The notes below the pieces were generated by a model. The model was not told the origin of the DNA and did no database searches. It saw nothing but the letters and a program-made list of their open reading frames with translations. 64,000 bases of DNA from a virus. Its lineage: Duplodnaviria > Caudoviricetes. Positions 1 through 64,000 of this stretch are shown here, one piece after another. The stretch is taken from positions 9,022-73,021 of the IMG/VR virus record IMGVR_UViG_3300030708_002923, one strand, 5' to 3'. Both the position numbers and the translations under genes were made by a program. The stretch's first letter is position 1, and every line of letters starts with the position of its first letter.

Positions 1-700
1 CCCGGCACGTTTCACGGACGGCGGGGGAGTGCCAAGACCCCAACACCTGCGGGCGAGCGCCACTAAGGCTTTGAGCAACATCAAGGCCCCGTCTATAAAT
101 CCACCGCGACGAATCGCAGCGCTTACAACGTGTCGAGGTGGTAGAAATGCGATGCGGCGAGCAGTAGCGAGGCCGAGGGATTAGTAACCCCGAAGACTAC
201 TGCAAGGTATCCCCCCACCTTACACGGGGGGACTGTGAGGCCGTGGCCCGCAGTGAACACCGCCCCGGCGAGCGTATCGCCGCCCCTTTCTACATAGCCG
301 CCGCAAGGGATTACCCTGGATAATACGGCGGGCAATACCGAAAACCCCTACAACGGTCGCACCTTGCTGAGGGCTTCAATCCAAGAGGGATAAAAACGCT
401 TCCCTGTTCTATTGATAGGTAGGGGTCGGGCTCGTACCTCGGCCCCGTTTCATTACATAGCCGCCGCCGAGGCTCCCCCTATGATTCAGAGAGGGGTTGA
501 GCCCCGGCGGGCGGTGGACCTTTCCCGGTTCGCTGTCCTGCGATTCGTCGCTGTTGACATGCCAACTACCGCAAATGTAGGATAGCCCGGTTTTAACGGG
601 GCTTTTCGATGTATTTTGTACCGATAGGGCGGGGGGCCTACCCCTGATTTTTACACCTTGTCCCGCTGTTGGTCCGGTTGCCATGTCAACACCAGCACGG
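1..700 (+). ncRNA. Candidate large structured RNA (or structured terminal DNA); may begin before the window
   Basis: No credible ORF. Dense nested stems: 161-167/197-203, 210-216/226-232, 344-351/419-426, rod 461-514, 552-561/682-691; UUCG hairpin 540-551; G-U wobbles favour the + strand. Confidence 0.4.
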
Positions 701-846
701 AATAAGCCGCTTCAAAGGCTGCATATCACGTAGCCGATGGGTATTTTCATTCGGGGGCTTGAGAGGTGGCGCGGACCAACCCCGCATAAAATCCCCGCCA
801 TATTCGCCTGTACTGGTACGAATGACCGAACCTTACCCCCCTTGTA

Positions 847-1057
847 CCCTAACCTCTGCCCTAACCTATCGACGAGGTTAGGGCACCCGATAGCCCGCCT
901 TCAAGGTGCCTTATCGGTTGATGCCCTAACCTACCCTAACCTCTGGCCCAACATTTTGAACCTCTCGGATTTTCTCGACTGTCTCGTTCTTCTCTCTCTA
1001 CTATATTGTATTACCTACCTACCTATTCTGTCTAATAGGTTAGGGTAGGTTAGGGCA
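847..1057. repeat. CCCTAACCT/AGGTTAGGG iteron cluster with inverted symmetry (possible origin, packaging or protein-binding site)
   Basis: CCCTAACCT at 847, 859, 924, 934; reverse complement at 875, 1037, 1047; perfect 21-bp inverted repeat 922-942/1037-1057; 11-bp IR 857-867/875-885. Confidence 0.85.
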
Positions 1058-1135
1058 ATAGAGAATAAACGAGGTTCAACCGGGCTTTTCAACCTGCCCC
1101 AACGTAGGGGCACCACTGCCCCAACGGGTAGGCAC

Positions 1136-1164
1136 TTGACACCCTTTACCCCTTCCCTTAGACT
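1136..1164 (+). promoter_or_regulatory. sigma70-type early promoter
   Basis: TTGACA (1136-1141), 17 bp, TAGACT (1159-1164), just upstream of the first ORF; preceded by CAC as at 6040 and 12231. Confidence 0.75.
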
Positions 1165-1200
1165 GACATACCAGCCAAACCCTAACAGACTGGAGATATC

Positions 1201-1530
1201 ATGCCTGTACTCAAACGATACAAGCCGCACGGCGGCTATCCCTTGGCGCCTGGAGCCGGATGGGCGACTGTCCGAAAACTGACCAACAGAGAGGCGGTCA
1301 TGATTCTGAATGCCTCCGAGACTATGGCTGAGCGTGGCCCTGATGGATTGCGCGACACCATCGCGGGCAAGTGCTTTGTAGCTTTGAATCGATTCGGTCG
1401 CCCTAAAGCTGGCGAGTGGAACCAACCCTGTCCCGCCGGTACTCGTGCCATCTACCACCACGGTGGTGGTGGTGGCGTGTGGTCCGGTTTCTATATCATC
1501 GAAAAACTAAAAACCCTGGAGCAATCATGA
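1201..1530 (+). CDS. Hypothetical early protein (109 aa)
   Basis: CTGGAG RBS upstream; first gene after the promoter; ATGA overlap with the next gene. Confidence 0.7.
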   Translation: MPVLKRYKPHGGYPLAPGAGWATVRKLTNREAVMILNASETMAERGPDGLRDTIAGKCFVALNRFGRPKAGEWNQPCPAGTRAIYHHGGGGGVWSGFYIIEKLKTLEQS

Positions 1531-2087
1531 TGAACAAAAAGACACGCACAATCGATGGCACAACCTATACCGTGACCTATGGATTCGATACCAAGTTTGC
1601 CGCGAAGCATAATCAACGGCCGTACTTCAGCATCACCCTTGACGTAACCGAGGGGAAACGATGGGTAAGCGGTGGCGCGGATTCTGATACCATCGCGGAG
1701 GTATTCCCCGAACTTGCCAACGTTCTACAATGGCACCTGGCTGACCACTCCGCGACACCTATACACTACGTGGCCAACACCATGTACTGGCGGGACCACT
1801 TCCCAACGCAGGCCGAGGTACAAGTATCTGAGGATGAGCCAACGCAAACGGTTACCATGGCTCCAAAGTATGAGGACCGGTACAACTACGGACCCGAGAG
1901 ACTCGCGGCTCACTTGAAGTCTTGCATGGCTTGGGGCGCGTTACCGTCAGAGCGTGACTGGACGGGCGACAGCCCCGAGACGTGGGACCGTGACACGCTC
2001 CGTGTGTACCTCGTGACACGTCAAGCGGCCTTGATGGATAACATGCGCGCGGACCTTGCGGCCGTAGGCGTGACCATTCCCAACTAA
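1527..2087 (+). CDS. Conserved phage hypothetical protein (186 aa)
   Basis: Start reassigned to ATG 1527 after the CTGGAG RBS; RPYFSIT...FPELA...WHL...PIHYVAN motif resembles a widespread phage family. Confidence 0.75.
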   Translation: MMNKKTRTIDGTTYTVTYGFDTKFAAKHNQRPYFSITLDVTEGKRWVSGGADSDTIAEVFPELANVLQWHLADHSATPIHYVANTMYWRDHFPTQAEVQVSEDEPTQTVTMAPKYEDRYNYGPERLAAHLKSCMAWGALPSERDWTGDSPETWDRDTLRVYLVTRQAALMDNMRADLAAVGVTIPN

Positions 2088-2123
2088 TCAACCGGGGCCC
2101 CGTGCCCCACTGGAGCAAACAAA

Positions 2124-2414
2124 ATGCCAATAGACCAATCATTCAAGTCCTATTCCTCTGCGCTTGCAGAATATGTAAACCATCCTGACTACTACAAGGG
2201 CCGATGGGCTGTACGCTGTACCGTAATCGCAACGGGCCAAGTCGGTAGGCGGGTATTCGACAGTCACTCGGATGCGACAGCATTTGTAGATGACTTGGTG
2301 GCGCGGGGGGTATGCACTCCCGGTGATGGCAAGTACCGCATTCGTTTCGAGCGCGTTGACCCCTTGCCTGGATTCCCTAAAGCCCTGGAGCAATCATGCA
2401 ACGCATCAAGTTAG
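2124..2414 (+). CDS. Hypothetical protein
   Basis: ATG directly after the hairpin/RBS repeat. Confidence 0.65.
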   Translation: MPIDQSFKSYSSALAEYVNHPDYYKGRWAVRCTVIATGQVGRRVFDSHSDATAFVDDLVARGVCTPGDGKYRIRFERVDPLPGFPKALEQSCNASS

Positions 2415-2626
2415 AAAACCTCGAAAACGTAGTAGACCGTATCAATTCGGCCGGTGTCGGCACCTACATGGTCGACCATACAAGCGGCGGCGTCCGCCTA
2501 TCCATGCTGAACGAAACCGGCGGAAGGCGTGCCATCACGCCAATAGGAACCAAGCGCGAAACCTACTACCGCATGCACGCCTTTCTGGATGGCGTTGAGG
2601 CTGCCCAACACGGGGGGCAATCATGA
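2396..2626 (+). CDS. Hypothetical protein (76 aa)
   Basis: CCCTGGAGCAATCATG start; ATGA overlap with the next gene. Confidence 0.7.
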   Translation: MQRIKLENLENVVDRINSAGVGTYMVDHTSGGVRLSMLNETGGRRAITPIGTKRETYYRMHAFLDGVEAAQHGGQS

Positions 2627-2946
2627 GCGCCATCATCGACACCATTAACCTGAGCGCCTGTAGCGATTGTCTTCTATTCATCGCCAACGGTGACGAGCCA
2701 GAAGGTGACGAAACCCTACCCGCTCGCATCCAATCGGAATGGACCGTATCCGACGATACATGTGACCACCATGGCGCCGTCCACGGTTCCCTATGGTGGG
2801 ACATCGTGTACGGTGGCGAGCATGAAAGCGAGGCCGACGAGCACAGCGGTTCCCTCGGTTTCTCATGGTCATCGTGCGAGTGTTGCGGTTCAAGTCTCGG
2901 AGGCGACCGCTACCCCTTGACCGCTATCCTCAGACGTAAACCCTGA
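2623..2946 (+). CDS. Hypothetical Cys-rich (Zn-binding?) phage protein
   Basis: CSDC...ANG and FSWSSCECCGSSLGGDR motifs. Confidence 0.7.
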   Translation: MSAIIDTINLSACSDCLLFIANGDEPEGDETLPARIQSEWTVSDDTCDHHGAVHGSLWWDIVYGGEHESEADEHSGSLGFSWSSCECCGSSLGGDRYPLTAILRRKP

Positions 2947-2958
2947 ACCCCTGGAGCA

Positions 2959-3831
2959 ATGATGTACCCCGAAACGTTCTGGAATAAACCCGTGCCCGCC
3001 AAGTACCGCAAGGCGCTGGAGGGCTTGGGGCTACCCCTTGACATAAGCCGGCGCGACCTATTCCGGTTCGTTGCCTTCACCGATTCAGGCAAGCCCCGAA
3101 ACATTCTCGGGTCTTCCTCTAAAGTAGAGAAGGGCGAAGGCGCTGGTGTTCTCACCGCAATCCTGTACCTGTCGCCCGGTCGTGAGGCCGGTATCAATAT
3201 GTGCCCAATGGCGGCAGGCTGTGAAGCTGGATGCCTTGGGACTACCTCGCGCCGGATGACATGGCCTACCCATAAGAAAGCGCGGGTATGCAAAACGGTA
3301 TGGCTGATGCTATTCCGTGACCACTTCCTACGGCGCCTGTCTTGGGAGATAATCGGCCACGCTATGACGGCGGAAGCCATGGATATGAAACCCGCTATCC
3401 GCCTGAACGGGTCGAGTGATGTACTGTGGGAAAACTACAACGTACCTCAGAGCCATCCAGAGGTGCAGTTCTACGACTATACGAAGCTGCCAGCGAAAGC
3501 CCGCGCAGGCGTGCCGGATAACTACCACCTAACGTTCAGCCTATGCGAGCGCCCCGAGAGCAAGGGTCGAGCCCTGGAGTGGCTCAACGCAGGCCGAAAC
3601 GTGGCCATGGTCGTGGGCGGTGAGTCTACAACCGACAGGCCAAGCGTAATGCTGAAGGCGGCAAAGGCGGCGGCAGCTACTATCATCGAGCGCGGAACCT
3701 TCGAGGGCTTCCCCGCTGTAAGCGGTGACAATGATGACATTCGATTCGATGACCCACCCGGCGCCTGGGTCGTGCTCTATGCCAAGAGTGGCGCCCTGAC
3801 AGACAGTACTGGATTCGTCCAGCGATTCTAA
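2959..3831 (+). CDS. GP88-family protein (Cys cluster, possibly Fe-S/radical-SAM-like)
   Basis: LYLSP...CPMAAGCEAGCL, IRLNGSSDV, VQFYDYTK, NYHLTFS, GDNDDIRFDDP motifs. Confidence 0.8.
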   Translation: MMYPETFWNKPVPAKYRKALEGLGLPLDISRRDLFRFVAFTDSGKPRNILGSSSKVEKGEGAGVLTAILYLSPGREAGINMCPMAAGCEAGCLGTTSRRMTWPTHKKARVCKTVWLMLFRDHFLRRLSWEIIGHAMTAEAMDMKPAIRLNGSSDVLWENYNVPQSHPEVQFYDYTKLPAKARAGVPDNYHLTFSLCERPESKGRALEWLNAGRNVAMVVGGESTTDRPSVMLKAAKAAAATIIERGTFEGFPAVSGDNDDIRFDDPPGAWVVLYAKSGALTDSTGFVQRF

Positions 3832-3863
3832 CAATGAGGGGCTTCGGCCCCACTGGAGAGACA

Positions 3864-3959
3864 ATGGGAACACTTGAAGACCGATACCAAAACTATGTTC
3901 AATGCATGATTGACCTTGGTCAACCATACGTGGACTTTGACACGTGGCTCAACCGATAG
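3864..3959 (+). CDS. Small protein, 31 aa (MGTLEDRYQNYVQCMIDLGQPYVDFDTWLNR); below the ORF-track cutoff
   Basis: ATG after the hairpin/CTGGAG repeat; fills the gap up to the next repeat. Confidence 0.65.
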   Translation: MGTLEDRYQNYVQCMIDLGQPYVDFDTWLNR

Positions 3960-3972
3960 CCCTGGAGCAAAC

Positions 3973-4194
3973 ATGAGACTGTCCTATAGATTCTTCGATA
4001 CCCGACAGGAAGCACGGAAGTTCTTTCAGTCCAATAACCTCACACTGGAGGCGTTCTATCACACTTGGCACGGCGAGTGGTTGATTTGCTATCCAGACCC
4101 GCACGCCATCGGGTGTGAGCACCTGCCCGAACTTCAACCCGGTTGCGATGAAATCCTTTGGGAAATGGACCTAATCGTAGAGTGTGAAGGCTAA
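3973..4194 (+). CDS. Hypothetical protein (73 aa)
   Basis: Start reassigned after CCCTGGAGCAAAC. Confidence 0.65.
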   Translation: MRLSYRFFDTRQEARKFFQSNNLTLEAFYHTWHGEWLICYPDPHAIGCEHLPELQPGCDEILWEMDLIVECEG

Positions 4195-4231
4195 CTAATC
4201 AACCGGGGCTTCGGCCCCACTGGAGCAAACA

Positions 4232-4591
4232 ATGAGCAAACGAGCAAAGACATATCATGAGATAGAAGACAACCATTGTATCTTGAAGATACGACAGGAA
4301 CGCGAGGAACGGGACGAATACAACAAGTCAATCGGTAAATCTCAACGGGGCTTTGAACTTCACAGCCCGAGACTTCGGGCCAATGCGAGCCTTAGAACGG
4401 TGGTGAAACATGCGCGAGACGCGGCCGACTTTGCGCTTTACCGTTATCGAGTGGAGCGCGATTGGTGGCACACACTCCGAGATACAAGCCAGGTCAGAGA
4501 GTATCAAAACAAAGGGCATGAAGTGGAAATACTTCGAGACAGGTGGCACACACTCGAAGAAATCGCGCAGCACCTTGAACGACTCACTTAA
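4232..4591 (+). CDS. Hypothetical protein (119 aa)
   Basis: Flanked by two full repeats; short internal duplication (RDWWHTLRD / RDRWHTLEE). Confidence 0.7.
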   Translation: MSKRAKTYHEIEDNHCILKIRQEREERDEYNKSIGKSQRGFELHSPRLRANASLRTVVKHARDAADFALYRYRVERDWWHTLRDTSQVREYQNKGHEVEILRDRWHTLEEIAQHLERLT

Positions 4592-4623
4592 TCAACCGGG
4601 GCTTCGGCCCCACTGGATACCCC

Positions 4624-4827
4624 ATGCACAAAAAGAAATACCGCGTCATCTACCGATGCCGCAGCACCCATTTACCAAGGTATCAATACGACTGTGGCGG
4701 TTACGTTAGCCGAGGTGTTCTCCAACGTAGCCGTATCGTGTCGGCTGCTGACGCTGCCCAAGCCGTCCTGAAGGCTCGCACGTTCGATGATTACATCGAA
4801 CTTGTGACTGTCTACGAGTCTGCCTAA
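4624..4827 (+). CDS. Hypothetical protein (67 aa)
   Basis: Flanked by two full repeats. Confidence 0.6.
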   Translation: MHKKKYRVIYRCRSTHLPRYQYDCGGYVSRGVLQRSRIVSAADAAQAVLKARTFDDYIELVTVYESA

Positions 4828-4864
4828 CCTAATCAACCGGGGCTTCGGCCCCACTGGAGCAAAC

Positions 4865-5137
4865 ATGCAAACGAATGAAAACGCATTTATCGAACGTTGT
4901 TTCTGTATGTCACCGAAGCATCGAGACTGGAACCAAGCATGGGAAGCGATTGCGCGCCATGAATCCAACCGAGAAATGAACGATAAAATGACCGCAGCCT
5001 GCCCGTTTAGCGGCGAGTCATGGCAATACATGGGCAGCTACAACAAGCCACAAGGGAACGTCCACACGTTCCGCCATCGCCGTCACCCTGGAGTGAACGG
5101 TGAGCGCGTCAACGTGCGCGTGTTCATCCCCAACTAA
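4865..5137 (+). CDS. Conserved phage hypothetical protein (90 aa)
   Basis: GESWQYMGS...HTFRHRRHP motif; repeat-associated RBS. Confidence 0.7.
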   Translation: MQTNENAFIERCFCMSPKHRDWNQAWEAIARHESNREMNDKMTAACPFSGESWQYMGSYNKPQGNVHTFRHRRHPGVNGERVNVRVFIPN

Positions 5138-5161
5138 ACCGATAGCCCTGGAGCAATCATC

Positions 5162-5353
5162 ATGACACTACAAGAGGAACTGGCAGCGTTGAAGCTGGCC
5201 GACATAAAAGACAAGCTACTGCGCTACTTGCTCAAAGACGTGGAAGCGAACTTCGAGCACTTGACGAATGAGGAACGCACCATCATCGGTGACCCTGAAA
5301 CATTCAGCGCGCTGTTGGAATCCATTGGGATTGACCAGCACGGAACCCGATAG
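5162..5353 (+). CDS. Hypothetical protein (63 aa)
   Basis: Short-form repeat RBS. Confidence 0.65.
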   Translation: MTLQEELAALKLADIKDKLLRYLLKDVEANFEHLTNEERTIIGDPETFSALLESIGIDQHGTR

Positions 5354-5389
5354 CATACCCGACACACACAAACAAACAGGAGGTGAGTG

Positions 5390-5599
5390 ATGCCTACATA
5401 CCAAATACACTGCACAGCAGCGATTGAAATATACGCAACCGTCGATGCCGATAGTATAGAGCATGCCAAGCGCATCGCTTCAAACATTACGATTGTAAAC
5501 TACGCCAATGAAACGGTAGGCGCCGAGACAGACGACGGAGAGATAACTGAAGTCATCGGCCATGAGGTAGCTGGTATTACAATCACAGGAGGTGAGTAA
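5390..5599 (+). CDS. Hypothetical protein
   Basis: AGGAGGTG RBS; ends GGE*. Confidence 0.7.
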   Translation: MPTYQIHCTAAIEIYATVDADSIEHAKRIASNITIVNYANETVGAETDDGEITEVIGHEVAGITITGGE

Positions 5600-6018
5600 T
5601 GAGCCCTACCGCAAGATTCAAAGAGTCCATCAACGGTAGCGATGTAGTCATCGACCTACGGCCTGGACAGACCTTGACCCACGTAAAGTATGAGCCTACC
5701 GATGAGGGATGGGACCGCACTGTACACACGTGGCATTACGATGCCGATAGCAAAGTCATCACAGTCAACTACTTCAATGAAGGCCGCGACTGTGATGGCT
5801 ACATGTCAACCCACTACGAACGCGAATGCTCGGTTGACCGGCTACGCTCTCGAACAGTGAAGCATCCGACTGGTGGACGGTGGGAGCCATTCACCTTCGA
5901 CGATGGCACCACTGCCCACGAGTGGGTGACCACTTGGGAAGAACAGACAGGCTGGCCTGACTGGAGAGAGGTCGGCTACGAGTACCATGACCAGAACGCC
6001 AGAGCGATGGGCTACTAA
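5599..6018 (+). CDS. Conserved phage hypothetical protein (139 aa)
   Basis: TAATG coupling; PTDEGW, GRDCDG and AMGY motifs. Confidence 0.75.
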   Translation: MSPTARFKESINGSDVVIDLRPGQTLTHVKYEPTDEGWDRTVHTWHYDADSKVITVNYFNEGRDCDGYMSTHYERECSVDRLRSRTVKHPTGGRWEPFTFDDGTTAHEWVTTWEEQTGWPDWREVGYEYHDQNARAMGY

Positions 6019-6039
6019 ACTTTACCTATGCTGACACAC

Positions 6040-6069
6040 TTGACAGCCAATACCAAACAGGTGTATAAC
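6040..6069 (+). promoter_or_regulatory. sigma70-type promoter for ardC
   Basis: TTGACA (6040-6045), 18 bp, TATAAC (6064-6069). Confidence 0.7.
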
Positions 6070-6099
6070 CCTAATGAGCAAACAAACCGGAGATTCAAC

Positions 6100-7053
6100 A
6101 TGGCTAAAAAACCAACATTCAACACGCACCAAGTCATCACCGATATTATCTTGGCTTCGATGGAGAAGGGCGTACAGCCCTGGCGCAAAGGCTGGACCGC
6201 ATTGGGTGGCGCCTTGAGCCGTCCCGTCAGTGGAGGTACAGGCAATCCATACAACGGTATCAACGTGATTCTGCTATGGGCGGCACAGTCCGAGCGTGGC
6301 TACCACTCCGATACTTGGCACACGTACAAGGGTGCCCAAGGCAAGGGCGGTCAGGTACGCAAGGGTGAGAAGGGTACACGCATCGTCAAGTGGTTGTTCC
6401 TGCCATTCAAAGAGAACGGACAGGTAAAGCTTGATGCCAACGGTGAGCCCGTGACCTTCGCAAAGATGAGGCTGTACACAGTCTTCAACGCTTGCCAGAT
6501 TGATTGGGCAGAGGGTAGCGAGCATGCCCCTGGTCCTGCTCCAACAGTGGAGGAACACGATGGTTCTCAGGCCGGTGACGAGTACGAAGATGCCAAAGTC
6601 ATTCTGGATTCGTGGGCCGATGAGGTCACAATCAGACATGGCGGCGACTCAGCATTCTATCGACCATCGGATGACTTGATTCAACTGCCCACCTTTGAAC
6701 AGTTTGACAGTGAAGCCGAATACTTCTCGACTGCCTTTCATGAGGCGATTCACAGCACGGGCCACAGTACCCGCCTGAACCGCTTCAAAAAGGAACGCAA
6801 GGGTAGCTACAAGCAAGCCTACGCATTCGAGGAACTGGTAGCAGAGTTGGGTGCAGCGTTCTTGTGTGCGGATGCTGGTATCAACCAGCCAGAAGAACCA
6901 CGCGAGGACCACGCGCAGTACTTGGCCCACTGGCTCGAAGTACTCAAGGGTGACCCGAAGGCCATCGTGTCTGCGGCATCCAAGGCAGAGAAGGCAGCGA
7001 AGCTTGTAGTGGCAAAGGCTGGCGAGGCCGGTCAACAGCAGGCAGCGAAGTAA
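6100..7053 (+). CDS. ardC: ArdC-family antirestriction protein (ssDNA-binding N-domain plus zincin-like domain)
   Basis: PWRKGW, YNGINVILLW, GGQVRKGEKGTRIV, AFYRPSDDLI, FHEAIHSTGH (HExxH), YAFEELVAELGAAFL; start reassigned to ATG 6100 (GGAG RBS). Confidence 0.93.
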   Translation: MAKKPTFNTHQVITDIILASMEKGVQPWRKGWTALGGALSRPVSGGTGNPYNGINVILLWAAQSERGYHSDTWHTYKGAQGKGGQVRKGEKGTRIVKWLFLPFKENGQVKLDANGEPVTFAKMRLYTVFNACQIDWAEGSEHAPGPAPTVEEHDGSQAGDEYEDAKVILDSWADEVTIRHGGDSAFYRPSDDLIQLPTFEQFDSEAEYFSTAFHEAIHSTGHSTRLNRFKKERKGSYKQAYAFEELVAELGAAFLCADAGINQPEEPREDHAQYLAHWLEVLKGDPKAIVSAASKAEKAAKLVVAKAGEAGQQQAAK

Positions 7054-7065
7054 ACCGGGAGAGGG

Positions 7066-7096
7066 AAGCAGTTTGCGGTCTGCTTATCAAAACCGC
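7066..7096 (+). promoter_or_regulatory. Putative H-type RNA pseudoknot in the ardC downstream spacer
   Basis: S1 AAGCAG 7066-7071/CTGCTT 7080-7085; S2 GCGGT 7075-7079/ACCGC 7092-7096; loops TTT and ATCAAA. Confidence 0.45.
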
Positions 7097-7123
7097 CTAC
7101 CTTTCAACCATCATGGAGAACAA

Positions 7124-7357
7124 ATGATGATTCGATACCTAATCGTTGACACGGAAATAGACCCCAATGAAACAGGCTCTCAGGGCATGTCTGCGGCATT
7201 CGTTCGCAACAGCAAAGACAGAGTCATGCACACAACTAACATTGAAAAGGCTCGCCGATGGCGCGACAGTCGCAATGACGGCATCGACGAGGGAGAGCCT
7301 GGTTTTTCGATTCTCGAAATAAACACAGAGACGGGCGCACAACGCCTTGTTTCATAA
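7124..7357 (+). CDS. Hypothetical protein (77 aa)
   Basis: TGGAG RBS before ATG 7124. Confidence 0.65.
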   Translation: MMIRYLIVDTEIDPNETGSQGMSAAFVRNSKDRVMHTTNIEKARRWRDSRNDGIDEGEPGFSILEINTETGAQRLVS

Positions 7358-7377
7358 CAAACAACAGGAGGTGAATG

Positions 7378-7659
7378 ATGAACATGCCAGAAGGATTGAA
7401 GTACTGGACCGCTGACGAGGTAGCCGAATGCCTTGATGGAATCGGGCCTGACCTATATCGCAAGCTGTGGGAGATTCTTGCTGAAGCCAAGAACCCTACA
7501 CCACTTGGGGGCGACGGTTCCAATGGAACAGTCGAGACACCAGATGGTCGGCTGGACGAGGACAACGACGACAAGGCCCCACACTGGTGGGTCAAGCTTA
7601 CGCCAGCCGAGCAGACAACTATCGCATCAGCATACATCGCTGAACGTGGAGGTGAGTGA
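7378..7659 (+). CDS. Hypothetical protein
   Basis: AGGAGGTG RBS; ends GGE*. Confidence 0.7.
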   Translation: MNMPEGLKYWTADEVAECLDGIGPDLYRKLWEILAEAKNPTPLGGDGSNGTVETPDGRLDEDNDDKAPHWWVKLTPAEQTTIASAYIAERGGE

Positions 7660-7979
7660 TGCCTAAGTATACAGCAGGACCATGGGAAGCGTCGGAAGGC
7701 TACCCCTCGGACATCTGGCACGTTGACATGCCGAGTCGAGGATATTCCGTCGTCGTATCCCGAGCAGAAGAAGATTGGGACGTGGCTGTCGAGGAAGTGC
7801 AGGCCAACGCACACCTGATCGCGGCGGCACCTGAGTTGCTGGATGCTTTGATCATCACACTCGATCTCGCCGTGGGTCACGCCTGTGACTCTCGGGGAAT
7901 CACACCAGCAGAGTGCGCAGACTGGGAGTGGGTGAAGCAGGCTCGCAAACTCATCGCGAAAGCGAAAGGAGGTGAGTGA
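7659..7979 (+). CDS. Conserved phage hypothetical protein (xGPW...ANAHLIAAAPELL family)
   Basis: Motif typical of a widespread phage family; ends GGE*. Confidence 0.8.
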   Translation: MPKYTAGPWEASEGYPSDIWHVDMPSRGYSVVVSRAEEDWDVAVEEVQANAHLIAAAPELLDALIITLDLAVGHACDSRGITPAECADWEWVKQARKLIAKAKGGE

Positions 7980-8005
7980 TGCCGAGAAGATGGCAAGGAA
8001 GGTGA
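7979..8005 (+). pseudogene. 8-codon mini-ORF MPRRWQGR, apparent remnant of the 5' end of gene 8186
   Basis: Coupled ATG after the motif; shares AGATGGCAAGGA with the start of 8186 (MGRWQG). Confidence 0.5.
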
Positions 8006-8009
8006 AGTA

Positions 8010-8186
8010 ATGGAAAACAATGAAGCAAACCGATTGAAGTTAGCCGAGGCCATTTGGGAAACGCTAAGTCTCGACGACTTACATGAGCAGTTCATCTTCC
8101 AAAGTCTCGAACGATACAAAACAGATCCCGACGCATTCGAGGAAGATTGTGCGGCCATGGATCTCGACAATGATGGAGGTGAGTGA
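8010..8186 (+). CDS. Small acidic protein, 58 aa (MENNEANRLKLAEAIWETLSL...DNDGGE); below the ORF-track cutoff
   Basis: GGAAGGTG RBS; ends GGE* coupled to the next ATG. Confidence 0.7.
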   Translation: MENNEANRLKLAEAIWETLSLDDLHEQFIFQSLERYKTDPDAFEEDCAAMDLDNDGGE

Positions 8187-8674
8187 TGGGTAGATGGCAA
8201 GGACCAGAACACCAATACTCAGAGGCTCGACGCGCCTACGAACAACGTGAAGAATATCGCTATGAGCGATGGAAGGAAAGGAATCCAGAATGTCATAAGT
8301 GCGGAGAGCGTGAGCACGAAGACAAGATGACCGACATGTATGGGGATGACTGGTGTACTCATTGTGTCAGTGAGCACGCATTCGAGTGTGACGTGTGCGG
8401 CAAGACACACGCTAACGAGTACCTGACCGACGTAGACTTAACGATGGGCGAGTACGTATGCGACGAGTGCGACGAGAAGTGTGCAGCCGACAAGACGCGC
8501 CATCATGCTCCAGTAGAGATCCCGATCGGTCACATGGAATATGTACTATGGACTATGGAGAACGCTGCGAAGGACGAACCATATGAAGGTACTCAACCGG
8601 GCAACGCAAAGAAATGGTTGAGAGAAAGCATTGACCGGATCAAACAATCAATGCCCAAAGAGGACGGTGAGTGA
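8186..8674 (+). CDS. Multi-CxxC zinc-finger hypothetical protein
   Basis: CHKC, CTHC, CDVC, CDEC. Confidence 0.75.
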   Translation: MGRWQGPEHQYSEARRAYEQREEYRYERWKERNPECHKCGEREHEDKMTDMYGDDWCTHCVSEHAFECDVCGKTHANEYLTDVDLTMGEYVCDECDEKCAADKTRHHAPVEIPIGHMEYVLWTMENAAKDEPYEGTQPGNAKKWLRESIDRIKQSMPKEDGE

Positions 8675-8892
8675 TGCAACGGTTCGATGAAGTGATGGTC
8701 CGGCGAAGTGTCGGGTGGGGCTCCGGTTGGGAGTATGAATACGGCTACGTAAAGTTTCTATACTCAGAGACGCCTTGGGTGAGGGTGAGAGTTTTCAAGA
8801 GCAAGCGTTTTGGACCCTCATCTTCGACGTTCCATGTCGATAGTGTATTTCCTATCTACGGTCCTATTCAAGCGCATGCAGGAGGTGAGTGA
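8674..8892 (+). CDS. Hypothetical protein
   Basis: Coupled start and stop motifs. Confidence 0.65.
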   Translation: MQRFDEVMVRRSVGWGSGWEYEYGYVKFLYSETPWVRVRVFKSKRFGPSSSTFHVDSVFPIYGPIQAHAGGE

Positions 8893-9380
8893 TGAACATA
8901 TTCGTTTTACACCCTATGCCTGACTTGGCTGCGCGTATGCAGTGTGACCGGCATGTAGTCAAGATGACCCTTGAGACTGCACAGATGCTCTCTACGGCCA
9001 TCAATGAGTTGGGTGGGCAGGCATCCTACAAGTCTGCCCACGTCAACCATCCGTGCTCTGTGTGGGCACGGGAAACGCTCGGCAACTTCGTATGGTTGTG
9101 GGAGCACGGAATCAACCTCGCCCAAGAGTACACCGCAAGGTACGGGAAGGTACACAAGTCGGAAGTAGTCATCCGTGACTGCTACCACACAATGATGCAA
9201 CGTCAGCTACTCAAGAGCCGAAGGCTGACACCACACCCACTGTGTATGCCTGACGAGTACAAAACAGACTGTGTGTATGAATCGTATCGAAACTTCTACA
9301 TAGGTGAGAAGTCACGATTCGCACGATGGAACAAAACAACTGAGTCACCGTCATGGTGGCCGCAACAAACAAGGACATGA
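8892..9380 (+). CDS. Pyrimidine-dimer DNA glycosylase / DenV-like protein
   Basis: MNIFVL...CDRHVVKMTLETAQMLS, YKSAHVNHPCSVWAR, EYTARYGKVHKS motifs. Confidence 0.8.
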   Translation: MNIFVLHPMPDLAARMQCDRHVVKMTLETAQMLSTAINELGGQASYKSAHVNHPCSVWARETLGNFVWLWEHGINLAQEYTARYGKVHKSEVVIRDCYHTMMQRQLLKSRRLTPHPLCMPDEYKTDCVYESYRNFYIGEKSRFARWNKTTESPSWWPQQTRT

Positions 9381-9383
9381 GTG

Positions 9384-9644
9384 ATGATTATCTATGTACT
9401 GGACGACGGAGAGACGTGGACCCTGAGTGAGCCCACGGCGGTAACGATCACGGATGAGCAACTGACGCGCATTGAAGGCGGTGAGAAGTTGTACCACGTC
9501 GTACCCGATTGGGATGAGCAACAGGGTGACGATGCCGATGACTTTTTCATTCGGGCTGGCATCGCTGCCCGAGAAGCACTGAAGGAAATCAAGAGAGACT
9601 ACACAAACAGCATCGTAGATGCTCAGAACCAGGGAGATGAGTAA
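9384..9644 (+). CDS. Hypothetical protein
   Basis: Degenerate coupling motif. Confidence 0.65.
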   Translation: MIIYVLDDGETWTLSEPTAVTITDEQLTRIEGGEKLYHVVPDWDEQQGDDADDFFIRAGIAAREALKEIKRDYTNSIVDAQNQGDE

Positions 9645-10015
9645 TGCCCTATAAATATGTATGGCCAGAGGAAGCATTCGAGGTACGCATCCAGTGTACT
9701 GAGGAACAAATACAACAGCATTGTGATGCGGCGCCTGAGAACGACCGTCGAGACTTCGATGATCGTGGTGGGCTTCAGATACCGGTGTACCATGTATACA
9801 AAAACGATTCGATTGATGAGCGTTTGACTTATTGGTATACGCTCGACAAAAACGAGTGCGATACCTACGAGTTTGATGTTCGCGATATTCCGACATGGTG
9901 GAACTGTTCTTCAGAAAGTCCAGAGAATCATCAAGACTGCATCCAAGAAGCATTGAACGATGGCGTCATTGAGTTTGATGGATTGCTACTGAAGATACAC
10001 AAGATGGCTGAGTGA
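9644..10015 (+). CDS. Hypothetical acidic protein (123 aa)
   Basis: TAATG coupling. Confidence 0.7.
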   Translation: MPYKYVWPEEAFEVRIQCTEEQIQQHCDAAPENDRRDFDDRGGLQIPVYHVYKNDSIDERLTYWYTLDKNECDTYEFDVRDIPTWWNCSSESPENHQDCIQEALNDGVIEFDGLLLKIHKMAE

Positions 10016-10091
10016 TCCCCATGTCGGACCTATTGTCCTGGCTCCGTACTCTCTAATGAGGCACTATCGCTTCACCAACACAGGAACCCAA

Positions 10092-10316
10092 ATGACTGAC
10101 GATGAACGAATAGCACTGATCAACGACACAACAACCAGTGACTCTCTAAACTACGCGCTGATACGGGCCGAACGAAACTCACTAGACCACAGCGCGACAA
10201 TCTACGACAACTACCCTGTCGGTGCCACCAACATCACAGCCACCGACTGGCAACGCCACTGGACTGAGTCTGATGAAATGTTCGATATGATGTGGAACGG
10301 TACAACGAACACTTAA
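10092..10316 (+). CDS. Hypothetical protein
   Basis: ACACAGGA RBS before ATG 10092 (alternative start 10056). Confidence 0.55.
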   Translation: MTDDERIALINDTTTSDSLNYALIRAERNSLDHSATIYDNYPVGATNITATDWQRHWTESDEMFDMMWNGTTNT

Positions 10317-10506
10317 CAACATTCAACCGAGTGACGTCGAGGACGCTCCACAACACTCATCGCGAGGTGCATCATGTTCTAAGTCATAGTGCCGGTAAGG
10401 GTGAGGGGCCTGGATTACTCACCCAAGTAGACCTTTTATTGTGACCCATGTCCAAACGGAACCAAGCGCCGGTTCTGTCCACCGAGCCTACAACACAGGA
10501 GTATGT

Positions 10507-10719
10507 ATGACTCGCTTACCAAACAGATCAGCCTTTCCAAGTTTCGACTTGGCCCTTGGCCCGCACGACCCCTCCAAACTTCAGCACCGTCACCCGTTTA
10601 CAGAGTGGGTGAAGCCGGTGCCAGAGACAATCCCCCCAATGAATGAACCACAACAAAGTGAATGGATTCGCCTGAACGATAGCGTGGTTCGCAGAGCAAA
10701 CACAGGAGAGCAAAAATGA
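10507..10719 (+). CDS. Hypothetical protein
   Basis: ACACAGGAG RBS; ATGA overlap with the next gene. Confidence 0.55.
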   Translation: MTRLPNRSAFPSFDLALGPHDPSKLQHRHPFTEWVKPVPETIPPMNEPQQSEWIRLNDSVVRRANTGEQK

Positions 10720-10916
10720 CTGAGCAAGAAATCAAACAACTAAAGAGCATGCGGAGACTATTAGAGCAGTGGTCTAAACCACAACCCACGGTTGCGATCG
10801 GCAACGCAGAGAACGTTCAATCGTTCCCTGAAGAATCTCGTATTGCGTTTCAGCAGCAGCTTGAAGCAATCAACAAGGTTCTCGAAAGGGCAGAGGCAGA
10901 GGACAGCCAAGCATGA
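10716..10916 (+). CDS. Hypothetical protein (66 aa)
   Basis: ACAGGAG RBS. Confidence 0.7.
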   Translation: MTEQEIKQLKSMRRLLEQWSKPQPTVAIGNAENVQSFPEESRIAFQQQLEAINKVLERAEAEDSQA

Positions 10917-11125
10917 CACCAAGCAAAGAGACACCCATTGGAACACCACTGAAGTCTACCGTGAAGGGATGGGGTAAAGGTCCATTCGTTTACATGGGCA
11001 ACGGCAGAGGCGGACAGACAATCATAGTCGCAACGAAGAAGGATGGATTGCAGCAAGCGCGCGCATCTGACTTCTCCATCGATTCGATTGCCGCCAAAGC
11101 CATTGGTGACTTTATTATCAAGTAG
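10913..11125 (+). CDS. Hypothetical protein (70 aa)
   Basis: ATGA coupling. Confidence 0.6.
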   Translation: MTPSKETPIGTPLKSTVKGWGKGPFVYMGNGRGGQTIIVATKKDGLQQARASDFSIDSIAAKAIGDFIIK

Positions 11126-11128
11126 CGG

Positions 11129-11157
11129 TTGACTATGGCTTTACTTGCCTGTAAGGT
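11129..11157 (+). promoter_or_regulatory. sigma70-type promoter
   Basis: TTGACT, 17 bp, TAAGGT. Confidence 0.55.
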
Positions 11158-11192
11158 CATACCTACCCTACCTCAACACACTGGAGCAGAAG

Positions 11193-11492
11193 ATGAACAA
11201 AGCAGAGCAGTTTAGATTACCGGTGAGCCCGCGCAACATTTCAGTTGAGTTGGTTCGAGAGGTTGAAGACGAAGATACAGGCGAGGTTGTCGCGGAACAC
11301 ATCATCGAGGTATTTGGTCGGTTCCTTCCTGCGGAGCCCAATGTGGGTCTTGGTCCCCACATTGAGGTTCTGTCAGCGCACCGACAAGACAGGGACGTTC
11401 GCGTTCCTGTAGAGTTAGAAGATTGGGAGGTTGACACGTTGCTCGACCTTTATCAAGAGCAGTTGCGGACAGAACTTGACCGTGACATTTGA
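11193..11492 (+). CDS. Hypothetical acidic protein (99 aa)
   Basis: CTGGAG RBS before ATG 11193. Confidence 0.7.
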   Translation: MNKAEQFRLPVSPRNISVELVREVEDEDTGEVVAEHIIEVFGRFLPAEPNVGLGPHIEVLSAHRQDRDVRVPVELEDWEVDTLLDLYQEQLRTELDRDI

Positions 11493-11529
11493 TTTTTTAT
11501 GGCATACTTGACGAACACAGGAGAACAAA

Positions 11530-11817
11530 ATGAGCACCAATCAATGTAATAAATGCTACAACCCCATCGGAAACAACATCACAGCCCTTCACAACATTCA
11601 AGTGATGAAGGCCGTCATGCAAGATTCGATGGTGCGTGCGGACGAGGCCGAGGACAGCGCGCATAAGGTGATGATTCTGGAATCAACAATCAACCACATT
11701 TTAGAAAACATCGAGAGAGATTTTGGTGAAGCGTGGTCGATTCATAAACAACAAATGAAGGAGTTGATGGAGTCTCTGAGAGATCAGGGAATCATCAGCG
11801 ATGTAGGAGGTGAGTGA
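11530..11817 (+). CDS. Hypothetical protein (95 aa)
   Basis: ACAGGAG RBS; ends GGE*. Confidence 0.7.
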   Translation: MSTNQCNKCYNPIGNNITALHNIQVMKAVMQDSMVRADEAEDSAHKVMILESTINHILENIERDFGEAWSIHKQQMKELMESLRDQGIISDVGGE

Positions 11818-12221
11818 TGTTTGTTTTCAACGATGGTGGTAGAGCAGACGCAGGATTCAAGGGGACGACCGGAGATTGTGCCGTTCGCGCCATGGCGATT
11901 GCTCTTGATCTTTCCTACGCTGACGTGTACCGCGAGTTGGCCCAAGCCAACAAAGACGCAGGCCGCAAGAAGTCAGTGAGGCGAGGCGTGATGAAAGAGG
12001 TATACAGCACGGTACTTTCAAAGTACGGATGGGAGTGGCGCTCTGCACCGAAGTTCGACGGACGCAAGGCACGGTATAATGACCTACCCAATGGCAAGTG
12101 TATCGCTCGCATGGCGGGTCACTACGCAGCGGTCATCGACGGTAATCTACACGACTCGTGGAACTCTGGACGCAAGATGGTGTACGGCTACTGGGTCAAG
12201 GCAACCGAAGGAGGTGAGTGA
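11817..12221 (+). CDS. Conserved phage protein with a papain-like Cys/His/Asp signature
   Basis: GDCAVRAMAIA...GHYAAVIDG..HDSW...VYGYW. Confidence 0.7.
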   Translation: MFVFNDGGRADAGFKGTTGDCAVRAMAIALDLSYADVYRELAQANKDAGRKKSVRRGVMKEVYSTVLSKYGWEWRSAPKFDGRKARYNDLPNGKCIARMAGHYAAVIDGNLHDSWNSGRKMVYGYWVKATEGGE

Positions 12222-12230
12222 CAATCACAC

Positions 12231-12259
12231 TTGACACACTTGGACCAACCAAGTAATGT
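12231..12259 (+). promoter_or_regulatory. sigma70-type promoter
   Basis: TTGACA, 17 bp, TAATGT, preceded by CAC. Confidence 0.7.
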
Positions 12260-12283
12260 ACTCAAACCATACAGGAGAATGTA

Positions 12284-12568
12284 ATGAGTAACAACGTTAC
12301 GAAACTTAGAAAGCGTAAAGCAAACCAGAAAAGAGAATGGTCATGGCCGTCATTCATATCGGCATGGCAAGAGTCAGAGTCATACGAAGATGTATTAGAG
12401 CAGCTTGGCTTTGAAGATACACCACAAGAGCGCAGCTTCATTGGTGGCAAGGCTTCATACGCAAGAAAAAAGGGCGTGCCCTTGAAAAAGTTCAAGCGTA
12501 AGCGCAGAGGATCTAAAATCGATTGGAACGGACTTGCGGACTTAGCAAAGTCAAAGAGTGAATCGTGA
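12284..12568 (+). CDS. Basic hypothetical protein, possibly DNA-binding
   Basis: ACAGGAG RBS; Lys/Arg-rich. Confidence 0.7.
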   Translation: MSNNVTKLRKRKANQKREWSWPSFISAWQESESYEDVLEQLGFEDTPQERSFIGGKASYARKKGVPLKKFKRKRRGSKIDWNGLADLAKSKSES

Positions 12569-12691
12569 TTGAATATACAGAGGTCCTCTCTTTTATAAGA
12601 AACGCAAACCACATATTTTGGGCCGTGAGCCTTAATAGAGCGATTGGCAAACTTAACAATCGTTGGTACACAAATCGATTGGAGGTAGTAA

Positions 12692-13195
12692 ATGTCAAAC
12701 ATTGAAGACGCAGAGGGGTCATACAAAGTCTTCCTGGCGATCAAAAGCGATTCAGACCTGAATGAAAAGTTTCGCTGCACTCGTGACGGAGTCATGTACT
12801 ACAGCGGCAAAAAGATGACAGAACCTGACTTCTCACAAGTGTCAGTCTACTTGGCACAAAAGTGGAAAGTAGTGTGCTCGAAGGAAGAGTTGAAGTCTGG
12901 CATCATGGCAGCGTCTAAGCGCATCGAGCCTCAACTTATCTACGGAACAAACTTGGCCGAAGACTTCAGACTGAAGGTCAAAGAGTTCTTAGAGCACAAC
13001 CCGCCATCGTGCCACAGGTATGACATTACAACTGATGTAGTGGCTGAGTACGTTGATCCTGATGGATGGCAAGAGCAGAGGCGACTGACAGAAATGAAAG
13101 TAGCAAAAGCCCTAAAAGAGCAAGGGCTTCAAAAAGTGCGGGTAACGCACAAGGGAGAAAGAAAAATGCGTTGGTTCCCGATCACGGGATCGTAA
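12692..13195 (+). CDS. ATPase-less paralogue of the VapE-like helicase (N-domain plus C-terminal wHTH-like domain)
   Basis: Both halves align by eye with the N- and C-terminal parts of 15283..16617; no Walker A; GGAGG RBS. Confidence 0.7.
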   Translation: MSNIEDAEGSYKVFLAIKSDSDLNEKFRCTRDGVMYYSGKKMTEPDFSQVSVYLAQKWKVVCSKEELKSGIMAASKRIEPQLIYGTNLAEDFRLKVKEFLEHNPPSCHRYDITTDVVAEYVDPDGWQEQRRLTEMKVAKALKEQGLQKVRVTHKGERKMRWFPITGS

Positions 13196-13218
13196 TCATA
13201 AACAAACAGGAGAGTGCT

Positions 13219-13713
13219 GTGGAACTCACATCACAAGAAATAATCGCCCTTACGAAGGCGTTCAACACGAAAGCAGTCTCGATTGCAAAACGGGACATCG
13301 ACAACAACTCTGAGATTGACGTGAACCTTATCGTCAAGATCGCTGGTAAACTCAAGCGAGGCCAAGAGTCTAAGCCAGTCAAAGCTACCTCCACAATCCC
13401 GTGGAAAGTGGCCCTGGCTCTCTTTGCCAAGCGCTCTGGGTTCACCCGTGAGCAAACTGCAAAGGTGCTGCTTGAGGCGGTTACCTTCGCACTCGAAACC
13501 AACTCCGACAAGAAGACTGAACTTCTTGAAGAAATGGGAGTTGGGGATGCCCTGGCCATGCTGGACCGAGAGGTCTTTGACAAGCTGCCCAAGAAGACCC
13601 GTGATGGAAACATCACCTTCGAGGTGGCAATGGTCGAGGCTGTTCGAGAGCCAATGTTGGTGGCTGACCAAGACACTTTAACCCTTGGGGAAGGGGAAGA
13701 GGTGGCGAAGTAA
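13219..13713 (+). CDS. Hypothetical protein (164 aa)
   Basis: ACAGGAG RBS then GTG 13219. Confidence 0.75.
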   Translation: MELTSQEIIALTKAFNTKAVSIAKRDIDNNSEIDVNLIVKIAGKLKRGQESKPVKATSTIPWKVALALFAKRSGFTREQTAKVLLEAVTFALETNSDKKTELLEEMGVGDALAMLDREVFDKLPKKTRDGNITFEVAMVEAVREPMLVADQDTLTLGEGEEVAK

Positions 13714-13719
13714 GTCGCC

Positions 13720-13756
13720 GGGGTCACCGTTTCAGCGGGGCGGTGACCCCACTTTT
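13720..13756 (+). terminator. Intrinsic terminator-like hairpin
   Basis: GGGGTCACCG/CGGTGACCCC 10-bp stem followed by ACTTTT. Confidence 0.65.
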
Positions 13757-13760
13757 CATT

Positions 13761-14099
13761 ATGGAAAAATCAGATCAAATCGAAGATTACGAACGTATCG
13801 ACACATTCCAACTTGTGTTTCAGATGACTCAATCAATGGGTGGACTACAGAAAGGTAAGCACTCAAAGATGGCCTACATCTACGGCACAAGCCGTTCCCG
13901 GCTACGCAGCATCCTAAACCGTGAGGCAAAGGCACCAACACTGGATACCGTTGTTTCATGGATGCACAGAGTGTACCGGCTGACCGGAATGAAGGTCGTG
14001 CTGACCATCACACCTGATCTTAAAATGCACTACAGCATCTTGAGTCAGAACCAAGAACGTATCGACGGAATGATCGTTCCCCCGAAAAACAGTTTGTAG
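13761..14099 (+). CDS. HTH DNA-binding protein
   Basis: MAYIYGTSRSRLRSILNREAKAPTLDTV resembles an XRE-type HTH; weak RBS. Confidence 0.55.
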   Translation: MEKSDQIEDYERIDTFQLVFQMTQSMGGLQKGKHSKMAYIYGTSRSRLRSILNREAKAPTLDTVVSWMHRVYRLTGMKVVLTITPDLKMHYSILSQNQERIDGMIVPPKNSL

Positions 14100-14131
14100 A
14101 AAGTCATACGACCGACTACAGCACAATGCCC

Positions 14132-14217
14132 TTTGGGGATTGATCCCCCCAAAAGTGGGGCTCCTGACTGAGCCCACCGGGTATCCGGTGGCGCTCTTTC
14201 GGGCTCCCCGTCAGGAG
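14132..14217 (+). promoter_or_regulatory. Structured leader that sequesters the primase SD
   Basis: CTCCTGAC 14161-14168 pairs with GTCAGGAG 14210-14217; GAGCCC/GGGCTC and ACCGG/CCGGT nested inside. Confidence 0.5.
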
Positions 14218-14222
14218 TTACC

Positions 14223-15290
14223 ATGTGGATACAAAGCGCTAAAAACGCACGCATTACTACCGTCGCGTCCGACCTTGAATACAGTCGAGGCAACGGTCAA
14301 TCCATCTTTCCATGCCCATCGTGCGGCATGCTTGAAAGGGGATCAAACGATAAAAAGCGTGGCCCTATCGGATTTGGTCGAAGTGAAATGGCCTGGACTT
14401 GCTACAAATGTGGAGCAAAGGGCGACGTAGTAGACTTTGTATCCCAACACTTTTTTCAACAACCGTTGAGAAATCTGGACAAAAATCAACGCTCTGTTGT
14501 TCGCGATTGGTTTGCCGAGCAAGGCTACTGCACGCCATCGGGAGTTCCAGCACACGTGCAACCAGACCCAAGCAAAAGGCCGGTTGTTACGCCCGCACCG
14601 ACTCAAGGGTACGTAAGACCTCCGCAACAAGAACTGAACGATCTTTGGCAACACACTACGACCATAGAATCTGCACTTGAACAGCCAGCAAGCTTTGCGG
14701 AGCAACTGAGCAAGTGGATGATCAATAGAAGATTTTCACCAAAGGTTTTGGACAGCACATCATGTGTTCGCGTTCTACCTCTTCCCAATGAATACAAATA
14801 TCCTGAATGGTTTCCGCATCAGTGGGGCGGCATCTATCGAGTAGCAGCACCGTGTTTTGAGCCTGATGGTACATTCGCCAGTATTCATTGCCGCAGCGTA
14901 TCATACGCAAAGGGTCGCCAGCCTGCTGGATCAAAGACAAGATGGCCAACCGGGTACGAAGCCGGTGGATTGTTGATGGCAAACACATATGCTCAACAGA
15001 TCATGCGTCAACACCTGAACGATTCAATTCAAGGGTTTTTGATTTGCGAAGGTATCACCGACTTTATGAGAGCATGTGAGCAAGCGCACCGTGAAGATTT
15101 GAGGCTCGCTATCGTTGCCGGAACATCGGGTAGCTACAAGTCCCTTGCTAAGATTCCAATACCCCCTAAAATGAAAATATATATCGCTACTGATTCAGAC
15201 GACTCTGGTGATGATTACGCATCAATCATCTGCGATCAGCTTCCCCAACACACCCTATACAGAGTACCCCTGGAGTTAAACGATGGCTGA
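14223..15290 (+). CDS. DNA primase (Zn-binding domain plus TOPRIM)
   Basis: CPSCG...CYKCGAKGDVVDFV; LICEGITD and IATDSDDSG TOPRIM motifs. Confidence 0.85.
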   Translation: MWIQSAKNARITTVASDLEYSRGNGQSIFPCPSCGMLERGSNDKKRGPIGFGRSEMAWTCYKCGAKGDVVDFVSQHFFQQPLRNLDKNQRSVVRDWFAEQGYCTPSGVPAHVQPDPSKRPVVTPAPTQGYVRPPQQELNDLWQHTTTIESALEQPASFAEQLSKWMINRRFSPKVLDSTSCVRVLPLPNEYKYPEWFPHQWGGIYRVAAPCFEPDGTFASIHCRSVSYAKGRQPAGSKTRWPTGYEAGGLLMANTYAQQIMRQHLNDSIQGFLICEGITDFMRACEQAHREDLRLAIVAGTSGSYKSLAKIPIPPKMKIYIATDSDDSGDDYASIICDQLPQHTLYRVPLELNDG

Positions 15291-24722: not shown

Positions 24723-25025
24723 TTATGAACTACACTCTGCGTTGGTAGCTTGGCAGATTTGGGCGATGTTAATCGCTTGTTTTTGTTGGTTTTCCAGCAT
24801 CTTTTGAACAATCTCTTCCATCTTATCCAAACGTTGCTCAATGCCTTCAATCTTAACGTCAACAACTTCTTGCTTTCCCACACTGACAGCTTTCTTGTTT
24901 TCGAGCGCACTGACACGTGTACCAAGTTCATCGACATCTTGAGCCGCAGATTCAAAAGACGCGAATGCAATACCGGTAGCAAACACCAGAGTGATTCCAG
25001 GTACCACCATATCTTTTAAATCCAT
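24723..25025 (-). CDS. TM plus coiled-coil protein (lysis region)
   Basis: ACAGGAG RBS; VVPGITLVFATGIAFA TM. Confidence 0.7.
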   Translation of the reverse strand: MDLKDMVVPGITLVFATGIAFASFESAAQDVDELGTRVSALENKKAVSVGKQEVVDVKIEGIEQRLDKMEEIVQKMLENQQKQAINIAQICQATNAECSS

Positions 25026-25036
25026 GATAACTCCTG

Positions 25037-25432
25037 TCACTCAGGTTCAGTACAACTATAAGACCCGAGTAGCTTATCCGTCAACTTGGATGGCTCGCAT
25101 CGTTGCTTATCTGTTTCACCGGTTCGAATACACAAAGCCCACATACACTGAAGCGACATGGGATCTCCACCAACCTCTGTAATACAAGGCGGTGGCATAT
25201 CTGTAAGCTTGTCAGCAATAGCAGACTCCCTTTTAGCCTCTTCGACCGCTACCTCTTGGACTTTAGTGACCAACGCTTCGTTGCCGTTATTCAACTCTTT
25301 GATTGCTTCTGTTTGCGCTTCAATCGCTTTAGCACCAGCGTCGGGCTTGAGGCCCCAACCAGCACCAAAGCCCACCCCCAAAGATGCAAGAACAGCAATC
25401 GTTGTCAGCGTTATTGGTTCCATTTTCGTCAT
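25037..25432 (-). CDS. N-terminal TM, coiled coil and Cys-rich C-terminus (i-spanin-like?)
   Basis: Signal/TM segment, heptads, five Cys. Confidence 0.6.
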   Translation of the reverse strand: MTKMEPITLTTIAVLASLGVGFGAGWGLKPDAGAKAIEAQTEAIKELNNGNEALVTKVQEVAVEEAKRESAIADKLTDMPPPCITEVGGDPMSLQCMWALCIRTGETDKQRCEPSKLTDKLLGSYSCTEPE

Positions 25433-25445
25433 CCAAGTTCCAAAA

Positions 25446-25667
25446 TCATTTCTTAGCAGGCTTCTTGGCTGCAGGCTTCTTGGCTGCAGGCTTCTTGGCT
25501 GCAGGCTTCTTAGCTGAAGATTTCAAAGCTTTGATTTCCAAATCTTTTTCTTTTACTTTATCTTCAAGTAATGAAATAGCCTTGAAAAGGTATTCTACAG
25601 CCTTTCGCTTGTTACCAAACTTAAGTTGCATTTCAATTTTAGCTTTCTTAATGTACTCTTCAATCAT
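25446..25667 (-). CDS. Small basic protein with a (KKPAA)n histone-like tail
   Basis: C-terminus AKKPAAKKPAAKKPAAKKPAKK. Confidence 0.75.
   Translation of the reverse strand: MIEEYIKKAKIEMQLKFGNKRKAVEYLFKAISLLEDKVKEKDLEIKALKSSAKKPAAKKPAAKKPAAKKPAKK
25456..25515. repeat. 15-bp tandem repeat x4 (GCAGGCTTCTTGGCT)
   Basis: Direct reading; encodes KKPAA. Confidence 0.95.
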
Positions 25668-25678
25668 GTTTACCTCTT

Positions 25679-26068
25679 TTATGATGAAACTATAGAAACT
25701 TTAATATCTGCAGTTGGACTATCGTCACCAGACAATGCAGCAGTTGTAACGCACCAAAATGAAAGCCCTGCATCAAACTCCCAACCATTACTAATTACAT
25801 ATGTTGTTACAACCCCAAGTGGGGCATACAGAGTAATTGTTGGAATCGTAGAAGATCCTCCACCGCCAGTAATATTTGATGCGTTAGCAATCTTTACATA
25901 ACATGCAGGCTCAGTTGTAGTCGGTATACCAGCCGTAGCGTCAATCTCAATCATGTATACTTTACCGGCAGACGCAGCAGTAACGTTTTCAGCTTCGTTT
26001 GTGTCCGCTTTGACATCTACTACAAGCTTGCTTGCAAGATCAGTCAGGCTCGACGTTAAATTAGCCAT
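25679..26068 (-). CDS. Small beta-rich virion protein (paralogue of 26069..26443)
   Basis: Shared YVK(I/L)xN...P and LxxCxT...P motifs. Confidence 0.75.
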   Translation of the reverse strand: MANLTSSLTDLASKLVVDVKADTNEAENVTAASAGKVYMIEIDATAGIPTTTEPACYVKIANASNITGGGGSSTIPTITLYAPLGVVTTYVISNGWEFDAGLSFWCVTTAALSGDDSPTADIKVSIVSS

Positions 26069-26443
26069 CTAAACACTCGTTACAATCGTTACAGCGATCG
26101 TCTCATTGCCAGAAACGCTTGGCGCAGTGTTATCACTCGGAGTTCCGTTTTCAGTCGCACAAACCGTAAGTGCTTTATACAAAACTCCACCAGGAATTTC
26201 ATACGTGTATGTAGACGTTGCCGGACAGGACAATACCCAATCAGGCGCTGTAGTTCCTACATTTGCTGAATATTCATTGAACAGCTTCACATAAACCGCA
26301 GCATCGTTGCCATTTACAATCTTGACGGAGTGAAGCATTCCAGGTCCACCCGTCACGTTTCTCTGTGCTGCATTGGTTATGTTTGCATCGTGCAGAACAT
26401 TGAACGATACAGCACGATCAAATTTGGTACTACTAAACGCCAT
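26069..26443 (-). CDS. Small beta-rich virion protein
   Basis: VYVKLFN...PDWVL...LTVCATE. Confidence 0.75.
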   Translation of the reverse strand: MAFSSTKFDRAVSFNVLHDANITNAAQRNVTGGPGMLHSVKIVNGNDAAVYVKLFNEYSANVGTTAPDWVLSCPATSTYTYEIPGGVLYKALTVCATENGTPSDNTAPSVSGNETIAVTIVTSV

Positions 26444-26456
26444 TTAATTGCTCATC

Positions 26457-26666
26457 TCAGTCGCCAGTTGTGGCCACGGCTTTCTTTTCGGCTGCGTCCA
26501 CATAGCCTTGGCCGAGAATGTAAGAGACACAAACACCAGCGGTCAGCTTGAGCGCTTCGCCAAGTGCAATGTCTTCACTCAAAAATGCCAACACTGGAGG
26601 CAAAAGTGCTCCAAGAAATGCGGCCCAAAACTTACGTGATGAGAGTTTAATCTTCAAAGTTTCCAT
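26457..26666 (-). CDS. Two-TM holin-like protein
   Basis: LSSRKFWAAFLG...SYILGQGYVD. Confidence 0.6.
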   Translation of the reverse strand: METLKIKLSSRKFWAAFLGALLPPVLAFLSEDIALGEALKLTAGVCVSYILGQGYVDAAEKKAVATTGD

Positions 26667-26681
26667 GGTGTCTCCTTTGGA

Positions 26682-27533
26682 TCATCCAGCAGAAGGGCTA
26701 TCGCCAGTAACGTATGTAGGCAAAAAGCCATCAGGTGCAAAGTTTACTCGATACCATATTTTCCAAGTTGTATCTGTGTCCGTAGCCCCGCCTGGAGCAC
26801 TACTACTATAAAATGTGGGGCAGAAAAAGATATACACTGGATCAGTACCAACATATTCGTGTACTTGTTTTGTCGGGTCTATTGAATCCAAAACACGATT
26901 GTTTACATCGAGATTGTAAACCGACGTTTTGTGAATCATTGGGTTTCCGTCTGCATCACCATCATCAATTGCTGGTCCAATCCAACAATACGCTCGACGA
27001 CAGTTCGCTTCAGTTTCTGTGCTGATTGCTGTGTCACCACCTACCTGAACACGCACAGCTTCATTCGAAGCAATGTTGTTGTAGCAGCCCATGCCAACCC
27101 ACTCTACATCACTCGTGTCAGTTGTGCAGGAAGAGTCTGCAATGCCAACGACAACACCTGCCCCTTCTTGGTTACCACTGCCGCTGTTGGCCCCTACAGC
27201 ATGTCGCCAAACCAAAAACTCAATACTAAATTTATCAGCAAAAGTAAGAGGACCGTTTGGTCCTTCAATTTTTCTATAGTATCGTTTCCCGTTTTGGCTC
27301 GATTGATTCCATCTTTCTGCATTGTTGTCCAACTCCAGTTGAACTCTGATACCGTCACCACTCACAGTAAGCGCGTTTACAGTGCCTGTGGAACCAGGGT
27401 CAGCGCCCGTCCACGAAGCAGACGTAGGATCAAGAGAGATCCAACGACTAATATTGTCGTTTTGTAGATTATCGAGATTACCAACACTTAGATTTTTTTG
27501 TATTGGTCCTGGTATGCGTCCACGTCTATTCAT
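26682..27533 (-). CDS. Putative virion / receptor-binding beta-sandwich protein
   Basis: In the tail-fibre region; beta-rich. Confidence 0.65.
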   Translation of the reverse strand: MNRRGRIPGPIQKNLSVGNLDNLQNDNISRWISLDPTSASWTGADPGSTGTVNALTVSGDGIRVQLELDNNAERWNQSSQNGKRYYRKIEGPNGPLTFADKFSIEFLVWRHAVGANSGSGNQEGAGVVVGIADSSCTTDTSDVEWVGMGCYNNIASNEAVRVQVGGDTAISTETEANCRRAYCWIGPAIDDGDADGNPMIHKTSVYNLDVNNRVLDSIDPTKQVHEYVGTDPVYIFFCPTFYSSSAPGGATDTDTTWKIWYRVNFAPDGFLPTYVTGDSPSAG

Positions 27534-27535
27534 AA

Positions 27536-27898
27536 TCAAGCAGCATCAATGAGGTTAATGTATCCAGTCGCGTTGACCTTGTTGGCTGTGGTGCTTGCTG
27601 CAGTAATTACAACAGCCGTCGAGTTGTTGCCCTTGATAGTCCATCCAGGTACAGCGAGAACCGTAGACTCAGCAGGAACCTTGACTATGATTTTGTCACC
27701 GTCCGACGTGCCGCCTATCCTAATCGTAACAATTTCTTGAGTGGTGTTGATGTTCGACAGCCAGATCCAAACCTCTTCAAAGTCAGCAGCAACACTCGTC
27801 ACGGTGTGAACAGTTGTAAACGTTCCGGAATCAACAGCTAAAGCTAAAGGTCGACCGTCTGTGCTGCCGCTTAGTTTATTTCTCGAAATTGTTGCCAT
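27536..27898 (-). CDS. Small virion structural protein
   Basis: Beta-rich; late operon. Confidence 0.7.
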   Translation of the reverse strand: MATISRNKLSGSTDGRPLALAVDSGTFTTVHTVTSVAADFEEVWIWLSNINTTQEIVTIRIGGTSDGDKIIVKVPAESTVLAVPGWTIKGNNSTAVVITAASTTANKVNATGYINLIDAA

Positions 27899-27907
27899 TG
27901 TGAACTC

Positions 27908-29521
27908 CTACGCAAAAACCTGCATGTGCAGAATAAGATTTGAATCGTCAGCAGCAGTTCCACCACCGCCAGCATAAGTTTTAAGGTCCGATGCAGGGAT
28001 GGTCTTCATTTGACCGCCATCGTTAACAATAAACCCATCTGAGTCTGCTACTGTAATCGACCCACCAACAGATGTATTTCCGTCCAGCAGATTCAATTCT
28101 GTCGTAGTGACCGTAGCCCCATCCAGAATCTCAAGTTCTGCTTCACTAATAACGGCACTGCCAATTGTAAAGCCAGTGGCTGTCACTGTGCTCGCAAAAA
28201 CAGCAGCTTGAGTGTCATCAACAGTTATCGCTGGAGTAAGTGAACTACCGTTGTGAGTAAAAACGATAAACTTACCTTTAGTATCGTTAGCTGTCCCACT
28301 ATGGCTGGCTTCAATCATCGCCAAACCGGTGCCGGAATGATCACCAAAAAGAACGCGAGTTTCTGCGTCACCTTCACCATTCTCATCCGTCGTGTTTTGA
28401 AGCAAAAGGTACGCATCTGCTCCAGCCACATGAAGCATGTTAGCAGGGGCATTTGTTCCGATACCAACGTTACCATCGGTGTGAATCCGCATACGCTCTG
28501 CGGCGGCATCTGTGCCACTGACCTTGGTCTTGAATTGAATACTCGAAGTGCCCGTACCGTCACCACCACCAGAGGCAAGAATCAAATCACCACCGTTTAG
28601 GTCGTTTGCGCCTGTGGTCGTTGAGCCTGCAGAAATGGTCAGAGACTTACCAACAGTAGTTCCTGTGTTGGTTACGGTGCTGATCGTCGTTGCTGTTGTA
28701 TTTCCGGCAGTGCCCAATGTTGCATCGCCACCAGAAACGATGAGGTCCGTTCCAACGGTTACACCAGCATTAAACAAAGCCGCTCCAGCGTCTGACATAT
28801 CAAGCGTCAAAGCCGTGATGTCGTCAGTGTCATCCGTGCCTTTAAAAACAATATCAGCATCGCCCGCTTGCGTATCGAGAGTAATGTTACCCGAAGTGGT
28901 TGCAATAGTGACTGCGGCGTCACCTGTAGTAATGTCGTCTGCAGCACTTGATCCAGTAGCAACAGCATCAGCAACCCATTTAGCGCCATCATATTTTAAG
29001 AACTGACCTGTAGATGGTGAGTCCTGACCAATCTTCGTAACGTGGCCGGAACCATCAAAAGTAATCGCAGCAGTCCCACCGGCCTCTTTGAGTGATCCAC
29101 CATCGTCGAGAATGATGTCACCAGTGACTTGAACATCGCCAGCAGCCGTTACCTTTTGGGCCTCGTCAATCGTGACCGCAGCAGTCAACGACGAACCGGT
29201 ATGTGTAGACAAGATCATCTTGCCTTTAGTGTCATCCGATGAGCCGCTATGGCTTACTTCAATCTGCCCAAGAGATGCATTTGCATGATCTTCAAAGATC
29301 AGCCTTGACTCACAACCACCATCTGAGTTTTCAGAGGTTGAGTTTTGAATCGTTACATACGGGGCCGTTCCCTTGACTTGCAATTGTGTGCCAGGAGCAG
29401 TGTCACCTATACCTACACGATTGTTCGTTTCATCGATGGACAGTGTACCGCTATCGACCTCAAGGTCGGTGACGACAAGTGCTCCCCCGCCACCTGAAAA
29501 CTTAGAATTGAAGCTTGGCAT
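27908..29521 (-). CDS. Tail fibre/spike protein with a duplicated ~80-aa module
   Basis: NNRVGIG..AP / GNVGIGTNAP repeats; Gly/Thr-rich; duplicated SHSGxxxDTKGK. Confidence 0.85.
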   Translation of the reverse strand: MPSFNSKFSGGGGALVVTDLEVDSGTLSIDETNNRVGIGDTAPGTQLQVKGTAPYVTIQNSTSENSDGGCESRLIFEDHANASLGQIEVSHSGSSDDTKGKMILSTHTGSSLTAAVTIDEAQKVTAAGDVQVTGDIILDDGGSLKEAGGTAAITFDGSGHVTKIGQDSPSTGQFLKYDGAKWVADAVATGSSAADDITTGDAAVTIATTSGNITLDTQAGDADIVFKGTDDTDDITALTLDMSDAGAALFNAGVTVGTDLIVSGGDATLGTAGNTTATTISTVTNTGTTVGKSLTISAGSTTTGANDLNGGDLILASGGGDGTGTSSIQFKTKVSGTDAAAERMRIHTDGNVGIGTNAPANMLHVAGADAYLLLQNTTDENGEGDAETRVLFGDHSGTGLAMIEASHSGTANDTKGKFIVFTHNGSSLTPAITVDDTQAAVFASTVTATGFTIGSAVISEAELEILDGATVTTTELNLLDGNTSVGGSITVADSDGFIVNDGGQMKTIPASDLKTYAGGGGTAADDSNLILHMQVFA

Positions 29522-29530
29522 GAGGCCCCC

Positions 29531-29959
29531 TTATGTTTTGTCGTGCCAATGAAGTCGTGCTTTTTCAACAACACAAGCTTCACCTGGCTTGATCCAGAGA
29601 TAACACTTGCCTGTAGTTGTTTGGCCTGATGGTGCAGTAATAAACAACTTGTCCAGTGAGATTACGGTATGAACCGTACCTGAAGTGCCACCTTCAGTAA
29701 CCGATATGCTTTCTGCTTTGGAAGTCAACGGATCATCACCGGCTGAGTCCCAAGTCAAATACACGTCGAACGTTTTTGTGGCATCAGCCCAAGATGTAAA
29801 AACAATATCTAACTGAGAAAACGAACATGAACCCGGCAACGCCTTAGAACGGGCGTCACTTGGGGTTCCTGTTGTCTGCTCGGCAAGTAACGTTGAAGTA
29901 AACGCACTTGTCGAACTGATAGATGTTTTTGCTGTATTTGTGACGAAACCTGAAGCCAT
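29531..29959 (-). CDS. Virion structural protein
   Basis: GGAGG RBS; late operon. Confidence 0.7.
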   Translation of the reverse strand: MASGFVTNTAKTSISSTSAFTSTLLAEQTTGTPSDARSKALPGSCSFSQLDIVFTSWADATKTFDVYLTWDSAGDDPLTSKAESISVTEGGTSGTVHTVISLDKLFITAPSGQTTTGKCYLWIKPGEACVVEKARLHWHDKT

Positions 29960-29989
29960 CACGACCTCCAGATAGCTAGAGGTTCAATA

Positions 29990-30598
29990 TCAAGTAGATG
30001 GGTTGACGATGTCTACGACGAACACGTCTGAGCGGCAGGAGTTACCGGCATTAGCAACGCTCCATTCTCCGCTTACTGCAAGAGTTTGCTCTACAGTTGT
30101 GTTGAGCGTGAACGATGCTTTCAAAGAGCGCTTCGTGGCTGTCGCAGCAGCGTCGGGATCTTGAAATTCAATCATAGCAACTGCTGTACCAGAAGAGCCA
30201 ATAGTGCGTACTTGAATAAGGGCATCAATGTAAAAAACATCATTATCTTCTTGATCTACTGCAGTTGTTGCCAGAAGTTCTTCACGACTAGCGAGAGCAG
30301 TGGTCGTAGGCCCAAGACTTAAATAAATCTTCAAGGTGTCAGTTGAATTTTGAGCCGTTGTAATTCCCATAGAACGAACGCGAATTGTCGAGCCAGCAAC
30401 AAGCGTGTTTGCAGGAATCGCCAAAGAATCCAGTGCTGTTTCAGTCGTTGTGTTCGTCAAGGCGGCACTTGCCGCTGTTTTAGTAGCAGCTTGCCCACCG
30501 ACATACATTTTTGCACCAGCGCCACGGCCATGATCAACCATCATGCCGATACCGTGTTCAAGCGCTCGGCCTGCGGAAAGTTCAGGGATTCTAGACAT
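29990..30598 (-). CDS. Virion structural protein
   Basis: Thr/Ala-rich beta protein; GGAG RBS. Confidence 0.75.
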   Translation of the reverse strand: MSRIPELSAGRALEHGIGMMVDHGRGAGAKMYVGGQAATKTAASAALTNTTTETALDSLAIPANTLVAGSTIRVRSMGITTAQNSTDTLKIYLSLGPTTTALASREELLATTAVDQEDNDVFYIDALIQVRTIGSSGTAVAMIEFQDPDAAATATKRSLKASFTLNTTVEQTLAVSGEWSVANAGNSCRSDVFVVDIVNPST

Positions 30599-30681
30599 TA
30601 TTTACTCCATTGGGGAAGGGGAAGTGTGATTCGTTTTCAACAATAACATGATTAATATACAGAAGAGGTTCTTTATTTTGT

Positions 30682-33600
30682 TCAGTTTTCTGAGGTTTTT
30701 AGTTCTCGTAAATGCTGTTTGATTTTGAAGGACGTATTGGCTTCGTTTTCCAAATCTATATGAACGGGCGATAATCCAATAAGCTTCAATAAGTACAGTG
30801 GGTAAAAATCTTTGTATCTCAATTTATAGTTTGTACCATCTGTACCTTGATAACTAAAGTCTTCTCGCATAGCGCGATGAGCCGTTGCTGTATCCAAGTA
30901 TCCTTTTACCCCTGGTGCTACAGTAGCATCAAATGTGTCTGTGGGGCGTGCCATCGTTACAGGTCGTGGAGGCTCTCCAGGCTTCATAGAAACATCATAG
31001 GTGAACTTTCTTGTGGGCTTCACAACGCCAAGCTGCACCAAACCAGGAACACGAGCCAAGAGCGGACGTTCTTTGTCGGCCTGATAATATGCATCGGCCG
31101 CTCTCACCATCGCTTCTGTAAGGCCAATATTTGATCGATCTATGGCATCAATTACATCAAGCATACGACCAGTAAACGGAGTCTGCATAAACTCCAATAC
31201 AAAGTTTGAAACACCGGGATTGGTGGCAATGTAAATACCTCTTCCTGGCATTTCGATGTTTCGAACGTTTACTTTTCTGCCAGTTTTATCGTCAAAAACA
31301 AACTTCAACTCACTTTCAGGTAGATGTACAATTCCAAACTTGTCGTGCAATACACCACCGAAAAGGTCATGGTCAAGCTGTACGATAAATGATGGAACCT
31401 GATTTGTTGCACGCTCTAAAGCAAATCCACGAGCAGGGTCCAAGCCAGTCGTTGGTTTATATAAGAATTCCAAAAAGTATGGGTTTGCTCTCGACAACAG
31501 ACCAAATAGTGATTTTTGAGCCTGCTCTTCACCAACAATATTGGGTGTAAAGGGCAGTGCCGAAAAAGCACCAATTATATCCGAAATCAAAGCAAACACA
31601 TCAGAAGTTGATAAATACGGTATACGCATGGCGTGATCACCGATTTTGAATGGCAAAAATGTCCTTGTTCTATCCCACGGACTTAAAACCCTTTCAGGAT
31701 CTTCAAGTTCTGTGACCTTTAGCTGGCTCGCTCTGGCAATCTTCAATTGAGTGAGAACACGATCAGGGTTTTCAACTATTGATTTTGCTATCAGTTTTGT
31801 CGCTTGTTTGAAGTATGTATAGAAGGCAAAAACCTCACTAATGTAATTTTTCTCCCAATCACTCAAATCTGAATAATCAAGTGCAATTTCTCGCGTTCTT
31901 TTGGCCGCTTGTTTTATGTCGGCACCGTTTTCCATTTCTCGCAGCATGATGCGAATACGGAAGTAGCTGTCGATCGCTGTGGCTACTTCTCCAAAAAAAC
32001 GATTCGATCGCGCAAAAAATCCATCGGGCCTTAATATCATGCCCAAGGTCACAGCACTCAAACCGGCACCACCCGCAGCGCCAGCAACAGCACCCACAGG
32101 GCCTCCACCCAAAAGACCAATCATTCCACCAATCGTTCCACCAATTGCGCTACCGCCAACCCAAGGGTTTGCTTGAGTGAAAGCATTCAAAATGCGAGAG
32201 TGAATGTTTGTGTTGTTGAGTGTACTTACAAAAGACCCCTTCACACCCTCTTCAATCAATGCGTTGGCCATGCCGTCAGCGGTTAATACTCGACCATCTG
32301 GGAGCACATACGGTGCCGTATCAGGCTTGTGTGTGCCATCACCAAAGGTTCGAGCCAAAACACCGGAAACAAAGTTGATTCGCTTTGTGTTGTTATACGA
32401 GCCAACAGCATCAGTCATAACGCCAGGAAAGCGTACAAGATCAGCGCCAGCAGCAGCAAGACCTTGACCAAGTTGAACTTGACTTACTGTGCCAAGATAA
32501 ACGCCCATAAAGTATGGGACCATGGGAACACCGCCGCTACCAATCAACAGTCCCTTGTAGAAATTCTTGGGCAGGGCCGGGAAGTTTTGCGCGTAAATTC
32601 GAGCAGCGTCTTTCATTTCTTTGGCTATCGTTACAGATATCTCTGGCTGATCCCCTGTAAGCGCATACTCTACAGTGCCATTTTTTCCGAAGTTGCGTTC
32701 AAGACGAAACGATGGCTCTTTGTATATGTCAGCCATGGTTTCTTCTAATCCTTGAATCAAAGATTCTGGTAGAAGGAACGTTTCATCACCCAACTTGAGG
32801 ACACTGACAGTGCCAAGCTGACGCTTGATTCCCATCTGATCCAGTATTCGAGATGCTTCGTCTTTTGCAGCCTTTTCGAGTTCTCCAAAAACCTTGCTAT
32901 CTGGATGATTTTTTTGTGATGGAAGCGCCTCAGATATACCGTACAAATCCTCGGGGGCCTTTGCAGGCGCTTGCAATAGTCCTGCTTTTTGTCCTGCTGT
33001 TCCGCGTTGAATGATCACTTTGTCTTGGAACGCCAACTCTTGATCAATATAAAACGCTATTCGCTCGATATACTTTTGACGATCCAGGCCTGCCACTTCT
33101 CCTAAATCTGCACGCTTAGATATCTGTTCAAATAGTGCCCGCCTGTTTGTGTTGTATCCAGCTTCAGCCAGTTCTTTCGCAAGGCCACGACGCAGTTCCG
33201 AAATCTTGCCGAACACCAAAACGTTGGTGAGCAGTGCGATTGTATCAGCGTCTGTTTTTGATGTTTTACCAAGTAGCTTTTTGGCTGCTTTAGGTGACAG
33301 TGGAACCAATGATTTCGTGGCGCCCACTTGATACATTTGAATCAAGTCACCTTGATAATATGATTTGTAAATTTTCAGAATATCTTGATTGCTGAAATTC
33401 CAATTTACTTTTTGACCCTCAACTCCCATTGCTATTTTGAAGTGGTCCATAGCTGTTTCAAAAACAAAACTGTATTTTTCTAACAAACCATTGTGCAAAA
33501 CTTGAATCGCATCTGCAGCAATAATTTTCTGCTGGTCTGTTATTCCAGCAGACTTGACACCTTTTTGCTTCAACGTTCGCAACGCAATTAACGACTCACG

Positions 33601-36600
33601 CTCAAGTCTAGTCATCCCATGATAACCATCAAGTATGTCCTGAATATCATTTAAGTTATTCAAAATGTAATCTATATCTAAAACACCACTTTTACTTGTA
33701 ATTACGTCCGGAATAATGCGAGCCGGAACTCCAGTTTTTTGTTGTGCTGCTTTTTGCTTCGTTAGCGCATCAGCATCCATCCCGGTTCGCAATTTCGTAA
33801 ACACATCAACAATTTGAAACAGCTTGTCTACTTTTGCCAGCGGTACAAGCGGCACGAGTAACGAAATTTGATCCTGATAAAAATCAATAAAATACTCAGC
33901 GCCGTTTCGTTTTGCAGACTCAATAGCGTTGACGAGATCCTCATTCACCTTGCCCGTCATTCGAATGTGTTTTTCGATCACTTCGACAAGGTCAGGGTTT
34001 GCATTTTCCCTGTTGAATCTGAGTTCTTTGCGAGAAAACTTGTCTACCAGTTTTTTAATTTCTGAGCCCAACTCTTTAGTCAACTCAGTAGATTCGAAAA
34101 GTATGCCCAACTTTCTTACGAAACCAGGGTGAACATCGCCCCTGCGAATCCTATTCAACGGCCCCGCTTCAATGTCTTGCATGACCTTGTGAACTAAGTC
34201 GTACTCAGCGACGGACATAATCCTCAAATTTGCTTCAGGATCTAACAATCCCTTCGGCAAAATATCGGATGCAGGCTGTTGGGATATTTCTTGAATGATC
34301 GTCCTCATGCCTGCAATCTGTCGATCAGATAGCGTAAAAAACTCGGTTTCACGTATTTGCTGGTCTACCAAGACTTTTGGACCTGGAGAGTTGATGCGTT
34401 GCCGCTCATCAAATGCGGCCAAGTCATCCGGTCGAACAAGCGGTGAAAGGTTACTGCGATCTACATTTCCATCTTGACCTCTCTGAGCCAAGAATTTCGC
34501 TTTCGTATCTGGAAAGTCGCCTAAGTTTTCGATCAGTCGCTTTTTGACGTTCTCCAAAATCTGAACAGCCCTGGATACTGGAACAATGTATCGGCCTGTA
34601 CCCACGGTTGTTGTCTTTGCACGCTTTAGCGTGCTGCGGAACCTGTCAGTTTTGATGTATGCAATTGTTTTGATGAGAACATCGATGGCATCATCTGTTG
34701 TGTCGGCGTAAACTCTCCGTGGAATACGCACGGTTTGACCTGTGGTGGGGTCAACATCAGCATCAACACGAGTGATGAATTTATCACCAAGGTATTGATG
34801 AATCACTTCTGGGTTCATTGACGGCTGTTTGGCAGATTCTTCTCGTGCAAATCTAGCAGGTTTGCTGTCGAGTACTTGCCGTCTTGCGTCTGCATTTACG
34901 AAAATTGCGTATGGTCGTTTTCTAACCACGCTTGCGGTTAGCGCATCGATGTTCCTGCGATCAGATGGCAATGTACCAAATTCAAGATCCCAATATTGCC
35001 GAACTGACTTTGGCAGTAACCCTGGTTTATTTCTGAGTTTGCTCCAGAAGTTGTGCAAACCAATGTACAACTCATCAAACATTCTACGCAGAAATCCGTT
35101 TTTTGCATCCTTGGTGCGTCTGTACAGCCTCCAAGCTTCAGCAAACTGCTCATGACCAACATCGGTCAGGCGTTTTTTACCCTGATTGTTGACGGTGTGA
35201 TCAAACAAACCAAATAGCTTTTGGTTGAAATTATCACCCATGAGCGTGGCCATGAAGTGACCGTTCTCATGCCAGAGCGCATCAACATCGCCCGCAGTAA
35301 ACAAGTTGATGATTGATTGTCGGGTGTTTGAATCATATTCGAAGTAACCCAAAGGTATGTCTTTTTTACGAGCAAATCGAATATCTGGGTCTGCCGCTGT
35401 ATCTTCGAGCGTCAAGACAATGCGACCACCGTCCGCATCGGTTGTGCGTGTTGTTCCCTCGGGCATGTCTCCCATAAACCGCGCTGTTGGGCCTGCCGAT
35501 CGATTCCGTGTAACGTTGAGGTTGCGAATTACCTCTACAGCGCTTCCAAATTGCGTATCTACAGCATCGGAGATTTTAAATGCTTGAAACTCAATTAGGG
35601 CCATAAATCGCTGTGCATCACCCACATCGATTAGTTTGTCATTCACCAGACCTTGTACTTGTCGTTGTATTTTTCTGTACTCTGGAGATGAACGAAAAAC
35701 ACGAACTTCGCTGACACCCAAGTCGTTGATTACTTCTTTCGAAAGCTTGCGAATTGATTGAATATCGCCTGATGATAGTACGTCAGCAGCAATATATTTA
35801 TCTGGGTCACGGTCAGCTAACAGTAAAACGCGTTTTAGTATTTCTCGTTCAGCTACTGTTAGATCATTTGTAAGGATCTTGCCTTTGTTTTTTCGTTGTC
35901 GTAATCCAGCTTGTATCAATGAGTTTATTCGTACGAGTGAATCTGAAGATTTTGTTTCAACAACACCATCAAATAACTTTTGTTTTGCAAGCTGATATCG
36001 AATACTTGGAGATCCTTGACCTTTTAAAATTTGAGTGACTGCGCCAGGAGTATTCGCTGCCGTTCTGAAACCCATGCCACCAGCTTTAAATAGACGCTTC
36101 TCCATGTTGAGAAACATGTCTAAAAACATACCTAAATTTTGTAACAGGTTGTACTCAATGTCATCTGGCGAATACCCCAACGCGGTTGCGACCTCCGCAA
36201 ATCCAACTTGGAATCCACCGAGTGCTGCCATCATTCTTGCGTCAAATCTAGTAATGAAATCATCGTCTGGATCACGAATACCCAAGCGAAGCATTTTGTC
36301 TAAACCAGCCGGTGTTGGTGCATAAATGCCGTTTGGTAATCCAAGATTTTTCAACAATGAAGCCAAAATCGCGTCTGTTCCTGCAAGCTGAGTAATCCAG
36401 TTGTCCGTCAAGCTATACTCAACCTCTGCTGCTCCAGTGGTTACCGCACCAGCCCAATTCAATACTTCGCCAATCATAGATCGCTTAAAAAACGTTCCGT
36501 ACTTTGGATCATCAACGCGATCTGTCATTACGTCAAATGCTGCACGAGTTGTTCTTCGAGCACCAATTTCACCTGTTTCTTCTTCTTGAAATTTCAATAG

Positions 36601-38388
36601 CGATAAACCCCACCCATCCAACTCTTTTTGTGAAGGTATTGTTGCTTCTAAAATTTCTTCAAAAAGGTACTGTGTTGCAAATGTACGGAACGGAATAGCA
36701 TTCAAAAGACTTTGAATCTTATCGTCTTCAACGCCCTGGTGAACACTCTGAATCGCAGTGACCAATACAGGATCAATATCCATCTGTAATATCGGATGAT
36801 CCTGTGGTACTAAAATAGCAACTTGCTTGAATAGATTCAGATCAGGCTGCTCTTTCATCAGCGACGGGTGTAGGTCGTTGTATGAGAGTTGTAGAAAAGA
36901 CTCTTGTATTCTTTCATCTTTTTCTTCGTCAGAAATACGACCATATTTGAACGCTTCGTATACAACCAACAAGCTATCGTCAGCAGGAGATGGTTTTAAG
37001 TTACGAGATTTTACGTCCAAGTCATACTTGGTTTGAACCATCATGTCTTGACGGACACGTGATCGAGCCTCTTGATATTCGGGGTCATTTAATACTTGTG
37101 CTCGAATGTCTTTTAAATCGAGCAGAAACTGATCCTGCATCGGAGATTTCTGAAACAAAGCATTCAATGTAGCAAAAGGATGCTTTGGAACCATGCCAGG
37201 AATTTTTGGTAGTTCGAATGTTTCGGGCTTGAAATCAATGTCTTCACTCGACTGAGTTTTCAACATCTCTTCATGCGCTTCGAGAGATTCTTTTGTCTTT
37301 TGTTGTAAATCTTTAAAGTCTACGATGCCGTGTCTATCGAGAAGCTTTACCGCATCTTTAACGCCCAAAACATCGGCAGTTTCAACAATATTTGTCACCA
37401 TTGCATCACGAGCCTGGTCGGACAAAATTGTGTAGAGGTCAGCAAAATCGTCGCCTAATCCAAAGTTAACCCAACCCCTTTTTGCGAGATCAAGCAAATG
37501 GTCTGTTTTGCTATATTCGCCGGGAACATCTGCAAGCCCACCAATACCGAGCGCTCCGATTCCGCCTACGCCCGTCATGCTGATTCCACCCAGTAGTGCG
37601 CCCGCAACACCACCGCCAAGGGCGATTACTGGTCCGGCTGCTGCGGTCGCAAGATAACCCTTGTAAAAACCATACCCAACACCAGCGGCACCCGTAGCGA
37701 TCGAAATACCTTTTAGACGGTCATTGGTGACCTTCACCCCAAACAATTCTTTATCTTGGGCTTCAGTGATGATTTCACCCTTTTCGTCGGTGATACCCAT
37801 TGCTGCAGTGTCTTTGACTGGAATGTTCAACGACTGAGGTATAGGTTCAGCCAAAACACTATAGGCGCGGTTGTAAAGGCTTTTACCCTGACTTTTGCGG
37901 GCCTCTGCAGCGGCAGCTTGGTAGGTAGGTATTGTACCAAAACGTGGGTGAACACGAGAAAAAGCAGAGACATAGCTACTGCCAATGTATTTTGAAAGCA
38001 ATCCTTCATCCGGCAGATCACCAACTACAACACCTCTTTCACCAAGCGTGTCGTTTACTCTTTTTTCAAGCGCCTCTTTGTCTAAAGGGTTCGACTCAAA
38101 CCACTCTTCAACCGCATCAGCACCCCTCATTTTTACCTCTACAGGTATGTTGAAGTCTTTATTGATGTAGTCGTTTCTGAGTTGTATTCTGTATTCATTA
38201 AATACAGCGTTCTTTTCGTCTAATAACTCAAGTGGCGGCTCTACTCGTTGTTGGAAACGCTCTACAGCCTCATCGTCTGCAATTTCACCTTCATCAATTG
38301 AATCCTCTTCATCAGAATCAGATTCTAAATTTTCTTCAAGGTTTTCAAGATCAACGTCTTCAAGGTCTTTTTCATCTTGAATTGCCAC
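30682..38388 (-). CDS. Giant (2568 aa) ejection/large polyvalent protein with a zincin-like HExxH domain and LPD-like C-terminal region
   Basis: LWHENGHF...HEQFAEAW; IALDYSDLS...VFAFYTY; glycine-rich hydrophobic hairpins; follows other ejection-type genes. Confidence 0.8.
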   Translation of the reverse strand: MAIQDEKDLEDVDLENLEENLESDSDEEDSIDEGEIADDEAVERFQQRVEPPLELLDEKNAVFNEYRIQLRNDYINKDFNIPVEVKMRGADAVEEWFESNPLDKEALEKRVNDTLGERGVVVGDLPDEGLLSKYIGSSYVSAFSRVHPRFGTIPTYQAAAAEARKSQGKSLYNRAYSVLAEPIPQSLNIPVKDTAAMGITDEKGEIITEAQDKELFGVKVTNDRLKGISIATGAAGVGYGFYKGYLATAAAGPVIALGGGVAGALLGGISMTGVGGIGALGIGGLADVPGEYSKTDHLLDLAKRGWVNFGLGDDFADLYTILSDQARDAMVTNIVETADVLGVKDAVKLLDRHGIVDFKDLQQKTKESLEAHEEMLKTQSSEDIDFKPETFELPKIPGMVPKHPFATLNALFQKSPMQDQFLLDLKDIRAQVLNDPEYQEARSRVRQDMMVQTKYDLDVKSRNLKPSPADDSLLVVYEAFKYGRISDEEKDERIQESFLQLSYNDLHPSLMKEQPDLNLFKQVAILVPQDHPILQMDIDPVLVTAIQSVHQGVEDDKIQSLLNAIPFRTFATQYLFEEILEATIPSQKELDGWGLSLLKFQEEETGEIGARRTTRAAFDVMTDRVDDPKYGTFFKRSMIGEVLNWAGAVTTGAAEVEYSLTDNWITQLAGTDAILASLLKNLGLPNGIYAPTPAGLDKMLRLGIRDPDDDFITRFDARMMAALGGFQVGFAEVATALGYSPDDIEYNLLQNLGMFLDMFLNMEKRLFKAGGMGFRTAANTPGAVTQILKGQGSPSIRYQLAKQKLFDGVVETKSSDSLVRINSLIQAGLRQRKNKGKILTNDLTVAEREILKRVLLLADRDPDKYIAADVLSSGDIQSIRKLSKEVINDLGVSEVRVFRSSPEYRKIQRQVQGLVNDKLIDVGDAQRFMALIEFQAFKISDAVDTQFGSAVEVIRNLNVTRNRSAGPTARFMGDMPEGTTRTTDADGGRIVLTLEDTAADPDIRFARKKDIPLGYFEYDSNTRQSIINLFTAGDVDALWHENGHFMATLMGDNFNQKLFGLFDHTVNNQGKKRLTDVGHEQFAEAWRLYRRTKDAKNGFLRRMFDELYIGLHNFWSKLRNKPGLLPKSVRQYWDLEFGTLPSDRRNIDALTASVVRKRPYAIFVNADARRQVLDSKPARFAREESAKQPSMNPEVIHQYLGDKFITRVDADVDPTTGQTVRIPRRVYADTTDDAIDVLIKTIAYIKTDRFRSTLKRAKTTTVGTGRYIVPVSRAVQILENVKKRLIENLGDFPDTKAKFLAQRGQDGNVDRSNLSPLVRPDDLAAFDERQRINSPGPKVLVDQQIRETEFFTLSDRQIAGMRTIIQEISQQPASDILPKGLLDPEANLRIMSVAEYDLVHKVMQDIEAGPLNRIRRGDVHPGFVRKLGILFESTELTKELGSEIKKLVDKFSRKELRFNRENANPDLVEVIEKHIRMTGKVNEDLVNAIESAKRNGAEYFIDFYQDQISLLVPLVPLAKVDKLFQIVDVFTKLRTGMDADALTKQKAAQQKTGVPARIIPDVITSKSGVLDIDYILNNLNDIQDILDGYHGMTRLERESLIALRTLKQKGVKSAGITDQQKIIAADAIQVLHNGLLEKYSFVFETAMDHFKIAMGVEGQKVNWNFSNQDILKIYKSYYQGDLIQMYQVGATKSLVPLSPKAAKKLLGKTSKTDADTIALLTNVLVFGKISELRRGLAKELAEAGYNTNRRALFEQISKRADLGEVAGLDRQKYIERIAFYIDQELAFQDKVIIQRGTAGQKAGLLQAPAKAPEDLYGISEALPSQKNHPDSKVFGELEKAAKDEASRILDQMGIKRQLGTVSVLKLGDETFLLPESLIQGLEETMADIYKEPSFRLERNFGKNGTVEYALTGDQPEISVTIAKEMKDAARIYAQNFPALPKNFYKGLLIGSGGVPMVPYFMGVYLGTVSQVQLGQGLAAAGADLVRFPGVMTDAVGSYNNTKRINFVSGVLARTFGDGTHKPDTAPYVLPDGRVLTADGMANALIEEGVKGSFVSTLNNTNIHSRILNAFTQANPWVGGSAIGGTIGGMIGLLGGGPVGAVAGAAGGAGLSAVTLGMILRPDGFFARSNRFFGEVATAIDSYFRIRIMLREMENGADIKQAAKRTREIALDYSDLSDWEKNYISEVFAFYTYFKQATKLIAKSIVENPDRVLTQLKIARASQLKVTELEDPERVLSPWDRTRTFLPFKIGDHAMRIPYLSTSDVFALISDIIGAFSALPFTPNIVGEEQAQKSLFGLLSRANPYFLEFLYKPTTGLDPARGFALERATNQVPSFIVQLDHDLFGGVLHDKFGIVHLPESELKFVFDDKTGRKVNVRNIEMPGRGIYIATNPGVSNFVLEFMQTPFTGRMLDVIDAIDRSNIGLTEAMVRAADAYYQADKERPLLARVPGLVQLGVVKPTRKFTYDVSMKPGEPPRPVTMARPTDTFDATVAPGVKGYLDTATAHRAMREDFSYQGTDGTNYKLRYKDFYPLYLLKLIGLSPVHIDLENEANTSFKIKQHLRELKTSEN

Positions 38389-38407
38389 GATTAAACCACC
38401 TTATATT

Positions 38408-41400
38408 TTATTGAGCGCGTTTTACTGCTGGAACTTCCAATCCAAGGCGTTTAGCCAACTCAGGAATATTGTCGATTGTAATGCCTTCCTGACCTTTTAG
38501 GCTAAAGTTTTTGAATACATCTGGATATTCTGCAAAAGGATCAGACGGAAGATATTTACCATCTGTTCCAGGCACGGACTTGCCTGACTCGTTTGCTACG
38601 TGTACCTCGAAGTGCAAGTGTGCCGCCTTTGAGCCGCCTGTATTACCGGCAGCGCCGATAACATCTCCTGCCTTCACTCGATCTCCCGGTGAAAGCTTGG
38701 CATCACTCAGATGCATAGACTTCGTTATGCGACCATCGTCGTGCAGAATGTAGACGTACTTACCGGGTCCAGTCCCGATATATTCTCCGTCTTCATTTTT
38801 TCTGTTTGCTGTATGGCGACCACCAAGAGTTTCATCGTTGTTTGAAGCAATCACGATGCCGTCAGCAATAGCGAATACGTCGTCACCTTCGAATGCTCTG
38901 AGATCAACACCCTCGTGGGCAATGCCTGATCTTTCTGTAGCGGCATCCGTTACCAATCCCCCATCGCGCGTAACGGGGGGTTTGTTTACTGCGACGGCTT
39001 TGACTGGTGTAGGAGCCGCTGGTTTTTCAAATCTCTTATTGATCTCGTCGTACAGCCTTCTATTGAAGCCTGGAGAAGCAAATCGGCCAAACTGTCTTGC
39101 AATCGTGTTAGCGCCGTCAATCGCATCATCGTATTGAATTGTTTTGTTTTCGACTTGAGTCAACAAATCTTGTGTAGCGCCAAGCATTGCCCTTCTTGAT
39201 CTGGCTTGTACAGCAGGATCAGGTCCAGGGGGTACTGATATTCGTGGGACATTGCCAACAGGCAGGTCAGCTTGTACATCTGCTAAAGTTTGCTCGGGGC
39301 TACGCAAATCACGGTCGTATTGGTCTGTGAGATAATCAGGGTCTCCCTCGAAAGCCCTTTGATCATTTTGAATCGAATCACGTGATTCGGCCCTGCTAAT
39401 AAGTTCATCATCAGAGGCGACTTGCTCTGGAGTTGGATCATAAGACTCAGGTGTCACCATATAATCAGGCGCATCAGCTTGAGCGATCATTCGAGTATCT
39501 GACTCCAGTTGATCCGGTGGCATTTCGCTTTCATCGACTGTTTCACCAATAGGAGCAATCGTTTCAACCGGCGTAACGGTTGATCCAGCAGACGCTGTAA
39601 AGGTTGTTCCCGTAGGAACGCCTTGTGGTGTAGGCGTTCTTCCTGAAGGAACGTTTGCCTCTACAATTGACTCTGCAGGTAGTGGTGGTGGAGTTGGTGG
39701 TGGAGTTGGATCACCCATAATGTTTGACCCTTCGAACCCCTCGGGCAAAGTGTCAATTTGGCCTTCCGTGTGTCTGGTTCTCGATCCTGCACTTGGGGAC
39801 AATCCTGCCATTAATGTGTCGCGCTTTTCAGCTTCCGTCATTTGCTGACGACGATCCTCATTTCGAGCCAGTCGTGTAGCCTCTTCTGGCTCTCTAATAG
39901 AAGCAATTTGCTCAAGAACACGATCGTCTAAATCAGTAGTATCGTCTGGGAATCGTTCACCAAATTCGCCCGCAAACTTACGAAGCCTTCCCGCAGCCAA
40001 GCGGTCATCTTGTTCACGTTTTCTTTCTTCAAACTGCCGATACTTACGACTACCAGGACGAAACGGGTTTCCAAACGGGTTTTCAACCAACAACCGAGGA
40101 TCGTCTCGTGGTGGCTCATCTGCTTCAGGCGTCACTGGTGGTGTAGGTGGCGTCTCTTGTATTGGACGCTGTGGTGCAGGGCTTGCCCTACGCACCCTTC
40201 CCCCATAGTCATCATCCATAGCGGCCACAAATCGATCTATAGACTCGTATCGTCCGTATTTGTTGGTATCGAAAAAATCGGGGCGCTCTCGTTGAGACAA
40301 GGTCTTTGCTCTCTCGAAAACATCGATAAGGTCCGATCGACTTGCGTTTCCTTCGCTGATCATATCCATGGTGTTGTTAAAGTCTGTTGCAATCGATCCG
40401 ACAGGAAATCTTTTACCTGTCACACTGAAACCTTCTCCAAGTGAATCAGGATGATCCAAAAAATCAACCATATCTGATGTCGATGCCAATGCTTCTCGGT
40501 TGGGATCTAATGATACGTCTGCAATGTACTCCCCGATTGTTTGAGTTGTGATTGCAGAGTCATCAAGGCTTGGTAGGGCGTTAACCATGATCTGTCGCCG
40601 GCCTTCTGGCGTATCTGTTTTGCCTTCTTGCGGCTGCGTGTACTCGTAAGCAGCCAAAACAAACGGCTGTGGAAAAAAGCTTTTGATGTCTTCCGGCAAT
40701 CTAAAAAAGCCTTCTACAACATCTTCCAACTCAGCATCTGCAGCGAATTGATCTTCGTTTGTGGCCGAGTTTGCTCTGTTGATTGCGTTTGTCATCCTAT
40801 TAATAACTGCCGGAATGATCGGAACGCCCGTAGAGGCAGTTTCCTCTTGCTCTGGAATGTCCTCAACGGGCTCTGGAGCAGCCTCGGGCTCTGGAGCAGC
40901 CTCGGGCTCTGGAGCAGCCTCGGGCTCTGGAGCAGCCTCGGGTGCCGCTACATCGTCAAACATACCCACAGCCTCTCTGAAGCCCGTTACACGCAAAATG
41001 GGGTGGTCCAGCAGCGCCAACTCTTGTCTATTCAGCCTACGACTCTTTGCGAAAGCATTGACCGCATCTTTCCGTCGCGTTTCCAATTGCTTCCGACGAT
41101 TTTCCAGCCTCCTTTCAGCACGTGTTTCGCGGTCTGACTGGACCTCCGTACCGCGACCAAGATCAGCAAGAATTGAATATGACTTAGACTCGCCTGGACC
41201 CAAGGCCATCTTTTTAGCAGCTTCGGCCTGCACATCTGGTGGGGCAGACTCATCCACTCTGATTTCATTGTTTTCATCAATGATGTATCCGCCAGGGACC
41301 ACCTGATTCAAAAATGCTTGCTTTTCCTCGATCGAATCGTTTTCTGCCGGAATGTCAATAGATGCACCGACACCCAAGTCTTCTTCAATACGATCAAAAA

Positions 41401-42205
41401 TCGCATCTTCGAGCAATTTTATCTTCGCCTCTAATTCAGGATCGCTCTCAAATTTGTACGTTTTTCCAAGGTATTTTTGCTGGAGTTCAGGGCTATCGAA
41501 AACCTCATTCAAAAAATCTTCATCTAAATTTTGATTTTGATCGACTTTGATGATCGGGAATCTTTCTGCTAACCCTGAAGGGTCAACAGGTTGACCGACA
41601 GGCTCGCCATAAATTTGACTCAATGTATTAGCCGTTTCCGCCTTGATTCTCGTTTCGATTAAATTGTATAGTGGAAAATCTTTCGTTTCTTGTAGCACTT
41701 TTTGAAAAATCAAAAACTTAGCGATATCTATAGATTTGTCATTTATACCATTCAAAGAGTTTATAAAGATATCTAACTCTTTGCCTACCTTAGCTTCTTC
41801 CTCAAAAGAAGACAGTAATTTTGTATTAGAAACTAGTTGATCGACATAACCATTAACTTCTGTACTTTGAGACAAAGCGTGTGCGGAATTGTTTTTATCG
41901 ATCAAATCCTTTAAATCTTTTTCTATTTCACGTTTATCTTTTTCGATTAGCTTATCGTTTCTTGCTCGATCTTTTTTCAAGTTACTTAACAAAGACGGCA
42001 AACGATCAAATCCCACTCTTGACCTTGAACTGGATCGAGTCATTCCCTGACGAGCCAAGAGACGATCAATGTATTGAATCTCTCTATCCAGCTTATCTAC
42101 GGTGGTTTTTACCTGCTGAAAATCTTGCTCGTATGACTTCATCTGCGTCGATGCAGACGACCTAAATGATTCATTAAATTTTTGTGTCCAACTCAAATCG
42201 GCCAT
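38408..42205 (-). CDS. Large internal virion/ejection protein with a C-terminal M23 peptidase
   Basis: HEGVDLRA...GKYVYILH...MHL...GNTGGS..AHLHFEV. Confidence 0.87.
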   Translation of the reverse strand: MADLSWTQKFNESFRSSASTQMKSYEQDFQQVKTTVDKLDREIQYIDRLLARQGMTRSSSRSRVGFDRLPSLLSNLKKDRARNDKLIEKDKREIEKDLKDLIDKNNSAHALSQSTEVNGYVDQLVSNTKLLSSFEEEAKVGKELDIFINSLNGINDKSIDIAKFLIFQKVLQETKDFPLYNLIETRIKAETANTLSQIYGEPVGQPVDPSGLAERFPIIKVDQNQNLDEDFLNEVFDSPELQQKYLGKTYKFESDPELEAKIKLLEDAIFDRIEEDLGVGASIDIPAENDSIEEKQAFLNQVVPGGYIIDENNEIRVDESAPPDVQAEAAKKMALGPGESKSYSILADLGRGTEVQSDRETRAERRLENRRKQLETRRKDAVNAFAKSRRLNRQELALLDHPILRVTGFREAVGMFDDVAAPEAAPEPEAAPEPEAAPEPEAAPEPVEDIPEQEETASTGVPIIPAVINRMTNAINRANSATNEDQFAADAELEDVVEGFFRLPEDIKSFFPQPFVLAAYEYTQPQEGKTDTPEGRRQIMVNALPSLDDSAITTQTIGEYIADVSLDPNREALASTSDMVDFLDHPDSLGEGFSVTGKRFPVGSIATDFNNTMDMISEGNASRSDLIDVFERAKTLSQRERPDFFDTNKYGRYESIDRFVAAMDDDYGGRVRRASPAPQRPIQETPPTPPVTPEADEPPRDDPRLLVENPFGNPFRPGSRKYRQFEERKREQDDRLAAGRLRKFAGEFGERFPDDTTDLDDRVLEQIASIREPEEATRLARNEDRRQQMTEAEKRDTLMAGLSPSAGSRTRHTEGQIDTLPEGFEGSNIMGDPTPPPTPPPLPAESIVEANVPSGRTPTPQGVPTGTTFTASAGSTVTPVETIAPIGETVDESEMPPDQLESDTRMIAQADAPDYMVTPESYDPTPEQVASDDELISRAESRDSIQNDQRAFEGDPDYLTDQYDRDLRSPEQTLADVQADLPVGNVPRISVPPGPDPAVQARSRRAMLGATQDLLTQVENKTIQYDDAIDGANTIARQFGRFASPGFNRRLYDEINKRFEKPAAPTPVKAVAVNKPPVTRDGGLVTDAATERSGIAHEGVDLRAFEGDDVFAIADGIVIASNNDETLGGRHTANRKNEDGEYIGTGPGKYVYILHDDGRITKSMHLSDAKLSPGDRVKAGDVIGAAGNTGGSKAAHLHFEVHVANESGKSVPGTDGKYLPSDPFAEYPDVFKNFSLKGQEGITIDNIPELAKRLGLEVPAVKRAQ
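40867..40942. repeat. 18-bp tandem repeat x4 (CGGGCTCTGGAGCAGCCT) encoding a PEAAPE linker
   Basis: Direct reading. Confidence 0.95.
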
Positions 42206-42215
42206 GATTGTCTCG

Positions 42216-42767
42216 CTACTTGCTTAGGTAAAAAATCAACAGCTTGTCACCACTTGTTGCAGTACCACCTGTGTTGTCGATTGTATCCGATGTCTTAATA
42301 GAAAACTCAGTACTTAGGTCTGTTAAAATACCAGAAGTGCCGTCTTGTTCAAACACTCCAATCAATTCATCTTGAATGGTAAGACCAGACACAGTGTGAT
42401 TCCCTGCGGCACCGCCATTAATCAATGCAATCTTAATCGGATTTGTTATTTTGGCACCCGTGATCGCTCCATTCTCAATCATTGATGAGTCGACAAAGCC
42501 GGACCCAAACAACCCTCGAAGACCACTCGCAGCGGTAAACGTTGACTTGCCGATCACTTGCAACAAAAACGATGCCGTGAACGAACTTGCAGCAAACGCA
42601 CGTGAAACAAGCGTCGAGTCAAACAAGTTATCGTCGAAGTTTTCGGACCTTAAATTGGTAGTTCGAAACGCACCCCTCGCGATGTTTTGTATTTTTTTGG
42701 GGGTTACGGGCGGTTCGGTTGGAGACGTAGTTTCTCTTGGCACGTATCGGCCATTGCGCCAAGGCAT
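42216..42767 (-). CDS. Virion structural protein
   Basis: IENGAITGAKI motif common in fibre/structural proteins. Confidence 0.7.
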   Translation of the reverse strand: MPWRNGRYVPRETTSPTEPPVTPKKIQNIARGAFRTTNLRSENFDDNLFDSTLVSRAFAASSFTASFLLQVIGKSTFTAASGLRGLFGSGFVDSSMIENGAITGAKITNPIKIALINGGAAGNHTVSGLTIQDELIGVFEQDGTSGILTDLSTEFSIKTSDTIDNTGGTATSGDKLLIFYLSK

Positions 42768-42776
42768 CGTAGCCCC

Positions 42777-43664
42777 CTATTGTGTGTATCTAGGCATATA
42801 TCTAGGCATGTAAGGCAGCGGGTTCTGCAGAGCCATTTTTTCGCGCTGTTTTGCTGCTTCTGCTGCACGTAGATTCTGCAACTCTTGGGCAGTTTCACCA
42901 AATTTAGTTTTTACTTCTTGTTGCTTTTCACCAAGTTTTACCTCGCGTTTTAGTTGCCGACCAGCGCGATCGAATGTTGCGTCTGCTTGTGCGCCCTCTT
43001 GGGTGAGACCCTTAGCCATCAAGTCCTTAACATTCTCATCTTTTTTCTCGATTCGTTCACCAAGTTGAGTCGAGCGCTTGGCTTGACGCCTAGCCGTGTC
43101 CTCAAGCTTACGCTCATACGTTTTAGGTTTCAACGCAGCAGCGCCCTTGAACGCCGAACCAACGATATTTCCAGCAAGGTTAATTCTGGCAAGCTTTTGC
43201 CCAAGTTTCTTTTCGGCCCTTTCATCTTCGATGGCTGACATTTCAGCAGCACGCTGTTGTCGTTCTGCAGCCCTATCTTTCATAGCTTGGGTCTCTGCTC
43301 TCATTCTTGCGCCCTGAACCTGTTGTTCAGTTCCGGCGAGACCTTGAAGTAGTCCCGCAGCCTTTGTGGGGTCTACTCTTGACGGCAACTCTCGCACGAT
43401 TTGTTGTTGACGGGCTGAAGCCTCTCCCGCAGCCGCTTCGACAAACGCCGCTCTACGCCGCTCTTCATCGGGATCGAGACCAGCACGAAGATCGCGATAC
43501 CGAGCCGCTTGACCGGGATCGGGTGCAAACCGTGCTCTATCGCCAAGATAGCCAAAAAGAGACTCAGCAACGTCACCACCGAAACCCAATGCAATTCTTT
43601 TGCGATCGATTCCTTCAGTGTACAAAGACTGCTGCAATAGCGCTTCTCGTTCTTTTTCTGTCAT
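42777..43664 (-). CDS. Helical ejection/pilot-like protein
   Basis: Ala/Gln/Arg-rich coiled coil; located after the tail genes. Confidence 0.7.
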   Translation of the reverse strand: MTEKEREALLQQSLYTEGIDRKRIALGFGGDVAESLFGYLGDRARFAPDPGQAARYRDLRAGLDPDEERRRAAFVEAAAGEASARQQQIVRELPSRVDPTKAAGLLQGLAGTEQQVQGARMRAETQAMKDRAAERQQRAAEMSAIEDERAEKKLGQKLARINLAGNIVGSAFKGAAALKPKTYERKLEDTARRQAKRSTQLGERIEKKDENVKDLMAKGLTQEGAQADATFDRAGRQLKREVKLGEKQQEVKTKFGETAQELQNLRAAEAAKQREKMALQNPLPYMPRYMPRYTQ

Positions 43665-43673
43665 TGTCTTCTC

Positions 43674-44078
43674 CTACGCCGAAAATGGTCTACCGTATGT
43701 GCTGGCCATGTATTGATCATAAGGGGTTCCAGGCCCACCGCTCATCGACGATTGCAATAATTGATCTGCAGAAGCCATGCTTGGGCCTCTCGCCTCAGAA
43801 CTCTCTTTGATGGCCCTGTTGCGCGCCTCTCTGGCTTGTGCGTCTTCTCTACGCTGCGCAACCTCTGCAGCAACCTGAGCCTTTCTTGCCCTTTCTCGCT
43901 GCTTTCTGGCTCTCTTTTTGGCCTCTTTTTCAGCGTCTTTTTGGACCTTGTTTTGCATCAGACCAAGAGTCAGTCCTACAGCCGCTCCAACACCCGCACC
44001 AATGGGTCCAAGCGCTGCGCCAGCAGCAGCCATTGATGCTGTGCTTGCTCCAACTGTAAGGGCATCATCTACGGCCAT
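43674..44078 (-). CDS. Small ejection/pilot-like protein
   Basis: AAAGAALGPIGAGVGAAVG Gly-rich hydrophobic segment plus basic coiled coil. Confidence 0.7.
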   Translation of the reverse strand: MAVDDALTVGASTASMAAAGAALGPIGAGVGAAVGLTLGLMQNKVQKDAEKEAKKRARKQRERARKAQVAAEVAQRREDAQAREARNRAIKESSEARGPSMASADQLLQSSMSGGPGTPYDQYMASTYGRPFSA

Positions 44079-44098
44079 CGAATCTCCTTGCTTCTATA

Positions 44099-44980
44099 TT
44101 ACTTGTATATCACGTCAACTACAAGATTGCGGGCATCAACATAAACGTGCCTGGTACCCCTAACTTCTGGTGCAGGAAGCCTATACAAACATCGAACCGA
44201 AATTTTGTTTTCACCTTCAGTAAGTTTAAAATCATAAGCACTCGGATCGCTGCCCGTCATTAAAGTTGCAATGATTGAATGATTCATCCTCCTGCATCTG
44301 TATCGTCCACCCCCGGTGCCGAAAATCCTTCTCTCCGTGCCGTTTACATATCTTGGTCCATTACCATCCATCCGATCCAAAAAAAGAGCAAATATAGCGA
44401 CATATGTACCAGCCTGAGTTGCTCTATCGAAACCCGAAAGCGATTCCATTTTATTGCCTTCGCCAGTGGCTCGACCTTCTCTTAAAATTTGGCTTCTTGG
44501 ATCACCCACCTTTCCGCCCTTTTCGTGTGCATGAAAACTGGCGCATACAAAAGTTGTTCGGGGTATCTCTCCTGGTGGAACGTAAACAGTTGTAGATAAA
44601 CCCTCGATCGGTTGCCAAGCGTTTACATCGGCAAAAAGATCAATATCGTCGATAAATCTACCCTGAACGCTACCAATCCCCTCGTGTCGATAGTATCGAT
44701 TAAGTTTATTGTTACTCCTTGACCTGTAATAAGTGTCAGACGACACACCTAAAACATGGGGGCTGGGTGATCCGTAAAACTCGGGCTTAAAAATATGAGA
44801 TGCTTGTATTACCGCCTTTTTATCCGATGCTCCGTCACCAGTTGCGCCAATCTTATTCTCAAAATCATTTCGTGAAAATCCCCTGTTCAAATCGAAAGAC
44901 GTTTGAGAATTTAAAAGTTCTAGTTCACTAGACAATAAAATATCGCCCGTGCTTTTAAACGGGAAAAATCTGAGTGGCAT
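44099..44980 (-). CDS. Tail-associated protein (paralogue 3 of 3)
   Basis: Similar N-terminal and C-terminal (RNLVVDVIYK) pattern to its neighbours. Confidence 0.75.
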   Translation of the reverse strand: MPLRFFPFKSTGDILLSSELELLNSQTSFDLNRGFSRNDFENKIGATGDGASDKKAVIQASHIFKPEFYGSPSPHVLGVSSDTYYRSRSNNKLNRYYRHEGIGSVQGRFIDDIDLFADVNAWQPIEGLSTTVYVPPGEIPRTTFVCASFHAHEKGGKVGDPRSQILREGRATGEGNKMESLSGFDRATQAGTYVAIFALFLDRMDGNGPRYVNGTERRIFGTGGGRYRCRRMNHSIIATLMTGSDPSAYDFKLTEGENKISVRCLYRLPAPEVRGTRHVYVDARNLVVDVIYK

Positions 44981-45970
44981 TTATTTCCTCAAAGTAAGAC
45001 TAGACATTTGAATATTTCTTATTCGAATAGGACGATAAATAACCCTACCACAACCTCTCGAATAATGTTCAAGGTCATATCCAACGTCACCAGAATCGGA
45101 TTCACCAGGGTATTCTGGACCCAAAAATGAAGGTATAAAATAGCCTCCGCCGATACAAAAATGTAAACTACCAAATTGTTTAACACCACCTACTGTTGTC
45201 TCTGTAAAAAGAGAACGATCAACTTCATCATAGTTCAAAACAAACGCTGCCGAATACGAATATCGTGAGGTGAAACGCATGTGTTGATTTCCAATGACTT
45301 CGTAACTTTCCGAGCCCGTAGGCATTCCCAAGGCATCAGCCGGCTCCATGGTAAAAAGATCAGGTCGGTTATCCTTATTACGATGACCCACCGGACCCGT
45401 GTATCCAAAATCAATCATTTTGGTGTTCATAAACAATCCGCCACCTGAATCGCTTGGAATTTTTGACGTAAAAGCCAAAGAAAAAAGACCTTTGGTTCCA
45501 TTGCAATATTGCCAAGTACTTTTGGCACCCGGTGAATCATCAAATGTATAAAATAATCCTAATTTAGCAGTAGCTGGTTCACCTGGAAAAAATGTTCGTG
45601 CACCATAGTCCCACACTGTTATATCGCAAGATAATCTTGCAACAACTTTTGTTCCGTCATCTTTAAATATCGTATCGGCATTTAAGAGCGATCCTGATAC
45701 ATAATGTTCTTCTGAAATAATAACTGGATCACGATTTATATCTGGCTGCGAAGAACTGGGTGCAGGAAAGTCTTGAGACGAACTCTGCACTTTAAAACCT
45801 TTACTATCTGCAAAAATAGTGCTCGGTACTTTATTTCTATTTATACCTTCTTCAGCGATATTTTCTGAATCAATTTTGAATTGTTTTATTTGATGATGAA
45901 AGTGTTCGTTCCAAACATTCGCATCTAATTGGTCACCAGAAACTATATTTGGTAATTTTAATTTACTCAT
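44981..45970 (-). CDS. Tail-associated protein (paralogue 2 of 3)
   Basis: SGDQLDA...IDSENI; C-terminus RNIQMSSLTLRK. Confidence 0.75.
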   Translation of the reverse strand: MSKLKLPNIVSGDQLDANVWNEHFHHQIKQFKIDSENIAEEGINRNKVPSTIFADSKGFKVQSSSQDFPAPSSSQPDINRDPVIISEEHYVSGSLLNADTIFKDDGTKVVARLSCDITVWDYGARTFFPGEPATAKLGLFYTFDDSPGAKSTWQYCNGTKGLFSLAFTSKIPSDSGGGLFMNTKMIDFGYTGPVGHRNKDNRPDLFTMEPADALGMPTGSESYEVIGNQHMRFTSRYSYSAAFVLNYDEVDRSLFTETTVGGVKQFGSLHFCIGGGYFIPSFLGPEYPGESDSGDVGYDLEHYSRGCGRVIYRPIRIRNIQMSSLTLRK

Positions 45971-47022
45971 TACCTCTTCCTATATTGCACCAAAAGATGT
46001 CGATCTAAAATGGTACATTCTATACCTTTATCCAAATCGGTGTGGTCTCCTTTTGCCACCAAAAATTCATCAATATCTTCAAGCTTCAACCCTTGCGCTT
46101 CATATTCTGGCAGTGGGGAAGGGTGAACATCAGATGAAATAGTTTGAAAAGAAAACAATTCTCCACGTAATCCAGACTTATCTCTTGCTCCGACACCACA
46201 TCGGCTGGTTTTGAGTTCAACAGCAGTATACGCACGAACCTCTGCATCAACTTTATTTTTACCAGCAGTCAAGGGCACGGCACCGCAAAGGTAAACGGTG
46301 TTTTTCCAGTTACCATTGAACATTGGCCCAGACTCCGCAACCAAATTTCCATTGACTACGATTCGAAATTGAACGCAATAAAAATCTACAGGGACATCTG
46401 AAAATTGCCCCAAGGGGAAATTCATTTCGATAAAGCCAGAGGCTGAAGCCCCGTCTGTGCCCCGTAAAGGTGTGTCGAACCTACCCCCGTGAGAGTTGGG
46501 ATTGTGCTGATGATCCCTATATTCGCCACTTACTCCCATCCATCCACCTGCGGGAAGTTTTAGATTAGCTAAACCTGTTCCGGCCTCTAAATGCTTATCG
46601 CCCACTGCATCTTCAGACAGCAAATAGGACATGTGTAAGTCTCTGGCCATTTCCACATCGGTAATCCCTGTGCCTCGCCAATGAAAACATGCATTAAAAT
46701 CTATGATTGCCCAACCGTCTGTTTCAGCATCGATTTCTACGCCAGCAAGTTGATGATTGTCAGCATCGCGTTTTACATATGCGCTTGTGGTGTGTGGGCA
46801 TTGAAAATGTTCAAACGCGCCAGAAAACGGTGGTTGAGAAAAGCTAAATACCTCATGAAAAGCACCCTCCTTGAAGCTTTCTTTGTGAGGAATATCTTTC
46901 AAATTATCTGAGTCTATATTTCCATTGCATTCATTAAATATTTGACCAATGCTTTCGAGTGTATCATCTGGATTGATCACTTCACCTGATCTAGCAACCT
47001 TATTCGGAAACTTAATGGCCAT
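45970..47022 (-). CDS. Tail-associated protein (paralogue 1 of 3)
   Basis: SGEVINP...NIDSDNL; C-terminus RHLLVQYRKR. Confidence 0.75.
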   Translation of the reverse strand: MAIKFPNKVARSGEVINPDDTLESIGQIFNECNGNIDSDNLKDIPHKESFKEGAFHEVFSFSQPPFSGAFEHFQCPHTTSAYVKRDADNHQLAGVEIDAETDGWAIIDFNACFHWRGTGITDVEMARDLHMSYLLSEDAVGDKHLEAGTGLANLKLPAGGWMGVSGEYRDHQHNPNSHGGRFDTPLRGTDGASASGFIEMNFPLGQFSDVPVDFYCVQFRIVVNGNLVAESGPMFNGNWKNTVYLCGAVPLTAGKNKVDAEVRAYTAVELKTSRCGVGARDKSGLRGELFSFQTISSDVHPSPLPEYEAQGLKLEDIDEFLVAKGDHTDLDKGIECTILDRHLLVQYRKR

Positions 47023-47024
47023 AA

Positions 47025-49259
47025 TTATCTTTTTTCCGATACCAAAACATCTGTTAATGGTCTAATGTTTCTTTGATCGCCCACCTTGGCATCTACACTG
47101 TAACCAACAATCATCATTCTTTGGGTTTCGTCTGTAACGTCCGAGTCTTGAGTAAATTGAATAGCAAGTTCAGTAGTCAATGATTCGTGCATATGACTTA
47201 CATCATATCGTATGACAATAGGTCGATGAAATCCCCAACGATCCGAACCAAACGTAGCTTTATCATACACTGGTAACGGCTCGGTAAGCTGTTGCTGTGT
47301 TCTGCCTTTGTTTTTTTCTAATGATACAACTTCGGATCTATTTATTTTGAAGTTTACGTCTGTCTCATTGTCCCCATACGCGACGGCGTACAAATTAATA
47401 TATGCAACTTGAATGCCTGAGTACACGCTGCCGAATGAAAGGGGGCTAGTTTCGTAAAATGGTAGATCAACTGTACGAGTAAAGTCGAAATCTTTACGAT
47501 CCGGCCCTTTAGGGCTTGAAGCCCCAAATCCATACTTACTTTTGAAAAAATTACTAAAGACATTGATACCAGGCTTTTCTGGATCATTGCTACCGAAGTA
47601 CAAGTACGATCGCGCATCCGTCGTTTCAACAGCACACTGCATTGGATAATTTTCTCGAAAACTCCACGCACCAACCTCATAATGCCAAACCAAAAGTAAA
47701 TTATTCACATTTCCATTGGTCGGAACACACAAGAAATACTCTTTGTTGGCTCTGTTAATGACGCCTACCGCTGCACGAGCACCCACATAGTCTATTCTTT
47801 TCGTAAGATTTTTAATGGGTGTGCTCAATTCTACAATCGAGGTAGCACTACCCGTGTTCTCAAGGGCACCCTTGAGCACATAAACACCATCTTGTGATAA
47901 GAATACGAGGCCGGTTCCTGGTACGTCTTGGATTGATCTGGGTGCTACACAGCCGATGTCACGGTTCAGCGTCTGAGCGTAAAATCCGTTTCTTGGATCA
48001 CCTTTAATTAGGTACACTCCGCGTGTTTTGAATACGACTAAAGCATTTGTCGAGGCGTACATGCCCGTGATTTGTCCAGAGTCAGAATCTCCAATATCAA
48101 ACAGGTTGTCTCTGGGGAAAACTTCCGGCATTCCCTCTGCGCTGTATTTGATCAAGTTGTTGGGCATTCCCGACACGAACACCGTGTTTTTAAATGAGGT
48201 GATAAACTTGGCCTGTGTCGGAAAAAATCCAAAGTCTTCTGGATCGGTCAATACGCCAAGATTCGAATCACTGATTCCATCCTCAATTGCTGTAGAGTCG
48301 TTGTCTTGTACTTCTTTTAAAAAATGGAAATTACGACCTGACTCTGGAGTGATTGGATTACCGTCATCATCGAAAATATCTCTCGTCCTGTAGAGTCGTC
48401 TCGCCACTACATTTTCACCCCCAATGGGGATATTGACTTGAGTAAACCTACGCTTACCGTTTGCACACTCAAAACTACAAATGTCGCTTGGATCAGACAT
48501 CGGGCTTTCTTGGCCCCGGCTGTTAACGAACGTGACCCTGTATTGATAAGCACAAAGCTTTCCGTCTACATATTTTGAACCGTCATCTGCTTTATCGCCT
48601 GAAGTTATTTTCTTTTTTACTTTCTGACCGGTCGGACGCAAACTACCCAACCCCTGACCTTTTTCACGGGTGCCTAAAAAATATTGTGTGTCATCGCCAA
48701 AATCTCCACCTTCATCAACAAATTGATTGTGGTAGGTCCTATAAACAACACTGGCATCAGGCTTTGCTGGCTTTTCGAAAAAGCCTGCCCTCGTCACGAC
48801 TCTGCCGTCATAAACGATTGGAGCATCAATACCATTTACCAAATACAAACGACCACCAAAAGTAATGCTCTGAGTGCTTACTTCAGATGTTGGTGGCACG
48901 TATCTTGGGTTTCCTTCGGGGCCTATCTCCACACCGTTTATGTCTTTTAAAACAACAATCGGACCAGCATCTGTATGAATCCTGTTGGTTTTAAGTGTTG
49001 CTAACCGCCCTTTGGAGTCTTCGAATATAACGTCTCTGGTTTTCCCATTGTGTCTGGAAAAATAGTGAATCGAGTGGATCGTGCCAGAACCAAACCAATC
49101 GTATCCATCGTAAGTGATGCAGTCATAGGCTCCAGCAGTTTTCCATCCATCGTAATTGTCCCAAGACATCTCTTTGATTACAGCCGCAGAGTCAGCCGAA
49201 ACTCTCCACCGATTGTCCATGCCTCGTAAGCGGGCAACTTCAAATGTTTGGGTTTTCAT
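47025..49259 (-). CDS. Tail nozzle / DNA-stabilisation protein (P22 gp10-like beta-propeller)
   Basis: ITFGGRLYLVNG, LVVFKTRGVYL, IGCVAPRSI, LVFLSQDGVY motifs; position after the adaptor. Confidence 0.8.
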   Translation of the reverse strand: MKTQTFEVARLRGMDNRWRVSADSAAVIKEMSWDNYDGWKTAGAYDCITYDGYDWFGSGTIHSIHYFSRHNGKTRDVIFEDSKGRLATLKTNRIHTDAGPIVVLKDINGVEIGPEGNPRYVPPTSEVSTQSITFGGRLYLVNGIDAPIVYDGRVVTRAGFFEKPAKPDASVVYRTYHNQFVDEGGDFGDDTQYFLGTREKGQGLGSLRPTGQKVKKKITSGDKADDGSKYVDGKLCAYQYRVTFVNSRGQESPMSDPSDICSFECANGKRRFTQVNIPIGGENVVARRLYRTRDIFDDDGNPITPESGRNFHFLKEVQDNDSTAIEDGISDSNLGVLTDPEDFGFFPTQAKFITSFKNTVFVSGMPNNLIKYSAEGMPEVFPRDNLFDIGDSDSGQITGMYASTNALVVFKTRGVYLIKGDPRNGFYAQTLNRDIGCVAPRSIQDVPGTGLVFLSQDGVYVLKGALENTGSATSIVELSTPIKNLTKRIDYVGARAAVGVINRANKEYFLCVPTNGNVNNLLLVWHYEVGAWSFRENYPMQCAVETTDARSYLYFGSNDPEKPGINVFSNFFKSKYGFGASSPKGPDRKDFDFTRTVDLPFYETSPLSFGSVYSGIQVAYINLYAVAYGDNETDVNFKINRSEVVSLEKNKGRTQQQLTEPLPVYDKATFGSDRWGFHRPIVIRYDVSHMHESLTTELAIQFTQDSDVTDETQRMMIVGYSVDAKVGDQRNIRPLTDVLVSEKR

Positions 49260-49262
49260 AGT

Positions 49263-50798
49263 TTACTCGGCCTTGCTTGGTATTCCGAAACGCTCCCGAT
49301 CCGCCATAGCGCGATCGAACCCTCTTCGTACATACATTCTATCGGTTCGACTCAAATATTTAGCCTTCATAGCTTCGAGCATTTCATCTGCACGACGTTC
49401 ATACAACGAACTATGGTTGAGCATACCATGCTGCATACAAATGTCTCTGAGAGCCGCATATACAAGGTAGTGATGATATTGCGGTGGCCACTCTGGTGCA
49501 TCAGAATCTTTTACGAGCCTATAGGGTCGCTTGTGATATCTCACCTCAACCACGTAATCGCTTTTCGGGGTGTTCCAAAAACGAAGATACTGACGTGGTC
49601 CTGATTCGTTTAATCTATCGAGGCGGAAGGTGTCTCCAGCCGGGTCAATGAAAGAGTCGCCAGGGTCTCCACTGTCTAAAGGATCTTCTGCTGTCGTATC
49701 ACCAATAATTTCTCTGCCCTTATCGACATATTCGGTCTCAAGTGAGGCAAGTGTTGCGACATGTCTCCAGGCTCCAGCACCCATAACGTAATCAGCAGCA
49801 GACGGGTGAGACAAGTATTCATCGCTAAAGACAATTCTACGGTACAACTTTTTCATTCTACCGTTATTGTCGGTGCTGCCCAAAGCATGCGACACTGTTC
49901 GCATAATTCGACGAAGACTGACTGTAAGGCCTGAAGTGCCATCACCCTCGATTCTTATATCAGTAGGTGAAAAATTTTTGGATGGTACGGGTCCAATTTG
50001 GCTCGGATCTAAATCAACAGCAACAACCTCAGACGGTGGCCCCTCCATTCCGGCATAGATGAATGTATAGCAATACTCGATTCGATATGGAGCAATAACC
50101 CTCGGAAGAAATCCTTCCTCTTTTATCACATTGAAAATTGTTGGAGGATAATCAGGCGACTGAATATTATCGTGCATTTCTTCAACAGAAACAAAAGGGT
50201 TCCCGGTATCGGATCGATCGAGATACAAGTTTTCTTCTTTTCTTGCATCCAAAAACATGAACCGGCCTTCATTTGGGGCGGTCATTGTTGTTGTGGTGGA
50301 GTCGCTTTGAAAACTCAAAGTTTCTTTTGTAGTGATGCCGCGATCCATGATGCCCAAAACCTCGATGCAATCACGGGGCATTGGGTATTTTACAAATTCA
50401 ATTTTCCAAGTAGTAAGTTCGCCCGATGGAAAAATATCGTCGACCAAAAATCTACGTGAATCAATAAACGCTGTGATTTGATATGTGGCACCATCGTCAG
50501 TATTTACGAGCGTCTTGCCCACTATATCTGGTGGCAAATTGATAACTCCAGCACCGGTAGTAGATGGCAATGTCACCAAGTGGGTACCATCACCCGTTAG
50601 CTTGCTGGTGCTGTCTCCGGTGATATCTGCGCGAAGCTGCAACAGTTTGCGATTTTGCATAAACAGCCACTGGTACTGGCTCGATATCTGAAGGTAGTGA
50701 CGGTTGACTACACGAGCAATATTGTCGCTGTATTGCTTCAAATCAGGGTTGTAGTCCAACGCGGAATTGATTTCTTCGCGGATTTCTTTGAGATTCAC
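49263..50798 (-). CDS. Head-tail adaptor (podovirus-type) with insertion
   Basis: N-terminal NLKEIREEI; C-terminal PEWPPQYHHYLVYAAL; start reassigned to GTG 50798 (GGAG RBS). Confidence 0.7.
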   Translation of the reverse strand: MNLKEIREEINSALDYNPDLKQYSDNIARVVNRHYLQISSQYQWLFMQNRKLLQLRADITGDSTSKLTGDGTHLVTLPSTTGAGVINLPPDIVGKTLVNTDDGATYQITAFIDSRRFLVDDIFPSGELTTWKIEFVKYPMPRDCIEVLGIMDRGITTKETLSFQSDSTTTTMTAPNEGRFMFLDARKEENLYLDRSDTGNPFVSVEEMHDNIQSPDYPPTIFNVIKEEGFLPRVIAPYRIEYCYTFIYAGMEGPPSEVVAVDLDPSQIGPVPSKNFSPTDIRIEGDGTSGLTVSLRRIMRTVSHALGSTDNNGRMKKLYRRIVFSDEYLSHPSAADYVMGAGAWRHVATLASLETEYVDKGREIIGDTTAEDPLDSGDPGDSFIDPAGDTFRLDRLNESGPRQYLRFWNTPKSDYVVEVRYHKRPYRLVKDSDAPEWPPQYHHYLVYAALRDICMQHGMLNHSSLYERRADEMLEAMKAKYLSRTDRMYVRRGFDRAMADRERFGIPSKAE

Positions 50799-50883
50799 GT
50801 CAGGCTCCAGTAAAAGAAAACGGCTGCTGAGATAGTATACCCCAGCAGCCGTGAATGGACCGAGGTCCGGTAGCGAATAAGTC

Positions 50884-51321
50884 TTAGTAAAGACCCTGAT
50901 CAATGATCATGACGGCGGCAACATTTGTGGTTGCTGAGTCATCAGACAAAGCGATTCCACACATCTGGAAAGTTGCAGCCACAGCAAGGTCTGCACGACC
51001 AGCAACGCTGATCGGTCCCGCAAGACCAAGTCCAACATCACAGTCGGCATGAACATTTGCTGTGTCAAACTTGCCAGCAGTTTGAACTCGCACAAGGGCT
51101 CCATCAGCAACGGTCTCAGTAGCGATTCCGAAAACACCACTGTTACCATTCGTGCCTACGGCAGCAGCCTTCTTACAGGCTGTTCCAAGAACACCCTTTG
51201 TTGTGCTGTTGCTTACTGCAACCCAATCGCCCGCAGTGATTGCTCCGTCAGCGAACAATTCTACGAACTTTTTAGGAAAATGATTGTCGCCATCGACGCC
51301 ATCACGCTTGAAAATTGCCAT
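50884..51321 (-). CDS. Capsid cement/decoration protein
   Basis: GAITAGDWVAV...FGIATETVADG..VRVQTAG; directly after the MCP. Confidence 0.75.
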   Translation of the reverse strand: MAIFKRDGVDGDNHFPKKFVELFADGAITAGDWVAVSNSTTKGVLGTACKKAAAVGTNGNSGVFGIATETVADGALVRVQTAGKFDTANVHADCDVGLGLAGPISVAGRADLAVAATFQMCGIALSDDSATTNVAAVMIIDQGLY

Positions 51322-51397
51322 GTTGTCCTCCCTCTTTTGACTATATGGCTATGAAATAGGATGGGGATCAACACGACCCCCACCCAATCAGGATGAC

Positions 51398-52456
51398 TTA
51401 GAAGGTTTCCAAGTCGAATGCTACACCGCTGGAACCAAGGTGCTTGGCGATCAGTTGACCACGGCACCGAAGCTTGGCAGCACGAACATCGTACTCACCC
51501 GACACAGTCTCGAAGTCCGAGAGGTCGAAGTAACCTTGTGGGTCCCACAGGGTGTAGATGTCGTTCATGTTCAGCAAGTAGAAGCTGATAGGATCAGCAG
51601 TAGAACCAGGGGTTCCGCCAGCGTTAGGCATGTTGTACTCAACGTTGATTGGAATACCTTGGAAGGTTTCAACCATGCGGCCACCATCAATCTGTGCTTG
51701 ATCAACGTACCGCTCGTGAGCCTGAAGAGCACGCTTCAGGTTCTTGAATCCAGCGCGAGAAGCAAGAATGACGTTGGGCTTGCCAGAAGGCGACACAGCA
51801 TCGATTTCAACCAACAGGTCATAAAGACCCGCGAGGCCGTTAGCGTTGAAAGATCCAGCGCCATCGAAGCGTTGGTTCTGCCAACCAGTCTTACCGCTGT
51901 AGGTAGACTTGCTTACGTTACCAACAGTGTTGCCTTGAGAGCCAACAGCTTCAGGCTCAAGGAAACCTTGGTGGTCACCAGTGGTCACGTCGAACCCGTT
52001 AAGCGTGTTCCAATCTTCCCAACCAGTTTGGCCACCCTTGACGATTTGCTTGACGTACTCACGCTTGAGAGCGTTAGCGGTCATGAGCACGCGGCTTTCA
52101 AGAATCGAAAGGATTGCAGCATCGCCTGAGTTGACCATTTCTTCTTCAGAAGAGATAGCGACTGGACGCACAACGTGACCAAAATCGTATTGTGCAGGTT
52201 GGAACACATCTTCGACACTAAGGTCAATGCGCTCAAAACCAGTTTGCATACGAGTAGTTGAAGAGTGCTCACCGAAGCCGAGAGGCACAACGATCCGAGA
52301 TCCACCGGCTTGCACTGGCTTTCCAGCACCGTGAACACGTTCTTGTGCGTCAAGGAAGGCTACGGATTCGTGAACGTTGTCACGAAAGTCCTTCATCAGG
52401 ATATGCATGGTTGTGGAAAGCAGTTCGTTTCCAATGGTAAGGTCGGTGGTTGCCAT
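51398..52456 (-). CDS. Major capsid protein (HK97 fold)
   Basis: 352 aa between scaffold and cement; GGSRIVVPL, FQGIPI, YLLN motifs. Confidence 0.87.
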   Translation of the reverse strand: MATTDLTIGNELLSTTMHILMKDFRDNVHESVAFLDAQERVHGAGKPVQAGGSRIVVPLGFGEHSSTTRMQTGFERIDLSVEDVFQPAQYDFGHVVRPVAISSEEEMVNSGDAAILSILESRVLMTANALKREYVKQIVKGGQTGWEDWNTLNGFDVTTGDHQGFLEPEAVGSQGNTVGNVSKSTYSGKTGWQNQRFDGAGSFNANGLAGLYDLLVEIDAVSPSGKPNVILASRAGFKNLKRALQAHERYVDQAQIDGGRMVETFQGIPINVEYNMPNAGGTPGSTADPISFYLLNMNDIYTLWDPQGYFDLSDFETVSGEYDVRAAKLRCRGQLIAKHLGSSGVAFDLETF

Positions 52457-52468
52457 TTTTGGCTCCTA

Positions 52469-53431
52469 TTAGCGGTTATTTTGAAAGGCTTTTGCAGCTT
52501 CGGGGTTTGACTGGAGCCAAGCAGCAATCGAAGCTGCACCTTGCTTCTTGACATCAGGGGGAATTTCAGCGACACCAGGAGAACCGCTCACAGAACTACG
52601 CTGTACTTGTCGCGCCGCTTGGGCACGGGCTCTCCGTTGTGTTTCTTTTCTCTTACGCTCTTCAGCAATCATATTGCGAGCAACGACAAGATCGTATGCA
52701 TCTTGAGTAGATAGAGGCGCATCAGTATTTTGACGACTTGCAACCAACTCAGCAACCTGAGTTTTGAAGGCATCATCTTTCATTTCAGGGTGTGCTTCGA
52801 GAAAGTCCAGGTAACGACTCTTCTGGCGCTGTTCTTCCGATACCTGCTGCATCGGAGAAAACACGTTTGAAACAGCCTCTGCAATTCCACGATTGATATG
52901 AGCCTGAATACCCTCTTCAGACATGATGTCCGGCAACTCACCTTCAGGTGTTTTCAACGCTTCTTTGATCCGTGGGTCATCAATAACAGATGCAAACTCA
53001 GCTTGTCGACGAGCAAAATCACGCTCCAAGCTTTGGATTTGTTGTTCACGCTTTTGATATTGCTCGACTCTCTTTTGGTGAGATGCATCTAAATTTGTTT
53101 TGTGATTTTTGTATGCAACTCTGAAATTGTGAAGCATACGTCGAGCAACGGTCGGAAGGTCTTTTATGTCTTGTTCATTGATGTTTTCGTAAAAAGCATC
53201 AGTGCTCAATTCTTTGTCATCTATATCGGAAAACAAAGGATCAAAAGAACGCTCTGTAACTACGGGCGCTGGCTCACTTGAAAATGTTGCATCTTGATTA
53301 GAATTGAAATTCTCAGGAGCACTTACATTTTGCTCTGAATCTATCTCATCAAGCAGACCTGTAGAACCAGCCGGGACATCATCATTTACCGGTAAATCAT
53401 TCTCATTATTTTCAATCATTTCGTCTGACAC
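52469..53431 (-). CDS. Capsid scaffolding protein
   Basis: Acidic N-terminus and coiled coil; directly before the MCP; GTG start with AAGGAG RBS. Confidence 0.8.
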   Translation of the reverse strand: MSDEMIENNENDLPVNDDVPAGSTGLLDEIDSEQNVSAPENFNSNQDATFSSEPAPVVTERSFDPLFSDIDDKELSTDAFYENINEQDIKDLPTVARRMLHNFRVAYKNHKTNLDASHQKRVEQYQKREQQIQSLERDFARRQAEFASVIDDPRIKEALKTPEGELPDIMSEEGIQAHINRGIAEAVSNVFSPMQQVSEEQRQKSRYLDFLEAHPEMKDDAFKTQVAELVASRQNTDAPLSTQDAYDLVVARNMIAEERKRKETQRRARAQAARQVQRSSVSGSPGVAEIPPDVKKQGAASIAAWLQSNPEAAKAFQNNR

Positions 53432-53495
53432 AAAAATCTCCTTTCGGTTTAAAATCTAACATTTTTTAAAATACTTTCGCAACAATGCAACTTTA

Positions 53496-54092
53496 TTACT
53501 GCATTGCTGCCGCAAGTGTTTCGTCTTGAGCGCCCATATCGTCGGGTGGAGGCGCCATATCGCCGCCTTCATCTGCTGCTGCCATTTCAGCTTCAGGTCC
53601 ACCCTCCTGAAGTTCTTTTACAGCTTCGATGAATTTTTTGTCTTTTGCCATCATTTTCAACAAAGCGGTAACCTTACGAAGATCGGTATCCGTCACAATA
53701 GTAAAAGGATCGAATCCAAGTTTCGACTCAAATTCTCCACCACCAACCATTTTGATCAATTCAGAAATAGCGACCAGTGGAAGGAACAAATCACCAGGAA
53801 TCGGTTGATCCATTTTGCCTTTTTCAGCGCCTTCAAAATCGATTTCAATCTTTGGCATATCTACCGCTGAAATCTTGGAAAGCGTTTGATTGAACGTATC
53901 CAAAAGAGTCTTGAGCGCCTTCACTGTAAACGGCTTTGTGGGTGCCGGTGCAGATTGAGCCAACTGCTGCAGTTGTGCCTCTGAATCGTCCATAGCTTCC
54001 TGTGGAGCGGCTTCAGCGGCAGGTGGAGCAGCCTCTGGTGGCATGGCTGCTTGATCTTCAGCCATTGGTTGACCTTTTTCGTATCCGTACAT
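53496..54092 (-). CDS. Acidic head-assembly hypothetical protein
   Basis: Acidic Pro/Ala-rich ends; between portal and scaffold. Confidence 0.7.
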   Translation of the reverse strand: MYGYEKGQPMAEDQAAMPPEAAPPAAEAAPQEAMDDSEAQLQQLAQSAPAPTKPFTVKALKTLLDTFNQTLSKISAVDMPKIEIDFEGAEKGKMDQPIPGDLFLPLVAISELIKMVGGGEFESKLGFDPFTIVTDTDLRKVTALLKMMAKDKKFIEAVKELQEGGPEAEMAAADEGGDMAPPPDDMGAQDETLAAAMQ

Positions 54093-54101
54093 GACAAACT
54101 C

Positions 54102-54698
54102 CTAAATGATGCCTTTGTCTCTTTCGATTCTAAATTGTTTAAATGCTGGATGGTTCTCTAACCGATCACAATAGTCATCGTACTCTTTTACTTCTTTTTC
54201 CATCCTTGTGTCCCATTTACTATATTCTTTTTCTACGTCCCAGTCACCATCTACAGGCGTCAACCCGCGCTGCTTACATATATCTCGACGATGTTGCTTA
54301 CTTGTCAACATTACACCAAGACCGCGATCATAGTATGGAAATTGTTCACTAAATCTATCTATTCTCGCCATTGGAACCCATTTTGAGTTTTTCGATTTAC
54401 ACTTTGGACACTCGCGCGAATCTTCAAAATGTTCTCCAGCGCTAAAGTCTGTCAAATCATCGAACTGATGATCACAGTCTTTACACATGTATAAATGCAT
54501 GACGAGGCCGGTCATCTTCCTAGATTTAGCAGGTGCCTGGTTGTGGGGGTCATTTGATTGAGCAACCGATACTCTAAAAACACGCTTAGAATCTTGCCCG
54601 CAAGCAGAGCAGCCTATGACGTCTGGACGATCGGAGAATCTACATGTGTGGTCTTGTTCATGGCCACACTCATCACACTTATAACTATAGACTGGCAC
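54102..54698 (-). CDS. Tandem FmdB-type zinc-ribbon protein
   Basis: PVYSYKCDECGH...CSACG and HLYMCKDCDH...CPKCKS; GTG start with GGAGG RBS. Confidence 0.75.
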   Translation of the reverse strand: MPVYSYKCDECGHEQDHTCRFSDRPDVIGCSACGQDSKRVFRVSVAQSNDPHNQAPAKSRKMTGLVMHLYMCKDCDHQFDDLTDFSAGEHFEDSRECPKCKSKNSKWVPMARIDRFSEQFPYYDRGLGVMLTSKQHRRDICKQRGLTPVDGDWDVEKEYSKWDTRMEKEVKEYDDYCDRLENHPAFKQFRIERDKGII

Positions 54699-57060
54699 TC
54701 GCAGCCTCCAACACTTGAGCAATCGCAGGACCCTGCTCTTCAGGAGGAAGGGCGGCGATTTGTTGCAATATTTCCATTACTTCAGGGTTATCTCCAAATA
54801 TTTCAGCCATAGCCGCCAAAGCTTGGTCAGGTGGCATCTGAGAAATCTGTGCGATCATTTCTTGTGGATCAGTTGCCTGTTCAGCCCCCTCTACAGGCGC
54901 TTCAGCCGGTGCTCCAGGGGGCGCCTCAATGGGCTCTTGAGGTGGTGTAGCTTTAGATTCTTTAGTTTTATCCTGACTTTCCATAGCCAGTTCAGATTCC
55001 AACTCTTCTGGATGAAGGTCCTTGGGTAGATCAAATCGTTCAGCAAGTACCTTCATGTAGTTTTTCGCAAACACTCCTGCGGGTCCACCCTTGGTTGCTG
55101 TTTCCCAAAGCACACCGTAAGGCTGTAGGAGAGCAACCAAGTTCTGCTGCATGACACTGTCGCTGAGTGGTGTACGACCGCCTTCGACAAAAGTAATTTC
55201 AAAGTTGGCGTCCAAATCTTCGACCGTAACAACGATTTGTTCACTGCGTTCTCTCAAGATCAAAGTTTCTTGACTGACTTGGAATTCATCACCAATCTTA
55301 GAAATACCCTTACTTGGAACCACGTCTTCATCTACAAACGGCTCTTGTAGAGTCGCTGTATTTTTGGCCAGAGCCTCATCGACTTGTGCTGCTTCTTTTT
55401 CATCCGATGCTGATTTTGCATCAAGCGCACGACCACTCAGAGTTTGACCCAATAAGTTGAGTTCTTCAGGGGTCATGTCATCGATTTCACGCTTGGTGGT
55501 AATTTGTGAAGCCAAGTCCTTGAAGTCATCCGACTCAACGTCGATTCCTGCCATTTCTGCCATCGACAAAATCTTTTGCTTATCGAAGGTTTCTACGGCT
55601 TCTGGCTGTTCGATTTGCGCGTCATCGTTTGGTTCCGCACCAACCTCTGCTACATCAACCGACTGATCGTCGTATGCACCTGAACTATCTCCATCATCTT
55701 GCATGCAAGCAATCAGTGTGCGTAGCAGTAATTCAGTAAGATTCGACAACCATTGATCCTTGATTGTCGCATGCAAACCAAACTCTGATTCTGTGTATTG
55801 TTGAACCGTTTCCACCTCAAATGCAGTAGCCTTGGTCACAATGCCTCGGGCCTGTGGGCTTGTGCCAATCACACGCTCGATATCGGTCTCTACGTCACGA
55901 ACATAGCTTTGTATGTTGCTCGATATGGCAGCGTTTTGAATTGGCAGAATTGCATCGCCAAGTGGGCGTTCAAATCCAGAATCAACTTCCAAAATCAAAC
56001 CGTCGTGACCCTCTGTAAGCAGAGTCATCTCTTCGGCATTGAAGGTGCCTTTTCTTGTCACATACTGGCGCGTGTCTTTCCGCGTGGCCATCGCCATATA
56101 CGATCGATATGCATTCAACTCTTTGAACTGAGGCATAAGCCGTCGAACATGGGCGATACCCCGCAAGGGATACTCAGGCTCATAGTTGAAAATCAACGGT
56201 ACAATGTGCGCCATCGGCTCACCATCATGGCGAGCGAAAGGTAAAGGACCAACGTACACCGGTTTTTTCGATGCATCGCCTTGACCCAAAACGTATATTT
56301 CAAGTCTTCCTTCATACTTAATATCAGGGTTTTCAGGATCGACGTAGTGGTCGACCAAGTTGCAAAACTCAAGAACGCGAACGAAGTTGTTATCGTCCTC
56401 AGTCTTATCATACCGCTTACGGCTACCTTTCGTGTCAGCAACGGTGTCGGCACCAGACAAAAAGTCCAACCTTCTCGTCCCTGAAATGTCTTCCAAGTTG
56501 TACTCTTTTTCGACCTCTTGTTTTGGTCGATAATACAAATGACCACGAAAACGCTCGTCGTCTGCATCGGACACTTCGTGATCCAAAAGCATTTCCCAAA
56601 TGGGAATCACTCGCATCCACACACGATCAAGGGGGCTACCTCGGCCGTGATGATATCCTACTTTTATACCAGAGCCTGGATACAACAAAGCCTGCCTCAA
56701 GGCAGACATGACGCGCTCGTGGATTTTACGACTGGCCAGCAACCTATTGATTGCCAATTCTGCTTTTTGAGGATCTCCGGTGCCCGCAGGGTCTGGACCC
56801 AACACAACACGGCTGGCTCGTGGATACAGGGCCGAGAGATACGATGTGATTACACCCCACAGGCGGTTTACCTCTACCTCAACCTCGCGTAGACGACGAT
56901 TGCGCTTAGGCATGTCATCACCAGTCATGTACTCCCAATATCGAGTCATGTAGGTGTGCTTATACAACGACCAATCCTTACGGTGTCTTCTTGCATAGCG
57001 GTCATGTGAACGAACGAATTCGTGTACAAGTTTCGGTGATATTTGATCTGTTTCTTTCAC
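54685..57060 (-). CDS. Portal protein
   Basis: 791 aa directly after TerL; acidic insertion and Gln/Pro-rich tail typical of podovirus portals. Confidence 0.85.
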   Translation of the reverse strand: MKETDQISPKLVHEFVRSHDRYARRHRKDWSLYKHTYMTRYWEYMTGDDMPKRNRRLREVEVEVNRLWGVITSYLSALYPRASRVVLGPDPAGTGDPQKAELAINRLLASRKIHERVMSALRQALLYPGSGIKVGYHHGRGSPLDRVWMRVIPIWEMLLDHEVSDADDERFRGHLYYRPKQEVEKEYNLEDISGTRRLDFLSGADTVADTKGSRKRYDKTEDDNNFVRVLEFCNLVDHYVDPENPDIKYEGRLEIYVLGQGDASKKPVYVGPLPFARHDGEPMAHIVPLIFNYEPEYPLRGIAHVRRLMPQFKELNAYRSYMAMATRKDTRQYVTRKGTFNAEEMTLLTEGHDGLILEVDSGFERPLGDAILPIQNAAISSNIQSYVRDVETDIERVIGTSPQARGIVTKATAFEVETVQQYTESEFGLHATIKDQWLSNLTELLLRTLIACMQDDGDSSGAYDDQSVDVAEVGAEPNDDAQIEQPEAVETFDKQKILSMAEMAGIDVESDDFKDLASQITTKREIDDMTPEELNLLGQTLSGRALDAKSASDEKEAAQVDEALAKNTATLQEPFVDEDVVPSKGISKIGDEFQVSQETLILRERSEQIVVTVEDLDANFEITFVEGGRTPLSDSVMQQNLVALLQPYGVLWETATKGGPAGVFAKNYMKVLAERFDLPKDLHPEELESELAMESQDKTKESKATPPQEPIEAPPGAPAEAPVEGAEQATDPQEMIAQISQMPPDQALAAMAEIFGDNPEVMEILQQIAALPPEEQGPAIAQVLEAASASL

Positions 57061-58625
57061 GATACCTTCGCTCCGCTCAAAACATTAAAAGGATTTCTGC
57101 GAGCATGATATCGCTTTGTCCCTCTTTTGGGAATATCCTTAGCCTGTGGCATTTTACGACGATTCCACTCAGCAAGCATTAACGCATCTGAATGGTCGTC
57201 GTGATAACCATCTTGTCCTTCGATTTTTCCATTGTGTTCACGAATATGCATCAATTCTTGAACCGTAGATAAATCGTTCAAAGTTAGAATGTCGGCGTTC
57301 ACAACTTGACGTAAGTGAGCATAGGCCTCTTCTTTACTTCCGCGAGTTGTGGTCCAATATTTGGGAGTTTTACTGCCCGCTTGCCCTGGTGCTGGTGGCT
57401 TATGCCACAAAGGCAGTCCAGCCTTTTGAAACTCTCGAATAACCACTGGACCTGCACCACCCGTGTTTGCCTCGATTAACGTCCTGGCTTTGTTGTAATG
57501 CATCGCCAACTCAGCAGCCTTTTGAGCAAACAAAATCTCACCACCTTGATTCATCGATAAAGTCGCCACTTGACGACCGTCTGCACTCAAAACTTGAGCA
57601 ACCGCATTGTCTCCACCGTTACACCATGAAGGATCGACACCAACTGAGTAATTTAGTCCAGGGTACGGCCTCTCATAAATCCTCAACTCACCCTCTACGG
57701 GCTTGAGTGAAGACAATACGCTGTTGAGATAATCAGTATCAAACCAACTACCGTCATGAATGGCAAAGCCGTCCTCAATCGTAAGGGGATACTCCCGCCT
57801 AAAGCGACGAATACCGATCCCATTTACACCATGAATCTTATCGTGACGCCAATACAATTGACGCATTGTAAGGTTGTGCTGCTGACCTAAAACCCACTCT
57901 TCTTGATCTGGTTCCCAACCATCTGGCACGTCTGCCTGATATGCCCAATGGTCAGACCATTTGAAAAAACGAAAGCGAACAGACTTGTCTCCACGCTGCT
58001 TTGCTTCAATCGCACTCAAAACTTTGGAATGGAAGAGATTGCCGGGTCCGTCAGCGGTAGAAATAATAATAATCTTCTTGTGTGGGCCTTCGTGAAGCGT
58101 CGAAGTAACAGACGCCCATACGTCTTCAGCATTCGGCCAGAACGCCAACTCATCGGCGTGTAGACGCTGATACGTCCAACCACGAGCATCACTCTTACCG
58201 CCTGCAGTCATGCACCGGAAACCGGCCATACTGTCTTTGAATATCAACTCGCGCTTGTTTGAGCGCTCAATCGGCTTCTTGAGCATCTCAGGCAACGACC
58301 GGTAGTAATGACGAACACGGCCGAAAATAGCATCGGTAGAGTCATACGAGTCAGCCACAACAAGACAACGTGCTGGATCTTGAACCCAATACAAATAATT
58401 AAAGTTGTACGCAGTAGCTACGGTGGTATCACCAATCTGACGTGGTTTGTAATGAATCACAGTCTCAGCATCAGAACAGAAGTCCTGTAACGCCATGACT
58501 TGTTCAGCAAACGGTGTATTAAACGAGCGCTCCTGGCCTTTCTCATCAACAATCTTCAGACGACCAATAAACTCGCCTGGATGACTTGCTAACTGTGCAA
58601 GCAGCTTTTTATCGTTCGCATTCAC
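57057..58625 (-). CDS. terL: Terminase large subunit
   Basis: YKPRQIG (Walker A), LHADELAF (Walker B), ISTADG, VGVDPS nuclease motif, HDDHSDA. Confidence 0.93.
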   Translation of the reverse strand: MNANDKKLLAQLASHPGEFIGRLKIVDEKGQERSFNTPFAEQVMALQDFCSDAETVIHYKPRQIGDTTVATAYNFNYLYWVQDPARCLVVADSYDSTDAIFGRVRHYYRSLPEMLKKPIERSNKRELIFKDSMAGFRCMTAGGKSDARGWTYQRLHADELAFWPNAEDVWASVTSTLHEGPHKKIIIISTADGPGNLFHSKVLSAIEAKQRGDKSVRFRFFKWSDHWAYQADVPDGWEPDQEEWVLGQQHNLTMRQLYWRHDKIHGVNGIGIRRFRREYPLTIEDGFAIHDGSWFDTDYLNSVLSSLKPVEGELRIYERPYPGLNYSVGVDPSWCNGGDNAVAQVLSADGRQVATLSMNQGGEILFAQKAAELAMHYNKARTLIEANTGGAGPVVIREFQKAGLPLWHKPPAPGQAGSKTPKYWTTTRGSKEEAYAHLRQVVNADILTLNDLSTVQELMHIREHNGKIEGQDGYHDDHSDALMLAEWNRRKMPQAKDIPKRGTKRYHARRNPFNVLSGAKVS

Positions 58626-59185
58626 TACGCCTCACCTGGCTCAACTTTCCAAGACTCACCACCACCATCATTAAAGTAAGCGCGTAGCTGAATCAACGAC
58701 TCGCTATCTGCTGCATCTTTCTTGGCCGCTGCAGAATCAAATCGAGTCTTTGCATACTGACGATACGCCCACTCTTCACCTTCACCCATGGCATCGCGAA
58801 CACCGGTCCAGTACTGCATGTCCATCATCTTAAATTCCTCTTCAGAAATCTCAGAAGTGTCGGGAAACTCATCGTAAAACCAACCAAGAAAACGATCGTC
58901 TTCCTTGCACCAACGTGACCACGTTCGTTCATTTACAGCAACGCCTTGATACTCTTTTGCCTTCGATGCCTTGTACCACTCACCACGGAAAAAACGTTTA
59001 CGTTGAGCCAATCGGTAAGCTAAAGAACGAAATTTTTCTTGCTGTGGGGTAGGTCGAAACCCGTTATCATCTGGCTTCAACCATTCGTTGACCTGTGGAT
59101 TATTTATATGATCTACCTCTGATGAAATATCGACCACGACATCACAATCATTAGCATCGTTAAAACCATCTTTTTCGTCAGACAT
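58625..59185 (-). CDS. Probable terminase small subunit
   Basis: Coupled to TerL (1-bp stop/start overlap); HTH-like segment. Confidence 0.55.
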   Translation of the reverse strand: MSDEKDGFNDANDCDVVVDISSEVDHINNPQVNEWLKPDDNGFRPTPQQEKFRSLAYRLAQRKRFFRGEWYKASKAKEYQGVAVNERTWSRWCKEDDRFLGWFYDEFPDTSEISEEEFKMMDMQYWTGVRDAMGEGEEWAYRQYAKTRFDSAAAKKDAADSESLIQLRAYFNDGGGESWKVEPGEA

Positions 59186-59229
59186 TTGTTCTCCTTATCA
59201 TCCATTATCACACAGTATAGGAGTTATAC

Positions 59230-59400
59230 ATGCCTAATAACTTTGAAGAAGACTATAGAAAATTTAATGAAGTTCTTAAAAAGCTTCGGTCAGATGGAAA
59301 AATAAGCGATGAACCTCCACCATCTGACAAGATAGCAAAAAGAAAATACATCGAAAAACTAACTGAACTTTTCAAAAAAGAGGTCTACGGGTCAGACTAA
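59230..59400 (+). CDS. 56-aa opposite-strand small protein (MPNNFEEDYRKFNEVLKK...); below the ORF-track cutoff
   Basis: AGGAG RBS at 59218-59222; fills the gap between terS and ssb. Confidence 0.55.
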   Translation: MPNNFEEDYRKFNEVLKKLRSDGKISDEPPPSDKIAKRKYIEKLTELFKKEVYGSD

Positions 59401-59792
59401 AACGGAATGTGCTCATCGTTTACAGGAAACCCGTTGCTCTGTGACTGAGCAATCGGTGCGTTATCGTTTTTACCACCGAGAAAACGCACGTTGTCTGCAA
59501 CAATCTCTGTAGAGTACCGATCGTTTCCAGACTTATCGGTGTATTTGCGAGTCTGAATCTTACCTTCGACGTAAATTTCTTTACCTTTTGTGCAAAACTT
59601 GGCGACGTTTTCAGCGGTGCGGCCCCAAATCGTTACGCTGTGCCATTCTGTGTGGGGCACCCACTCATCGCCTTCCTTGCGTCGATCGGTCGTAGCCATA
59701 CGAACATTTACAACATTTGTTCCAGATGCCGTTGTTCGTAGTTCGGGGTCAACACCAAGACGGCCTACCAAGATTGCTTTATTTACACTCAT
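59397..59792 (-). CDS. ssb: Single-stranded DNA-binding protein
   Basis: VNKAILVGRLGVDPELR, TEWHSV, GKEIYVEGKIQTR, C-terminal IPF. Confidence 0.96.
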   Translation of the reverse strand: MSVNKAILVGRLGVDPELRTTASGTNVVNVRMATTDRRKEGDEWVPHTEWHSVTIWGRTAENVAKFCTKGKEIYVEGKIQTRKYTDKSGNDRYSTEIVADNVRFLGGKNDNAPIAQSQSNGFPVNDEHIPF

Positions 59793-60139
59793 TTTTTCTT
59801 CCTATTTTCATATTTTTTGTACCCAATCGCCAACGCTTTTTTTCGTTCATCGTCAGTCATCTTGGGTTTCTTACTGTATTCCATACGCATATGCTTTGCC
59901 AGAAACTTATCTTCAGATGGATTCCCATACTCTGCGTGTTGCTTTCCTTTTCGTATCGCTTTTCTTTTTGCGCGAGTATCAGCAGCAGTTTGCTGTGGTG
60001 AATCTTTAGCGTGCTCAGCGGCAGGCTTATACCGTTCACCCGTAGCATCAGGCCCTTGAATACTTGGCTTACCAGACTTTGTACGCCATTTTTTTTTGGT
60101 CCAATCATCCAGGTCCGTCTGAGGTTTTCTTTTGGCCAT
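59789..60139 (-). CDS. Small basic conserved phage protein
   Basis: WTKKKWRTKSGKPS...TGERY motif. Confidence 0.75.
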   Translation of the reverse strand: MAKRKPQTDLDDWTKKKWRTKSGKPSIQGPDATGERYKPAAEHAKDSPQQTAADTRAKRKAIRKGKQHAEYGNPSEDKFLAKHMRMEYSKKPKMTDDERKKALAIGYKKYENRKKK

Positions 60140-60684
60140 TAGTCTCGATAGCCTCCACCAGCCTTTTTATAGGCTGCAGCCAACATCTGAGCCTTGCGTG
60201 CAGACCACTGACCAGGCTTGCCGCCCTTACCACCGGCTTTAATGCGTTGAAATTGACGTTTACGCATCGCTGGCTTGGTATAATTACCGGCTTCGTTAAC
60301 CCGACTTTTAGATTTTTTTTTGGGGTTTCCAACCTCATACATTTCACCGACAATAGGATTACCTTGAGCGATAATAATTACACCCGGTGAGGTCATTTTA
60401 GGCATATCCATCATGGAATCAGAAGAGTCCTTCATCATCTGTTCCAACTCGCGCACTAAAGACTCGGACAAAAAACCGTCCATATTCAACTCTACAATGC
60501 ACTCTGGATGAGAAACCAGAGCGTATTTTACCTCTTGGTTGATATCAGTTGGCTGAAGCGGTCCAGAATCTCTCTTGAACATGGACATGGCACGCAAACC
60601 ATCGACCATGTCGATCTCACCAGCAGGCTTCTCTTCTTGATCCATAAAGTCATCACGAGACATTGCATGATCATAAAAAAACAT
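60139..60684 (-). CDS. Protein with a basic DUF5872-like C-terminus
   Basis: NYTKPAMRKR...GGKGGKPGQWSARKAQ...YKKAGGGY; start reassigned by TGATG overlap. Confidence 0.7.
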   Translation of the reverse strand: MFFYDHAMSRDDFMDQEEKPAGEIDMVDGLRAMSMFKRDSGPLQPTDINQEVKYALVSHPECIVELNMDGFLSESLVRELEQMMKDSSDSMMDMPKMTSPGVIIIAQGNPIVGEMYEVGNPKKKSKSRVNEAGNYTKPAMRKRQFQRIKAGGKGGKPGQWSARKAQMLAAAYKKAGGGYRD

Positions 60685-61097
60685 CAGTTCACCCTCCCTG
60701 CCCAAACCTTGCAAACACGCATCGAGGCACATTTGAAATCTAAAGCTTGGCAATAACCCAACTCACCCGCAGCTACGGCCATTTCAGGCTCGGCTTCATC
60801 ACCGATGCCTTTCTCAATACATTCCAGCATCTGAGGTGATCGATCAAAAAAGGAACAGTTTCCGCAACGCATCTGCATCACATTTTGAATCGTATCATTG
60901 AACATCTCGGCGTATTGACGCCAAAACTGCTCATTACCACCAGCATCATCCAATTGAGGATTTGCGGGGCCGTACATCTTTGTATCGATAGCGTCTTGTC
61001 TGTTTTGCAGATTCAAGTCAAGGTCTTGGGTGGCACGAGGACATGCATTTGGCTGACCATGCTCACGCATTCTGCTCATAAGAAAGTTGTCGTGCAT
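60684..61097 (-). CDS. Cys-rich conserved phage protein
   Basis: CPRAT...YGPANP...CGNCSFF...GYC...FKC...C. Confidence 0.7.
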   Translation of the reverse strand: MHDNFLMSRMREHGQPNACPRATQDLDLNLQNRQDAIDTKMYGPANPQLDDAGGNEQFWRQYAEMFNDTIQNVMQMRCGNCSFFDRSPQMLECIEKGIGDEAEPEMAVAAGELGYCQALDFKCASMRVCKVWAGRVN

Positions 61098-61396
61098 TAG
61101 CCCTTCACCTTCGATCCTGCTCGCCATTGATAGCAAGACCAGTACTTTGCCGTCAGTTTGTTTTTTGCCTTGGCCTTGTCGCAACCATGACGTGATCTGA
61201 AGTTCTTACGGGCCTTGGGGTTGTCCCTACGAATCGCCATCTTGGCATCACCAAATCGAATGACTTTCTTTTTGCCACCTGAACTGGCCACAACAACAAA
61301 CTTCTTTTTTCCGTATCCAGGCTCGCCCTTACGGATGCGACGGGGCTTGTTGGTTTTCATTCCCCCTTTCAACAATGCATCGGCGGACTGAGCCAT
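61097..61396 (-). CDS. Small basic conserved phage protein
   Basis: KKFVV...KVIRFGD...RKNFRSRHGC...AKYWSC..W. Confidence 0.75.
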   Translation of the reverse strand: MAQSADALLKGGMKTNKPRRIRKGEPGYGKKKFVVVASSGGKKKVIRFGDAKMAIRRDNPKARKNFRSRHGCDKAKAKNKLTAKYWSCYQWRAGSKVKG

Positions 61397-61397
61397 T

Positions 61398-61817
61398 TTA
61401 CATTCCGTATTTCGACTTGCTTCGCTTCATGTACGGATTGCCTGTTTCAGACTTCATGCCTGCAGCAATCTTGCCAACACGCTTAGATTGATCTCCGTGA
61501 AGCTTAGATGCCTTGCCTAACTGACCTGAAATATCTTCGAGGTCCTCTTTGGGGCCACCAACTTCACTGAGGCGAGGTAGCTTATCAAACTTTCGTTTCA
61601 TAAACTTATCCATAGCCATTTTTGCTGCACGGTCCCTGTCCATCCTGCCTTGGGCAGTGACGCCAGGGTTGCCCATTTCAGACTCGACATTTGCCTTGAG
61701 TGGTTGCGCAGCCATGCGAGGGTTGCGACCACGCTTCATGCGGATCTCTTTCGCCTGGTTCAGGGCTTCCATGCGACGTTTATCGTCCATGCTTGTTGGT
61801 CGTTTTTTTCGCATCAT
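61398..61817 (-). CDS. Basic hypothetical protein
   Basis: Lys/Arg/Met-rich; coupled to its neighbours. Confidence 0.65.
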   Translation of the reverse strand: MMRKKRPTSMDDKRRMEALNQAKEIRMKRGRNPRMAAQPLKANVESEMGNPGVTAQGRMDRDRAAKMAMDKFMKRKFDKLPRLSEVGGPKEDLEDISGQLGKASKLHGDQSKRVGKIAAGMKSETGNPYMKRSKSKYGM

Positions 61818-62428
61818 TGCATCATCCCTTGGCGCAACATTTTATCTGCACCGGTTTTCTCTTCACGCTCTGCAAACTCCATTGCCTCTGCGTAACCAAG
61901 ACGCTTGATATCGCTACTGGTCATGTTGCCCATGAAGATAGCACTGCGAGCCCGGTTGGCCTCTTCAGTCGAACCAGACAACTCATCGATAATGTTTGGC
62001 GACTCGGCCTTCATCTTTTGGTAGTCTTCGAGTCCTTGGCGAAAACCAACATCAAAAGCAGACTGACCACGCAACTCAGCAAGCTTGGCTGACGCAGCAG
62101 CATCATATTGCATGGATACCGGTGCTGATGGCGGTTGTCGCTCTGTCAACATGGAGGCAGAGTCACTTGGTGGAACATATGGAAGGCGTGCGGCTTCTTT
62201 GTTTCTCCTAACTTCCATTTTTATAGCATCTGCCTGAGTCATAGGTGCAGAAACAGGGGCCACACCCATCGCTGAAAATGTTCTTGATCGATCAAATGGA
62301 GGCATACGAGACTGATCAACCATCCGTTCAGCCTTCGCCCTCATTTCGGCGCGACTAGCCCCAGGGTTTTCTTCCATTGTCCGTTGTGCCATTTCATAAG
62401 CCGCTTCAGGACCCATACGACGAGCCAT
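61814..62428 (-). CDS. Hypothetical protein (204 aa)
   Basis: GGAGG RBS; coupled. Confidence 0.7.
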   Translation of the reverse strand: MARRMGPEAAYEMAQRTMEENPGASRAEMRAKAERMVDQSRMPPFDRSRTFSAMGVAPVSAPMTQADAIKMEVRRNKEAARLPYVPPSDSASMLTERQPPSAPVSMQYDAAASAKLAELRGQSAFDVGFRQGLEDYQKMKAESPNIIDELSGSTEEANRARSAIFMGNMTSSDIKRLGYAEAMEFAEREEKTGADKMLRQGMMQ

Positions 62429-62436
62429 ACTGCCTC

Positions 62437-64000
62437 CTAAACTAACTCTACGTTACCTAACAACTCTTTATATAACAAGTATGATATCAAGCCTGTTTCT
62501 TTTAGAGCCTCAAGATTGTAATAATCTTTTGCCAGTATACGCTTTTGATCATTATTAAGCTGCACTGTCTGTACAGGATGCTCAAAAAACTTAGCTTTTT
62601 GATACAAATAACGATTCAAATCTCCAGATTTACCAAACATATCTAACATTGGACCACCGTTTCCAATGGTTTCCTTCAGTCTCTTACGTTGTTTATTTTC
62701 CTGAGAAGTGCGTAAATCAGCGTCCAAAAGCATCGGATCGCCCGAATATCCCGTGTTTACGAACAAACGAACGTCATCGTAGCCCTGAATGCCCTTGGGG
62801 TCAGTGTCATAATACGTGTCCGAGCCCATCAGATATCGATCATACTCAGACTCATCGAGTTGCCTGCCAGCTTCTGAAAATTTATCTGCTGAGTCATCAT
62901 ACCACTCGGCCAGTAGCTTACCACGCTTACCGATCTTATCCTCTTCGTTAAGGCTTGCATACTCAGCTTCAATCAGGCCCATTTGTGTATAAAGGTCCTG
63001 TGCTTCATTGCTCAGTCCAATCATCTTCTCCACAAGTGCAGCAGTCTCTGAGAAGTCGATTGCTTGGCTGTATCCGCCATCGTAGGACATGGGCTCGTAC
63101 TCTGGAGGCTCTGAGAGCGGGTTACCCTGCTCTTCTTGTCGCTGTGACCGTACAGCGGCAGCAGCAGGAACGGCAGCACCCACTCCGATGCCCTTGAGTA
63201 TGTTTCCGCTTGGGTCAAACGTTCCTACGTTGCCGGTAGCTGACTTGATTTGCTCGGGATTAAACGCCATATAGTGGTAGGTGCCTGGAGTTACGTCGGC
63301 CATCCCTGGAATTCTGACCCCTGCAAAACCTCGTCTTGGACCAAAGAAGTGGTGTGCATCTGCGATAATTCCATCGAATCCCATATTTTCGAATACCTGA
63401 CGAATAAACTCTGTGTTTTCGAGACCACCAGTGTCTGATTGAAAGTAGTATTCATTGCCTTTTATTTCTTCGAAAATATCCAGTGCGTCTATCTCTCCAT
63501 CTTCTAAATTTTCACCAATAAACGTTTTAAGCTTTTGAACTTCACTTGATGATCCATAAAAATCATCCGCGACATCATCGATGGTCTCAAGCAATTCGAT
63601 TACTGATCCGCTTTCATCTACAAAGTTACCCTCATCATCGTACTCAATATCAAGATTGAATGTAGTTCTGCCTTTGTTGCCCGATGGGTCCAAGTAGACA
63701 GGGTTCTCAATATTTACATACGTCTTCATGACGCTAAAGTTTGCGTCACCAAGCACTCTCTTGCGGGCGATTTGATTAATTAAAGCGTTTTGTATCGATG
63801 AGTCTGCATCAAGTATATCTGAAGCATCTTGTCTTTCGATTGCTTTCCTAAGAATTGGTTTAGCCTTTTCAACAAATAATGTTGAAAAATTTCCTATTTC
63901 ATCTAGGTATCGTTTTGCAGCATCTAAAACTTCTTGATCAGGGACTTCATCAAGATCTTGAATGCGATCAATCTCTCGTTCCACCCTGTTTTTGATGTCA
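62437..64000 (-). CDS. Polyvalent protein with an ART-PolyVal-like (ADP-ribosyltransferase-fold) domain; 5' end lies outside the window
   Basis: YVNIENP...GFDGII...YMAFNPEQIKSATGNVGTFDP; frame stays open to the window edge. Confidence 0.7.
   Translation of the reverse strand, partial: DIKNRVEREIDRIQDLDEVPDQEVLDAAKRYLDEIGNFSTLFVEKAKPILRKAIERQDASDILDADSSIQNALINQIARKRVLGDANFSVMKTYVNIENPVYLDPSGNKGRTTFNLDIEYDDEGNFVDESGSVIELLETIDDVADDFYGSSSEVQKLKTFIGENLEDGEIDALDIFEEIKGNEYYFQSDTGGLENTEFIRQVFENMGFDGIIADAHHFFGPRRGFAGVRIPGMADVTPGTYHYMAFNPEQIKSATGNVGTFDPSGNILKGIGVGAAVPAAAAVRSQRQEEQGNPLSEPPEYEPMSYDGGYSQAIDFSETAALVEKMIGLSNEAQDLYTQMGLIEAEYASLNEEDKIGKRGKLLAEWYDDSADKFSEAGRQLDESEYDRYLMGSDTYYDTDPKGIQGYDDVRLFVNTGYSGDPMLLDADLRTSQENKQRKRLKETIGNGGPMLDMFGKSGDLNRYLYQKAKFFEHPVQTVQLNNDQKRILAKDYYNLEALKETGLISYLLYKELLGNVELV

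Follow-up and report, generated by a model that had tools for sequence, protein, structure and literature searches.

Why should the early region of an uncultured marine phage contain a long run of DNA from which the word GATC is absent, when 329 copies lie elsewhere in its genome? The stretch analysed here (the window, 64,000 nucleotides) is genome 9022-73021 of the 73,021-bp virus contig G000. An earlier note on the window had claimed that GATC is missing from positions 1-7816, where about 30 sites would be expected, and first appears at 7817, 7850, 7863, 8124, 8160, 8518, 8524 and 8638. The computed scan agrees on the absence, reproduces the positions exactly and gives a Markov expectation of 30.5 sites.

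Extent of the GATC-free zone

The absence stands, but not the zone's start at window base 1. In a whole-contig scan the GATC-free zone occupies genome 7452-16837 (window -1569 to 7816), a total of 9,386 bp or 13% of the contig, flanked by GATC sites at genome 7448 on the left and 16838 on the right. Its left edge lies ~1.57 kb upstream of window base 1, and the 7.4 kb of DNA to the left of the zone contains 37 GATC. Since both the zone and the contig, which runs 9 kb further upstream, extend to the left of the window, base 1 is a window edge only and not the genome end for which it had been taken; the contig ends are assembly breaks in a giant ORF. The trinucleotides of the zone itself predict 34 GATC where none is observed, while the other 64 kb carries the word at 0.84 of expectation. 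Elsewhere in the genome no GATC gap exceeds 986 bp, and with a probability of ~1e-16 for a gap as long as the zone, chance is ruled out as its cause. The features that define its extent within the window are as follows.

1-7816, no strand: window part of the GATC-free zone, with 0 CTAG, 1 AATT (at window 2444) and a GC content of 55% versus 46-48% elsewhere.
7656-7979, plus strand: ORF phrog_1273, function unknown, containing the right boundary of the zone.

Past the right boundary, the first 50 bp contain three GATC and the next 1 kb contains 8. Neither a terminator-like site nor other punctuation was found at this boundary in G000, nor any repeat or terminator cluster at window 7817. Both boundaries lie inside genes, which a long terminal repeat would allow, without this being evidence for one.

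Codon-level tests

The possibility, raised with the original claim, that codon or amino-acid usage explains the depletion was checked by shuffling synonymous codons in the 18 zone ORFs. In 2000 runs the shuffles yielded 25.9±3.9 GATC, with a minimum of 14, compared with 0 observed. In the zone, Asp is never encoded by GAT before C (0/27, versus 49/104 in other contexts; Fisher P=6e-7) and Ile is never encoded by ATC after G (0/18, versus 56/84; Fisher P=6e-8). Just downstream, GAT before C is not avoided (27/53), and ATC after G is present (16/48) but rarer than in other contexts (73/125, P=0.004), so that a weaker bias carries on past the boundary. Codon and amino-acid usage are thus excluded as the cause of GATC loss: the purge is genuine and operates at the DNA level through synonymous positions; it is also palindrome-specific and tied to position.

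Genes and elements of the zone

The zone coincides with the start of the early genes and contains the following elements within the window.

1-736, plus strand: distal part of a ~1.3-kb leader without a convincing ORF (genome ~8460-9757).
737-5353, plus strand: ~12 small early ORFs, function unknown.
2959-3831, plus strand: GP88/phrog_1617 protein, within the small-ORF array.
5390-7659, plus strand: second early ORF run, with an overlapping stop/start motif, GGAGGTGAGTGATG, at its junctions.
6028-7053, plus strand: ardC, with an N-terminal ArdcN ssDNA-binding domain and a C-terminal zincin metallopeptidase (MPTase-PolyVal).

The leader matched no Rfam family. Sigma-70-like promoters directed into the early genes are predicted at window 554-583 and 1136-1164. 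Near genome 8460 lies a divergence point, with a small conserved minus-strand gene on its left and ~18 small plus-strand ORFs on its right; the zone begins ~1 kb to the left of this point, within the conserved minus-strand gene, and low AATT and CTAG extend leftward for 2.6-3.8 kb. A two-sided zone of this kind is not predicted by the simple picture of a genome end at the promoter, whereas a T5-like repeat with divergent units would predict it.

The ORFs of 737-5353 are linked by a repeated GGGGC-TTCG-GCCCC hairpin followed by a CTGGAGCAA-ATG leader (copies at 2085-2121, 3828-3864, 4195-4231, 4588-4624 and 4829-4865). Copies of GGAGGTGAGTGATG are also found beyond the zone, at 7968, 8175 and 8881, and because this array runs past the boundary, the latter is not a module junction.

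The zone, which covers the start of the early block, includes a genuine ardC, with domain matches to ArdcN (PF08401, E=2.6e-30, residues 33-153) and to the zincin domain (PF18818, E=2.3e-42), in which the HEAIH motif is intact. The zone boundary had been placed ~760 bp after the ardC stop; with the stop at 7053, the distance is 764 bp. An anti-restriction role of ArdC in this phage is predicted from its domains. ArdC is documented against Type I systems, not against GATC cutters, which counts against the explanation preferred below. The G000 ardC contains 0 GATC and its homologues in unrelated viral contigs contain 1-6, while GATC is also present in GP88 homologues outside the phage family.

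Other purged words and genome compartments

A palindrome scan upheld the GATC depletion but not GATC as the sole purged word, with CTAG (0 versus 22 expected) and AATT (1 versus 22) being similarly affected. In fact, these are the three most depleted of the 136 strand-merged 4-mers in the zone, and all three are palindromes (P~0.0014). Against nulls preserving the codon usage and trinucleotides of the zone, AATT is 12- to 20-fold down, whereas ATAT and TATA are not depleted. The remainder of the window divides into two compartments.

7817-22583, plus strand: remainder of the early/middle block, with a denV-like glycosylase, primase, two helicases, YqaJ exonuclease and RecT.
22584-64000, minus strand: late/virion block, used as the internal control compartment, with the major head protein, large terminase, internal virion proteins and giants of 2568 aa and 1265 aa.

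In the former, GATC is normal (5.0/kb), and both AATT (12 versus 50 expected) and CTAG (2 versus 20) are strongly depleted; the AATT-free stretch spans window 2445-15025 and the CTAG-free stretch window 1-10181. In the late block GATC is near expectation (256/291), AATT is mildly low (192/243) and CTAG (25/66) shows only its generic genome-wide deficit. The levels of AATT and CTAG rise from early to middle to late genes in six genomes. There is also a genome-wide deficit of 6-bp palindromes (GGATCC 0/15, CTCGAG 0/13, CAGCTG 0/10), which indicates that the phage is under general restriction-modification pressure.

The words could in principle be avoided at the RNA level, if early transcripts were selected to escape a host endoribonuclease or toxin cleaving GAUC, CUAG and AAUU. 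In line with such selection, the zone probably forms a single long early transcription unit, promoter-like sites being few inside it (3 versus 8.9 expected). However, a set consisting entirely of palindromes is typical of the targets of dimeric dsDNA enzymes rather than of RNases, and the purge also covers the leader, ~1 kb of oppositely transcribed DNA and non-coding DNA, making an RNA-level cause extremely improbable.

Relatives and the Dam contrast

Most relatives are purged of GATC, and nearly so of AATT and CTAG, over about 5-9 kb at the early-gene start. At the start of the plus-strand block, the longest GATC gap measures 7.2 kb in G002, 4.8 kb in G010 and 3.6 kb in G012; in G004 and G005 the longest gaps, of 5.5 and 4.9 kb, lie at the same position and are followed by another 5-7 kb of low-density depletion. 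The longest gap is likewise at the plus-block start in the truncated contigs G006, G007, G008 and G022, and in G010 a terminator-like cluster lies ~400 bp before the zone boundary. The link between ardC and the end of the zone holds in part: the strict gap ends 78-764 bp past ardC in 4/4 ardC-bearing genomes, but G005, G010 and G012 have a zone without ardC, and ArdC is therefore not required for the zone.

The zone-bearing relatives span two deep helicase clades (~49% identity), and their zones, which are the hypervariable part of the genome, are mostly non-homologous in gene content. This hypervariability, together with a GC content 4-12% higher in the zone than in the rest of every relative, might suggest a compositional or horizontally acquired island, drawn from a GC-rich gene pool in which these words are scarce, or shaped by codon selection favouring rapid translation, the loss of GATC being a by-product. 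GC3 falls from 0.61 in the zone to 0.50 in the middle and 0.40 in the late genes, in keeping with an island, and the leading regions of plasmids are also GC-rich and codon-adapted without consistent palindrome depletion (PMC13478746). Against this, both the trinucleotides and the codon usage of the zone still predict many GATC, and the avoidance is context-specific within codon pairs. The boundaries lie inside genes, the right one within a continuous array sharing a junction motif, homologues elsewhere carry GATC, and the property is common to non-homologous zones of two deep clades. An island origin, largely refuted already for GATC, is thus quite improbable. Even so, the strong GC3 gradient shows that other synonymous-site forces also vary by compartment, which counts against the explanation that we prefer below.

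The nature of the agent is illuminated by the distribution of a phage-encoded Dam methyltransferase (PF05869), found only in G011 and G041 and absent from G000 and from 46 other relative contigs; G000 also lacks D12 and N6_N4 methyltransferases. In the Dam lineage the zone has normal GATC (34/42), but TTAA is missing (0/10), and the TTAA-free gap at this position measures 10 kb. G009 lacks both a zone and a Dam gene, which counts against the explanation preferred below. The purge therefore recurs in diverged relatives with unrelated genes and is replaced in other lineages by an own Dam or by TTAA. Because the only lineage with its own Dam keeps zone GATC, enzymes cutting unmethylated GATC are indicated, and the DpnI-type nuclease that had been offered as an option is disfavoured.

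GATC is, however, the Dam site, and the correlation of phage Dam with zone state could also reflect an agent that reads methylation, either host functions tied to Dam (sequestration by SeqA, nicking by MutH, promoters sensitive to methylation) or a DpnI-type nuclease, the loss of AATT and CTAG then having separate causes, such as avoidance of nucleoid-protein binding or generic CTAG rarity. CTAG is indeed low genome-wide, and AT-rich words are generally rarer in a GC-rich zone. Yet promoter or SeqA effects need local clusters only and do not require that 9.4 kb of coding DNA lose every one of its ~34 sites; methylated GATC is tolerated in the zone by the lineage that encodes Dam; and the AATT deficit persists against composition-preserving nulls that leave ATAT and TATA undepleted. 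We regard a methylation-reading agent as unlikely.

Probable selection in a leading region

The explanation that we favour, and consider probable, is restriction-site avoidance in the leading region, as in the T5 FST segment and in Murciavirus. The zone would be leading (pre-early) DNA around divergent early promoters, exposed in the cell before the counter-defences of the phage, ArdC among them, are made. Selection would have removed 4-bp palindromes cut by host Type II restriction enzymes, presumably DpnII/MboI-type enzymes acting on unmethylated GATC and others cutting AATT and CTAG. Such DNA may enter first or linger alone, by a T5-like two-step or a T7/N4-like transcription-coupled route, and early products such as ArdC would then shield the remaining genome; the phage could afford the ~330 GATC elsewhere only with later exposure of that DNA, or with shielding already in place.

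A variant of site avoidance assigns the cutting to the phage itself, with a pre-early nuclease attacking GATC, AATT or CTAG in host DNA at a time when no more than the site-free segment has entered, and the rest following after shut-off. T5 degrades host DNA in the FST stage, when the remainder of its own DNA has yet to enter, in keeping with the annotation of its A1, and hardly any of the ~18 zone proteins has a known function. Searches of the zone ORFs found no nuclease domain, however, and the purged motif varies between lineages with few zone genes in common. A nuclease of the phage's own is thus very improbable, and as it still needs staged entry it is not a true alternative to avoidance in leading DNA.

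Packaging bears on the preferred reading as well. No end repeats were found in 49 'linear' contigs, in which the breaks are scattered, and the terminase is nearest to T4-like and jumbo-phage enzymes (<=28% identity), many of which are headful-packaging. Headful packaging, if used here, would leave no fixed leading end, a point that weighs against site avoidance in a leading region.

It is possible, though we advance this only tentatively, that the zone is an independent T5-style FST segment, perhaps a long terminal repeat, in a family unrelated to T5, T7 and N4. The three tiers would then reflect a multi-stage order of exposure, and each lineage's purged palindromes would bear the mark of the Type II enzymes of its hosts, phage Dam being an alternative solution. 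These tiers are the GATC-free core, the AATT/CTAG-poor early/middle block and the normal late block, with GC3 running in parallel. If this is true, injection polarity and the host restriction-modification repertoire could be read directly from metagenomic phage genomes.

Comparison with known systems

The leading regions of conjugative plasmids carry ardC or ardA, ardC being a classic anti-restriction gene there, and differ from the phage zone in entering as single-stranded DNA. They resemble the zone in being GC-rich and codon-adapted, but are reported to lack a consistent depletion of 4-8-bp palindromes (PMC13478746). In N4 (Schitoviridae) the left end enters first and entry is complete only after early and middle transcription (PMC4496689). 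Like the phage described here, N4 has a genome of ~70 kb in which early and middle genes are read rightward, starting at the left end, and late genes in the opposite direction. The terminase nevertheless has no detectable similarity to N4 gp68 (BLASTP E=0.81), and an N4-type virion RNA polymerase was not recognised, the giant virion proteins, including that of 2568 aa, being without a family match. The co-directional genes of T7 and other Autographiviridae have no counterpart here, where the late block, which makes up two thirds of the genome, lies on the other strand. A search for a phage single-subunit RNA polymerase gave no PF00940 match, with control genomes silent too, and none appeared in Pfam/PHROG scans of large ORFs. 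T7 and staphylococcal phage K avoid GATC across their whole genomes; motif and presumed selective agent are the same, but in the present phage the avoidance is regional.

The staged-entry logic of the earlier note has experimental precedent in the T5/BF23 FST (PMC10644984), in Murciavirus (PMC12455610) and in N4 (PMC4496689), and the strategy is not new in principle. Only restriction sites inside the FST region make T5/BF23 sensitive, sites elsewhere being tolerated (PMC10644984). The FST region of T5 (Demerecviridae), ~10 kb (8%) at the early-gene start, is comparable in size with the 9.4-kb zone and comprises two divergent units of small host-takeover genes, much as the zone lies at a divergence point with small ORFs. 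There is no sequence relationship between the two, and the FST segment has been proven to be a terminal repeat and carries an injection stop signal, features that would be hypothetical for the zone. By the same statistics the T5 FST shows no 4-bp palindrome purge (GATC 26/35, AATT 94/118), and its GC content (0.40 versus 0.39) is not enriched to the degree of the zone. In marine Murciavirus (Autographiviridae), motif absence in the hypervariable first-injected region alone provides escape from the Mme2I Type I system, and the remaining genome has been proposed to be protected by an anti-restriction protein made early (NAR 2025, PMC12455610). The layout differs, the late genes being on the opposite strand in our phage, and so does the scale of the avoidance: one bipartite Type I motif is held to 0-2 copies in Murciavirus, while three 4-bp palindromes have been removed dozens of times over from the zone.

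The GATC-free gap and its place in the genome

A computed scan bears out the observation of the earlier note that GATC is absent from window 1-7816. The Markov expectation for this interval is 30.5 sites, in line with the approximately 30 that had been estimated, and the first downstream sites lie exactly where they had been read by eye, at 7817, 7850, 7863, 8124, 8160, 8518, 8524 and 8638. What does not stand is the equation of the window start with the genome end, as the window covers bases 9022-73021 of an IMG/VR contig (G000, the studied phage; 73,021 bp, rated complete by CheckV) that extends upstream, and the gap begins before the window. Over the full contig, 9.39 kb separate the last site before the gap, at 7448, from the next, at 16838 (Poisson P ~1e-16); the second-longest GATC gap genome-wide is 986 bp; the 7.4 kb preceding the gap contain 37 sites. 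Both boundaries of this zone cut through genes.

Principal features of the phage genome
~genome 8.46-31.6 kb, plus strand: plus-strand block (small early ORFs, ardC, denV-like glycosylase, primase, two helicases, YqaJ exonuclease, RecT)
remainder, wrapping over the contig junction, minus strand: minus-strand block (major head protein, large terminase, internal virion proteins, giants of 2568 and 1265 aa, RusA, few small genes)
L007:8067-8455 (~8067-8455, upstream of the window), minus strand: conserved leader element with 3-nt periodicity and a reverse-strand ATG at its end
genome 9575-9604 and 10157-10185: predicted sigma-70-like promoters into the early genes
window 2085-2121, 3828-3864, 4195-4231, 4588-4624 and 4829-4865: copies of the hairpin leader
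window 38408-42205, minus strand: gene for the 1265-aa protein
window 30682-38388, minus strand: gene for the 2568-aa protein

Of the zone, ~1 kb belongs to a leftward unit and takes in the 5'-terminal 380 nt of a conserved gene for 321 aa; the other 8.4 kb belong to a rightward unit. The leader element at L007:8067-8455 is conserved in four relatives (G002, G004, G005 and G006) and, judged by its sequence, is likely to be a small early gene on the minus strand, which would place the divergence point near 8460. The rest of the leader (genome ~8460-9757) contains no ORF and gave only sub-threshold noise against Rfam, and promoter-like sites are sparse deeper in the zone. Between the small early genes there are five copies of a GGGGC-TTCG-GCCCC hairpin joined to a CTGGAGCAA-ATG ribosome-binding leader, which from window 5379 on is replaced by another junction motif, GGAGGTGAGTGATG, with overlapping stop and start.

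Both contig ends fall within one giant, repeat-rich minus-strand ORF, and the contig breaks of relatives fall at other, scattered places; the ends are therefore assembly breaks rather than physical termini, and are uninformative as a proxy for the latter. The two end ORFs, at L007:2-5086 (-), running off the contig start, and window 62437-63999 (-), running from the contig end, would together make ~2,200 codons when joined circularly but are one base out of frame, so that the likely place of the contig break is within a gene with internal repeats.

Codon choice and the missing words

Codon and amino-acid usage, which might have produced such a gap, do not explain it. When synonymous codons were shuffled among the 18 zone ORFs, with the proteins and the zone codon usage kept, 25.9±3.9 GATC were expected (minimum 14 in 2000 shuffles) against 0 observed, with corresponding deficits for CTAG (11.8 against 0), AATT (12.3 against 1) and TTAA (12.1 against 2); TCGA, CATG, ACGT, GTAC and GGCC were normal by the same comparison. 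Furthermore, the avoidance is specific to those codon contexts that would create the word.

Codon use by context in the zone and just downstream
Asp as GAT, next base not C: zone 49/104; downstream 87/189
Asp as GAT, next base C: zone 0/27; downstream 27/53
Ile as ATC, previous base not G: zone 56/84; downstream 73/125
Ile as ATC, previous base G: zone 0/18; downstream 16/48
NGA then TC: zone 0/78; downstream 10/160

Within the zone both contrasts are pronounced (Fisher, P=6e-7 for Asp and P=6e-8 for Ile). Downstream, GAT before C is not avoided (P=0.54), while ATC after G is present yet under-used (P=0.004), indicating that a weaker bias persists in that single context.

GATC (0/34, observed/expected), CTAG (0/22) and AATT (1/22) are the three most depleted of the 136 strand-merged 4-mers in the zone, and all three are palindromes (chance P ~0.0014). 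The whole early/middle block is still strongly depleted in AATT (12/50) and CTAG (2/20); the late block has only a mild shortage of AATT (192/243), and its CTAG count, at 25/66, reflects the usual generic deficit. A single AATT is found in genome 5844-24046, and no CTAG in genome 4621-19202. The zone shows no depletion of 5-mers, nor of degenerate sites such as GANTC, CCWGG and GGWCC. GATT/AATC and GATA/TATC are in excess there, but this is partly an arithmetic result of GATC removal and is set aside as evidence. Across the whole contig, several 6-bp palindromes are avoided: GGATCC (0, 15 expected), CTCGAG (0, 13), CAGCTG (0, 10), AGATCT (1, 10) and GACGTC (2, 11), with CCCGGG, CCGCGG and GAGCTC all at 0.

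The third codon position also changes along the genome, with GC3 falling from 0.605 in the zone (window 737-7659) to 0.499 in the rest of the plus-strand block (8183-22583) and 0.395 in the late genes (27908-58625). GC1 and GC2 are nearly constant across these classes, the extra GC of the zone lying in third codon positions. Such a gradient at synonymous sites, ordered by temporal class, runs parallel to the palindrome tiers and also to the GC-rich, codon-adapted leading regions of plasmids.

Conservation by position among relatives

More than 100 related viral contigs were anchored by the helicase, and 21 of the longer ones were taken in full and helicase-oriented. The earlier note had asked whether relatives keep a GATC-free zone; most do, where the early block begins, and this across two deep clades of the helicase tree with ~49% identity. 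The longest GATC gap of the genome lies at the plus-block start in G002 (7.2 kb), G004 (5.5 kb, followed by 6 sites in 7 kb), G005 (4.9 kb, then sparse to 10.6 kb), G010 (4.8 kb, then 7.7 sites/kb) and G012 (3.6 kb); in G006, G007, G008, G020 and G022 it has the same position but is cut off by the contig end. AATT, and CTAG where testable, rise from the early zone through the rest of the plus-strand block to the late block in six genomes, and zone GC exceeds that of the rest by 4 to 12% in all relatives.

By tblastx, zone contents are mostly non-homologous among relatives, which share no more than ardC and some small genes there, and conserved synteny begins ~5 kb past the zone. Homologues of ardC and GP88 in unrelated viral contigs lie in ordinary DNA and themselves bear GATC. 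The property is thus tied to position, not to genes.

The suggestion that the zone ends just after ardC holds in part. The strict gap ends 78-764 bp past ardC in four of four ardC genomes; a rule that it always stops there had to be softened, since a sparse tail of 5-7 kb follows in G004 and G005, and a single GATC closely precedes ardC in G001. The zone is also present without ardC in G005, G010 and G012. The predicted ArdC has intact ArdcN and HEAIH protease sequences, and Pfam and PHROG searches of the zone ORFs and of the zone-end ORFs of ardC-less relatives returned nothing but domains without known function (GP88, DUF7227, DUF7168/DUF2786).

Methylase in place of avoidance

Among 49 related contigs, a Dam-family methyltransferase (PF05869, E~1e-31) is encoded only by G011 and its sister G041, and the Dam-encoding genomes are those with normal early-zone GATC (34/42 in G011). 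The early zone of G011 instead lacks TTAA (0/10): 10 kb free of this word lie where other genomes have the GATC gap (7243-17423 in oriented coordinates, L127-L130). The Dam gene of G011 (17754-18110) lies ~330 bp past the end of that TTAA-free gap, loosely like ardC near the gap end in G000. G044 keeps GATC and is without TTAA; G009 has neither zone nor Dam. D12 and N6_N4 methyltransferases were absent from G000, G004, G005, G009, G010 and G011. Host-specific Type II restriction pressure predicts both of these features, a motif that switches while the position stays fixed and a methylase that takes over from avoidance. The methyl-dependent (DpnI-type) nuclease that had been offered as an option loses ground on this contrast, which favours cutters of unmethylated GATC (DpnII/MboI type) as the selecting enzymes.

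A leading-region model

As one cut anywhere kills the phage, regional avoidance is sensible only with regional exposure. Three precedents follow this logic: in T5/BF23 restriction sites matter only inside the first-step-transfer (FST) region (PMC10644984), in Murciavirus a Type I motif matters only inside the leading region (PMC12455610), and in N4 staged genome entry driven by transcription is documented (PMC4496689). Zone DNA would be inside the cell before protection exists, and early products such as ArdC would then shield the rest of the genome. We consider such leading-region avoidance, with early products covering the remainder, to be a fairly probable account; the entry order, physical ends, nucleases and role of ArdC are what we infer within it.

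Several observations count against it. The depletion is two-sided; that both boundaries cut through genes would follow from a long terminal repeat of the T5 kind. A protein search with the terminase found nothing above 28% identity, the closest matches being T4-like and jumbo-phage enzymes, which might point to headful packaging; at such identity it indicates no cultured relative or host. No punctuation is seen at the right boundary in G000, although in G010 a terminator-like cluster lies ~400 bp before its own very sharp boundary, where 4.8 kb free of sites give way to 20 sites in 2.6 kb. This cluster (L123:17430-18180; 6 hairpins versus 1.5 expected) occupies a 500-bp intergenic gap together with promoter-like sites.

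In the virion block, the 1265-aa protein ends in a C-terminal peptidase domain of M23 type, and its 2568-aa neighbour is without a family match; both are candidates for ejected proteins that breach the cell wall, or for internal proteins, such as control DNA entry in podoviruses.

If the entry model is true, sequence alone would tell which end enters first and how far in never-cultured phages, host restriction specificities would become readable from uncultured phage sequence, and the zones would point to early genes as candidate anti-restriction factors.

Comparison with known systems

Window 1-12000 had no megablast match among cultured phages, and the helicase had no relative in 185k bacterial genomes, hence no host clue. 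An N4-like phage was rejected (terminase unrelated, no vRNAP recognised), as was a T7-like one (late genes on the opposite strand); a PF00940 RNA polymerase profile had no match in G000, the control genomes being equally silent.

Experiments on T5-like phages and, as of 2025, on marine Murciavirus have already shown that only first-exposed DNA need be site-free. The motifs in those cases are few, of 6 bp or of Type I, and occur in handfuls of copies; here the principle appears to extend to the complete removal of 4-bp palindromes, dozens of sites, via synonymous changes, and to a purge across an entire uncultured phage family, with graded tiers and lineage-specific motif switching. There also appears to be a natural trade-off between methylase and site avoidance across the family. 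The zone resembles the T5 FST region, also ~10 kb with two divergent units, but by the same statistics the latter shows no 4-bp palindrome purge (GATC 26/35, AATT 94/118). Plasmid leading regions offer a useful contrast, being likewise GC-rich and codon-adapted, reportedly without consistent depletion of short palindromes (PMC13478746): GC-richness is common to both, and the zone adds to it a complete, tiered 4-mer purge.

Follow-up and report, generated by a model that had tools for sequence, protein, structure and literature searches.

Repeated stop/hairpin/ribosome-binding-site junctions as probable exchange points among ORFan cassettes in the early array of a marine phage

The DNA considered here, the window, is the whole 64,000-nucleotide (64 kb) stretch that was analysed, and it comes from an uncultured marine phage of 73 kb. 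Its section from 1.2 to 5.4 kb reads as the likely first operon of that phage, one presumably transcribed by the host. All of the features described here are found on the plus strand. Ahead of this early array a consensus scan places a putative sigma-70-like promoter (1136..1164; TTGACA, 17 nt, TAGACT), and the segment directly upstream of the first gene, including the second hexamer of this promoter, is seen in close relatives as well. That first gene, g1 (1201..1530; 109 aa), is conserved, i.e., it has a 27-member cluster at 90% and is the first gene in all close relatives, with its final codons (LEQS-stop) containing a short form of the junctions described below.

The genes that follow can be described as cassettes. 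These are g2 (1527..2087; 186 aa, an ORFan), g3 (2124..2414; 96 aa), g4 (2396..2626; 76 aa), g5 (2623..2946; 107 aa, Cys-rich, phrog_3034), g6 (2959..3831; 290 aa), the mini-cassette g7 (3864..3959; 31 aa), g8 (3973..4194; 73 aa), g9 (4232..4591; 119 aa), g10 (4624..4827; 67 aa, repeat family D5), g11 (4865..5137; 90 aa), and g12 (5162..5353; 63 aa), the last being also the last gene of what we call the CTGGAG dialect. The cassettes are ORFans, with g6 providing the sole Pfam family match, to GP88 (phrog_1617), the function of which is not known for the family; an NCBIfam search of the cassette proteins gave no match. As a preliminary description of this DNA had pointed out, two of these reading frames, g2 and g11, share a terminal IPN-stop, being alike at 20 of 25 nt (repeat family D18); compared as proteins, they are not paralogues. 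The anti-host role which that description proposed for the cassettes would be speculative.

The same description held that two related elements separate the genes at 1.5–5.2 kb, and this is what is found, that is, five long junctions along with five short ones. The long form consists, in order, of a stop codon, a G-less linker, a GGGGC-UUCG-GCCCC hairpin, an A, CTGGAG, a spacer, and ATG. Hairpins lie 6–17 nt past stop codons, with a gap of only 1 nt separating hairpin from CTGGAG, and one of 5–8 nt separating CTGGAG from ATG. Repeat searching and folding place long junctions at 3829..3863 (hairpin 3838–3851), which is without the TAATCAACC linker, at 4192..4231 (hairpin 4205–4218), at 4589..4623 (hairpin 4598–4611), where GGAT replaces GGAG, the resulting ACTGGATACC variant recurring in a distant relative (G002), and at 4825..4864 (hairpin 4839–4852). 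A further long junction, at 2085..2123 (hairpin 2094–2108), has a variant 5-nt loop, CCCGT, and its TAA serves as the g2 stop. This loop variant is seen 3' of g2 also in three relatives (L044, L048, and L032), there ahead of three different genes. As 37-nt copies these junctions make up repeat family D1, with copies at 2085, 3828, 4195, 4588, and 4829, those at 4195 and 4829 being 100% identical, and with a 29-nt core that is the same at 4196–4224 and 4589–4617. The earlier reading of a 29-bp core at 4196, 4589, and 4830, plus variants at 2085 and 3838, is thereby supported. The hairpin together with ACTGGAG, a 21-mer, is found exactly at 3838, 4205, and 4839 and with one mismatch at 4598, versus no matches in 100 shuffles.

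The short form is CCCTGGAGCAA followed by ATG, with exact copies at 1514, 2383, 2949, 3960, and 5146, which are the five places where it had been described. One-mismatch copies are found within the long forms, for a total of 10 matches versus 0.8 expected. A ACCGATAG prefix precedes CCCTGGAGCAA only at 3952 and 5138. By repeat search, short junctions span 1514..1529 (CCCTGGAGCAATC-ATG, where stop and start overlap in ATGA), 2383..2398 (ahead of g4, within the 3' end of g3; one relative has the long form ahead of g4), 2944..2961 (ahead of g6), 3952..3975 (with a CGATAG prefix, the TAG of which is the g7 stop codon), and 5135..5161 (also with a CGATAG prefix, and ahead of g12, which in L048 is preceded by the long form). 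Ahead of g5, at 2609..2626, the sequence has instead a degenerate, coupled junction (GGGGGGCAATC-ATGA).

Over the whole 64 kb window, long and short junctions are absent outside of the early array; the junction repeats, that is, are restricted to the early operon and strand-specific. In five related arrays, CTGGAG is found ahead of 45 of 53 early-array starts versus 0 of 24 later starts, and the longer CTGGAGC(A/G)A is found ahead of 36 of those 53. After 5370 the joints change to a second dialect, GGAGGTGAGTG-ATG, with g13 and g14 (5371..6018; repeat families D6 and D7) displaying a GGAGGTGAGT-ATG joint, giving a GGE-stop C-terminus; the second-dialect joints of g13 and g14 are block boundaries between relatives, too. 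A second sigma-70-like promoter candidate (6041..6070; TTGACA, 18 nt, TATAAC) was read from the sequence and is conserved in L020, its last base being the reason that the consensus scan did not list it. This is followed by a gene for an ArdC-N plus zincin metallopeptidase of antirestriction type (6100..7053), the presence of which varies among relatives: Logan contigs join 6062/6068 to 7059, and L044 is without the gene.

Among about 27 elements of the lineage, 25 possess GGGGC/GCCCC or GGGGGC/GCCCCC stems, hairpins are 14–16 nt in size, and loops vary (UUCG, GCAA, CUUG, CACG, CCCGU, CCA). Upon folding, the hairpin is the centroid structure, with Shine-Dalgarno sequence and AUG remaining unpaired; a thermodynamic folding test, however, found no gain in Shine-Dalgarno accessibility from the hairpin, and thus no support for insulation of the ribosome-binding site. 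Between copies in syntenic positions the junctions change much as neutral sequence would, UUCG being replaced by CACG in L044, for instance, so the loop may not be strongly constrained. Stem variation consists mostly of longer runs of G and C, with few true compensatory changes, so conservation may reflect copying rather than structural selection. The hairpin probably belongs, functionally, to the upstream cistron, for which it could serve as a non-terminating 3' barrier to exonucleases, or instead as a processing landmark in a polycistronic mRNA. The CTGGAG core would serve the downstream cistron as ribosome site.

None of the hairpins is followed by a U-tract; ACUGGAG comes next in each case, and the plus-strand terminator scan lists none of them, which agrees with the initial view of the hairpin as other than a standard terminator. 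Nor did a consensus scan find promoter-like sites at the junctions. These results bear on the possibility that the elements are regulatory cassettes resembling the promoter-early stem-loops (PeSLs) of T4-type phages, with hairpins attenuating or terminating host RNA polymerase, thereby setting expression gradients, and with recombination as a by-product. PeSL stem-loops, too, are polyG then polyC, and act as terminators (PMC2839356), and the hairpins here, besides lying 6–17 nt past stops, move with the upstream gene. Terminator-like sites found elsewhere in the window, at 422–446 and 630–646, nevertheless do possess U-tracts, whereas the junction hairpins do not. Only 1 nt, moreover, separates hairpin from Shine-Dalgarno sequence, and termination at an element without a promoter would silence all of the genes downstream. 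Attenuation as the basis of these elements thus seems quite unlikely.

Relatives were drawn from assemblies of Tara Oceans, ENA, JGI, and Logan. Among these, contigs which have the same putative promoter and first gene, and which are 85–97% identical (nucleotides) in shared blocks, display at least seven different gene arrays, differing by deletions, by replacements, and by order changes, e.g., g5 is ahead of g2 in L036, and g9 is ahead of g8 in L051. In relatives, g2 follows either g1 or a long junction, or is found in phage surroundings that are unrelated; g3 is missing from L044 and relocated in L048; about 435 nt of other genes stand in place of g7; g8 is followed by g9, by F42, or by another gene; g11 is directly joined to g2 in L032/L033; and g12 is downstream of ArdC in L020. 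The joint itself can change, with g5, g8, g9, and g12 displaying long, short, or coupled joints depending on the genome, and g5 in particular displaying three junction types across three genomes.

Metagenome assemblers can mis-join at repeats, and the repeats here are identical over up to 37 nt, so different arrays might be suspected of being chimeric, mixed-strain assemblies that have collapsed at those repeats. Array-sharing contigs nevertheless come from independent samples and assemblers, and the three array types that were checked each recur, across samples, assemblers, and archives, at 99.2–99.96% identity over up to 7.5 kb. In addition, the letters shared at key joints (15–29 nt) fall short of the 31-letter words that Logan indexes (assuming an assembler k of 31), and flanking blocks are 3–15% diverged from the window in their own right. 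We find an origin as artefact hardly credible.

Where, then, do the arrays differ? When arrays are compared in pairs, 82 distinct ends of homology blocks are obtained, 81 of which fall between -45 and +12 nt relative to a start codon, versus a random expectation averaging 12.6, with a maximum of 26 (2000 trials). Relative to the start codon, right ends range from -7 to +12 and left ends from -9 to -41, and adjacent blocks overlap by 10–40 nt, the overlap being the junction itself. One Logan contig joins 2103 to 4848 with 15 shared letters, a joint that the contig sequence directly confirms. Another joins 4580 to 4822, with g10 missing, which is exactly one 241-nt repeat period. In others g7 is replaced, or g10 plus g11, with one end directly past ACTGGAG/ACTGGAT and the other at the junction that follows or at that junction's ATG. 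In chimeric junctions, linker and loop variant travel with the upstream gene, while the spacer after CTGGAGCAA travels with the downstream gene. The arrays thus break at the junctions, with crossovers located in a zone made up of the hairpin's 3' arm and CTGGAGCAA. The preliminary description had envisaged a reshuffled, gain/loss cassette array, to be checked by looking in relatives for breakpoints within the repeat; such breakpoints, as well as differing gene orders, are what related genomes and contigs display.

We consider it likely that the array is made up of small ORFan cassettes joined by portable stop/hairpin/ribosome-binding-site connectors, with shuffling occurring by recombination at those connectors. 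It could be argued instead that the junctions are expression signals only, i.e., class-specific ribosome-binding sites with or without an RNA hairpin, as kept by selection, the mosaic resulting from illegitimate recombination occurring anywhere in combination with selection for intact genes; the repeats would then mark borders between genes without being what is recombined. Joints in phage mosaics often are at gene borders. Border-located breakpoints would also be expected given random illegitimate recombination plus selection, and this counts against the connector reading. The hairpin-less second dialect and the ArdC indel, which likewise break at borders, and the shared core of only about 9 nt at some crossovers favour the expression-signal alternative. 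Neighbouring blocks do not meet at arbitrary intergenic points, however, but share 10–40 nt of identical junction. One deletion is exactly one repeat period, junction halves segregate with adjoining genes, as crossovers inside of the element predict, and the same core is present in 45 of 53 early joints. We therefore view expression signalling by itself as an unlikely basis for these arrays.

More distant relatives, with ArdC 60–76% identical, possess none of g1–g11, yet they display the same junction type, there with 5–6 bp stems and loops of UUCG, GCAA, CUUG, and others; between L020 and G002 a 31-nt junction is the sole similarity at that place. Uniform, oriented, hairpin-bearing joints, with PeSL mini-circles as a precedent, might bring to mind a dedicated structure- or site-specific system, i.e., one which is integron-like, acting on the folded hairpin, and moving cassettes possibly via circles. 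Hairpin-less short junctions exchange equally well, however, including with long ones, crossovers are 3' of the hairpin, in the Shine-Dalgarno core, and a 14-nt hairpin is far below attC size. No integrase was found in the parts examined, nor was any circle-type joint seen in the contigs compared with the window. We judge such a system to be very improbable. A single joint that 'goes back' was considered as a trace of a circle and rejected, as a relative's different gene order explains it.

With connectors as portable joints, each junction would supply a stop codon to any gene reading into it, followed by a short, G-less linker and, in the long form, by a 5-bp G/C hairpin with an extra-stable tetraloop. 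A class-specific Shine-Dalgarno core (CTGGAGCAA), a spacer of 1–6 nt, and ATG would then come next. Exchange between junctions, whether inside a single genome or among relatives infecting the same cell, would delete, insert, replace, or reorder whole genes, and as cassette ends and beginnings share the same 9–37 nt, recombination would always restore a working stop, ribosome-binding site, and start. Such exchange would be short-homology recombination, for which the YqaJ/RecT pair encoded by the phage is a plausible agent, with template switching as an alternative. Both genes of that pair, reported previously for this phage, were recovered by Pfam, i.e., a YqaJ-type exonuclease gene at 18482..19432 (PF09588, E 1.9e-18) and a RecT-type single-strand annealing protein gene at 19429..20247 (PF03837, E 4.8e-28), and these may be the makers of the joints. 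Crossover homology nonetheless is short, 9–24 nt in long/short exchanges, which is less than RecT-type annealases use efficiently, and this counts against a cassette array having RecT as its agent.

A separate and rather doubtful proposal is that the cUNCGg hairpin + A + CUGGAG + AUG module is a standard connector across lineages. The 22 IMG/VR contigs with the pattern GGGGC-N4-GCCCC-ACTGGAG form 10 sequence groups, and no fewer than 9 of the groups (all but one chance hit) are mutually unrelated; 21 of the 22 matches have a start codon 5–9 nt downstream and a G-poor linker upstream. In 596 Gb of bacterial genomes, searched with the UUCG form of the pattern only, there were just two chance hits. 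If the proposal is true, then the module could be a common adaptor by which unrelated phages swap ORFan cassettes. Alternatively, an RNA factor of host or phage, itself conserved, might recognise the module and control the translation or decay of early-gene transcripts.

Various known elements can be compared with these junctions. Intrinsic (Rho-independent) terminators were rejected, as ACUGGAG rather than a U-tract comes after every hairpin. Lambdoid nut sites (boxA/boxB) have a conserved, protein-binding loop hairpin with boxA upstream, one or two per operon, and were rejected given the varying loops and five copies in 3 kb. Intercistronic stabilising stem-loops are found in bacterial polycistronic mRNAs, as with REP in malE-malF and in the puf operon. 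There, too, a stop is directly followed by a stable GC hairpin that has no U-tract, expected to block 3' exonucleases, a role that may hold here as well; those stem-loops differ in not being fused to the next ribosome-binding site nor present as identical repeats along one operon, nor are they known to act as cassette joints. In integrons, too, single promoter-less genes are lined up in order downstream of a single promoter, as attC cassettes, and a site able to form a hairpin bounds each of them. The attC sites, however, are imperfect palindromes of 57–141 nt which are recombined by IntI, versus 14–16 nt hairpins, Shine-Dalgarno-core crossovers, and functional hairpin-less joints here, and no IntI integrase is found among the proteins scanned, which cover part of the ORFs. 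The T4 RegB/S1 cleavage site is GGAG then an A-rich stretch, with consensus GGAGRAYARAA and with C very rare at positions 5–6 (PMC1702504); it was rejected, as C-A-A follows GGAG here.

The start-associated sequences (SAS), including extended SAS (ESAS), of Cluster K mycobacteriophages come closer (Pope et al. 2011, PMC3203893). As here, SAS are conserved, asymmetric, ribosome-binding-site-containing repeats, located a few nt (3–8) ahead of start codons in a subset of the genes, all in the same orientation, with about half of the SAS copies having an inverted repeat just upstream. Their function is not known, and they have not been reported as recombination joints (PMC3203893). The SAS 13-mer differs from the junction sequence, which makes this an analogy rather than homology, and ESAS arms are 17 bp and imperfect, with spacers of 4–13 nt. 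ESAS presence is also fixed per gene family, whereas here g5, g8, g9, and g12 change forms.

The closest known analogue would seem to be the PeSL cassettes (Arbiol et al. 2010, PMC2839356; Comeau et al. 2014, PMC4122927). These likewise involve short, repeated intergenic motifs flanking ORFans in hyperplastic early regions, a polyG-then-polyC stem-loop, and indels or replacements between close relatives that end in the motif, as do 81 of the 82 block ends here. For PeSLs, the published description identified no integrase or dedicated recombinase beyond the usual phage recombination machinery. A PeSL, however, combines a sigma-70 promoter with a working terminator, making each PeSL cassette its own transcription unit, while scanning of the junctions here gave no sigma-70-like promoter inside the motif, and the lack of U-tracts after the hairpins makes PeSL-like transcription termination unlikely. 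The phage here, too, is of an unrelated, 73-kb marine lineage, and mini-circles are a PeSL feature, with only contigs examined in this case. The motif instead is a stop/hairpin/Shine-Dalgarno/start connector within what appears to be one polycistronic operon, with a hairpin-less form as well, and what would be new relative to PeSLs are junctions which carry translation signals rather than a promoter or terminator.

The early array of the window, genes g1 through g12, is modular, and its junctions are the joints between modules. The IMG/VR record, 73,021 bp and rated as complete, has as its bases 9022-73021 the window; as one large minus-strand ORF is split across the two ends of that record, this is a circularly permuted whole genome. 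Early and replication genes are found on the plus strand, at window 1.2-22.6 kb, with the remainder being minus-strand virion genes. Named genes include an ArdC-N plus zincin peptidase gene (6100-7053), YqaJ (18482-19432), RecT (19429-20247), and also a VapE-like primase-helicase and a DEAD helicase. The large terminase displays at best only 28% identity to that of any cultured phage, and no useful match to the array was returned from 50,697 phage records (Megablast, blastn). Public runs containing the stretch are marine metagenomes, with no RNA runs listed among them. The cassette region also is compositionally distinct from the rest of the genome, i.e., a G+C of 56% over window 1-4000 versus 41-50% across most of the genome.

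Junctions come in two forms. The ‘long’ form consists of a stop, a G-less linker, a GGGGC-UUCG-GCCCC hairpin, an A, CTGGAG, a spacer, and then ATG, while the ‘short’ form is without the hairpin. The repeats that the preliminary description had listed are all present. The 21-mer of hairpin plus ACTGGAG occurs in four plus-strand copies versus zero in shuffled sequence, five members of a 37-nt family are located at 2085, 3828, 4195, 4588, and 4829 (with one pair identical), and the short form, CCCTGGAGCAA, has exact copies at 1514, 2383, 2949, 3960, and 5146. An ORF-opening ATG stands 5-8 nt after the end of each element, and across five related arrays CTGGAG is found ahead of 45 of 53 early starts versus 0 of 24 later ones. 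The junctions themselves also provide stop codons: g2 and g9 stop with the TAA within TAATCAACC, g7 with the TAG of CGATAG, and LEQS-stop, in an ATGA overlap, ends the protein upstream of a coupled short form. Rfam supplied no family match over window 1-8000.

Modularity is seen upon comparison with close relatives. Logan contigs from four runs, aligned to window 1-9500 for joint detection, display a joint from 2103 to 4848 at which 15 letters fit both sides, another from 4580 to 4822 that is exactly the 241-nt repeat period carrying g10, replacement of g7 by 438 other letters (ends at 3858 and 3956), replacement of g10 and g11 by 409 letters (ends at 4617 and 5161), and the long form standing ahead of g4 in a relative. 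As the letters common to both sides of these joints are fewer than Logan's 31-letter words, mis-assembly is an unlikely explanation. An excised circle was considered for a joint that ‘goes back 2706’, which instead is a relative whose g2 stands behind a long junction.

With further relatives, retrieved as members of 90%-identity clusters, at least seven different arrays are found behind a single conserved first gene, g1, and the same g1-upstream sequence. Where the window has g1 to g12 in order, the L036 type has g1 g5 F23 F26 g2 F31 F35 F36 F21 g12 (F-numbers being other genes of relatives' arrays), the L044 type, without ArdC, has g1 g2 g5 g6 F37 F40 g8 g9 F44 F25 g12, and L048 has g1 g2 g5 F23 F23 g3 F34 F31 F41 F42 g10 g11 F36 g12. 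The L051 type includes g2' F30 F35 g9' g8' F42, L032/L033 have long-g2, long-g11, and then short-F25, and L082/L084 supply a further type with yet another gene after g8. Identity within blocks common to relatives is 85-97%. Each of three array types checked was found again in independent samples and with independent assemblers, the identity being 99.2-99.96% across as much as 7.5 kb. At one junction of L036 (9679-9744, between g2 and F31), and also of L082 (5453-5518), a sigma-70-like promoter, TTGACA ... TAAATA, replaces the hairpin ahead of the CTGGAG core, a content resembling that of the PeSLs (promoter-early stem-loops) of T4-type phages.

Breakpoints inside the repeat, as the preliminary description's reshuffling would entail, are indeed what this comparison of relatives revealed. 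Five arrays were compared as all ordered pairs. Of the 82 distinct homology-block ends so obtained, 81 are at junctions, i.e., within -45 to +12 of a start codon, whereas random placement averaged 12.6 such ends and never exceeded 26 over 2000 trials. The right ends of blocks cluster at -7 to +12 and the left ends at -9 to -41, with neighboring blocks overlapping by 10-40 nt. The linker and loop variant keep company with the upstream gene: a CCCGY loop follows g2 irrespective of whether the next gene is g3, g5, or g11, and a GGCTAAC-TAATCAACC linker follows g8, be the next gene g9, F42, or a new one. The spacer instead keeps company with the downstream gene (CAAACAAA with g3, ATCATC with g12, and CAAACA with g9). 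This places the crossover zone at the hairpin 3' arm plus CTGGAGCAA for long-long exchanges and at the 9-nt core alone for long-short exchanges. Cassette exchange presumably would be by short-homology recombination or instead template switching, for which the YqaJ/RecT pair that the phage itself encodes is a plausible agent, the homologies nevertheless being short for such enzymes.

What the hairpin does as RNA is a separate issue. Its centroid fold is the hairpin, with the Shine-Dalgarno sequence (SD) and AUG left unpaired. No U-tract follows the junction hairpins in the window sequence, which is why an intrinsic terminator was rejected. A consensus scan for promoter-like sites at these hairpins found none, and a promoter role does not fit the sequence. 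A phage RNA polymerase promoter beginning with the G run was set aside, as upstream conservation extends over about 5-9 nt only and as there are promoters of sigma-70-like type at 1136-1164 and 6041-6070. A nut/boxB-like protein site is unlikely since the loops vary, and the published consensus for RegB-type cleavage does not fit. Insulation of the ribosome-binding site (RBS) was considered by folding 812 natural combinations of upstream and downstream cassettes in four versions. The mean unpaired probability from SD to AUG was 0.504 for the native hairpin, 0.502 for a G-less linker, 0.508 for a deletion, and 0.462 for a broken arm. Insulation thus was set aside as the main role, the hairpin providing no gain in SD accessibility over linker or deletion. 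Across the wider family the hairpin lies 6-17 nt from the upstream stop, a tighter spacing than its 1-95 nt to the SD. As the hairpin also travels with the upstream gene, a role for the upstream cistron is favored. Tentatively, and at somewhat short of even chances, the hairpin may serve that cistron either as a 3' barrier that is non-terminating or as a landmark for processing, with the rest of the probability shared among 5'-end protection, reinitiation or pausing, and no RNA role at all.

The same plan is seen at greater distances. Three viral contigs with ArdC 60-76% identical (L020, G002, which is L028 plus L021, and L022) share none of g1-g11 by tblastn, yet their early operons are built equivalently: stop, C/A-rich linker that lacks G and closes with CAACC or CCACC, G-then-C stem of 5-6 bp, loop (UUCG, GCAA, CUUG, GCAG, CCCGU, UCCGC, or CCA), A, SD, and ATG. 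The junction type, that is, therefore outlives the genes that it joins. At one position, a 31-nt junction is all that is similar between L020 and G002. Homologues of g2 and g4 (74-91% amino acid identity) occur in early regions of the differently organized phages L034 (a 72-kb ENA contig), L035, and L076, there with hairpin-less SD-core variants at the joints (GGAGCAAAAA in L034; TTGGAGCAGTC in L035 and L076). Cassette movement thus extends past the immediate lineage.

More widely still, GGGGC-N4-GCCCC-ACTGGAG is found in 22 viral contigs, forming 10 sequence groups unrelated to the window's phage, with UUCG, UACG, or UAAG loops and, in 21 of the 22, a start codon after and a G-poor linker before. 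The module is single copy in 21 contigs (among L012-L019 and L056-L069) from at least nine unrelated environmental phage groups of 40-54% GC; within one group of related contigs, six have it before the same small gene (MTLRNG...). Among bacterial genomes the UUCG-form 21-mer has only two matches, both in Planctomycetota MAG contigs of 68-70% GC and without a start codon, which are taken as chance.

Beginning at 5371 the joint becomes a different one, GGAGGTGAGTG-ATG, by which upstream proteins gain a GGE-stop tail. In this second ‘dialect’ (5371-9380) the stop overlaps the start, and unrelated proteins end with GGE, DGE, or similar. Homology-block boundaries among relatives fall also at these joints and at the ArdC gene. 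That ArdC-type gene (6062-7059) is a presence/absence polymorphism, with about 6062/6068 joined to 7059 in related contigs. The L044-type genome is without ArdC yet keeps the conserved hairpin-containing sequence 3' of it. At 7968-8210 a second-dialect junction is followed by an 8-codon ORF, MPRRWQGR-stop, and then a 58-aa gene (8010-8186), the gene after which begins MGRWQGPE. This looks like a duplicated junction and gene start left by cassette insertion.

As to what the cassettes encode, comparison of g1-g6 and g8-g11 with Pfam, PHROGs, and NCBIfam, and of g1 and g2 with a protein atlas, yielded one named family without known function (GP88) and three unannotated PHROGs. Paralogy of g2 and g11 was rejected (BLASTP E of 0.39), the IPN-stop tail of both being local 3' similarity only. 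The cassette ORFans were previously proposed to be anti-host genes, and are candidates as such by position only, i.e., in the first operon, beside an antirestriction-type gene, and within a 7.8-kb GATC-free stretch. Over window 1-7816 there are 0 GATC versus about 29 expected from composition, the density elsewhere in the window being 5.2 per kb. Over those same first 7816 bases CTAG also is absent and AATT occurs once. Most close relatives, along with L020 and G002 but not L022 or L051, likewise have early arrays with almost no GATC. This scarcity suggests restriction avoidance in the DNA that is expressed first.

Just upstream of the first promoter, at 840-1060, are CCCTAACC / GGTTAGGG-type iterons, in both orientations around an AT/pyrimidine-rich spacer, a candidate origin or packaging site; a similar block is found in G002 at the same place. 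A GC hairpin followed by CATAGCCGCCGC occurs twice in a gene-free region (266-310 and 421-470), and also upstream of the G002 early operon and inside the L022 array.

Unknown host-takeover and counter-defense genes of phages reside mainly in early regions, the fast turnover of which is only partly understood. PeSLs are one solution to that turnover, in T4-type phages, and the locus described here provides a second, in an unrelated and widespread ocean phage lineage: promoter-less cassettes within one operon, for which stop/hairpin/RBS connectors would keep each new pair of neighbors translatable. The at least seven natural arrays supply a test bed for cassette flux, for the minimal homology used in nature, and for ORFan function, and the connector is a natural analogue of the standardized junctions of synthetic operon design.

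The nearest analogue of these junctions is the PeSL, repeated intergenic motifs of T4-type phages which possess a polyG/polyC stem-loop, flank ORFans, and mediate modular shuffling (PMC2839356). A PeSL is both promoter and terminator, however, with cassettes carrying their own, whereas the junctions here have no promoter-like site and, by sequence, are unlikely to be terminators. The start-associated sequences of Cluster K mycobacteriophages, SAS and ESAS, likewise are RBS-linked repeats, with an inverted repeat that is optional, but are conserved per gene family and are not described as joints (PMC3203893). As the promoter and terminator roles of the PeSL do not fit the sequence here, and as SAS/ESAS are not described as joints, what would seem to be new in this analysis is the use of translation-level connectors within a single operon.
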